Origin: a virus
Taxonomy: Duplodnaviria > Heunggongvirae > Uroviricota > Caudoviricetes
Reading direction: 5' to 3' (one strand)
Length of the DNA stretch: 27,516 nt
IMG/VR virus record: IMGVR_UViG_2563366923_000009
Shown here: one piece after another, positions 1-27,516 of the stretch
How positions within the stretch are numbered: position 1 is the first letter of the stretch
How the letters are laid out: each line of letters begins with the position of its first letter
Notes under the pieces: generated by a model
The model's input: the letters and a program-made list of their open reading frames with translations, nothing else
The model's database searches: none
Told to the model about the DNA's origin: nothing
Program-made: the position numbers and the translations under genes

Positions 1-1284
1 TTACAGACTTCTGGAAGGTTGCGCAGCTCTTACAACACGCGGTTGATCTTCCGCAGCGTCTTCCAGCGCACTTAAATCACGGTCTTTCACCTCTGGCATT
101 TTCAGCGCAGAGATTAAACCAATCACTGAATATGCCATGATCATAATGGCGATCGGATACCAGGATTCCGTCATGGTGCAGAAAATACCCGCCAGGATAG
201 GACCAAAACCGGAAGCGATAAGACCACCAATTTCTTTAGAAATAGCCATCCGGGTAAAGCGGTTTTTACAGCCGAACATTTCTGCCATGGTAATGTTTTC
301 CAGAGCAAATAATCCCAGCACCGCACAGTTATGAATCACAATCAGTGCAACCATAATGGTGCTCGGGGCATAGCTTTTATCTACAATGATAGAAAGCATT
401 GGCCATGCCAGCACAATCGCGGAGGTATTCATAATAATATACGGGATCCGGCGACCAATTTTATCGGATAACCAACCAAGGAACGGAATGGTCATAAAGC
501 CGAGAATCGAACTGATCATCAATGCATCTGTTGGAATTGCTTTGTTAAACAATAACGTCTGCACTAAATAGCCTGCAAGGAAAGTCTGAATTAACCCGGA
601 GTTACCCGCCTGACCAAAACGCAGCCCTGTTGCCAGCCAGAAGGATTTGCTCTGGAACATGCTACCAGCAGGTGCAGGTTTTGCTGTCGGTTGGTTACTG
701 TCGTTAACCTTCTCAAAGACCGGGCTTTCTTTCAGATTCATACGCAACCAGATAGCAAAGACCATCACGACAACGCTCGCCAGGAACGGTATACGCCATC
801 CCCACGCCAGCAGTTCCTCTTTACTGAGAATGAAGAACATAAAGGCCCAGATTGCCGTTGCGCTCAAGGTTCCGCAGTTAGTTCCCATAGCCACAAATGA
901 GGAGATAATTCCGCGCTTACCTTTTGGCGCATATTCCGCCAGCATCGTACCGGCACCGGAAATTTCCGCACCTGCACCCAACCCCTGAATAATACGCAAC
1001 GTCACCAGCAAGATGGGTGCAAAAACACCAATCTGTGCATAGGTCGGTAACACACCAATTAAGGTGGTACAGATCCCCATCATGGTGATGGTAATAAAGA
1101 GCACTTTTTTACGCCCTATTCTGTCGCCCATTTTGCCGAAAATAAATGCTCCGACAATACGCGCCACATAACCTGCACCGTAGGTTCCCATTGCCAGAAT
1201 TAACGCCATTGCCGTTGATGATTCAGGAAAAAATATTTCATGAAACACTAACGCTGCGCCGAGCGAATATAACTGGAAATCCAT
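1..1284 (-). CDS. ydfJ: MHS-family MFS transporter (ShiA/ProP/KgtP-like), apparently N-terminally truncated at the prophage junction
   Basis: 427-aa ORF with 11-12 hydrophobic segments and a GxxxDRxGRK loop; the N-terminus (MDFQLYSLGAALVF) begins inside what is TM1 in ShiA/ProP (WYDFxLYG), so about 25-30 N-terminal residues and the native promoter are missing. Confidence 0.85.
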   Translation of the reverse strand: MDFQLYSLGAALVFHEIFFPESSTAMALILAMGTYGAGYVARIVGAFIFGKMGDRIGRKKVLFITITMMGICTTLIGVLPTYAQIGVFAPILLVTLRIIQGLGAGAEISGAGTMLAEYAPKGKRGIISSFVAMGTNCGTLSATAIWAFMFFILSKEELLAWGWRIPFLASVVVMVFAIWLRMNLKESPVFEKVNDSNQPTAKPAPAGSMFQSKSFWLATGLRFGQAGNSGLIQTFLAGYLVQTLLFNKAIPTDALMISSILGFMTIPFLGWLSDKIGRRIPYIIMNTSAIVLAWPMLSIIVDKSYAPSTIMVALIVIHNCAVLGLFALENITMAEMFGCKNRFTRMAISKEIGGLIASGFGPILAGIFCTMTESWYPIAIMIMAYSVIGLISALKMPEVKDRDLSALEDAAEDQPRVVRAAQPSRSL

Positions 1285-1528
1285 AATTCACAGGTGTTTT
1301 TTCCCATCCTGTGGTTTCCTTGGCGTTTTCTAGGTTTTTTCAGATAGTTGCATTTTTTAAAAAGCATCCTAAGTTCGATCTCAGTGTCTATCTGGGGCCT
1401 ATTTCTGTCCCATATATGCCCCAAAAAAAACTCCCCAACAGATAAGTAGTTTTTTCATGGATTTATGCGTAAAATCAAGAACGGCTGGAAATCATTCAAT
1501 ACTCACACTATCGAAAAATTTACCAGCC

Positions 1529-1570
1529 AACCGCAGCACGTTCTTGCATAAGGCGTGTCTGCGGTTTTTC
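1529..1570 (+). terminator. Candidate intrinsic terminator (imperfect 12-bp stem with T-run) in the junction region
   Basis: aaccgcagcacg...cgtgtctgcggtt followed by tttttc. Confidence 0.35.
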
Positions 1571-2070
1571 AACTATTCAGATACATCACTCCCATCACAT
1601 TCATTCCTCCGCATCAAAGGCATATAGGCTATATCACCTTGATATTTTTCTTTTTCAGATAAAAACTGTTATCTATGTATACTTTTAAACCCAATCCGTG
1701 TAGAGTCTCTGCATAAGATAGTTTACAGTTGCCGCTTCAGCTTGCGCCATAAACCGCCTGATTTTTGCTGCCACCTGTTAGCATTCCTGTATACCTGAAA
1801 CGACAATGTTTATCTACGAACTTTAAGAACACCCAAGATAAAAATTGTCAACTATATCATATATAACACATTACTAATTCGAGGCTATATGAACAGCATA
1901 CTGATAATCACATCTCTCCTTATCATATTCAGCATTTTTAGTCATGCCCTAATAAAATTAGGGATTGGCATATCCAATAACCCAGACAAAACCGATGTAT
2001 AAGTCAACATATCCTGAATCAGACATACAATATCGCAATGAAAATCAATAATATTTTAAGGAATATCTTC

Positions 2071-2304
2071 ATGAAATCAAAAGACACCCTAAAGTGGTTC
2101 CCTGCGCAGCTTCCTGAAGTAAGAATTATCCTAGGGGATGCTGTAGTGGAAGTAGCAAAACAGGGAAGACCTATCAATACCAGAACATTGCTTGATTACA
2201 TTGAAGGAAACATAAAGAAAAAATCATGGCTGGATAACAAAGAATTATTACAAACAGCGATATCAGTTCTTAAAGACAACCAAAATTTAAATGGTAAAAT
2301 GTAA
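2071..2304 (+). CDS. ydfK: Small prophage protein of the YdfK/YnaE family (77 aa)
   Basis: ORF 2038..2304; the internal ATG at 2071 has an AAGGA Shine-Dalgarno 6 nt upstream; sequence MKSKDTLKWFPAQLPEV recalled as YdfK. Confidence 0.7.
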   Translation: MKSKDTLKWFPAQLPEVRIILGDAVVEVAKQGRPINTRTLLDYIEGNIKKKSWLDNKELLQTAISVLKDNQNLNGKM

Positions 2305-2620
2305 TATAATAAACTTACTTTTTTATCATTTTTCCACTTTAACAACATTTTGCTCCACTTTTCCACGACCAAACAACTTGAAATCTGGTTAAAATAACAC
2401 GCAACACTATTCTTCTTCCTTGAGTCCGCCCGGAACTCGAAAAACAAACCGAGTTAAAGCCATTTTTCACAAAATCGATTTTGGGTCTCACCAAAATTAC
2501 GGGGTTGCATACGCATTCGTTTATTTTCGAACGTGTACATACAAATATGCACAAAAATAATCATAATTATTTTCTGAGATGCATTATGATATGAACACCA
2601 ATTTCGTATAGAGTCTCACT

Positions 2621-3211
2621 ATGTCTCGAATTTTTGCTTACTGTCGGATATCAACGCTGGATCAGACCACCGAAAATCAACGCCGGGAAATCGAAAGTGC
2701 AGGTTTTAAAATCAAACCTCAGCAAATAATCGAAGAACACATTAGCGGCTCAGCAGCAACCAGTGAGCGTCCTGGTTTTAACCGGTTGCTTGCTCGCCTG
2801 AAATGTGGTGATCAATTGATTGTGACAAAACTGGATCGCCTTGGTTGTAATGCAATGGATATCAGGAAAACAGTGGAACAACTGACCGAAACAGGTATCA
2901 GAGTGCATTGCTTAGCATTGGGTGGCATTGACCTGACCAGTCCAACAGGAAAAATGATGATGCAAGTAATTTCAGCAGTCGCTGAATTTGAACGAGACCT
3001 TTTACTTGAACGCACTCATTCCGGGATAGTAAGAGCCCGCGGCGCAGGGAAACGTTTTGGTCGACCACCTGTGTTAAATGAAGAACAGAAACAGGTGGTA
3101 TTCGAACGAATTAAGTCAGGTGTAAGTATAAGTGCCATTGCCCGGGAATTCAAAACCTCGCGGCAAACCATTTTAAGAGCCAAAGCAAAACTTCAGACAC
3201 CTGACATATAA
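2621..3211 (+). CDS. pinQ: Serine recombinase, DNA invertase (Pin/Gin/Cin/Hin family)
   Basis: 196 aa; N-terminal catalytic motif [11 protein letters not shown] (active-site Ser), C-terminal HTH; typical invertase size. Confidence 0.9.
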
Positions 3212-3308
3212 AAAATAATCTCGGTGTGAGATGCTTTACGTCTTCCAAGCCCCCTTCCTTGCCGTAAATGGAAAGATACATCTAATTATAGAATTTATAT
3301 GTTTTACC

Positions 3309-3884
3309 CTACGGCAGTGCTGGCCATTCAATATCCTGTGCAGTTGACGTATCAACACGGTTCAGCAATACCCGATACTTTTTCCATGCTTCCAGCAACG
3401 AGATTTCTTCCTCCGTTGCAATTTCCAGATCTGCAGCATCCTGAAGCGGCGCAATATGCTCACTGGCTACCTGCATCAGGTTGTTTTTTGTTTCTTCCGC
3501 CTCCCGGATCCGGAACAGTTTTTCTGCTTCCGTATCCTTCACCCAGGCTGTGCCGTTCCACTTCTGAAACTCCCCTTCCGGCGATAACCAGGTAACATTT
3601 TCCGGTAACGGACCGAGTTCAGAAATAAATAACGCGTCGCCGGAAGCCACGTCATAAACCGTTTTACCCCGATGATCTTCAACGAGATGCCACGATGACT
3701 CATCACTGTTGAAAACAGCCACGAAGCCAGCCGGAATATCTGGCGGTGCAATATCGGTACTGTTTGCTGGCAGACCTGTATGAGGCGGAATATATGCATC
3801 ACCTTCACCAATAAATTCATTAGTTCCGGCCAGCAGATTATAAATTTTTATGGTCCGTGGTTGTTCACTCATTCTGAATGCCAT
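3309..3884 (-). CDS. tfaQ: Tail fiber assembly protein (Tfa)
   Basis: 191 aa, start overlaps the stop of the upstream stf-like ORF; Tfa-like sequence, directly 3' of the tail-fiber C-terminal domain. Confidence 0.85.
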
Positions 3885-4897
3885 TATGCAAGCCTCACAA
3901 TATAGTTAAATGCGATGTTTTTGACGGTGTTTTCCGCGTTACCAGCAGCGTTAACGGTGATGGTGTGTCCATGTGAACCAATCGCAACGGAGTGCGTATG
4001 AGCACCAATACCGACAGTATGCGCGTGTGCACCTGCAGATGCTGCTGTGCCGGACAGTGAGTGGCTATGATTACCATCTGTACTGGTATTAGCTAACCAC
4101 CCCGTAGACATACCTACTGAGCCTTGTACACCCCAGGTATTTTGACCTGAGCTTGTATAACCATATTGATAAGTATCTTTAAAAACACTGGGGTTAAATC
4201 GACGGCCATCTCTATGGCTGTGATTACCAGCTGCATTCGTGCTGCCACTTAAACTATGGGTATGCGCACCAGTGTTATTCGTGGATTTAGTGCCGTAATC
4301 AAACGACGATGTGGTTTTCGTCCCCAAATCCGTACTGGATGCGCTGGCGCTGTGGGTATGCGATTTAATGCCGTCCTGTTCCTGAGACAATACGGCCCGA
4401 CCACTGGCAGGTTTGCCCTTAATCGTCCAGCCACGCATATCCACCTCAACCGGATCGAAGGCTTCACCGGTCATGGTGTATTTGCCCTTAAGCACGGCAG
4501 AAACTGCCTGCATCTCTTCGACCTGAGCAATGGCCAGCTCTTCGTCACGCATGTTCTGCATGATGATGCGACGGCGGCGGTAAGCCGGGTCCGCCAGATT
4601 CTGCGGATCTTCATCCGGCAGGCGACGCAGGGTCATCTGCGGATTCACTTCATGCTTCGGCTTGACATATCCCGGCGTAAATTCAGAGGTGGAGCCGCCA
4701 CGGGAACGGATAACCTCACCGGAAACAATCGGCGAAACGTACAGCGCCATGTTTACCAGTCCCGGAATTTGTGAGAGATAGACTTTCTCCGTGGTGAAGG
4801 GATAGCTCTCACGGAAAAAGAGACGCAGAAACAGCGGATCAAACTTAAATTTCTGCTCATTTGCCGCCAGCAGCTGGGCGGTTGTGTACATCGACAT
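3884..4897 (-). CDS. stfQ: Chimeric ORF: lambda major capsid protein E N-terminal ~154 aa fused in frame to a side-tail-fiber C-terminal domain
   Basis: N-terminus [40 protein letters not shown]...[10 protein letters not shown] matches lambda gpE as recalled; from about nt 4435 the sequence becomes a Gly/Ser/Thr/His-rich HTHS/HSHS repeat domain ending [11 protein letters not shown], typical of Stf C-termini. Start taken at MSMYTT (4897). Confidence 0.75.
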
Positions 4898-4910
4898 AAA
4901 AAAATCCCGT

Positions 4911-4931
4911 AAAAAAAGCCGCACAGGCGGC
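4911..4931 (-). terminator. Hairpin plus T7 run between the Nu1-like gene and the E-stf start
   Basis: Minus strand gccgcctgtgcggc followed by ttttttt; sits immediately upstream of the ATG at 4897. Confidence 0.4.
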
Positions 4932-4933
4932 CT

Positions 4934-5470
4934 TTAGTGATGAAGGGTAAAGTTAAACGATGCTGTCAGTTCATCCAGCGCGGCTGCTTTGTTCATGGCT
5001 TTGATGATATCCCGTTTCAGGAAATCAACATGTCGGTTTTCCAGTTCCGGAAAACGCCGCTGCACCGACAGGGGGATCCCGTCGAGAATACTGGCAATTT
5101 CACCTGCGATCCGCGACAGCACGAAAGTACAGAATGCGGTTTCCACCACTTCAGCGGAGTCTCTGGCATTTTTCAGCTCCTGTGCGTCGGCCTGCGCACG
5201 CGTAAGTCGATGGTGTTCGTACTCAATAGTCCCTGGCTGGAGATCTGTCTCGCTGGCCCGCCGCAGTTCTTCAACTTCCCGGCGCAGCTTTTCGTTCTCA
5301 ATTTCAGCATCCCTTTCGGCATACCATCTTATAACGGCGGCAGAGTCATAAAGCACCTCATTACCCTTGCCACCGCCTCGCAGAACGGGCATTCCCTGTT
5401 CCTGCCAGTTCTGAATGGTACGGATACTCGCACCGAAAATGTCAGCCAGCTGCTTTTTGTTGACTTCCAT
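4934..5470 (-). CDS. nohQ: Terminase small subunit Nu1 homolog, C-terminally altered
   Basis: 178 aa, near-identical to lambda Nu1 (MEVNKKQLADIFGASIRTIQNWQEQGMPVLRGGGKGNEVLYDSAAV...) up to about residue 168, then a divergent tail TASFNFTLHH. Confidence 0.9.
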   Translation of the reverse strand: MEVNKKQLADIFGASIRTIQNWQEQGMPVLRGGGKGNEVLYDSAAVIRWYAERDAEIENEKLRREVEELRRASETDLQPGTIEYEHHRLTRAQADAQELKNARDSAEVVETAFCTFVLSRIAGEIASILDGIPLSVQRRFPELENRHVDFLKRDIIKAMNKAAALDELTASFNFTLHH

Positions 5471-5700
5471 TGTTCATTCCACGGCCAAAAACAGAGAAAG
5501 GAAACGACAGAGGCCCAAAAGTTCGTTTTCAGCACCTGTCGTTTCCTTTCTTTTTAGGGGGTATTTTAAATAAAAACATTAAGTTACGACGAAGAAGAAC
5601 GGAAACGCCTTAAACCGGAAAATTTTCATAAATAGCGAAAACCCGCGAGGTCGCCGCCCCGTAACCTGTCGGATCACCGGAAAGGACCCGTAAAGTGATA
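5471..5700 (-). other. Lambda-type cos site (cosB, cosN, cosQ region); cosN 12-nt cohesive end at 5648..5659
   Basis: Reverse complement of 5641..5670 reads GACAGGTTACG followed by GGGCGGCGACCT and CGCGGGTTTTCGCTATTTATGAAAATTTTCCGG, i.e. the lambda right-end/left-end junction as recalled, located directly upstream of the Nu1 start as in lambda. Confidence 0.85.
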
Positions 5701-5858
5701 ATGATTATCATCTACATATCACAACGTGCGTGGAGGCCATCAAACCACGTCAAATAATCAATTATGACGCAGGTATCGTATTAATTGATCTGCATCAACT
5801 TAACGTAAAAACAACTTCAGACAATACAAATCAGCGACACTGAATACGGGGCAACCTC

Positions 5859-6092
5859 ATGTCAACGAAGAACAGAACCCGCAGAACAACAACCCGCAAC
5901 ATCCGCTTTCCTAACCAAATGATTGAACAAATTAACATCGCTCTTGAGCAAAAAGGGTCCGGGAATTTCTCAGCCTGGGTCATTGAAGCCTGCCGCCGGA
6001 GACTGTGCTCAGAAAAAAGAGTTTCTTCTGAAGCAAACAAAGAAAAGAGTGACATTACTGAATTGCTCAGAAAACAGGTCAGACCAGATTGA
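5859..6092 (+). CDS. ynfO: Small basic prophage protein (77 aa)
   Basis: ORF with Arg/Thr-rich N-terminus; position between cos and ydfO matches Qin gene order as recalled. Confidence 0.55.
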   Translation: MSTKNRTRRTTTRNIRFPNQMIEQINIALEQKGSGNFSAWVIEACRRRLCSEKRVSSEANKEKSDITELLRKQVRPD

Positions 6093-6149
6093 AGCAATTT
6101 AGATAATCGTGCAGACTACGCCCCCTCATATCACATGGAAGGTTTATCT

Positions 6150-6509
6150 ATGGATCAGGTAGTCATTTTTAAACAAATATTTGATAAAGTTCGAAACGAT
6201 TTAAACTATCAATGGTTTTATTCTGAGCTAAAACGTCACAATGTCTCACATTACATTTACTATTTAGCCACAGAGAATGTTCATATTGTATTAAAAAATG
6301 ATAATACAGTGTTATTAAAGGGCCTAAAAAACATTGTGTCTGTCAAATTTTCAAAGGATAGGCATCTTATAGAAACGACCTCTAATAAGCTGAAATCCAG
6401 AGAGATCACATTTCAGGAATACAGAAGAAACCTTGCTAAAGCAGGAGTTTTTCGGTGGGTTACAAATATCCACGAACAAAAAAGATATTACTATACCTTT
6501 GATAATTAA
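6150..6509 (+). CDS. ydfO: DUF1398-family prophage protein
   Basis: ORF 6135..6509; the second ATG (6150) has a GGAAGG Shine-Dalgarno; recalled similarity to YdfO/YbcV-type proteins. Confidence 0.6.
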
Positions 6510-6711
6510 TTACTATTTACTGAAAGCATCCAGAAAACTACACAGATCTTACCACGCTAAACCATAACGTCCGGCTTCTCTCACTCCTGAGCCGGACTGC
6601 ATTGGTTTAATAAAAACCATCAACAATTGTGATTTAGATATTCGGAACCATTCAAATATAACAAAACCCCGTAAAAACGAGGTTTATGGATAAATTTTAT
6701 TATTGAATACA

Positions 6712-6885
6712 TCAGATTAAATTAATCTTGACATCATAGCTTTCAAGACCCGTCATTTTTTCCCGTGCGGTAAACTGAATACTGGTAACTTCTTTCCCGG
6801 TCTTTTTCTTAAGTTCAATAATTTTTTTTGTTATATATTCAGAAATATCTGCTTCTGCTTTTGTTTTTAAGTTTTCAATATTCAT
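6712..6885 (-). CDS. gnsB: GnsA/GnsB-family small protein (57 aa)
   Basis: Not in the ORF track (<60 aa); hand translation gives MNIENLKTKAEADISEYITKKIIELKKKTGKEVTSIQFTAREKMTGLESYDVKINLI, with an AGAGGAA Shine-Dalgarno upstream. Confidence 0.8.
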   Translation of the reverse strand: MNIENLKTKAEADISEYITKKIIELKKKTGKEVTSIQFTAREKMTGLESYDVKINLI

Positions 6886-7056
6886 CATTTCCTCTTTTAG
6901 TCTGTTATGACTTTCCAGTTACACAGTAAGTCGATTATATGGTGCAAACGTGTAAAAGATAAGATGAAACATCGCAATAATCAACATACGATAGTCTAAA
7001 TTTTACACAAACAGACAAAGAGAATTTTCCTGAATTATCAATGCAATAGCATCAAA

Positions 7057-7248
7057 TCAACTCAAGAGCCTTATTGCTGCTTCCAGAATTTCTTCTGAAG
7101 TAACATGTCGATCCGCGGCTACATAAATGACTTTATGATCTCCGGTCAGAGATGGAAACCCTGCGGCCATTACAGTAAGGTGTGTTTTTTCGCCATTTGG
7201 ATATTCACGCATGATGGTGTTAACTCCAGTCATCGCTGGCACTACCAC
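7057..7248 (-). CDS. ynfN: Small prophage protein, possibly the YnfN-like cold-shock-induced protein
   Basis: 63-aa ORF immediately downstream of cspI on the same strand; identity by position and recall only. Confidence 0.45.
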   Translation of the reverse strand: MVVPAMTGVNTIMREYPNGEKTHLTVMAAGFPSLTGDHKVIYVAADRHVTSEEILEAAIRLLS

Positions 7249-7557
7249 TGCTGGTTCAGAGTTAAAAAAACTATGATTTTTTTCATGATGTTACCGTAGT
7301 ATGTGAGTATCCATCGAATAGACACCAAGCAAAAAAGCTCCCGAAGGAGCCTTCATTTTCACTTTTTTAAATCCAACGACAGACGGCTGGCATTTAAGTA
7401 TTGTGAAATATTATCAAATGTAATCATCATTGATTTACAAAAGATACATTTTGCCCCGAAAGGATTCATGTCAGAAACATCAAAAGATGATGTTCTATAC
7501 TGGGAACCATGACAACACGGGCATCTAAAGTGAATATGGTTTGTAATATTGTCTACC

Positions 7558-7770
7558 TCAAAGCGCCACTACATGAACAGCGGCAGGACCTTTAGGTCCG
7601 TTCTCAATACCAAATTCAACTTCCTGATTCTCAGTTAATGTTTTGAAATCGTTGCTCTGAATTGCTGAGAAATGGACAAACACATCTTTGCTGCCATCTT
7701 TCGGCGTGATGAAACCAAAACCTTTTTCAGGGTTAAACCATTTCACTAAACCAGTCATTTTGTTAGACAT
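7558..7770 (-). CDS. cspI: Cold-shock protein (CspA family)
   Basis: 70 aa with [15 protein letters not shown] and VFVHFSAI motifs (RNP1/RNP2). Confidence 0.9.
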
Positions 7771-8132
7771 AATTATTACCTTTTGAAGAAATTAGCCCTT
7801 GGGCAGAATGGTCCGAAAAAAAATATCAGAGAGAAAAACCAACAAGGAAATCTCAAGAGGTACAAATAATAAAATTATAACAATGACTGCTTCAGATAAA
7901 TTTGTAACAAACCAGAACACCATTAACGCATGATTAACCACCCATAGCAAGGATTACTTTTGTAAAGAAAAACACAGCAATGAAAGAATAGCTTTATTTA
8001 TTAATAAAACGTGTCATTCTGATTAAGACCTTTTATCTTACCCTTAAGATTTCAGGAATTTTGGCTCATGGAAGAGTCCTTTTTATTTAAATTTTACATT
8101 CCGCGATGTAAATGTTCCGATTTAATATTACC

Positions 8133-9156
<1,024 letters not shown>

Positions 9157-9160
<4 letters not shown>

Positions 9161-9468
9161 AGATATTTATGATGAGGACGCTCGTGCTTATTGGCAGGAT
9201 TTTCAATCTTAAAGGAGTACTGATGCTGCAGATAAGACTCAACTTTTTCTGACAATTTTTCTGCTACTTCCAGGAAGACTTGCCGGACGCTCCTTCTGGC
9301 TGCTGCCTCATAAAACTCCAGCGCAGCTCCTTCAACACGGTCCATGGCGACATCCAGGTCAAAAATTTCACCGTCAAAGCGTTCTTTGTCCTGTAAGGCT
9401 ACAGTTACCGTAACTTTATTCTCAAAATTACGGACTCCTTTCACAACCAGTTCATAGTCTTGAGTCAT
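9157..9468 (-). CDS. ydfR: Small lysis-cassette-associated protein
   Basis: 103-aa ORF between the holin and the endolysin, overlapping the rrrQ start by 4 nt. Confidence 0.65.
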
Positions 9469-9472
9469 TGGA

Positions 9473-9688
9473 TTACTCTCCTCTCGCAGCCTTACGCCTG
9501 TCTTCTTTAATCTTGAAATAAAGATTTGTCAGATACGTCAGCAGGCCAAAAACCAGGCTACCCAGCACACCGATTGCAGCCCACTGTGACGGAGTTACTT
9601 TATCGAGTAACTGCAATGCCCAGAAACCAGCATTACCCGCCGATGTGCCATAGGCAACACCTGTTGTTAACTTATCCATTGATTTCAT
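9473..9688 (-). CDS. essQ: Class II holin (pinholin, S21-like) with dual-start motif
   Basis: 71 aa from [26 protein letters not shown]; two TM segments and a charged C-terminus RKAARGE; the Met-Lys-Ser-Met dual start is typical of holin/antiholin pairs. The ORF track shows a longer upstream extension that is unlikely to be used. Confidence 0.85.
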
Positions 9689-9907
9689 ATCCTCACCCCG
9701 ATGTACACGGATGGTGCAATATGTTTGAAAAGATCGGAGTCTACGGGGTAGTTTTGACAGCACACGTTGTTCTCAACGGCGCTAAAAAAACATACACATT
9801 AAAAATGTGGGTAATTATTTTGAAAGAAAGTCATATATAAAATAATAATACGAGAAATGTTTTCATATTTAGTGTACTGTATACGGCCATTTATACAGGA
9901 AAAGCCT

Positions 9908-10078
9908 ATGTCAGAACGTAAAAACTCAAAATCACGCCGTAATTATCTCGTTAAATGTTCCTGCCCAAACTGCACCCAAGAGTCAGAACACAGTTTTTCA
10001 AGAGTACAAAAAGGTGCCCTTTTGATCTGCCCTCATTGCAACAAAGTATTCCAGACAAATCTTAAAGCTGTAGCCTGA
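9908..10078 (+). CDS. ynfU: Small zinc-ribbon protein (CxxC...CxxC), 56 aa
   Basis: MSERKNSKSRRNYLVKCSCPNCTQESEHSFSRVQKGALLICPHCNKVF with two CxxC pairs; AGGAAAAG Shine-Dalgarno; the gene name is a recalled guess. Confidence 0.5.
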   Translation: MSERKNSKSRRNYLVKCSCPNCTQESEHSFSRVQKGALLICPHCNKVFQTNLKAVA

Positions 10079-10140
10079 TTGATTTTATTAGTAACAAGTA
10101 TTTTTTATATTTTAATAATATATTTAAAGCAGATAATAAA

Positions 10141-10160
10141 AAACCCGCCTGAGCGGGTTT
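10141..10160. terminator. GC hairpin flanked by A/T runs (likely bidirectional terminator)
   Basis: aaacccgcctgagcgggttt; T-rich on the minus-strand side. Confidence 0.45.
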
Positions 10161-10441
10161 GAGATTGTGGTGCTTTTTGTGGGAGTCATCCACTTACGCA
10201 CTTTGTTTTGCCATGCCAGCAGTTAGCTTCTGCTGTAAAACTATTCATGCAGCAAACCTGCACTTCACCACAATGGTTAGCATACTTTTCCTGATTAAGA
10301 TTTTGCCAAATATGCTAGCCATTGTTTCATGTATTGGACCTCCTTACTTTTTATTAAAGAGATCCAATATTCACTACTCTGTCCGTATCTCTACTCAGGC
10401 ATCAGCCTTCTTCGTTATCGTATACAGACGAGCGATGAATT

Positions 10442-10657
10442 TTAATCAGTAATGATGACATTTGCTGCTGCAGGACCTTTAGCACCACTCTCTATAGAGA
10501 AGGTAACCTTTTGACCTTCAAATAAGGTTCGATAATTATCATTCTGAATCGCAGAAAAATGCACAAACACATCTTTACTACCATCAACAGGAGAAATAAA
10601 GCCGAAACCTTTATCAGCGTTAAACCATTTTACTAAACCAGTCATTTTATTTGACAT
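10442..10657 (-). CDS. cspB: Cold-shock protein (CspA family)
   Basis: 71 aa, [23 protein letters not shown]...VFVHFSAIQ. Confidence 0.9.
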
Positions 10658-10957
10658 TCTACATTCCTTAACTTGAGCCTTTCGGCATAAATGGTTTGCA
10701 TAACAGAAACGACTTCGTACTTAATTGGAGAGACTCAAAGAAGGAATAAGTGAATAACACCTGAAATGAGAACTGCTTTAGTAAACTACTTCGTATATCG
10801 TCTGTTCTTCAAACCGACGCAATCATTAACGCATAGTTGAACATATGAAGCAATGTTTATTTTAGACATCCAGCCATCTTCAACCCCATCAAAAAACTAT
10901 AGCTTTCTTCAGGAACGTGTGTATAGTGCGCCAAGTTATCAGTATTAAGGAATTTTT

Positions 10958-11170
10958 TTGTCCCGTAAAATGACAGGAATTGTCAAAACCTTTGACGGCA
11001 AAAGCGGCAAGGGTCTTATCACCCCATCCGATGGTCGTATCGATGTCCAGCTTCATGTTTCAGCGCTCAATCTCCGCGATGCAGAAGAAATTACCACCGG
11101 ATTACGCGTGGAATTTTGCCGGATAAATGGTCTGCGTGGCCCTTCAGCTGCCAATGTTTACCTTTCATGA
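10958..11170 (+). CDS. cspF: Cold-shock-domain protein, divergent member
   Basis: 70 aa, [23 protein letters not shown]; cold-shock-domain length and spacing but degenerate RNP motifs; divergent from cspB. Confidence 0.85.
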
Positions 11171-11460
11171 GCTATATTAAAGCTTTAATTTCAGGCCCCA
11201 TCGGATCACACATGGAGAGTTTTTATGAATAACCCCGTCTGTCTTGATGACTGGTTGATTGGCTTTAAAAGCTTATGCTGTACTTTGGCCGTAATAGCTC
11301 TGCTAATAATATAATAAGCAGACTCATTGTGTTTAGGGACATTGTACTGGAAGAAAACATTTTAAACATCAGGCAAATAACCAAGTCACCAGCTAAATAA
11401 TAAGTTGACAGACATGAGTCCCGGGATGAGATTCAACATTACCATTGCCCCATTTAAAGC

Positions 11461-11490
11461 ACAAAACCCGCTCATCAGCGGGTTTTCTAC
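11461..11490. terminator. Bidirectional intrinsic terminator (candidate tR' for the late promoter and terminator of cspF)
   Basis: aaacccgctcatcagcgggttt with T-runs on both sides. Confidence 0.55.
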
Positions 11491-11530
11491 TTTTTCTTAA
11501 CGTCGGGTATACAAAGCCCATCGTTGAAAA

Positions 11531-11559
11531 AATTTTATCCATATTTTTTGAAAAATGCA
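11531..11559 (-). promoter_or_regulatory. Candidate late promoter (pR'-like) immediately downstream of the Q gene
   Basis: Minus strand TTTGCA / TTGCAT, 17-18 nt spacer, TAAAAT; lies between the Q stop (11592) and the hairpin at 11461..11482. Confidence 0.3.
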
Positions 11560-11591
11560 AACATCATGTCGCCATCTTCAGCAAAAATCAT

Positions 11592-12344
11592 TTATCTCGT
11601 CACCTTCCTCAATTGCGCTTCCGCGTATGCTTCTTCCTGCCAGCACTTTGTTACCAGTTTACCAATGACGTCCGCATACCCCTTATACCACTGATAATCG
11701 GTCAGGTCTGGTACCAGCTTCTGGACATGACGTCGTGCCAGCGTGGTCGGTAAACGACTAAACCGGTTTCCATTACAACGCCCACAAATCTTATATACCG
11801 GTACGCCATGAAACCGGGTTCTTTTTTCATCCAGAACAATCCCTTTACCCTTACACCCTCTGCACGCTGTGCTGGCTTCGCCCTTACCATGGCAATGCTG
11901 ACATAGTTCCTTCACCCATTCTTCCTTGATTACAGATTCCCCGCGTCTGTAGTGTTTCACCACTTCGCGCAATACATTATAAAATCCCGTACCTGAACAA
12001 TGCTCACAGCGAGCCTTACTTGCCGCAGACCTGGAGTAATCAGCAAAGGCAAAACTCACGAGGTAAGGAATAATCTGTAACCGGATTTCTTCACTCAATT
12101 TGTTCAATGTCGGGTTATCCAGTGCCATCGCGTAATTTAGCAGGCCTTCAATCGCAAACTGAGGGTCCTGAACACCAACTTTTGCCAGAAATAAGGCCAA
12201 CCCAAGTGGTGCTTTCGACTGCACCATCCCCTGCGCTGCCATTACATCCGTAATTGTTAAACAACCGGTGCCTGTCGCTGGAGCGTCATCGCTCAATTTT
12301 GGAGATTTTGGGGAGTAATATTTTGGTAAGGCTTCAAGGTTCAT
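11592..12344 (-). CDS. quuQ: Late-gene antiterminator Q
   Basis: About 250 aa with multiple Cys pairs (CEHCSGTG, CQHCHGKG, CRGCKGKG, CGRCNG) forming zinc-finger-like clusters; located directly upstream of the lysis and moron block; start taken at MNLEAL. Confidence 0.8.
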   Translation of the reverse strand: MNLEALPKYYSPKSPKLSDDAPATGTGCLTITDVMAAQGMVQSKAPLGLALFLAKVGVQDPQFAIEGLLNYAMALDNPTLNKLSEEIRLQIIPYLVSFAFADYSRSAASKARCEHCSGTGFYNVLREVVKHYRRGESVIKEEWVKELCQHCHGKGEASTACRGCKGKGIVLDEKRTRFHGVPVYKICGRCNGNRFSRLPTTLARRHVQKLVPDLTDYQWYKGYADVIGKLVTKCWQEEAYAEAQLRKVTR

Positions 12345-12357
12345 GCTCGTTCTCCAC

Positions 12358-13446
12358 TTACGCCAGTACGCCAATTGCCAGCGCGCGATCGATAAAACGA
12401 AATATCAGCTCCAGTTGGGAGCCATACTTATCTTCAAATGCCACTGTATCCGTATGCAGCTCGTTGTGATGCTTTCTGCACAAAGGCAACACAAAGAGAT
12501 CATGTGCTTTTGTTCCCATTCCGCCCTGCCCGTGACCAATCAGATGATGCGGATCGTCGGCTGGCATACCGCAGCAAGCACACGGCTGTGTCTTAACCCA
12601 ACGTGTGTATTTCTCCTTAACCCAGCGGCGACGTTTAGGCAGCTTCATGAAAGATTCCGGAGACTCTGGATCAACGGTGATGCTTACCACCGTCTTTTCC
12701 TGTGGTGATTTTTGTTGCTGGTGGGCGTAAGGCAACGGTGCAAGATTTTTTGTGCGTTGTTTCAATATGCTGGTGGCGGTCTGCTCTCCCGGTACGATGT
12801 CGCTTTCGCGGTACACCGAGCAGATTTTTTCCGCTGGTAATCCCAGCGAACGACGCGATACAGCCTCAGGTAGTGCATCCACCACCTGATTGCAGACCGC
12901 CCACCAGGATAATTCAGCCAAAGATAATTCCCGCTCCTGCGTACCGCTTATTGCGTGACGGATGACGTCAATCACCCATGCTGTCAGATTTTGTTGAGCA
13001 AGCAGCTCCAGTGATTCCGATGTCTGGTCACGCAGTTGGTTGTCGCAGTGCCAGCACAACACCATTGCGCCGGTACCATAACGGTGAATGACTGTTTCAG
13101 TGTGATGGTAATCGCCATTAGGCCACTGGCAGGATGTAACATGACGTAATAGCCAGTCGGACAATGCGCCAACGCCGCCAGCAGCACGAATCACCCGTTC
13201 GTTACTAAAAAACGGCAGCAATGTTTTGTCTTCCGCCAGCGGCTGGCGAACGGCAGGAACGACTCCGGATGGCAGATTACGCATGCTTTTTGGTTCCGGT
13301 TCCACCAGCACTCGAGGATTATGAAATATCTGTATGGATTCACGGCCCGGCTTAAGGACCACCAGCCCAAGCTCAGGCACCAGAACAGGTCTAAGTAATA
13401 CCCGCACGTTACCTCCAGAACCGTTGCAGGAAAGTGCGGGACGCAC
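12358..13446 (-). CDS. ydfU: DUF968-type protein with C-terminal HNH-like Cys/His motif (nin-region protein)
   Basis: C-terminus CACCGMPADDPHHLIGHGQGGMGTKAHDLFVLPLCRKHHNELH; start ambiguous (ATG at 13446 or GTG at 13407, just after the stop of the upstream 92-aa ORF). Confidence 0.7.
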   Translation of the reverse strand: MRPALSCNGSGGNVRVLLRPVLVPELGLVVLKPGRESIQIFHNPRVLVEPEPKSMRNLPSGVVPAVRQPLAEDKTLLPFFSNERVIRAAGGVGALSDWLLRHVTSCQWPNGDYHHTETVIHRYGTGAMVLCWHCDNQLRDQTSESLELLAQQNLTAWVIDVIRHAISGTQERELSLAELSWWAVCNQVVDALPEAVSRRSLGLPAEKICSVYRESDIVPGEQTATSILKQRTKNLAPLPYAHQQQKSPQEKTVVSITVDPESPESFMKLPKRRRWVKEKYTRWVKTQPCACCGMPADDPHHLIGHGQGGMGTKAHDLFVLPLCRKHHNELHTDTVAFEDKYGSQLELIFRFIDRALAIGVLA

Positions 13447-13687
13447 GTGGTGGGCGTTCGGAATAAGGCAGCCTGACAGAGATTATCCAGTGCCGATAGT
13501 CGAGACTGAGAGCTTTCTTAACCTCGAACCCGCGCCTGCGGTAAGAATGAATCAGCCATTCGGCCTGTTCTGCAGTGCATGGAGGGTGCTGGAACCATTC
13601 AGACTTGAATGCGTGAGAATACCGCCCGTGCGTGCAGGCAAGAACGGGCGAATTATCAGAATTGTAATATTTTGCGTTGCGTGCCAT
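13409..13687 (-). CDS. Hypothetical protein (92 aa), possibly a frame-shifted N-terminal part of the downstream gene
   Basis: ORF with protein-like composition ending 1 nt before a possible GTG start of ydfU. Confidence 0.35.
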   Translation of the reverse strand: MARNAKYYNSDNSPVLACTHGRYSHAFKSEWFQHPPCTAEQAEWLIHSYRRRGFEVKKALSLDYRHWIISVRLPYSERPPRASRTFLQRFWR

Positions 13688-13753
13688 CGGTTTTCTCCGG
13701 TGGCACGGTGTTACTCAGCGGGAGTTCAGCCCCGCGCAAGATTGTAGATGAGT

Positions 13754-14005
13754 TTATTCTCCTGAAAAAGCAGAAAAGCCAGCTTTTATTCCGATCTCTT
13801 TCAATGCCTGTAATGAAGTGACAAACTCACCTTCGCGCAAGATAAATCCGTCCGTGACCCGAGCATCCACAAAATTAATTAACGCAGCCCCATTCTTTCG
13901 CAAACACATAATGCGGTAATGACTAACAAGATTTCCATTTTCAACGCACACAGCATAGAGGCCATCTTCACAAAAAATTTTACGCAGTTCTTCGATGTTC
14001 ATCAT
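13754..14005 (-). CDS. rem: Small prophage protein (83 aa)
   Basis: 83-aa ORF between ydfU and hokD; length and position match Qin rem as recalled. Confidence 0.5.
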   Translation of the reverse strand: MMNIEELRKIFCEDGLYAVCVENGNLVSHYRIMCLRKNGAALINFVDARVTDGFILREGEFVTSLQALKEIGIKAGFSAFSGE

Positions 14006-14120
14006 CAGAATCCTTCCGGATAATTAGCTCTCCCCTTTAAGGGACCATCCCTCTTATCCCTGCGCGCTACTTAAGTATTTTTGATTCTATTCCGGCACCG
14101 TCCAGAACTTCAAACGCGTT

Positions 14121-14153
14121 GAAAATAAAAACAAAAACCCGCCGAAGCGGGTT
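14121..14153 (-). terminator. Intrinsic terminator of the relB-relE-hokD operon
   Basis: Minus strand aacccgcttcggcgggtt followed by tttgtttttatttt, about 70 nt downstream of hokD. Confidence 0.65.
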
Positions 14154-14221
14154 AAGTGCGGGTGCGTTGAGGATGCCTGCCACATCAGAGGTGGCGAGGG
14201 ATTTCTCCCCCGCCGGGTCTC

Positions 14222-14377
14222 TTACTCCTCAGGTTCGTAAGCTGTGAAGACAGCGACCTCCGTCTGGCCGGTTCGGATTCGTACCTCGCAGAGGTCTTTC
14301 CTCGTTACCAGTGCCGTCACTATGACGGTTAAACAGATGACGATCAGGGCGATTAACATCGCCTTTTGCTGCTTCAT
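14222..14377 (-). CDS. hokD: Hok-family membrane toxin (51 aa)
   Basis: Not in the ORF track; hand translation MKQQKAMLIALIVICLTVIVTALVTRKDLCEVRIRTGQTEVAVFTAYEPEE, the canonical Hok TM helix plus periplasmic tail. Confidence 0.85.
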   Translation of the reverse strand: MKQQKAMLIALIVICLTVIVTALVTRKDLCEVRIRTGQTEVAVFTAYEPEE

Positions 14378-14448
14378 AGCCTGCTTCTCCTGTCAACGCA
14401 AAGCAGAAGTGTCACCTTCGGTGCGAAACAGAGATGTCATGCTTTGGT

Positions 14449-14736
14449 TCAGAGAATGCGTTTGACCGCCTCGCTATATACTTCCGAGCGTTCTCTTTTC
14501 CCAACAGAAATCACGAAAACGACAACTTTCTCGTCTATAACCTGGTATACAAGGCGATAGCCTGAAGACCGGAGCTTAATCTTGTAACAATCAGGCATAC
14601 CACGGAGCTTGTTTGCTTCAATCCGGGGTGACTCAAGTACTTCAACCAGCTTCTTTTTCAACTGTTCACGTACCGTCGAGCCCAGCTTTCGCCATTCCTT
14701 TAGTGCCCGCTCGTCAAAATCCAGAAAATACGCCAT
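14449..14736 (-). CDS. relE: RelE mRNA interferase toxin
   Basis: 95 aa, MAYFLDFDERALKEWRKLG...RLVYQVIDEKVVVFVISVGKRERSEVY. Confidence 0.95.
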   Translation of the reverse strand: MAYFLDFDERALKEWRKLGSTVREQLKKKLVEVLESPRIEANKLRGMPDCYKIKLRSSGYRLVYQVIDEKVVVFVISVGKRERSEVYSEAVKRIL

Positions 14737-14975
14737 CAGAGTTCATCCAGCGTCACACGTACTGGCTTAGGATTACGAAGCCGTTCTTTCACTATCTCCA
14801 CAAGTTCAGCATCTTCATCACTCAGGAGTGTCTGTTTGAACGGCAAGCGTTCATTGTCAGCGATATACTCGAGCATGAGACGAAGCGCTTCAGAAGGAGT
14901 TACACCCATTTTTTCAAGCGCGGCGTAAGAACGCGCTTTAAGTTCATCGTCAATACGCAGGTTAATGCTACCCAT
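14736..14975 (-). CDS. relB: RelB antitoxin (RHH)
   Basis: 79 aa, MGSINLRIDDELKARSYAALEKMGVTPSEALRLMLEYIADNERLPF; stop overlaps the relE start. Confidence 0.95.
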   Translation of the reverse strand: MGSINLRIDDELKARSYAALEKMGVTPSEALRLMLEYIADNERLPFKQTLLSDEDAELVEIVKERLRNPKPVRVTLDEL

Positions 14976-14986
14976 GTCTTACACCT

Positions 14987-15012
14987 CTTGTAATTACAAA
15001 TGTCATTACAAG
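14987..15012 (-). promoter_or_regulatory. relBE operator/promoter (relO-like palindromes)
   Basis: cttgtaattacaaatgtcattacaag, two overlapping TTGTAAT/ATTACAA inverted repeats 12 nt upstream of the relB ATG. Confidence 0.7.
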
Positions 15013-15305
15013 TATCGCACTACAACATGCTTAGGGCAAGTCACGAAGGAAGTCAGAAAGTAGTCGTAAGAACGGTGATCACTGTCCGCTTTGTGCCAGG
15101 AGCAGCCATTGCTAAGTCCATCCTGTATTGTGCAGGTCAGCTCGTTTTTAAAGAGTCCGGCCATCATCTTACTGGTACAGACACCATATACTTTGTGACG
15201 GTCAGGCTACATATGCACAACTCAACTTATTCATCTATTTTTTGCTTTAGCATGTCAGTGTTGCTTTCTCGTCGGCGGGTGAGCGGTGACCTGACCTGTC
15301 GATAA
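15000..15305 (+). CDS. Questionable 101-aa ORF (ydfV-like by length and position)
   Basis: ORF-track ORF overlapping the relBE operator region; atypical composition; retained only because a 101-aa ydfV is recalled at this position in Qin. Confidence 0.25.
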   Translation: MSLQVSHYNMLRASHEGSQKVVVRTVITVRFVPGAAIAKSILYCAGQLVFKESGHHLTGTDTIYFVTVRLHMHNSTYSSIFCFSMSVLLSRRRVSGDLTCR

Positions 15306-15457
15306 AGGAACGTAACACGTTTTATGCAACACCCGCATGCGGCAGAAAATTATTGCCGAACGTTTACCCCTGTCAACAAGCTTTACTTTCTGAGGCGCGC
15401 CAGCCCGCGAGGAAAACAATCTGAACATCAAACAATTAATGACACAAGAAATACGAT

Positions 15458-15484
15458 TAAAGATTTTTTTGTGCATGCCGATAG
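15458..15484 (+). promoter_or_regulatory. Sigma-28 (FliA) class 3 flagellar promoter
   Basis: TAAAGATT, 11-nt spacer, GCCGATAG versus consensus TAAAGTTT-N11-GCCGATAA, about 25 nt upstream of flxA. Confidence 0.7.
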
Positions 15485-15507
15485 TGCTTTTTTAAAAGGA
15501 GAAATCT

Positions 15508-15840
15508 ATGTCTGTCACAATTCAGGGAAATACCTCAACCGTTATTTCAAACAACTCCGCCCCGGAAGGAACATCAGAAATAGCCAAAATCACAAGACAA
15601 ATTCAGGTGCTGACTGAAAAGCTTGGGAAAATCTCATCGGAAGAGGGGATGACGACACAGCAGAAAAAAGAAATGGCTGCATTGGTACAGAAGCAAATTG
15701 AAAGCCTCTGGGCTCAACTGGAGCAGTTGTTAAGGCAGCAGGCAGAGAAAAAGAATGAAGACGCGACAGTTCAGCCTGATAAAAAAGAAGAGAAAAAAGA
15801 CGATACAAATACCGCTGGCACCATTGATATTTACGTCTAA
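15508..15840 (+). CDS. flxA: FlxA, FliA-regulated protein
   Basis: 110 aa, MSVTIQGNTSTVISNNSAPEG...QIQVLTEKL...; coiled-coil, Lys/Glu-rich C-terminus. Confidence 0.9.
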   Translation: MSVTIQGNTSTVISNNSAPEGTSEIAKITRQIQVLTEKLGKISSEEGMTTQQKKEMAALVQKQIESLWAQLEQLLRQQAEKKNEDATVQPDKKEEKKDDTNTAGTIDIYV

Positions 15841-15855
15841 GTGACAGCCGTATTG

Positions 15856-15879
15856 TGGCCCTCATCGGGCCACTTTTCG
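15856..15879 (+). terminator. Intrinsic terminator of flxA
   Basis: gtggccctcatcgggccac followed by ttttc. Confidence 0.65.
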
Positions 15880-16127
15880 CCATCAGCCTTTTCTTTAAAG
15901 ACATATTATCTTTGTATCATTTCTGATAGTTAACATTACAAGATATAAGTAATGGACGCACTCCCAATTAGTCTATTTAAATCGCCACGAGTTTAACTGA
16001 CAACCCATGATCAATTATGAATTGCAACTATTTCTGTAGTCACTTTTGTGGGGACAGTCCACAAAACTGCCAACTTCCGCTTCTTGCTCTTAGCGGACAT
16101 TAGCATAGGCTATTTACCATAACGCCT

Positions 16128-17770
16128 CATTACGCGCACCGCCCAGACTGACTCAGCGCGTTTCTGGCATATCCCCGGTAAAACAAGTAACAAACCACCC
16201 GAAAATGAACACCAGAAACGCGACTTAAGAATCTACCCTATGAATGGATATGCACTCAACCGAATCGATCTTGGTTTCAATCTTTTTTATCGGGATCAGG
16301 CTTCTTTTTAGGTAACTTCGGGGGCTTAACTTGCTGATGACTTTGCGTTCGGCGCGTAAGCCAGGGATGGTCAGCTTTAGGTTTAACATAGTATTTTGAG
16401 CGTAAATCAATACGGGCATTATCCACTCGTTCATGGACACTCTTTTCATCATCCAGTGGTATAGGCTCCGGGCCATCAACATACTTTTCCCAGCCCAGCG
16501 CTTTCCCGTCATACAGAACGTTAATTTCACCGTCAAAGTTCTCGCATACAGTAACAACCGAATGCCTAAGTCGATATCCCCGGCCCTCACTGCGTACCTG
16601 AAACGCACTGCTTTTGTACTGGAAAGTGAGATTTTTAGACAGAACGCGCTTCGCCTGTAGGCTGAAGATATAACCCAGTTCCTCTTCAGAATGGTGCACA
16701 TCAAGATGAGCATTATCAGTAGTACGAGGCGACGTAGCGAACCGGTTGTTATAGGCTTCAATAAAGGTCGGCAACCATGCATTTGCTGTTTCAATATCAC
16801 TGATATTCTGAAGCCGCATTTCTTTGACCAGCCTGTCCTGTAGTGTCTGATTGGCGCGCTCTACCCGCCCTTTTGCCTGCGGGCTGTTGGCATGGATTGG
16901 CTCGATGCCCAGTGTCTTTATCGCACGAGTGAACTGGGTCAGCTCACCTTCCCGCTCTGGGTTATTTACCCTGAATATACTGTGTCTATCAGAGTAGAGA
17001 GCGAGCGGTACGCCATGATCATTAAGGTAACCCCGGAGGGTTTCCATGTAAGCCCGGGTTGTTTCAGCAGGCACAAAACGCAACGCCATCAACGCACTGG
17101 TGGCATCATCAATGAAAACGATCAGTGTACATCTGGGGCCTCGATTTTCAAACCAGTCATGAGGTGAGCCATCAATCTGGATCAGTTCACCGTAAGATGG
17201 TCGTCGCATGCGGCGTTGATATATACGGGCAATTTTACGACGGCGTTCACGCCATAACCCCTCTTCTATCATCCACTTTCTGAGAGTTTCAACGGATAAA
17301 GATAAACCGTGTATCTCGCGCAATTTTTCGCACGCAAACGTAGGTCCAAAATCAGCGTAACGGCCTTTGAGGAGTGAAATTACTGTTGCTCTGAATTCAG
17401 TAGAAAAGGAATTATTAGGACGCTTTCCACGTCGGTGGGAAACCAGACCAGAAGGCCCTTCATTTCTATACCGTTGCACCAGACGTTTAACCTGCCGAAT
17501 AGAAATGCCAATGCGTGCCGCAGCTTGTTCCTGAATAATCTGAAGTCGGTGGAGTTCCTTATGACTCATCGTAACAGTCTCTTTGATCATGAAAAATCCC
17601 CCAGAGAATTGTCTGGGGACATTTTAGAATGGTTCAAAGGGGACATTACAGCTTGGTGTTAACAATAGCCTGCTTCTCCGTGCCTTTCGGCACGTAAGAG
17701 GCTAACCTACATGTGTCTAGCATGAAATTGGCCTCAGATTAATGTTAAGCGTCTTGCAGGACGCGTAATG
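16128..17770 (-). mobile_element. Insertion sequence carrying an rve-type DDE transposase (ISNCY/IS481-like); boundaries approximate
   Basis: Intact transposase ORF; imperfect inverted match CATTACGCG(c/t)..C.GC..AGAC at 16128.. and on the reverse complement of 17762..17770; no clean target duplication identified. Confidence 0.35.
16277..17590 (-). CDS. DDE transposase with N-terminal HTH and integrase-core (rve) domain
   Basis: 437 aa; HTH region IGISIRQVKRLVQRY, catalytic-core-like segments LIQIDGSPHDWF, CTLIVFIDDATS, ANSPQAKGRVERAN (D, D, E-type spacing); Lys/Pro-rich C-terminal tail. Confidence 0.85.
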   Translation of the reverse strand: MIKETVTMSHKELHRLQIIQEQAAARIGISIRQVKRLVQRYRNEGPSGLVSHRRGKRPNNSFSTEFRATVISLLKGRYADFGPTFACEKLREIHGLSLSVETLRKWMIEEGLWRERRRKIARIYQRRMRRPSYGELIQIDGSPHDWFENRGPRCTLIVFIDDATSALMALRFVPAETTRAYMETLRGYLNDHGVPLALYSDRHSIFRVNNPEREGELTQFTRAIKTLGIEPIHANSPQAKGRVERANQTLQDRLVKEMRLQNISDIETANAWLPTFIEAYNNRFATSPRTTDNAHLDVHHSEEELGYIFSLQAKRVLSKNLTFQYKSSAFQVRSEGRGYRLRHSVVTVCENFDGEINVLYDGKALGWEKYVDGPEPIPLDDEKSVHERVDNARIDLRSKYYVKPKADHPWLTRRTQSHQQVKPPKLPKKKPDPDKKD

Positions 17771-17924
17771 TTAACTGGGGCTTTTCTCTATCTGCCGTTG
17801 GTGTCCATGCCCGAGGCAGATAGCCTCAAGCACCCGCAGTCATTCTACTTAACTAAGATTTCCCCGCAAACCGTTTTTGTCCAGCACAGTAAATATCCAA
17901 CTAAACCAATGGAGTTCGCTGTAT

Positions 17925-18143
17925 TTACCGCCAGTATTCAATGCACATGACCGCCATGAACACCCCTAAAAAAAGGGCATTTATATATCCAAATATTAAT
18001 ATCAAAACATCAACTTTTTCCATATACCTTGCTGTGAAGATGATGGGCATACATGATGCGAACAACCAGAACGCAACAAACAAAAACTGCAATGCGTTTT
18101 TCATTATTCCTCCTACAATCAATGTGCAATTACATTTAAACAC
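17925..18143 (-). CDS. Hypothetical small membrane protein (2 predicted TM helices)
   Basis: 72-aa ORF in an AT-rich stretch; hydrophobic segments ALQFLFVAFWLFASCMPIIF and VLILIFGYINALFLGVFMAVM; no recognisable family. Confidence 0.3.
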   Translation of the reverse strand: MFKCNCTLIVGGIMKNALQFLFVAFWLFASCMPIIFTARYMEKVDVLILIFGYINALFLGVFMAVMCIEYWR

Positions 18144-18358
18144 ACCTCAATTTGGCCGGACATATAAATATCTAAACCAGAAAAAATCACTTACATAGCG
18201 TTACAAACTCTTTAGTCTAAAGGTTCATCGTAAAACATTCCCCATACTTATCAGTCCGTTCCGCGCCAGGTAGCTCATTGCCTTATCTGGCAACCTGTAA
18301 TCAGGTTTCCGCTTTTTCAGTTGGCTGGTCGTTTAACCGACATAGTTAATCCATTAAT

Positions 18359-18646
18359 CTAGTTGCCGGATGTTGGTGGATTTTCGCGTTTTAGTTGTTC
18401 ATAAAAGTGCACAGCTTTAACCAGTTCTTCTGATGTAACTGGGACTGGTGAGGCAGTGAATAAGGCCTGAATTTGATAGTTCGGCCTGTCGTTACAATCC
18501 TCTTTTTTCGGTACATATTTCCAGTCACCAGACCACTACTTCCCCTGAAAGTCCGTAACGCCTTTTTTCACGTAGCGATATCGCCATGCCACTGGTTTTG
18601 CTTGCCCCGCCGTTTCATGCCCTTCCTGATAATTAATCTCGCTCAT
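18359..18646 (-). pseudogene. Decayed early-region gene: 96-codon frame interrupted by a single in-frame TAG at 18536..18538
   Basis: Hand translation: MSEINYQEGHETAGQAKPVAWRYRYVKKGVTDFQGK, TAG, WSGDWKYVPKKEDCNDRPNYQIQALFTASPVPVTSEELVKAVHFYEQLKRENPPTSGN; one stop in 96 codons is fewer than expected by chance. Confidence 0.35.
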
Positions 18647-19256
18647 TCATCGCCCCACTCATCACAATATGCTTCGACCGGAGTTTTTCCCGCTTCATAG
18701 TCATCACGCTAGGATTCGACATCAGCAGCACTTCCACCGCGTAACTCACCATAGTCCATTAATAGTTCATCCCGCTCTTCAAAACTGATGTTATATTTAG
18801 CTGAACAAAAATCAGCCACTTTGTTCTTCCTCATCGTCTTTTATTTCGTGGTATGAGTAATTGCAGTAGTTAAAGAAAATTTCTTATGCTCCGTCATGAA
18901 TTTCCTCAGGTGTTGCGTCATCGTCCACTTCGAATACATCCTCAAAATCTCCACCAGCTATTCCCGTTTCAATAATAATTTTGAACTTTCGCATTTCACT
19001 ACCGCCCTTTCGGGCGGCCTCCTGATGTTCTGAGGGTGCAGAAATCCATCCGGTTAAGGATTAAATTTTATTTACAGAACTGAATTTAATTATTCAGATA
19101 TACGTATCTGTAGCCTTACGAATCTACTCACTGGATGCCTCTTTCATAAAAATAATCCAGTGGGTTTTATCGTTTTTTCCCTGTTCGTTGACAGATAACA
19201 GGTTTTCTGTCTGTCAGTGCCAGAATCTGGCTTACCGGTATTTGCGTTTCATTCCA

Positions 19257-19613
19257 TTAAAAAATCAGAACGCCGTGCGGCCTCAACACCCGAAAGGCTT
19301 CTTTAAATCTCTGTCGCGAATCATCACGCCAGGCATCTTTATTCAGCCGTCCATATTTCTTTCCCATCCAGGCGTTATCACCAACACTCTCAAGATGCGG
19401 AGGGTCTAATACAACCATCGAAAAAGATGCGTCTGCAAATGATAATGCACGAAAATCTGCGATAATGTCAGGGCTGATAATCAAGCGTCTCCCATTGCGT
19501 AATGTGTATCCTTCTTTTCTGATATCGCTGAATATCGCCCGTTCGTCAGACTTATCGAACCAGAACATGCGGCTGCCACAGCACATATCAAGAATGGTTG
19601 CCGGTGCACTCAC
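19257..19613 (-). CDS. Amino-methyltransferase-like protein (motif I then DPPH motif IV), probably truncated
   Basis: 118 aa; ILDMCCGSR (SAM-binding motif I-like) at residues 7-15 and VVLDPPH (D/N-PP-Y/F/H catalytic motif) at 67-73, followed by LRPHGVLIF; too short for a complete methyltransferase. Confidence 0.5.
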   Translation of the reverse strand: MSAPATILDMCCGSRMFWFDKSDERAIFSDIRKEGYTLRNGRRLIISPDIIADFRALSFADASFSMVVLDPPHLESVGDNAWMGKKYGRLNKDAWRDDSRQRFKEAFRVLRPHGVLIF

Positions 19614-19906
19614 TGCGCCACGTCCTGAAAATTACCCTGATAGAAAGCCAGTATGCGCTGCATAACTTCGCTCTTCCGGCACTCGCGACAGATTATGTTT
19701 AGGCGACTGTCGTAGCGACGTATTTCTCCGTCAGGTGATGACCAGATAAGGTCCGGATCAACCACAGCAGGTTTCTTCACCTTTGCCCTCGAGAGTTTTT
19801 TGCGGGCGTTTTGCCAGTCCTTACGCGCCTGTTCAGAGGGGAATAACCCGTAGCCGGAGTTGTATACATCGCCACTGGCTACCAGCTCTCTGGCAAGAAC
19901 GCTCAT
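19610..19906 (-). CDS. Hypothetical protein (98 aa), translationally coupled to neighbours
   Basis: Start overlaps the upstream stop by 1 nt; its stop overlaps the methyltransferase-like start. Confidence 0.45.
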   Translation of the reverse strand: MSVLARELVASGDVYNSGYGLFPSEQARKDWQNARKKLSRAKVKKPAVVDPDLIWSSPDGEIRRYDSRLNIICRECRKSEVMQRILAFYQGNFQDVAQ

Positions 19907-20190
19907 CAGATAGCCTCCATAATCGCAGGCACTAGCGCCGTGAACTTTTCACGCTTATCCCTGGTGTCGATAGCCTTCCAGCGTTCGAATATCTTCACTC
20001 GATTAACACCAAGCGCTCGCTGATCAACCGCGCCACCTTCATCTGTGACACGCTGAACATCGATGTTCGGGCGCTCTTTCAAAGCCCAGAATGCTTCAGT
20101 GATTAATATCGTCGCCTGCTCCTGTGTCATTCCTGGTCGACATATCCAGGCATCCAGAGCCTCACGAGCCTGTTCAGGAGTGATTTTCAT
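19906..20190 (-). CDS. Hypothetical protein (94 aa) immediately downstream of dicC
   Basis: ORF overlaps the dicC 3' end; occupies the position of cII/replication genes in lambdoid phages; no recognisable family. Confidence 0.45.
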   Translation of the reverse strand: MKITPEQAREALDAWICRPGMTQEQATILITEAFWALKERPNIDVQRVTDEGGAVDQRALGVNRVKIFERWKAIDTRDKREKFTALVPAIMEAI

Positions 20191-20404
20191 TGTTCAACCG
20201 CCCCGCCCGCTTCGTCTTACGATATTCATCATAAACTTTGGGATCATACTGAAGCTCCCCGCCAGATGCCTCCTGTAGACGCATCGCGCGACCTTCAGGA
20301 ACCAGTATCCCCCAAGCAGCAACACTTGCCAGCCTCACTCCTGCGGCATTGGCAAGCTTTGTTTTGCTGCCAAAAAAAGTAATTGCGTCAACTTTAAGCA
20401 TCAA
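20174..20404 (-). CDS. dicC: Cro-like regulator (YdaS/DicC family)
   Basis: 76 aa, divergent from dicA across an operator-containing intergenic region. Confidence 0.85.
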   Translation of the reverse strand: MMLKVDAITFFGSKTKLANAAGVRLASVAAWGILVPEGRAMRLQEASGGELQYDPKVYDEYRKTKRAGRLNNENHS

Positions 20405-20413
20405 ATCCCCCTC

Positions 20414-20432
20414 TTGTTAGACTTTTCTAACA
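20414..20432. promoter_or_regulatory. DicA-type operator palindrome in the dicA-dicC intergenic region
   Basis: TTGTTAGA cttt TCTAACA inverted repeat. Confidence 0.65.
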
Positions 20433-20481
20433 TTATTGTGCGCGGGATACCTAAGTCAAGAAAAATTAGAATTACCTAACT

Positions 20482-20889
20482 ATGGATACAAGAACCCTGG
20501 GCCAGCGAGTTCTGGCGCGACGAAAAGAATTACGCTTAACACAACGAGAAGCCGCGCGCCTCGCTGGAGTTGCTCACGTCACAATTTCACAATGGGAAAG
20601 AGACGAAACCCAGCCAGTCGGAAAACGATTGTTTGCTTTAGCGGATGCTCTGAAGTGCTCACCTACATGGCTAATGTTTGGTGACGAAGACAAGGCACCA
20701 GTGCCTGCACAAGAACTTCATGTGGAAACAGAGCTAACTCCCAACCACAAAGAATTGATCGAATTATTCGATGCTCTTCCATCTTCCGAGCAGGAAGCCT
20801 TGCTGTCTGAAATGCGCGCAAGAGTAGAAAACTTCAACAAACTCTTCGAAGAAATGCTTAAAGCGCGTAAAAATAAATCAATAAAATAA
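20482..20889 (+). CDS. dicA: XRE-family HTH repressor (cI/C2-like)
   Basis: 135 aa, LGQRVLARRKELRLTQREAARLAGVAHVTISQWER HTH. Confidence 0.95.
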   Translation: MDTRTLGQRVLARRKELRLTQREAARLAGVAHVTISQWERDETQPVGKRLFALADALKCSPTWLMFGDEDKAPVPAQELHVETELTPNHKELIELFDALPSSEQEALLSEMRARVENFNKLFEEMLKARKNKSIK

Positions 20890-20924
20890 CATTCTTTTCA
20901 AGTGATTAGTTGCGCCCACCCTTT

Positions 20925-20944
20925 TTGTTAGATCAATCTAACAA
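20925..20944. promoter_or_regulatory. Second DicA-type operator palindrome upstream of the ydfA-dicB operon
   Basis: TTGTTAGA tcaa TCTAACAA, a perfect 8-bp inverted repeat with the same half-sites as at 20414. Confidence 0.65.
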
Positions 20945-21057
20945 AAAACACTTGCCTCTCATGTTAGGTTATTCTAAATTATTTTCCATCAAGACACCGC
21001 ACGGTGTTCTCAGCAAACAGTTCCGCTACCCCGGCGTTAAGGGGAAATGAGGTCAGC

Positions 21058-21213
21058 ATGGATACTATCGATCTTGGCAACAACGAATCTCTGGTGTACG
21101 GCGTGTTTCCAAACCAGGACGGCACGTTCACCGCAATGACGTATACCAAAAGCAAAACGTTTAAAACCGAATCTGGAGCGCGTCGCTGGCTGGAAAGAAA
21201 TTCAGGTGGGTGA
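21058..21213 (+). CDS. ydfA: Small protein YdfA (51 aa)
   Basis: MDTIDLGNNESLVYGVFPNQDGTFTAMTYTKSKTFKTESGARRWLERNSGG; GAGG Shine-Dalgarno 5 nt upstream. Confidence 0.8.
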   Translation: MDTIDLGNNESLVYGVFPNQDGTFTAMTYTKSKTFKTESGARRWLERNSGG

Positions 21214-21214
21214 T

Positions 21215-21343
21215 ATGGATTTCGACACAATCATGGAAAAGGCTTACGAAGAATACTTCGAAGGCCTTGCCGAAGGCGAAGAAGCTCTCAGCTTCAGCGA
21301 ATTTAAACAGGCGCTTTCCAGTTCGGCAAAATCTAACGGCTGA
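21215..21343 (+). CDS. ydfB: Small acidic protein YdfB (42 aa)
   Basis: Not in the ORF track; hand translation MDFDTIMEKAYEEYFEGLAEGEEALSFSEFKQALSSSAKSNG, starting 2 nt after the ydfA stop. Confidence 0.7.
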   Translation: MDFDTIMEKAYEEYFEGLAEGEEALSFSEFKQALSSSAKSNG

Positions 21344-21372
21344 TAAGCGAAACAGCACCGCAAGGAATCAGT

Positions 21373-21591
21373 ATGCAGAAACGAGAACCCGTTATCATCG
21401 CGCCAGACTATACCGATGATGAACTTTATGAGTGGATGCACCAGAAAATTAATGCAGCGCAGGATCTGAAATGGGCTAATGAAGCCAGGGCTAAGCAGGC
21501 TGAAAATCTGTTCTCTCTGGAGCAGGATATCACCAATCTGGAAAAAGCAGCGGCATTAAGCATTGCCAGAATGATTACATACCCGCGTTAA
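21373..21591 (+). CDS. ydfC: Small protein YdfC (72 aa)
   Basis: ORF with coiled-coil-like sequence in the dicB operon. Confidence 0.75.
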   Translation: MQKREPVIIAPDYTDDELYEWMHQKINAAQDLKWANEARAKQAENLFSLEQDITNLEKAAALSIARMITYPR

Positions 21592-21932
21592 TAGCTAACC
21601 AACGAAGCTAAGGTTGGTAATTAAGGAGTTCTCCACGGGTGAGGTGGAGTGCGTGCGCCGGACACGGGTGAGCATCCGGCACTGACAGTTTACTGAAAGG
21701 ATATTTCCCTGAAAAGTCAGACCATAACGCGAAAGCGCACGGCGAGGTAGCTGGTTCATAGATAGCCTGTCGTTAAATTTTCGTCGACCGTGCGCTTCCG
21801 GTTGTGGCAATCCGCGAAATGGCGCGGCGGTAAGTATGGCGGGGTTATTCCTTCCCCCGTTGAGGACACCGGGTTGTCAGGTTGACCATACGCTTAAGTG
21901 ACAACCCCGCTGCAACGCCCTCTGTTATCAAT

Positions 21933-21990
21933 TTTCTGGTGACGTTTGGCGGTATCAGTTTTACTCCGTGACTGCTCTGCCGCCCTTTTT
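21933..21990 (+). ncRNA. dicF: DicF small regulatory RNA (ftsZ-targeting), including its terminator hairpin
   Basis: TTTCTGGTGACGTTTGGCGGTATCAGTTTTACTCCGTGACTGCTCTGCCGCCCTTTTT matches the DicF sequence as recalled; located between ydfC and dicB. Confidence 0.85.
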
Positions 21991-22159
21991 AAAGTGAATT
22001 TTGTGATGCGGTGAATGCGGCTAAGCGCACGCGGAACAGTTAAAACCAAAAACAGTGTTATGGGTGGATTCTCTGTATCCGACGTTAATTGTTAACTGGT
22101 TAACGTCACCTGGAGGCACCAGGCACCGCATCACAAAACTCATTGTTGAGGGCGCGATA

Positions 22160-22348
22160 ATGAAAATGTTATTACCAAACGTTAATACGTCTGAAGGTTG
22201 TTTTGAAATTGGTGTCACTATCAGTAATCCTGTATTTACTGAAGAGGCCATTAACAAAAGAAAACACGAACGGGAGTTATTAAATAAAGTATGCATTGTT
22301 TCAATGCTGGCCCGTTTACGTCTGATGCCAAAAGGATGTGCACAATGA
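22160..22348 (+). CDS. dicB: Cell-division inhibitor DicB (62 aa)
   Basis: MKMLLPNVNTSEGCFEIGVTISNPVFTEEAINKRKHERELLNKVCIVSMLARLRLMPKGCAQ. Confidence 0.9.
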   Translation: MKMLLPNVNTSEGCFEIGVTISNPVFTEEAINKRKHERELLNKVCIVSMLARLRLMPKGCAQ

Positions 22349-22536
22349 ATCCAGTATTTGCACTTATTCTGACGGTTTTTCTTGTTTCCGGAGAGCCAGT
22401 TGATATTGCAGTCAGTGTTCACAGAACAATGCAGGAATGTATGGCAGCAGCAACCGAACAGAAAATTCCCGGTAACTGTTACCCGGTCGATAAAGTTATT
22501 CACCCGGATAATATCGAAATCCCGGCAGGTCTTTAA
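22345..22536 (+). CDS. ydfD: Small membrane/lysis-type protein YdfD (63 aa)
   Basis: ATGA overlap with the dicB stop; MNPVFALILTVFLVSGEPV hydrophobic N-terminus. Confidence 0.8.
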   Translation: MNPVFALILTVFLVSGEPVDIAVSVHRTMQECMAAATEQKIPGNCYPVDKVIHPDNIEIPAGL

Positions 22537-22619
22537 AACAGTTCCGTAATAAATATCCGGTTTCGGTGATGCTGCCAACTTACTGATTTAGTGTATGATG
22601 GTGTTTTTGAGGTGCTCCA

Positions 22620-22895
22620 GTGGCTTCTGTTTCTATCAGCTGTCCCTCCTGTTCAGCTACTGACGGGGTGGTGCGTAACGGCAAAAGCACTGCCGGACAT
22701 CAGCGCTATCTCTGCTCTCACTGCCGTAAAACATGGCAACTGCAGTTCACTTACACCGCTTCTCAACCCGGTACGCACCAGAAAATCATTGATATGGCCA
22801 TGAATGGCGTTGGATGCCGGGCAACCGCCCGCATTATGGGCGTTGGCCTCAACACGATTTTCCGCCATTTAAAAAACTCAGGCCGCAGTCGGTAA
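22620..22895 (+). CDS. insA: IS1 InsA
   Basis: [40 protein letters not shown]... (91 aa). Confidence 0.95.
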
Positions 22896-23317
22896 CCTCG
22901 CGCATACAGCCGGGCAGTGACGTCATCGTCTGCGCGGAAATGGACGAACAGTGGGGATACGTCGGGGCTAAATCGCGCCAGCGCTGGCTGTTTTACGCGT
23001 ATGACAGGCTCCGGAAGACGGTTGTTGCGCACGTATTCGGTGAACGCACTATGGCGACGCTGGGGCGTCTTATGAGCCTGCTGTCACCCTTTGACGTGGT
23101 GATATGGATGACGGATGGCTGGCCGCTGTATGAATCCCGCCTGAAGGGAAAGCTGCACGTAATCAGCAAGCGATATACGCAGCGAATTGAGCGGCATAAC
23201 CTGAATCTGAGGCAGCACCTGGCACGGCTGGGACGGAAGTCGCTGTCGTTCTCAAAATCGGTGGAGCTGCATGACAAAGTCATCGGGCATTATCTGAACA
23301 TAAAACACTATCAATAA
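22814..23317 (+). CDS. insB: IS1 InsB' (expressed as InsAB' transposase through a -1 frameshift)
   Basis: 167-aa frame ending ...HYLNIKHYQ; overlaps insA in the -1 frame. Confidence 0.9.
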
Positions 23318-23405
23318 GTTGGAGTCATTACCCCGGTTTCATTCTTATATGCCAGCAATGGCAGGGATTTGTTCATCCTTAAATCTGTCATGAGGTTAAA
23401 ACAAA

Positions 23406-25877
23406 ATGAGTAAAGTCTTTATTTGCGCCGCCATTCCGGGCGAACAGGCAATAAAGGAAGAAGGTGCCGTCGCTGTAGCCACTGCCATTGAAGCCGGTGA
23501 TGAACGTCGCGCCCGCGCAAAATTTCACTGGCAATTCCTGGAACATTATCCGGCTGCTCAGGACTGCGCTTATAAATTTATTGTCTGCGAGGATAAACCT
23601 GGCATACCCCGCCCTGCCCTCGATTCATGGGATGCTGAATATATGCAGGAAAACCGCTGGGATGAGGAGTCTGCTTCTTTTGTCCCGGTTGAGACTGAAT
23701 CCGATCCGATGAACGTCACTTTTGACAAGCTGGCCCCTGAAGTACAGAACGCTGTCATGGTTAAGTTCGACACATGTGAAAACATCACCGTTGATATGGT
23801 TATTAGCGCACAGGAATTGTTGCAGGAAGACATGGCAACATTCGACGGACATATCGTTGAAGCGTTGATGAAAATGCCAGAAGTTAACGCCATGTATCCG
23901 GAGCTTAAGTTGCACGCCATTGGGTGGGTTAAGCATAAATGTATTCCTGGTGCTAAATGGCCCGAAATTCAGGCAGAGATGCGCATCTGGAAAAAACGTC
24001 GCGAAGGTGAACGCAAGGAAACCGGAAAATACACGTCTGTTGTTGATCTCGCCCGCGCCAGAGCCAATCAACAGTACACTGAAAATTCAACAGGAAAAAT
24101 CAGCCCGGTCATTGCTGCCATTCATCGCGAATACAAGCAGACATGGAAAACACTGGATGACGAACTGGCCTACGCTCTCTGGCCTGGTGATGTGGATGCC
24201 GGAAACATTGACGGCAGCATCCATCGCTGGGCAAAAAATGAAGTTATCGACAACGACCGCGAAGACTGGAAGCGTATCTCGGCATCAATACGCAAACAGC
24301 CTGATGCCCTTCGCTACGACCGCCAAACTATTTTTGGCCTTGTCCGTGAGCGTCCGATCGACATTCACAAAGATCCCGTAGCACTGAACAAATATATCTG
24401 CGAATACCTGACGACAAAGGGCGTGTTTGAGAATGAAGAAACAGACCTGGGCACTGTTGATGTTCTCCAGTCATCAGAAACACAAACTGATGCAGTGGAA
24501 ACTGAGGTATCTGATATCCCAAAAAATGAAACCGCACCGGAAGCTGAACCATCTGTAGAGCGTGAGGGGCCGTTCTATTTCCTCTTCGCAGATAAGGACG
24601 GAGAAAAATACGGTCGCGCAAACAAACTTTCTGGTCTGGATAAGGCACTGGCTGCTGGCGCCACTGAAATCACAAAAGAAGAATATTTTGCCCGAAAAAA
24701 TGGCACATACACGGGCTTACCGCAAAATGTAGATACCGCTGAAGATTCAGAACAACCAGAGCCGATAAAAGTTACCGCTGACGAAGTAAACAAAATTATG
24801 CAGGCAGCCAATATCAGCCAGCCTGACGCCGATAAGTTGCTTGCTGCATCACGTGGTGAATTTGTTGAAGGGATTAGTGACCCGAATGATCCGAAATGGG
24901 TTAAGGGGATCCAGACCCGCGATTCTGTGAACCAGAACCAGCATGAATCGGAACGGAACTACCAAAAAGCGGAACAAAACAGCCCAAATGCGTTACAAAA
25001 CGAGCCAGAAACGAAACAGCCTGAATCAGTGGCGCAACAGGAAGTGGAAAAAGTCTGCACCGCCTGCGGTCAGACCGGCGGCGGCAACTGCCCTGATTGT
25101 GGCGCGGTGATGGGCGACGCAACATACCAAGAAACATTCGATGAAGAGTATCAGGTTGAAGTTCAGGAAGATGATCCGGAGGAAATGGAAGGCGCTGAAC
25201 ATCCACACAAGGAGAACGCTGGCGGCAATCAGCATCACGATAGCGATAATGAAACTGGCGAAACGGCAGATCACTCAATTAAGGTGAACGGTCATCACGA
25301 AATCACATCCACCAGCAGGACGTGTGACCATCTAATGATCGACCTTGAAACCATGGGAAAAAATCCTGATGCCCCGATCATCTCAATAGGTGCAATATTT
25401 TTCGATCCGCAAACCGGAGATATGGGACCGGAATTTAGTAAGACTATCGATCTGGAAACTGCTGGCGGAGTCATTGATCGGGACACCATTAAATGGTGGC
25501 TTAAGCAATCACGCGAAGCGCAATCGGCCATTATGACCGATGAAATCCCGTTAGATGATGCACTGTTACAATTGCGGGAATTTATCGACGAAAACTCCGG
25601 TGAATTTTTTGTTCAGGTTTGGGGAAATGGAGCCAACTTCGACAACACGATTTTGCGCCGTTCATACGAACGGCAGGGGATCCCCTGCCCGTGGCGTTAC
25701 TACAACGATCGCGATGTACGCACAATCGTTGAGCTGGGGAAAGCCATAGACTTCGATGCCAGAACGGCTATTCCATTCGAAGGTGAGCGCCATAATGCAC
25801 TTGATGACGCCCGTTACCAGGCAAAATACGTTTCAGTTATCTGGCAAAAACTGATCCCGAGTCAGGCTGATTCTTAA
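23406..25877 (+). CDS. Large RecE-like prophage protein with C-terminal DEDDh (DnaQ-like) 3'-5' exonuclease domain
   Basis: 823 aa. The central segment (DKLLAASRGEFVEGISDPNDPKWVKGIQTRD ... CTACGQTGGGNCPDCGAVMGDATYQETFDEE ... DPEEMEGAEHPH) matches the linker/zinc-ribbon region of Rac RecE as I recall it. The C-terminal 200 aa carry Exo I (MIDLETMG), Exo II (GNGANFDNTIL) and Exo III (HNALDDARYQ) motifs instead of a RecE-type PD-(D/E)XK nuclease. Confidence 0.8.
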   Translation: MSKVFICAAIPGEQAIKEEGAVAVATAIEAGDERRARAKFHWQFLEHYPAAQDCAYKFIVCEDKPGIPRPALDSWDAEYMQENRWDEESASFVPVETESDPMNVTFDKLAPEVQNAVMVKFDTCENITVDMVISAQELLQEDMATFDGHIVEALMKMPEVNAMYPELKLHAIGWVKHKCIPGAKWPEIQAEMRIWKKRREGERKETGKYTSVVDLARARANQQYTENSTGKISPVIAAIHREYKQTWKTLDDELAYALWPGDVDAGNIDGSIHRWAKNEVIDNDREDWKRISASIRKQPDALRYDRQTIFGLVRERPIDIHKDPVALNKYICEYLTTKGVFENEETDLGTVDVLQSSETQTDAVETEVSDIPKNETAPEAEPSVEREGPFYFLFADKDGEKYGRANKLSGLDKALAAGATEITKEEYFARKNGTYTGLPQNVDTAEDSEQPEPIKVTADEVNKIMQAANISQPDADKLLAASRGEFVEGISDPNDPKWVKGIQTRDSVNQNQHESERNYQKAEQNSPNALQNEPETKQPESVAQQEVEKVCTACGQTGGGNCPDCGAVMGDATYQETFDEEYQVEVQEDDPEEMEGAEHPHKENAGGNQHHDSDNETGETADHSIKVNGHHEITSTSRTCDHLMIDLETMGKNPDAPIISIGAIFFDPQTGDMGPEFSKTIDLETAGGVIDRDTIKWWLKQSREAQSAIMTDEIPLDDALLQLREFIDENSGEFFVQVWGNGANFDNTILRRSYERQGIPCPWRYYNDRDVRTIVELGKAIDFDARTAIPFEGERHNALDDARYQAKYVSVIWQKLIPSQADS

Positions 25878-25949
25878 TGTTCAACTGTCGCCGGTTGTGA
25901 CTGGTATTCTGCAACCGGCGCTCGTCTGATGTAAGAGATAAAGAAATCG

Positions 25950-26201
25950 ATGAGCGAAGTAATCATGATTGTCTCTCCCGGCAAATGGGTATCCGAAGAG
26001 CAGTTAATTGCGCTGAAAGGAATAAAAAAAGGTACGTTAAAAAAGGCCCGGGAAAAATCGTTTATGGAAGGAAGGGAATATAAGCATGTCGCTCATGACG
26101 GTATGCCATGGGATAACAGTCCATGCTTTTACAACCTGGAAGAAATTGATCGCTGGATTGAGCGCCAGGCATCAGCAAGACCAAGACGTCATCTTACTTG
26201 A
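25950..26201 (+). CDS. Excisionase-like protein
   Basis: 83-aa ORF immediately upstream of int; GREYKHVAHDG resembles the lambda Xis GREYLFHESA segment; start may be 25950 or 25965. Confidence 0.55.
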   Translation: MSEVIMIVSPGKWVSEEQLIALKGIKKGTLKKAREKSFMEGREYKHVAHDGMPWDNSPCFYNLEEIDRWIERQASARPRRHLT

Positions 26202-26235
26202 CTAAAAGCCACACTAACTAATGAGAGAAGTTGAA

Positions 26236-27516
26236 ATGAAATATCCGACAGGCGTGGAAAACCATGGAGGGAAATTACGTATCTGGTTTGTTTATAAAGG
26301 CGTAAGAGTCAGGGAAAACCTGGGGGTTCCTGACACAGCAAAAAACAGGCGCGTTGCAGGTGAGCTACGCGCCTCTGTTTGTTACGCAATAAAAACTGGT
26401 GTTTTCGACTATGCAAAACAGTTTCCCTCCTCACGCAATCTGGAAAAATTTGGTGAGACTCGACAAGATTTAACCATAAAAGAACTGGCTGAAAAATTTC
26501 TGGCACTGAAAGAAACTGAAGTCGCAAAAACATCACTCAACACATACCGTGCCGTCATCAAAAATATCCTGAGCATAATCGGTGAAAAAAATCTTGCCTC
26601 ATCGATTAATAAAGAAAAATTACTGGAGGTTCGTAAAGAGCTACTGACTGGATACCAGATCCCCAAAAGTAACTATATTGTTACACAACCAGGGAGATCG
26701 GCTGTAACTGTAAATAATTACATGACAAATCTTAACGCCGTGTTCCAGTTTGGTGTTGATAACGGTTACCTGGCAGATAACCCGTTTAAGGGGATCTCGC
26801 CATTAAAGGAATCAAGAACCATTCCGGATCCTCTTTCGCGGGAGGAATTCATCCGTCTTATCGATGCGTGCAGAAATCAGCAAGCCAAAAATTTATGGTG
26901 TGTTTCTGTTTATACTGGCGTTCGCCCTGGTGAGCTGTGTGCACTTGGATGGGAGGACATAGATCTGAAAAATGGAACAATGATGATCAGGAGAAATTTA
27001 GCAAAAGACCGTTTCACGGTACCAAAAACACAGGCGGGAACCAATCGGGTCATTCATCTTATTAAGCCAGCAATCGACGCTCTCCGGAGTCAGATGACAT
27101 TAACGAGACTGAGCAAAGAGCATATCATTGATGTTCACCTCAGAGAGTATGGCAGAACAGAAAAACATAAATGCACCTTTGTTTTTCAACCTGAAGTGTC
27201 AGCGAGAGTAAAAAATTATGGTGACCATTTTACCGTTGACTCAATAAGGCAGATGTGGGACGCAGCGATAAAACGTGCCGGACTCCGCCATCGAAAATCA
27301 TATCAGTCGAGACATACTTATGCCTGCTGGTCGCTGACAGCTGGTGCTAACCCGGCATTTATAGCAAACCAGATGGGCCATGCAGATGCGCAAATGGTAT
27401 TTCAGGTATACGGAAAATGGATGTCTGAAAACAATAATGCACAGGTAGCTTTGTTAAATACACAGTTAAGCGAGTTTGCCCCAACCATGCCCCATAACGA
27501 AGCAATGAAAAATTAA
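26236..27516 (+). CDS. intQ: Tyrosine integrase (lambda family), full length
   Basis: About 426 aa; N-terminal arm-binding-type domain (GKLRIWFVYKGVRVRENLG), catalytic box TGVRPGEL (Arg), SRHTYACW (His-x-x-Arg region), and GHADAQMVFQVYGKW (His, Tyr nucleophile); stop at the window end. Confidence 0.9.
   Translation: MKYPTGVENHGGKLRIWFVYKGVRVRENLGVPDTAKNRRVAGELRASVCYAIKTGVFDYAKQFPSSRNLEKFGETRQDLTIKELAEKFLALKETEVAKTSLNTYRAVIKNILSIIGEKNLASSINKEKLLEVRKELLTGYQIPKSNYIVTQPGRSAVTVNNYMTNLNAVFQFGVDNGYLADNPFKGISPLKESRTIPDPLSREEFIRLIDACRNQQAKNLWCVSVYTGVRPGELCALGWEDIDLKNGTMMIRRNLAKDRFTVPKTQAGTNRVIHLIKPAIDALRSQMTLTRLSKEHIIDVHLREYGRTEKHKCTFVFQPEVSARVKNYGDHFTVDSIRQMWDAAIKRAGLRHRKSYQSRHTYACWSLTAGANPAFIANQMGHADAQMVFQVYGKWMSENNNAQVALLNTQLSEFAPTMPHNEAMKN

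Follow-up and report, generated by a model that had tools for sequence, protein, structure and literature searches.

The chimeric open reading frame lies in the cryptic prophage Qin

The window (the whole 27,516-nucleotide stretch of DNA analysed) corresponds to the cryptic prophage Qin, inserted at ydfJ. Its gene order runs from inside ydfJ through ydfK, pinQ, tfaQ, a chimeric open reading frame (ORF), a Nu1 homologue, ynfO, ydfO, gnsB and cspI to rzpQ and rrrQ. Membership of Qin was assigned from this gene order, from the 5' end of ydfJ as integration site and from near-identity to the Qin prophage of Escherichia coli K-12. Megablast comparison with K-12 MG1655 gave 99.4% identity for window positions 1-4080 and 99.9% for positions 4966-16461, and outside the nohA-to-distal-stfQ interval identity to K-12 Qin lies between 99.4 and 99.9%. 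The interval from the Nu1 homologue to distal stf is the sole difference between the two. Qin integrates at the 5' end of ydfJ, is carried by 48% of 638 Escherichia and Shigella strains and is highly variable in size between strains (PMC6379469). The interval and its immediate neighbours contain the following features.

2621-3211, plus strand: pinQ, a serine DNA invertase homologue (Pfam Resolvase and HTH_7; K-12 annotation)
3309-3884, minus strand: tfaQ, tail-fibre assembly chaperone (Pfam Caudo_TAP, E=3.6e-43; annotated tfaQ in K-12 and TOK-001)
3884-4435, minus strand: Stf C-terminal tip (mEp460 Stf residues 841-1023) and stop codon (99.9% to mEp460; PDB 2xgf)
4436-4441, minus strand: deletion junction 2, GATATG microhomology (three-way alignment)
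4442-4897, minus strand: lambda E codons 1-152 (99.8% to lambda; Pfam Phage_cap_E; PDB 7vi9)
4898-4965, minus strand: last 13 nt of D (4953-4965) and the native D-E intergenic region, identical to lambda 6067-6134
4965-4966, minus strand: deletion junction 1, lambda 695 (Nu1) to lambda 6067, 13 nt before the end of D (junction alignments)
4934-5470, minus strand: nohA-like gene, lambda Nu1 codons 1-168 plus 10 out-of-frame codons ending in ELTASFNFTLHH and a stop (Pfam Phage_Nu1; junction alignment)

The chimeric ORF extends on the minus strand from an ATG at 4897 to a stop codon at 3884-3886 and encodes 337 amino acids; an alternative in-frame start upstream (GTG, 4924) would yield 346. It comprises codons 1-154 of the lambda capsid gene E followed in frame by 183 codons from the 3' end of a side-tail-fibre gene (stf). 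An earlier sequence-only reading of this DNA had proposed that approximately the first 154 codons were lambda gpE, that the frame continued into the receptor-binding domain of Stf and that a coupled tfa gene followed, and all of this was borne out. Pfam Phage_cap_E (PF03864) matched ORF residues 5-152 on profile positions 1-144 of 329 (E=6.9e-26), with a tail-fibre repeat further along the ORF. Residues 1-155 matched chain residues 1-155 of the solved lambda gpE structure (PDB 7vi9, E=7.7e-98), and residues 1-154 were 100% identical to lambda E by BLASTP. At the DNA level, window 4436-4965 corresponds to lambda 6596-6067 with 99.8% identity over 530 bp, the E' segment differing from lambda at one of 524 nt. 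Window 3200-4441, in turn, shares 99.9% identity with phage mEp460 across the 3' end of stf, tfa and pin. ORF residues 150-337 matched the tip of T4 gp37 (PDB 2xgf, chain residues 70-242, E=9.1e-55), and seven H-x-H motifs are present in the Stf part. The start of tfaQ overlaps the stf stop codon as TAATG (3884), and pinQ, convergent with tfaQ, is a member of the same retained stf-tfa-pin block.

The match to gpE does not extend to a complete capsid-protein domain (profile positions 1-144 of 329; 154 of 341 gpE residues). As to the Stf family, the C-terminal receptor-binding tip homologous to that of T4 gp37 is present together with the downstream tfa, and the N-terminal tail-attachment domain, shaft repeats and collar are absent, the Stf part beginning at residue 840 of the 1023 residues of mEp460 Stf. 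The break falls inside a conserved IPD/MRGW motif (here and below, a slash marks the joint), at the C-terminal end of the stretch that bears the Pfam Collar domain (PF07484) in related proteins; Collar is listed for relatives that keep the upstream sequence and is absent from the listing for the chimera. The earlier suggestion of an intact Stf tip plus Tfa consequently needs amendment: the region homologous to the gp37 tip and tfaQ are kept, but the collar is missing. Judged on its sequence, the chimera belongs to neither the functional capsid-protein family nor the functional tail-fibre family, the complete domains that define each being absent.

Upstream of the chimera, window 4966-5659 corresponds to lambda 695-1 (cos and Nu1 codons 1-168) at 97.4% identity. 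The nohA-like gene found here matched Pfam Phage_Nu1 over its full 164 positions (1-164/164, E=4.4e-100), and the truncation of Nu1 noted previously was upheld, with codons 1-168 retained. The out-of-frame tail of this gene crosses the last 13 nt of D and ends within the D-E spacer. A hairpin at approximately 4914-4935 is accompanied by T7 runs after the hairpin and directly before the ATG (4898-4904). The sequence-only reading had drawn attention to this hairpin and T-run; both are present, but they are not a new feature of the chimera, being base for base the D-E intergenic region of lambda itself (lambda 6080-6134). The hairpin has a 9-bp stem, and the 71-nt stretch folds with a minimum free energy of -14.5 kcal/mol and a z-score of only -1.5; a simple terminator scan did not flag it.

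Two deletions account for the structure of the interval

The sequence-only reading had supposed at least two deletions, one from the end of Nu1 to the start of E and one from mid-E to distal stf. This proved correct, and the endpoints could be mapped on lambda. Deletion 1 spans lambda 696-6066 (5,371 bp) and removes the 3' end of Nu1, A, W, B, C/Nu3 and nearly all of D; its junction shows no microhomology (CTGA/CAGC). Deletion 2 spans lambda 6597-21367 (14,771 bp) and removes E codons 155-341, the genes from FI through J, lom and approximately the first 80% of stf. Here the GATATG shared by both parents represents E codons 153-154 (D-M) and residues D839-M840 of mEp460 Stf, the context being GTG GAT ATG/GGC in E and CCT GAT ATG/CGT in Stf; the junction had been anticipated near nt 4435. 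The total loss is approximately 20.1 kb in lambda coordinates, against a prior estimate of 15-20 kb. Lambda coordinates were used because the head genes of mEp460 are not lambda-like. The parent itself had head genes of lambda type together with an stf of mEp460 type, 1023 codons in length, and with this longer stf the real loss may differ from 20.1 kb by about 1 kb.

The stf segment at window 4080-4441 represents a different stf allele from that of K-12, to which it is either unalignable or only 93.9% identical. The window and K-12 Qin have almost identical flanks, yet each keeps DNA that is absent from the other. Since this is so, and since the stf alleles differ, the interval has been exchanged by homologous recombination via its conserved flanks, in addition to undergoing deletion.

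Other relics hold further alleles of the same interval. In K-12, lambda 1-719 (up to Nu1-176) is joined to approximately Stf-707, out of frame. In the Qin prophage of TOK-001, Nu1 and A are retained up to lambda 2268 (A-519) and joined to Stf-840. The Qin prophage of 21EVA carries Nu1-168 joined to B (lambda 4241), followed by C, D and E(1-154) joined to Stf-982, while in BS74R-D Nu1-169 is joined to C (lambda 4878), after which come D and an E(1-154) segment that passes at 'TGALW' into a longer Stf. In KSC9, A-83 is joined to Stf.

The chimera is a rare but genuine allele of Qin

The exact 337-residue protein was indexed in 76 sample blocks and lay in a Qin context wherever the context was read. 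All 24 contigs read carry the protein; four places were displayed, the others being collapsed as similar, and the four have an identical Qin context. The representative of its 90% cluster stands for 52 contigs, the longest of 4.9 Mb. Database labels for the protein are 'major head protein', 'major capsid protein' and 'putative tail fiber protein'.

Beyond these contigs, neither junction was found contiguous in any complete RefSeq E. coli genome (0 of 5,426), and the junction at Stf-840 was seen at none of 76 metagenome loci holding such an Stf tip. A scan for exact matches to the 42-nt junction in one representative genome per species likewise returned no match, a result that this scope makes weakly informative. 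Among 50,697 phage records the architecture was missing, the best coverage of a 2.5-kb query being 50%; no intact phage in this set carries it. Literature searches returned nothing on an E-Stf chimera or on deletion hot spots of the kind described below.

It could be argued that the ORF is a true tail-fibre gene whose N-terminal domain is capsid-like, or else an artefact of assembly. The single continuous ORF would fit such an explanation, and nothing else does. The N-terminal part and the spacer upstream of it are lambda DNA at 99.8% identity, the tail of D included, no phage record shows such an architecture, and the same junction recurs across many independent assemblies, with contigs reaching 4.9 Mb. 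We regard this explanation as extremely improbable. The chimera is a real, lineage-restricted allele of Qin.

The ORF is very probably a scar of prophage decay

We consider it very probable that the ORF is a deletion scar in cryptic Qin, and the chimera itself is most likely a non-structural pseudogene. A lambda-like late region was reduced by two deletions, one from Nu1-168 to 13 nt before the end of D and one from E-154 to Stf-840. The second was joined at the 6-nt microhomology GATATG, suggesting RecA-independent joining at short homology, i.e. slippage or end joining. In support of decay, each piece is nearly identical to its parent (99.8% for lambda E, 99.9% for mEp460 stf-tfa-pin and 97.4% for lambda cos-Nu1), Qin of the K-12 type continues on either side, the allele is rare and its architecture is missing from the phage records, and other Qin- and DLP12-like relics hold different deletion alleles of the same interval.

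The reading frame across the junction does not call for selection. In the lambda late region, GATAT lies in codon phase 0 (GAT-ATN) at 26 of its 31 coding occurrences. Because of this bias, two GATAT sites joined by microhomology will usually be in frame, and selection is not needed to obtain an in-frame fusion. On the strength of this count, selection was discounted as the reason for the fusions being in frame.

By analogy with the HK97 fold, the 154 of 341 gpE residues that are retained would represent approximately the N-arm, E-loop and spine helix, so that the chimera would be unable to form a capsid. Since it possesses no Stf attachment domain, shaft or collar, it presumably cannot be mounted on a tail either. 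The ORF shares its strand with the lysis and late genes of Qin, and any expression would probably result from read-through of the Qin late operon. A promoter search of 3200-6000 returned a single sigma-70-like site, fewer than in shuffled sequences and on the opposite strand, and none for the chimera. The block of stf tip, tfaQ and pinQ is best seen as leftover DNA, available to infecting lambdoid phages through homologous recombination.

Several observations nevertheless count against a scar. The ORF is intact, is identical across at least 52 contigs and keeps its coupling to tfaQ, and no relic allele seen has lost the stf-tip/tfa/pin block. Furthermore, the endpoints are not random: E-154, Nu1-168/169 and Stf-840 turn up again in independent relics, joined there to other partners, a recurrence that would not be expected from plain random slippage.

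The first of these observations could instead point to an exapted product. Expressed with TfaQ, the fusion, or a tip fragment initiated at Met155 (the Stf Met840 codon), would fold into a soluble trimeric receptor-binding tip that shuts out related phages by sitting on the outer-membrane receptor; in a second version, the truncated gpE would interfere with the assembly of capsids when lambda-like phages infect the cell. An intact, in-frame ORF coupled to tfaQ and identical in 52 or more contigs is what either version would lead one to expect, and the region homologous to the gp37 tip keeps its seven HxH motifs. In addition, there are many independent in-frame fusions of other genes to the Stf tip in E. 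coli, and truncations of E cluster at residues 136-157, just past the presumed spine helix. However, the in-frame status is accounted for by the codon phase of GATAT, the allele is rare, no dedicated promoter was found, collar and shaft are absent, and sister alleles, such as that of K-12, are out of frame. We therefore judge exaptation to be quite improbable and favour a decay scar, whose recurrent endpoints are considered below.

Deletion endpoints recur with different partners

Comparison of relic junctions revealed a small number of endpoints that are joined to several partners each. They are given here with the partners observed.

Stf-840 (CCTGATA/TGCGTGG): E-154 (window), E-182 (P0002, L012), A-519 (TOK-001), J (P0008, L013) and a ydaS-like gene (P0009, L014)
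E-154 (lambda 6594-6596; 6594-6599 if the doubtful scaffold L098 is counted): Stf-840, Stf-982, Stf 'TGALW', T (L097), I (L099) and E-299 (P0165, protein level only)
Stf-707 (GGGTA/ACCGCG): Nu1-176 (K-12, L055), Nu1-169 (L083), Z (L054, sharing the 8-nt TAACCGCG), J (L053) and a ClpP-type protease (P0049, known at the protein level)
Stf 'TGALW': E-154, J (L024) and another partner (L025)
Nu1-168/169: D, C, B, Stf-707 and Stf-722

Some of the recurrent junctions are thus known at the protein level only. L098, a metagenome scaffold in which E-154/155 is joined to a GGDEF/HD-GYP gene, may be misassembled and was excluded from the counts. In a metagenome sample chosen only by the presence of an Stf tip, seven relic junctions to non-fibre DNA were counted, six of them at two Stf sites. 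By hand tally, about 18 of 21 junctions known at the DNA level cross a T/A step, while TA makes up 3.0% of dinucleotides in the lambda late region. The endpoints appear to recur far more often than chance, and nearly always at T/A steps, although the clustering may include an effect of sampling, which was partly protein-based and drew on protein lists biased towards short proteins.

Shared ancestry as the sole cause of this reuse is weakened in three respects. Alleles with one endpoint in common each keep DNA that is missing from the other. The E region of the E-154/I allele (L099) is about 7% diverged from lambda, placing one E-154 event in a separate lineage. Finally, the window departs from 21EVA at 6 of 524 E' sites, a divergence similar to that between their flanks.

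Some of the reuse may have arisen secondarily, by slippage over short distances next to a joint already present. Conversion of E-182/Stf-840 into E-154/Stf-840 takes an 84-bp deletion between GATATG copies, and conversion of Nu1-176/Stf-707 into Nu1-169/Stf-707 a 22-bp ATA-ATA deletion. Such slippage leaves without explanation the long-range reuse, in which the partners are kilobases away, and the reuse in the diverged lineage.

A bolder proposal is that lambdoid prophage decay in E. coli proceeds not by random deletion but by recurrent joining of a few fragile or recombinogenic T/A-step sites, either among themselves or with partners that share microhomology; we hold this to be unlikely. The candidate set of hot sites may comprise Nu1 codon 168/169, A codon 83, E codon 154, Stf codons ~707 and 840, and Stf 'TGALW'.

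No invertase-type site is found at the hot sites

The origin of the junctions, as distinct from the fate of the product, might lie with an enzyme that favours certain sites (PinQ at quasi-sites, a different recombinase or a nuclease) or with a replication-arrest site. In favour of such an origin are the use of E-154, Stf-840, Stf-707 and Nu1-168/169 with different partners, the excess of T/A steps and the E-154 event in the diverged E lineage, for which shared ancestry is unlikely. Additionally, pinQ adjoins many, but not all, of the relics for which downstream DNA was seen.

To set against this, Pin-mediated joining found no counterpart in the sequence. The AAACCnnGGTTT core and its half-sites were scanned in the window, and none lay at the junction; no pix- or gix-like core was present at any hot site. 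The chimera is not part of an invertible segment of the Pin, Gin, Cin or Min type, there being no site with the AAACCnnGGTTT core in or beside the chimera and no matching inverted repeats. A degenerate half-site upstream of pinQ was the sole crossover-like match. Inverted and direct repeats were sought around stf, tfa and pin in both the window and mEp460, with none at the junction or hot sites, and the hot-site sequences have no inverted or direct copy near pinQ. In e14, moreover, the pix site lies about 50 codons upstream of the position equivalent to Stf-840. Chi sites showed no consistent fit to the hot sites. To our knowledge, neither do the ends or targets of insertion sequences, the gyrase and topoisomerase consensus, restriction sites, the lambda att core, or DnaA and IHF boxes fit them consistently. 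Together with the short-range slippage and the skew of the sampling towards short proteins noted above, these findings lead us to doubt that a site-preferring process produced the junctions, and slippage or end joining at short homology is still the origin we prefer.

Significance of the chimera and of the interval

The chimera is an ordinary deletion allele of Qin, already sequenced but mislabelled. Taken alone it matters little, adding one further lineage-specific deletion allele to a well-known cryptic prophage. Its use lies in the correction of annotation (the 'major capsid protein' label) and as a precise marker of a Qin sub-lineage. Of broader interest is the Nu1-to-stf interval of Qin- and DLP12-type relics, which constitutes a natural series of deletion junctions, and in which the codon phase of a microhomology motif offers a simple cause for the in-frame bias of fusions.

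Should the recurrence of endpoints reflect a specific mechanism, it would bear on the 'grounding' of prophages and on the frequent survival of the stf tip with tfa. If decay through hot sites were true, it would imply an unrecognised site-preferring process of breakage or recombination, of which in-frame fusions keeping the stf tip and tfa would be a population-wide by-product; the E-154/Stf-840 joint of the window would then be two hot sites joined.

Comparison with known systems

The closest counterpart is stfQ/nohA of K-12 MG1655 (b1547/b1548). Like the window, it belongs to Qin at ydfJ and is flanked by ydfK, pinQ and tfaQ on one side and by ynfO, ydfO, gnsB and cspI on the other, and each is a remnant that retains, after a Nu1 homologue, an stf that is truncated and a tfa that is intact. 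K-12, however, has a single junction and no E sequence, whereas in the window there are two, with a 524-bp D'/E' insert between them, and Stf starts at codon 840.

Among lambdoid Stf/Tfa systems (Ur-lambda being another), the nearest is mEp460, whose last 183 Stf residues (of 1023) and tfa are 99.9% identical in DNA to the window. The first 839 residues of that protein, consisting of the domain beginning MAVKISGVL, an Ala/Ser-rich shaft, fibre repeats and the collar, are replaced in the chimera by gpE 1-154.

The histidines of the T4 gp37 needle domain coordinate iron, and lambda Tfa can substitute for T4 gp38. The chimera resembles the gp37 tip (PDB 2xgf; served by chaperones of the gp38/Tfa type) in its sequence homology over chain residues 70-242 and in its H-x-H repeats, and differs in having no collar, no shaft and a foreign N-terminal domain.

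Replication arrest offers a further parallel. Bierne, Ehrlich and Michel reportedly found deletions in E. coli that are anchored at replication-arrest sites and joined by short homology. Such deletions resemble the pattern at E-154, Stf-707 and Stf-840 (one end constant, the partner changing and 2-8 nt of microhomology at the joint, or 0-8 nt over the reuse pattern as a whole) by way of analogy only, and we know of no arrest site or bound protein at these three positions.

Like the chimera, the stfE pseudogene of e14 is a C-terminal fibre fragment that lies with tfa and a pin gene in a cryptic prophage of K-12. The e14 fragment is bounded by a pix crossover site (TTCTCCCAAACCAACGTTT), the inverted partner of which lies within stfP; the window junction has no such site and is instead a deletion joint to a capsid gene. 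The chimera is thus of the same kind as K-12 stfQ/nohA, e14 stfE and other remnants described as 'grounded prophages', from which it is distinguished by its breakpoints and by the capsid-gene fragment that it carries.

Recurrent deletion endpoints and Stf-tip fusions

A small number of sites were found to be reused as deletion endpoints among lambdoid relics, each with differing partners: Nu1-168/169, A-83, E-154, Stf-707, Stf 'TGALW' and Stf-840 (gene and codon at the endpoint or, for 'TGALW', the motif). This recurrence was drawn from the two junctions of the window (4436-4441 and 4965/4966) together with loci read in other genomes and metagenomes (L002, L003, L012-L015, L024, L025, L036, L053-L055, L083, L097 and L099). 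Nearly all of the recurrent relic junctions cross at a T|A step, TA accounting for only 3% of dinucleotides.

The Stf C-terminus carried by the window's chimera was also present in many further in-frame fusions in E. coli databases (proteins P0003, P0006-P0012, P0019, P0045, P0049, P0054, P0062, P0093, P0111 and P0113), the N-termini of which derive from late or early phage genes. These partners comprise the terminase small and large subunits, portal, a ClpP-type protease, tape measure, J and a ydaS-like HTH protein. Database labels for the fusions vary between tail fibre, terminase and capsid protein.

Two metagenomic loci warrant caution. In L098 (an ENA metagenome scaffold; positions 1419-3730), the reverse strand of a GGDEF/response-regulator/HD-GYP gene is joined to lambda E codons 1-155; this join is probably a metagenome misassembly involving lambda DNA. 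In L084, the translation upstream of the Stf tip reads ...KQKTAYEISACLVGSEMCIRDS, a stretch that looks like a sequencing-adapter remnant in a metagenome contig.

Invertase-like sites in the window

Approximately 170 bp upstream of the start of pinQ, a serine DNA invertase homologue, the sequence ACTCGAAAAACAAACCGAGTTAAAGCC (2435-2461, +) resembles a gix/pix crossover site in its left half and centre; the right half is degenerate. It contains AAACCGAG, which matches the Mu gix core, and its CTCGAAAA..AACC portion is similar to pixL of e14. An invertible segment, since lost, may once have lain 5' of pinQ and left this site behind. Apart from this site, the window has only CCCCGTAAAAACGAGGTTTATGGATA (6667-6692, between ydfO and gnsB) at no more than one mismatch from the invertase core AAACCnnGGTTT, a match that may be due to chance.

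Comparison with K-12 Qin

Alignment of window positions 4080-4441 with K-12 Qin (L006, 7082-7446) revealed flanks that are 99.2-99.9% identical, whereas within the stf tip 4081-4249 could not be aligned and 4245-4441 was only 93.9% identical. Because near-identical flanks enclose a divergent tip, homologous recombination must have exchanged the noh-stf interval among relics.

The Qin of the window differs from that of K-12 in four further features:

16277-17590 (-), an extra transposase gene (HTH and rve_3 domains), absent from K-12 Qin
22620-23317 (+), IS1 (InsA/InsB), absent from K-12 Qin
23406-25877 (+), an ORF of 823 aa, free of interruptions and bearing an Rv2179c-like exonuclease domain; in its place in K-12, the IS2-disrupted pseudogene ydfE
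26221-27516 (+), a long open integrase frame extending past the window end; in its place in K-12, the pseudogene intQ

Follow-up and report, generated by a model that had tools for sequence, protein, structure and literature searches.

The cos site and shortened nu1 gene of a Qin-type prophage: a packaging-initiation relic that lambda-type terminase probably still cuts

Positions 4,934 to 5,700 of the window (by which we mean the whole stretch of DNA analysed, 27,516 nucleotides from a tailed-phage sequence, IMG/VR virus record IMGVR_UViG_2563366923_000009) carry what is probably the packaging-initiation end of a Qin-type prophage, that is, cosQ-cosN-I2-cosB followed by the first 168 codons of nu1, preserved as a relic rather than as an adapted mobility device, and one that a terminase acting in trans would be expected to cut. 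The element itself is the Qin cryptic prophage of E. coli, integrated in ydfJ. A cos site with a nohA relic in Qin is already known, being part of the K-12 reference annotation, and in itself matters little; the one aspect that deserves follow-up is the recurrence, to the nucleotide, of the point at which Nu1 is clipped.

A complete lambda-type cos site

Alignment to lambda places a complete lambda-type cos at 5495-5689 of the window, on the minus strand. The 12-nt cohesive-end sequence, GGGCGGCGACCT, is found at 5659..5648 (minus strand), which is where the original prediction had located cosN, and this is its sole exact copy in the window. The flanking right-end sequence had also been described as lambda-like, and the 246 bp left of the nick (window 5660-5905 against lambda 48257-48502) are indeed 100% identical, with an identity of 98.3% over the longer stretch of window 5660-6021 against lambda 48141-48502. 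On the other side, window 4966-5659 aligns with lambda 1-695 at an identity of 97.4% (17 mismatches, 1 gap), and chance is ruled out for the match of cos and nu1 to lambda (megablast E = 0).

The subsites were mapped by the definitions of the Feiss laboratory, in which cosN spans ~22 bp, I2 positions 18-50 and R3 positions 50-65, followed by I1, R2 and R1 (PMC4856287, PMC9026076). A minimal functional cos corresponds to lambda 48446-182, roughly 240 bp, and includes the conserved 7-bp cosQ (PMC4856287, PMC4669245). I2 is essential and its spacing is critical (PMC4856287). The subsites fall in the window as follows:

5683..5689, minus strand: cosQ (GGGTCCT), the packaging-termination signal, in the flank that is 100% identical to lambda
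5643..5664, minus strand: cosN, the nicking site of ~22 bp, identical to lambda 48498-17
5660/5659 on the top strand and 5648/5647 on the bottom strand: expected cosN nicks (predicted)
5610..5642, minus strand: I2, a bent segment that separates cosN from cosB (lambda 18-50), identical to lambda
5595..5610, minus strand: R3, the critical Nu1 binding site (lambda 50-65, AGGCGTTTCCGTTCTT), identical to lambda
5552..5594, minus strand: I1, the segment with the IHF site, which separates R3 from R2 (lambda 66-108); 3 substitutions
5536..5551, minus strand: R2 (AGAAAGGAAACGACAG), inverted relative to R3 and R1, identical to lambda 109-124
5495..5510, minus strand: R1 (CTGTCGTTTCCTTTCT), identical to lambda 151-166

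In lambda, cosQ occupies 48473-48479 according to the Feiss-laboratory literature.

Within lambda 1-190 the window differs at positions 73, 102, 105, 134, 138 (deleted), 139, 145 and 176, which amounts to seven substitutions and a 1-bp deletion, eight differences in all, within the 120 bp of cosB. All of them lie in I1 (A73G at 5587, T102C at 5558 and G105A at 5555), in the spacer between R2 and R1 (three substitutions and the deletion, so that it is 1 bp shorter than in lambda) or past R1. In the same alignment no change from lambda was seen in cosQ, cosN, I2 (18-50), R3 (50-65), R2 or R1, and as lambda 1-72 is identical and free of indels, the spacing between cosN and R3 is that of lambda. 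Specifically, the parts that are most sensitive to mutation (cosN, the cosN-R3 spacing, I2 and bp 55-63 of R3) are unaltered. The alignment and mismatch count that had been proposed as a check thus found the cosN nicking positions and the R-sites of cosB undamaged; the site is essentially lambda-like, as had been claimed, but not lambda-identical.

Variation of cos in viable phages and in other Qin copies

The differences from lambda were compared with five lambda-like phages grown on MG1655, on ECOR13 or on a different E. coli host, and seven of the eight, the 1-bp deletion included, are also present in at least one of them. More specifically, A73G and T102C are common to viable phages (PhiR26_1, PhiR49_1, PhiR34_1), and the variants of the R2-R1 spacer are likewise found in viable phages. 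Among the 12 sequences compared, G105A (5555) is private to the window lineage; it lies 4 bp from R2, in the IHF-site segment. Since all functionally defined subsites of cos appear intact, a terminase of lambda specificity should recognise and cut the site; judged by its sequence, cos is probably still cut in trans by a lambda-type terminase.

Other copies of Qin add to this picture. R3 of the K-12 copy carries G54A, as does the viable phage PhiR42_1, and R2 is invariant among nine Qin copies. In these nine copies, too small a sample to be decisive, variation in the cos subsites is at least as high as in the nu1 coding sequence beside them, which speaks tentatively against extra purifying selection on cos after decay. 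When the nine Qin copies are taken together with two copies from the DLP12 locus, two haplotypes left of cosN are found in combination with several on its right, and such switching of haplotypes at cos is consistent with recombination or exchange there.

The nu1 fragment and the virion remnants downstream

Downstream of cos in the packaging direction, the following features were identified:

4934..5470, minus strand: nu1' (nohA-type), 178 aa, gpNu1 residues 1-168 followed by 10 unrelated residues (Pfam PF07471)
4965..4966, minus strand: deletion junction joining lambda 695 to lambda 6067, with 5,371 bp removed
4898..4965, minus strand: final 13 nt of gene D with the intergenic region before E, in a lambda-like 530-bp block
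3884..4897, minus strand: E'(1-154)::Stf', an in-frame fusion with the C-terminal ~190 aa of the side tail fibre (PF03864 on residues 14-161; Phage_fiber repeat)
3309..3884, minus strand: tfaQ, tail-fibre assembly gene, intact, 191 aa (PF02413)

The expectation that the Nu1 homologue diverges only at its very end was borne out: residues 1-168 match lambda with five substitutions (K48R, Q71R, A75T, R86H and L132I), and the last 13 residues of the lambda protein are replaced by the ten residues TASFNFTLHH. This new tail results from the joining of lambda 695 to lambda 6067, a point 13 nt ahead of the gene D stop codon. K48R, A75T and L132I are known from viable phages, while Q71R and R86H are private to the window lineage, and relative to its closest relatives Nu1' shows two non-synonymous and no synonymous changes. 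Residues 1-47 are those of lambda and cover the recognition helix (17-24), the wing (31-39) and the dimer contacts (11-13, 43, 47); both the wHTH DNA-binding domain and the central oligomerisation domain are present (domain map from PMC9026076). What is missing is the end of the C-terminal tail that binds TerL, and the gene for this partner (gene A) has been deleted; because gene A is absent, Nu1' cannot form a terminase in the element. PADLOC matched residues 1-55 of Nu1' to mad1, which was set aside as similarity of the wHTH domain only and not a defence system.

Among draft and SRA assemblies, 61 blocks contain the exact Nu1' protein, in every case at the ydfJ locus, and two of the loci retrieved show 100% identity to the window over 11-15 kb. 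In 5,426 complete E. coli genomes there was no one-piece match to the window's arrangement of nu1 and D, the best match reaching 86% in 3 pieces.

The deletion that joins lambda 695 to 6067 takes the 3′ end of nu1, genes A, W, B, C and Nu3 and most of D, and no microhomology was found at its junction. The 530-bp block that follows is 99.8% identical to lambda 6067-6596. It contributes 154 codons of capsid gene E to the fusion (lambda 6135-6596, 99.8% identical), and the E'::Stf' junction, at 4436-4441, lies inside a GATATG microhomology. Next after tfaQ comes pinQ. Two internal deletions, one of lambda 696-6066 and the other from lambda 6597 to mid-stf, have taken out the head and tail cluster. 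The original prediction went too far in having all virion genes lost, since the end of gene D, 154 codons of E, the C-terminus of Stf and an intact tfaQ remain, but no complete capsid, tail or large-terminase gene is left, as it had also stated.

Identity of the element and the Qin decay series

The window extends from the stop codon of a truncated ydfJ to the stop codon of int, and its positions 4966-16461 are 99.9% identical to K-12 Qin over 11.5 kb. The gene order is that annotated in MG1655 and TOK-001: pinQ-tfaQ...nohA-cos-ynfO-ydfO...lysis-Q...relBE-hokD...dicC/dicA-dicF-dicB. DicF, two cspA-type leaders and one sok RNA were also observed at the expected places in the window. One end of the prophage is marked by an att core:

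1276..1286: att core GAAATCCATAA, where the end of the prophage abuts truncated ydfJ; the same 11-mer also flanks K-12 Qin at its annotated ends

The second att core lies 38 bp past the int stop codon in TOK-001, and in the present element therefore just outside the window, which gives a length of ~26.3 kb between att cores, or 54% of lambda. As had been claimed, int and xis, an immunity switch, Q and the lysis genes are retained as intact ORFs; these are int (431 aa; Arm-DNA-bind_2 and Phage_integrase), xis (DUF1233), dicA/dicC, Q and the lysis genes. Relative to K-12, the window copy still has int and xis, together with a large exonuclease gene and an ISNCY transposase that is intact. Excision is therefore possible, given that int, xis and dicA/dicC are intact, unlike in K-12. 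From the replication region, 1.35 kb that is present in TOK-001 and S51 is missing from the window, and what remains is a truncated DUF977 gene, methyltransferase fragments and the ISNCY transposase.

Copies of Qin at the same ydfJ site range from an almost complete virion module (S51, MS 21-1) to the minimal form of K-12, with the following parts of the lambda-like region retained:

S51: Nu1 to I kept
MS 21-1: Nu1 to FI kept
TOK-001: lambda 1-2268 joined to stf
S3: lambda 1-955 joined to stf
K-12 and BS-01: lambda 1-719 joined to stf
21EVA: lambda 1-695 joined to 4241-6595, joined to stf
ZYB62: lambda 1-583 joined to J

These differently deleted copies, each with its own deletion junctions at the same site, support the view that the element is a decay intermediate, which had been put forward as the plainer of two explanations.

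A recurrent clip point in nu1

The left endpoint of the window's deletion, between lambda 695 and 696 (...GAACTGA^TACC), lies 14-16 bp upstream of the start codon of gpA. The same left end, exact to the nucleotide, is also joined to lambda 4241 (gene B) in 21EVA, to lambda 4883 (gene C) in BS74R-D and to a tail-fibre position in one metagenome contig. A search of a large protein collection with the 178-aa protein yielded dozens of fused or truncated Nu1 proteins from E. coli, and of the 39 distinct types of junction that fall at residues 165-181, about 30 are at Nu1 residues 168-170 (lambda nt 695-697). The protein matches were ranked by similarity to the query, so that breakpoints well upstream of residue 165 are under-sampled, but this bias cannot create a peak inside residues 165-181. 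The right-hand partners include B, C, D, E, FI, U, V, I, J, lom, stf, tfa, integrase, the neighbouring immunity region and many out-of-frame tails; the retained DNA ends in ...CTGA or ...CTGATA, with a microhomology of 0-6 nt that is often GATA. Junctions at this point occur not just at Qin but also at the DLP12 locus and in other prophages. Gene E holds another fixed left end (lambda 6594-6596, ...GGATA^TG), with at least five partners, the window's E'::stf' among them, and right-hand endpoints in stf are reused as well. An exact-pattern scan for more lambda-695 junctions found none in IMG/VR, one real new junction (L021) beside four chance matches in JGI metagenomes, and only two chance matches, both in Rhodobacteraceae, in GTDB genomes.

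Several local causes were considered and rejected. A DNA hairpin is not indicated, with z-scores of about 0; the nearest thing to Chi is GCTGGATG, with 2 mismatches; a pseudo-R site 50 bp downstream matches at 4 of 9 contact bases; and the dyad symmetry of a serine-recombinase (Pin) site is absent. As for mobile elements, the group II intron of MS 21-1 sits in an IS3 of the tail region and not in nu1, which removes an intron homing site from consideration; no IS-derived tails or 169-aa truncations that would betray an IS at the clip point occur among the matches; and the integrase island beside junction L033 belongs to a capsid-encoding satellite integrated in gene E, that is, to another deletion partner.

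The recurrence of the clip at nucleotide precision shows that decay is not purely random here, and leaves room for selection on Nu1' or on cos. A more far-reaching reading would have the clip point as a site-specific deletion hot spot, implying a one-sided break or recombination event that disables the prophage terminase and/or selection for a TerL-blind, Rpp-like Nu1 beside an intact cos; we put this forward tentatively and regard it as possible but on balance doubtful. If it were true, prophage decay would be partly directed, and the site would give access to the way in which a resident lambdoid terminase is disarmed, by bacteria or by rival elements, while sparing cos and the DNA-binding part of TerS.

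Alternative explanations

The site could be inert if the changes in the IHF segment and the 1-bp shorter R2-R1 spacer abolished productive assembly of the terminase, for which one might cite the eight differences from lambda inside a 120-bp cosB and the absence of G105A from every viable phage compared. This is unlikely, considering that seven of the eight differences, the 1-bp deletion among them, occur in phages propagated on MG1655 or ECOR13, that the most sensitive parts (R3, the cosN-R3 spacing and I2) are unchanged, and that IHF is dispensable, lambda still growing at about 30% yield without it (PMC4856287). The fragment might, on the other hand, have been domesticated against phages: Nu1(1-168) would bind cosB and dimerise with incoming TerS but recruit no TerL, possibly with the chromosomal cos as an additional decoy, and so interfere with packaging in the manner of Rpp. 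Rpp proteins, which block packaging of the helper, have a TerS-like wHTH but no tail for binding TerL, TerS without its C-terminus binds TerL poorly, residues 1-47 of Nu1' with their helix, wing and dimer contacts are identical to lambda, and about 30 independent junctions truncate the protein at residues 168-170. But only 13 residues of gpNu1 are gone, nu1' lies in a putative Q-dependent late operon that would be silent in a repressed prophage, the two non-synonymous against zero synonymous changes suggest relaxed and not purifying selection, the precision of the junctions at the nucleotide level points to a mutational hot spot rather than to selection, and the mad1 match reflects the wHTH fold alone, all of which makes such a function quite improbable.

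The original prediction had raised the prospect that the element is packaged in trans by a lambdoid helper, as a satellite would be: upon SOS induction or arrival of a helper it would be excised by its own Int and Xis, packaged via the shared cos and transferred by a co-resident lambda-type phage. The cos does look functional by sequence, the ORFs of int (431 aa), xis, dicA/dicC, Q and the lysis genes are undamaged, a plasmid with a cloned lambda cos is transferred by lambda or phi80 (PMC6739421), and Sp4 of the Sakai strain is packaged, probably via the Sp14 terminase, owing to identical cos sites (PMC2669165). However, packaging from the integrated cos exits the element after 4.4 kb into ydfJ, and because the replication module is deleted no concatemers are expected. 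One unit of the element is 54% of lambda and two units, at 52.6 kb, are ~108%, both outside the packaging range; lambda efficiently packages roughly 78-105% of its genome length (Feiss and colleagues, 1977/1979). No rpp, alpA, primase, capsid-resizing gene or sid/psu-like gene was found in the annotation transferred from K-12 and TOK-001 or in the ORFs scanned, and cosB is of the helper type, with no distinct cosB of its own. The exact arrangement is seen only at the ydfJ locus in identical flanks, which indicates vertical inheritance, and sister copies differ by deletions and not by moves to new sites. Of the trans-packaging idea, the step of cos recognition and cutting may thus well stand, whereas size, replication, gene content and packaging direction speak against the rest, and transfer as a satellite is very improbable. 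By the same token, the element is not a PICI and is unlikely to work like one: it has int and xis ORFs of its own, but replication, an rpp-type gene or own cosB, and a unit length that fits the capsid are absent, so that it falls short in replication, redirection and size.

A relic that may promote recombination

What is left as the best explanation is a relic of the packaging-initiation end, which would act chiefly through being cut. Terminase and IHF from a superinfecting or co-resident lambda-like phage would bind R3-I1-R2 and nick cosN, and the nicks would produce a double-strand break in the chromosome with 12-nt cohesive ends. The packaging direction, cosN to cosB to nu1, runs toward lower window coordinates; terminase would remain on the Nu1 side and, together with a prohead, could reel in Nu1', E'::stf', tfaQ and pinQ, until after 4.4 kb packaging entered host DNA (ydfJ, ydfI and beyond). 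Lambda terminase needs a downstream cosQ-cosN to finish, translocation otherwise not being arrested (PMC4856287), and since no second cos would be met for termination, a transmissible particle of the element would not be expected. It has been reported that passive prophage DNA located between two chromosomal cos sites is packaged by a helper (PMC4669245). Lateral transduction is not performed by cos phages.

The unprotected end on the cosQ side would be recombinogenic, which may turn the site into a hot spot of exchange between the relic and incoming lambdoid phages. For the cos region of DLP12, recombination with lambda was found to be 100-fold above that at other prophage homologies, with half of the junctions at cos (PMC3945230). 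In nature, the relic is probably a terminase-cuttable site that promotes recombination between a cryptic prophage and lambda-like phages, one route to phage mosaicism.

Comparison with known systems

Cosmids and cos plasmids resemble the window element in that roughly 240 bp of cos (lambda 48446-182) suffice in cis for recognition by a helper, but they replicate and form multimers of packageable length, whereas the window element does not replicate. The cos-type PICIs (EcCICFT073 and relatives) share with it an int gene and a cosQ-cosN close to that of lambda, and depend on the TerS, TerL and virions of the helper; unlike the window element, they have no lambda cosB, retarget TerS by means of Rpp, replicate on induction and carry alpA and primase-type genes.

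Trans-packaging of a defective lambdoid prophage via a shared cos has already been published for O157 Sakai, where nu1 of Sp4 is disrupted by ISEc8 and the prophage is packaged, probably by the Sp14 terminase, the cos sites being identical (PMC2669165). Sp4 is, like the window element, a defective lambdoid prophage without a working terminase, and its DNA was found in particles; it is, however, full-sized and amplified by regional replication from a neighbouring prophage, whereas the window element is of half size and has no replication module. DLP12 nohD-cos likewise consists of a lambda-like cos and nu1 in a defective prophage, and its nu1 is functional when moved into lambda (PMC3945230). 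It differs from the window in lying in the argU region and in keeping a full-length Nu1 and part of A, and it is on the DLP12 allele that the recombination experiments were made.

The closest known system is nohA-cos of K-12 Qin (b1548; Qin 1,632,277-1,652,745), with the same ydfJ site, att core GAAATCCATAA and gene order; each of the two carries a lambda-type cos as well as a Nu1 homologue with an altered C-terminus. Three positions distinguish the two cos sites, K-12 having G54A in R3. In K-12 a single junction of lambda 719 with stf yields a 189-aa NohA and a fusion of three residues of A with Stf that is annotated as stfQ, whereas the window has two junctions (lambda 695 with 6067, and 6596 with stf) and retains a fragment of E. 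Finally, the int, xis and exonuclease genes, which are pseudogenes or absent in K-12, are intact in the window.

Recurrent deletion endpoints in lambdoid prophages

Residues 168-170 of Nu1, the lambda small terminase (lambda nt 695-697, ...GAACTGA^TA^CC), form the common left end of about 30 distinct junction types found at several prophage loci, with right partners that range across the whole virion region and past it. The clip point, which lies immediately 5′ of the ribosome-binding site and start codon of gpA, is a deletion hot spot. Examples from the window, the compared loci (L-numbers) and the proteins matched by the search with the truncated Nu1 (P-numbers) are:

window 4965/4966
L013, L014, L021, L028, L030, L033, L034, L035 and L037-L039
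proteins P0002-P0063

A second fixed left endpoint is located in the capsid gene E (lambda 6594-6596, ...GAGGTGGATA^TG), where at least five different partners are joined. Examples are:

window 4436-4441
L013 9589
L014 4267
L015 4975
P0021 and P0037

The site TGATA^TGCGTGG in stf is also reused, as the window joins it from E and TOK-001, an E. coli strain with a sister Qin copy, joins it from A (lambda 2268). GATA microhomology occurs at many of the junctions, most of which are in frame.

In K-12, the annotated stfQ (b1547; L007 4886-5848) begins at the codon that initiates lambda gene A (lambda 711); the gene is therefore an in-frame fusion of three codons of A to Stf′, generated by the lambda 719/stf deletion. 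Its stf endpoint, ACCGCGCTGACAG, is the same in K-12 and strain S3, while the left end in S3 differs (lambda 955).

Gene E also harbours an insertion. A lambda-like prophage in E. coli WP8-S17-ESBL-12 has its capsid gene E interrupted after 246 bp by a satellite-like island (L036 5104-13621) encoding an integrase, an AlpA-like HTH protein, a TIR-domain protein, an Icd-like protein, a primase and an SSB, as well as a major capsid and a head decoration protein. A truncated copy is present at L033 3500-5300, and the int-HTH-TIR part was found in 293 of 5,426 complete genomes.

Haplotypes around cosN

Approximately 80 bp on each side of cosN, the nicking site, were compared among nine Qin-locus and two DLP12-locus copies. 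To the left, 11 linked sites from -78 to -16 define two sharply distinct haplotypes, the lambda-type one being carried by the window, K-12 Qin, S3, MS 21-1 and the DLP12-locus copies. These two left haplotypes occur with several right-side haplotypes, and such combinations suggest repeated recombination at or near cos.

Differences from sister copies and other features

Comparison of window 19906-20190 with TOK-001 (L001 26430-27776) revealed 1.35 kb, coding for a ydaU-like protein of 321 aa and for a portion of YdaT, that is absent from the window and kept in TOK-001, S51 and MS 21-1; the adjoining DUF977 and methyltransferase genes are fragments. The window has an intact ISNCY-family transposase (16277-17590, 437 aa), which the sister copies carry in truncated or interrupted form. 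Between ydfD and the exonuclease gene lie about 770 bp (window 22564-23333) that are unmatched in the TOK-001 alignment and matched only in part in K-12 (ydfE region). Rfam matches in the window are:

3343-3541 (-), IS009 RNA, within tfaQ
7531-7916 and 10426-10818 (-), two cspA-type thermoregulator leaders (cspI, cspB)
17664-17835 (-), sok antitoxin RNA, adjoining the ISNCY transposase, away from hokD
21934-21985 (+), DicF

Finally, the Nu1 wHTH domain (window 4934-5470 (-), residues 1-55) matches the PADLOC model mad1 of the MADS system (E = 9e-12), which probably reflects shared-fold similarity only.

Follow-up and report, generated by a model that had tools for sequence, protein, structure and literature searches.

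Why does the gene cluster downstream of dicC carry no replication initiator, and does the short open reading frame (ORF) at its far end encode a working methyltransferase? The window considered here is the whole 27,516-nucleotide stretch of viral DNA held as record IMGVR_UViG_2563366923_000009, and the cluster occupies positions 19257-20404 of its minus strand. Four ORFs (dicC, followed by ORFs of 94, 98 and 118 aa) overlap at their stop and start codons by 17 nt, by 1 nt (TGATG) and by 4 nt (GTGA), respectively. The original prediction had described these ORFs and overlaps, and every one of them was found as it said; it had gone on to propose that the last ORF is either a minimal methyltransferase or a disrupted remnant. 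Taken together, the data presented below favour, with a probability of about 0.93, a decayed operon of the Qin prophage that has lost its initiator through a deletion and ends in a dead methyltransferase pseudogene.

The cassette and its regulators

As judged from its sequence, the cassette is a worn-down early-right operon from the Cro side of Qin, a known cryptic lambdoid prophage of Escherichia coli. The first gene, dicC (20174-20404, minus strand), starts at a TTG codon at 20404 or an ATG codon at 20401 and encodes an apparently intact Cro-like regulator, which matches Pfam P22_Cro (5e-12) and passes the NCBIfam DicC model NF007282 with 165.7 bits against a cut-off of 130. Adjoining it in divergent orientation is dicA (20482-20889, plus strand), a gene for a CI-like repressor, as judged from a Pfam HTH_3 match (1.5e-14) and from the dicA annotation of its homologue in related records. 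A promoter-like site upstream of dicC (20432-20459, minus strand), the equivalent of lambda PR, comprises TTGACT, a 16-nt spacer and AATAAT, and in a consensus scan fits at 10 of 12 positions, which is a consensus match only. In K-12, dicC is reported to lie in an operon with ydfX and to be repressed by DicA (PMC11430063). Both this candidate promoter and the K-12 dicC-ydfX operon bear out the earlier proposal that the four ORFs form one operon driven from the Cro-like side of the switch. Within this operon DicC would be the sole gene product that still functions, and the 94-aa, 98-aa and 118-aa fragments would, at most, be passively co-transcribed from the dicC promoter under DicA repression.

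In annotated, intact copies of Qin the gene order is dicC, a gene for a 173-aa YdaT-family CII-like protein, one for a 321-aa O-like initiator, one for a 140-aa DUF977 protein, and the methyltransferase gene. The overlap of dicC with the YdaT-like gene and that of the DUF977 gene with the methyltransferase gene are both native, the same overlaps being present in the intact copies.

A deletion has removed the replication initiator

Alignment of the window with L001, a Qin locus in which the 173-aa gene is intact, located the missing DNA. Window positions 13100-19912 correspond to L001 1-6813 (99.94% identical), and the match picks up again 1,346 bp further on, where window positions 19909-20312 correspond to L001 8160-8562. 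The two matching blocks overlap by 4 bp at 19909-19912, which mark the deletion junction and its 4-bp microhomology (GATA on the plus strand, TATC on the coding strand). Relative to intact Qin, approximately 1,346 bp are absent at this point, and with them the C-terminus of the YdaT-like protein, the entire 321-aa O-like protein, the iterons and codons 1-42 of the DUF977 gene. The deleted 321-aa protein is an O-like replication initiator as judged from its match to PHROG 391 (1e-91), with DnaD-like loader profiles also matched, and four to six 23-nt iterons lie inside its gene.

Neither a replication initiator nor iterons are present in 19257-20404, as the original prediction had observed, and the reason is that the deletion of ~1,346 bp removed both; the gap is a loss and not a special architecture of the cassette. 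Mechanistically, a deletion mediated by the TATC microhomology fused the CII-like gene at codon 94 with the DUF977 gene at codon 42, at the cost of initiator and origin. The 94-aa ORF therefore runs out of frame into DUF977 DNA and ends at a TGA there, and the 1-nt overlap between the 94-aa and 98-aa ORFs is an accidental by-product of the event. Evolved coupling does not extend to all three overlaps, since this TGATG was made by the deletion junction; the tight 94/98 coupling that had been taken for operon structure is a scar. Owing to the loss of its initiator the prophage is presumably incapable of replication. None of 5,426 complete E. coli genomes in RefSeq has the junction of this window. 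Elsewhere it occurs on approximately 109 contigs, strain KTE233 being one carrier.

The 94-aa and 98-aa ORFs are deletion stumps

The 94-aa ORF (19906-20190, minus strand) is the equivalent of ydfX and agrees with the intact L001 gene through residue 94, thus representing residues 1-94 of 173. It matches PHROG 163, ‘CII-like transcriptional activator’, at 4e-24 over profile positions 10-91 of 168. With Pfam YdaT_toxin (PF06254) it scores 19.2 bits, just below the cut-off of 21, as the stump covers no more than the beginning of the profile. The profile evidence, together with its place immediately behind a Cro-like gene, identifies it as a member of the YdaT family. It is not a complete one with a C-terminal oligomerisation helix, residues 95-173 of the intact Qin protein being absent. 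Its product is 98% identical to K-12 YdfX and is the same gene product except for the last residues. The earlier view that the content of this cassette lies outside the K-12 Qin map consequently holds for the DUF977 and methyltransferase DNA, which MG1655 lacks, and fails for the 94-aa ORF.

YdaT of the Rac prophage is a CII analogue with an N-terminal, DNA-binding HTH domain (H56, R57) and a C-terminal oligomerisation helix around L107/A110, and the full-length protein is toxic on expression (PMC11879457). By analogy, the 94-aa stump probably keeps the DNA-binding part and is devoid of the oligomerisation helix, and like K-12 YdfX it could have some residual activity. A PDB sequence search with the Qin YdaT-like protein matched no solved structure, the YdaT structures included, and its domain boundary is therefore placed by analogy only.

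These considerations raise the question of whether the CII-like stump, and perhaps the DUF977 stump as well, is made from the dicC promoter and has a regulatory or dominant-negative role. Such a role would account for the persistence of stumps of this kind in K-12 and elsewhere. It is in keeping with the near identity to YdfX, a reported co-transcript of dicC in K-12 (PMC11430063), and with the position of the YdaT HTH in the retained part of the protein; moreover, the toxicity of full-length YdaT means that truncation could be favoured (PMC11879457). Nevertheless, we consider it unlikely, as YdfX has no known function (PMC11430063, PMC11879457) and the C-terminal tails vary over ~24 alleles from 0 to ~70 unrelated residues, which argues against selection on the stump product.

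The 98-aa ORF (19610-19906, minus strand) begins at the internal Met43 of the DUF977 (Ren-like) protein and comprises residues 43-140 of 140, the N-terminal 42 residues having been deleted, as judged from the L001 alignment. It matches Pfam DUF977 (PF06163) above the gathering score (8.5e-17, 61.9 bits, cut-off 22.1), covering profile positions 48-134 of 134 only, and PHROG 142, ‘Ren-like exclusion protein’, at 5.5e-27. The four nucleotides GTGA at 19610-19613 are common to this ORF and the 118-aa ORF. In intact copies DUF977 is encoded by a separate 140-aa gene with an identical 4-nt overlap with the methyltransferase gene.

The methyltransferase gene carries fixed lesions at its 3′ end

The 118-aa ORF (19257-19613, minus strand) corresponds to the first 118 codons of a class I SAM-dependent methyltransferase pseudogene of ~162 aa (19124-19613, minus strand), which belongs to the PHROG 954 family. 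Once its frame is repaired, the pseudogene is 88% identical to the 162-aa homologue P0001 over 100% of the length and matches PHROG 954 at 8e-87, and a Rossmann-type methyltransferase fold is recognised. Motif I (ILDMCCGS, with the invariant D9) occupies residues 7-14 of the 118-aa ORF, and motif IV (DPPH, invariant in the alignments of both close and distant homologues) residues 70-73, after which the ORF runs on for 45 residues and stops, exactly as first described. The N-terminus is complete, for full-length homologues of 157-167 aa begin at the same place. What the ORF does not contain is the full-length core of ~150-160 residues, some 44 C-terminal residues being missing, among them the invariant K119, W120 and P138.

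Two lesions account for the early stop and for the frame of what follows. In an alignment with an intact copy of the gene from an Stx2c phage, a premature TAA (19257-19259, minus strand) replaces the AAA of the invariant K119. Further downstream, three-frame translations and DNA alignment revealed a +1 frameshift at ~codon 145 (19179-19181, minus strand), GGG standing for the GG of intact genes. A second stop follows the frameshift at 19168-19170, whereas the gene originally ended at the TAG at 19124-19126. The remainder of the methyltransferase coding sequence is still recognisable, first in frame beyond the TAA and after that in +1. In addition, six of 62 family-invariant residues are changed in the pseudogene, as against two at most in any real family member.

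These lesions are widely shared. None of the 29 Qin-type copies examined is intact: the same TAA recurs in 27, an insertion interrupts another, and the last is a truncated variant. The exact 118-aa product is found on at least 1,000 contigs. Sequencing error, for which the original prediction had advised checking the reads at the overlaps, is ruled out as the source of the TAA and of the frameshift by the occurrence of the same allele in these 27 loci and on these contigs. Within the 118-aa ORF region, 3 synonymous and 7 non-synonymous sites are polymorphic, and the density of polymorphic sites is alike in the ORF (10/354) and in the dead tail (4/136). Against this, PGAP treats the 118-aa ORF as an undamaged CDS (WP_001310834.1) across thousands of genomes.

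Could the 118-aa product nonetheless be a minimal or unusual working methyltransferase, which the Cro-side operon would express as a moron with an anti-restriction or epigenetic role? Both motif I and DPPH are there, the CDS annotation is widespread, and the start codon overlaps the upstream stop by 4 nt as it does in intact copies. Against these points stand the ~160-aa size of the family and the loss of the last ~44 residues with their invariant positions, the recognisable gene remnant beyond the TAA, the six mutated invariant residues and a neutral substitution pattern, so that we regard a working enzyme as very improbable; the live moron that had been envisaged is dead in all 29 Qin-type copies. 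Even less credit, indeed next to none, is given to the idea that the gene is disrupted at its 5′ end, with the 98-aa ORF as its original N-terminus and a single indel near 19610 sufficient to restore a long gene. The GTGA overlap speaks for it and nothing else does, whereas the 98-aa ORF is a DUF977 fragment, intact copies encode DUF977 separately with that very overlap, and close methyltransferase homologues begin 5-7 residues ahead of motif I. No single polypeptide uniting DUF977 and methyltransferase was seen among 9 sequences examined of the 120 matches listed, and in the longer homologues examined (three of 248-251 aa and one of 279 aa) the extensions are C-terminal. Of the original proposal, then, the disrupted methyltransferase-like remnant survives, and the borrowed N-terminus and the indel near 19610 are replaced by lesions at the 3′ end.

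On the strength of sequence comparison, the 118-aa ORF is best described as a fixed pseudogene and not a minimal enzyme; this form retains motif I and DPPH and may show residual SAM binding. The methyltransferase gene had already died in the Qin lineage, with K119 changed to a stop, a +1 frameshift farther along the gene and changes at six invariant residues, and its remnant is now drifting neutrally.

The upstream deletion end as a probable recurrent hotspot

The upstream end of the deletion probably coincides with a hotspot in the Qin CII-like gene, from which deletions extend to one side only and whose position is fixed to the nucleotide. It maps to coding-strand nt 278-283, at codon 93/94, in the context ...ATGGAGGC|TATCC|GGATTAAT. 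At least 18 junctions, representing independent alleles, were verified at the DNA level, and approximately 24 are counted when protein-only alleles are included; K-12 ydfX is one of these alleles. They arise in different Qin haplotypes, and the deletions extend downstream for 57 nt to 9.6 kb or run into foreign DNA. With few exceptions the junctions display TA, TAT or TATC microhomology. We found no description of a hotspot at codon 93/94.

Several mechanisms may be envisaged. A site-specific DNA break could fix the upstream end, as could a replication stall or template switch at the foot of a small hairpin or at a palindrome (ATCCGGAT); the single-strand fold at the hotspot is mildly stable only (z = -2.2). 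A further possibility is the repeated loss of an insertion element via microhomology-mediated end joining (PMC9943667). If so, occupied alleles would read ...GGAGGCTA(TC), followed by the IS end, with TCCGGATTAAT on the far side. The junction tail of one allele, L022, lies inside an IS66 tnpB gene and not at an IS end. To our knowledge, the junction tails are unlike the ends of the common E. coli elements IS1, IS2, IS3, IS5 and IS629. When E. coli genomes were probed with short single flanks, sequence divergence affected the counts too strongly for split, IS-occupied alleles to be recognised. No second copy of the site motif is present in the prophage, and direct reading of the sequence found no perfect Chi octamer adjoining the hotspot. 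Cas3-type self-targeting, secondary-site recombination by Int or Pin, and Ter-like sites are judged unlikely causes, given the sequence and a fixed end that is defined to the nucleotide. The one-sidedness would be explained if deletions reaching upstream into dicC and dicA were selected against. The hotspot could reflect a mechanism of site-specific breakage or stalling in a genome that has been studied very thoroughly, and may merit specialist attention.

The intact methyltransferase family

The PHROG 954 family consists of phage proteins of ~160 aa that have in common an LDxCCGS motif I, the invariant DPPH, E105, R108, K119-W120 and P138. All 44 close homologues and all 44 distant ones have K119. 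The copy in the window is a pseudogene, unlike the family members. In Pectobacterium phage ZF40 the homologue, gp20, likewise belongs to this early operon and follows the genes for replication. The match to Pfam N6_N4_Mtase reaches 15.6 bits, under the cut-off of 26.7 for this curated DNA methylase model, and weak matches to it occur in 8 of the 44 distant members (best E = 0.0012). PDB searches with P0001 and with a 44-member profile returned generic class I methyltransferases only (best PH0226, 4e-5) and no solved structure of the family, and a literature search on DPPH-motif phage methyltransferases found nothing. A structure model of an intact homologue was of moderate confidence (pLDDT 69). 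The family thus appears to be uncharacterised, and in view of the missing structure and paper and the sub-threshold N6_N4_Mtase score, the designation ‘DNA methyltransferase’ is best regarded as annotation only. The intact ~160-aa DPPH family, very conserved across phages of distant hosts and with neither a solved structure nor a known target, may also merit specialist attention.

Relation to Qin, lambda and Rac

The cassette itself is ordinary, the Qin locus being already known, and the value of the result is mainly corrective, with no new biology from the cassette. The ‘short DPPH methyltransferase’ annotated as a CDS in thousands of E. coli genomes is a pseudogene that has become fixed, the ‘genes’ of 94 and 98 aa are stumps left by a deletion, and the same deletion explains the absent initiator.

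The window has the same neighbours as Qin, namely dicA, dicC, ydfA/B/C, the DicF RNA, dicB, ydfD, an exonuclease gene and intQ on one side, and an ISNCY transposase gene, flxA, relBE, hokD, rem, ydfU and Q on the other, and 6.8 kb of it share 99.9% identity with other Qin copies. Qin of K-12 MG1655 differs in having a larger, 4.8-kb deletion with the same start point, and for this reason is without the DUF977 and methyltransferase remnants, whereas many other strains retain intact YdaT-like, O-like and DUF977 genes; ATCC 8739 is one strain with an intact Qin. When compared with the cro-cII-O-P-ren-nin operon of lambda, both order and roles match those of DicC, the YdaT-family protein, the iteron-bearing O-like gene, DUF977 and nin-type accessory genes, a likeness confined to membership in the same profile families. 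In the Qin operon no P-like helicase-loader gene was seen, and the window retains a truncated cII analogue and no O analogue. The closest parallel to the truncated gene is YdaT of Rac and CP-933P, CII-like proteins once called ‘toxins’, which share PF06254 and the position after Cro; the Qin protein has diverged too far to match their solved structures by sequence, and residues 1-94 alone are left of it here.

The dicC cassette and its setting in prophage Qin

The window is a complete copy of the Escherichia coli cryptic lambdoid prophage Qin. On one flank of the cassette lie dicA, ydfA/B/C, the DicF RNA (Rfam), dicB, ydfD and genes for a large exonuclease, an excisionase and the integrase, and on the opposite flank an ISNCY-type transposase, flxA, relBE, hokD, rem, ydfU (DUF968) and the Q antiterminator gene, continuing with csp genes, lysis genes, Nu1, tail-fibre remnants and pin. 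Matches at the Rfam gathering score comprise an IS009 RNA in the tail-fibre-assembly gene region (3343-3541, minus strand), two cspA-type thermoregulator leaders (7531-7916 and 10426-10818, both minus strand) and DicF (21934-21985, plus strand).

As predicted, four overlapping minus-strand ORFs are present: dicC (20174-20404) shares 17 nt with a 94-aa ORF (19906-20190), which shares 1 nt (TGATG) with a 98-aa ORF (19610-19906), which in turn shares 4 nt (GTGA) with a 118-aa ORF (19257-19613). DicC passes its curated model (165.7 bits against a cut-off of 130), and a strong consensus-type match to a promoter (TTGACT, 16-nt spacer, AATAAT) lies at 20432-20459. The 94-aa ORF matches PHROG 163, ‘CII-like transcriptional activator’ (4e-24), as well as the beginning of the Pfam YdaT_toxin profile; YdaT has been documented as a CII analogue in Rac and CP-933P (PMC11879457). 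The 98-aa ORF matches Pfam DUF977 (8.5e-17), restricted to profile positions 48-134, and also PHROG 142, ‘Ren-like exclusion protein’. The K-12 MG1655 order is dicC-ydfX-ydfW, YdfX being 98% identical to the 94-aa product; other E. coli assemblies, KTE233 for example, encode exactly this 94-aa product.

A deletion joins two gene stumps

Alignment with a related record carrying an intact Qin copy (L001) matched window 13100-19912 to L001 1-6813 with 4 mismatches, and window 19909-20312 to L001 8160-8562. Approximately 1,346 bp are absent from the window relative to L001, and the flanks have 4 bp in common (GATA on the plus strand, TATC on the coding strand). The 94-aa ORF comprises residues 1-94 of the CII-like protein, followed by an out-of-frame TGA within DUF977 DNA, and the 98-aa ORF is DUF977 starting at the internal Met43. 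Because these two ORFs are stumps joined by the deletion, the TGATG overlap is a deletion scar, whereas the dicC/94-aa and 98-aa/118-aa overlaps are native, since they are also found in intact copies.

In the annotated L001 layout, dicC is followed by genes for a 173-aa YdaT-family protein, a 321-aa protein, a 140-aa DUF977 protein and a 118-aa ‘class I SAM-dependent methyltransferase’. A match to PHROG 391 (1e-91) identifies the 321-aa protein as an O-like replication initiator. Within the initiator gene lie four to six tandem 23-nt iterons (L001 7480-7611, within the interval deleted from the window; consensus roughly CATnnGGnCATTTTGAnCnGATG in intact Qin copies), which presumably form the prophage origin. 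The original prediction was correct in seeing neither initiator nor iterons in the cassette; the deletion removed them. It was also correct that K-12 differs in content here: MG1655 lacks the DUF977 and methyltransferase DNA, the Qin deletion there being larger (4.8 kb against approximately 1,346 bp).

L001 is NZ_CP026085.1, labelled DH5alpha, a K-12 derivative, yet the region of YdaT-like, O-like, DUF977 and methyltransferase genes, missing from K-12 MG1655, is intact in it, which casts doubt on the strain label or history. Elsewhere in the window, in the morphogenesis region, a 346-aa ORF (3884-4924, minus strand) contains the N-terminal part of major capsid protein E (Pfam, residues 14-161) and a tail-fibre repeat, and looks like another large deletion fusion.

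The methyltransferase gene is a fixed pseudogene

The 118-aa ORF contains both predicted motifs, ILDMCCGS beginning at residue 7 and DPPH occupying residues 70-73. Reading on in the same frame past its TAA (19257-19259) gives WNETQIPVSQILALTDRKPVICQRTGKKR, and the +1 frame next gives KTHWIIFMKEASSE. The repaired 162-aa sequence has 6,694 homologues, the best being 157-167 aa long and aligned end to end, and matches an intact 162-aa homologue (P0001) with 88% identity at 100% coverage. Relative to an intact Stx2c-phage copy, codon 119 is changed from AAA to TAA and one extra G is present at 19179-19181 (GGG vs GG). All 44 close and all 44 distant family members compared have K119, and six more invariant residues are altered (C39R, D40N, P58S, F69L, R76S and G102R); in a leave-one-out test no genuine family member broke more than two invariant positions.

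Among 189 loci sampled by the CII-like gene flank, 29 carry the gene, and not one of these copies is intact: the stop recurs in 27, an insertion interrupts one, and the last is a truncated variant. Ten haplotypes show 3 synonymous and 7 non-synonymous polymorphic sites, and such sites are as dense in the ORF as in the dead tail. Half of the haplotypes retain the consensus R76 and L99, so these two changes postdate gene death. The gene is a fixed pseudogene, truncated at its C-terminus and with a native N-terminus. The family-level methyltransferase call holds, but the predicted position of the break and the predicted function do not; the TAA and the extra G lie towards the C-terminus. The suggestion that the 98-aa ORF encodes the missing N-terminus is rejected, as the N-terminus is native and the 98-aa ORF is unrelated DUF977.

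In thousands of E. coli genomes PGAP treats the remnant (WP_001310834.1, window 19257-19613) as an intact CDS for a ‘class I SAM-dependent methyltransferase’, an annotation that should be changed to pseudogene. Downstream, at 18500-19000 (minus strand), lie short ORFs whose counterparts in annotated relatives are a DUF7167 pseudogene with an internal stop and a frameshifted hypothetical gene. The whole nin-like stretch is decaying.

The intact DPPH methyltransferase family

The intact family is PHROG 954 (8e-87), and as a family it passes the fold test by which the original prediction could have been refuted. Clustering at 50% identity gave 238 clusters at E ≤ 1e-30. Members occur in phages of Enterobacterales, Gordonia (64% identity), Acinetobacter, Porphyromonas, Streptococcus and Listeria (each about 50%) and Vibrio, and in a haloarchaeal virus (34%); the homologue of Pectobacterium phage ZF40 is an early-operon gene placed behind those for replication. 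Invariant residues are D9, D30, R32, P48, DPPH70-73, E105, R108, K119, W120 and P138. This conservation of a ∼160-aa protein across phages of distant hosts is unusual; many distant members are longer by ∼60 residues at the N-terminus, and some enterobacterial members by ∼90 residues at the C-terminus.

Profile searches reach no further than generic class I enzymes, with weak matches to Trm11 and RsmD-like N-methyltransferases, and the Pfam N6_N4_Mtase match is below threshold; ‘DNA methyltransferase’ is a provisional label. A literature search found no paper on the family, and no solved structure or characterised member was found.

A probable deletion hotspot in the CII-like gene

The starting points of the ydfX junction in K-12 and of the junction in the window lie no more than 2 nt apart, at codon 93/94 of the Qin CII-like gene (window 19909-19912; L001 8160-8163; K-12 locus L003 6358). 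In a protein census many alleles diverge directly after ...AIMEA(I), and the 18 distinct DNA junctions mapped all retain ...ATTATGGAGGC(TA). The junctions jump 57, 1029, 1350, 1410, 2798, 4342, 4801, 4841, 5267, 5332, about 7.8-8.1 kb, 8694 and 9577 nt downstream, except for two that lead into DNA from elsewhere, one inside an IS66 tnpB gene and one in a stretch with an AAA_13 gene. In left-flank-anchored samples 180 of 189 are intact at the site and the other nine all break at nt 280-286, with only four more discontinuities elsewhere in the gene. The hotspot appears nucleotide-precise and one-sided, with independent junctions. Counting protein-only alleles, the at least 18 DNA-verified junctions, K-12 ydfX among them, become ∼24, with downstream ends from 57 nt to 9.6 kb.

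TA, TAT or TATC is almost always common to junction and distal site. The hotspot lies just after a small hairpin predicted from the sequence, and the palindrome ATCCGGAT falls within it. One possible cause is a break or a replication stall specific to the site, with the ends then joined through microhomology. Another is repeated loss of an IS together with an IEE-type deletion of adjacent DNA (PMC9943667). No IS-occupied allele was seen at the hotspot among the alleles examined. An O157-like genome (P0200) appears to have an IS629 insertion at about codon 65 of the same CII-like gene, a position different from the hotspot. A deletion extending upstream into dicC and dicA would derepress dicB and is therefore probably lethal; such lethality could account for the one-sidedness, though not for the nucleotide precision.

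In one allele (L024 4280-5306) the hotspot is followed by unrelated DNA with a 313-aa AAA_13 ATPase gene, Qin sequence resuming near hok, and the point may also serve as a mosaic joint. Several hotspot deletions, including that of K-12, end inside the 437-aa ISNCY-type transposase ORF (16277-17590, minus strand; HTH_28/29/32; PGAP partial in related records), which adjoins a sok antitoxin RNA (17664-17835, minus strand; Rfam RF01794, 104 bits).

A model for the operon

Published work (PMC11430063) reports that DicA represses the dicC promoter. Our best joint reading, held at a probability of about 0.93, is that this promoter would drive dicC plus whatever lies downstream, with DicC the sole intact product of the window allele. 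By analogy with Rac YdaT, from which the domain boundary was taken, the CII-like stump probably retains its DNA-binding domain without the oligomerisation helix. The DUF977 stump lacks its first 42 residues, the methyltransferase is dead, and loss of initiator and iterons removes the presumed prophage origin.

The cassette is an ordinary, already catalogued part of a decaying cryptic prophage and of low interest in itself; only the hotspot and the uncharacterised methyltransferase family merit follow-up. From the intact L001 layout and the identity of the O-like initiator, the operon follows the lambda pattern, with cro-cII-O-ren-nin matched in Qin by dicC, the YdaT-family gene, the O-like initiator, DUF977 and the methyltransferase.
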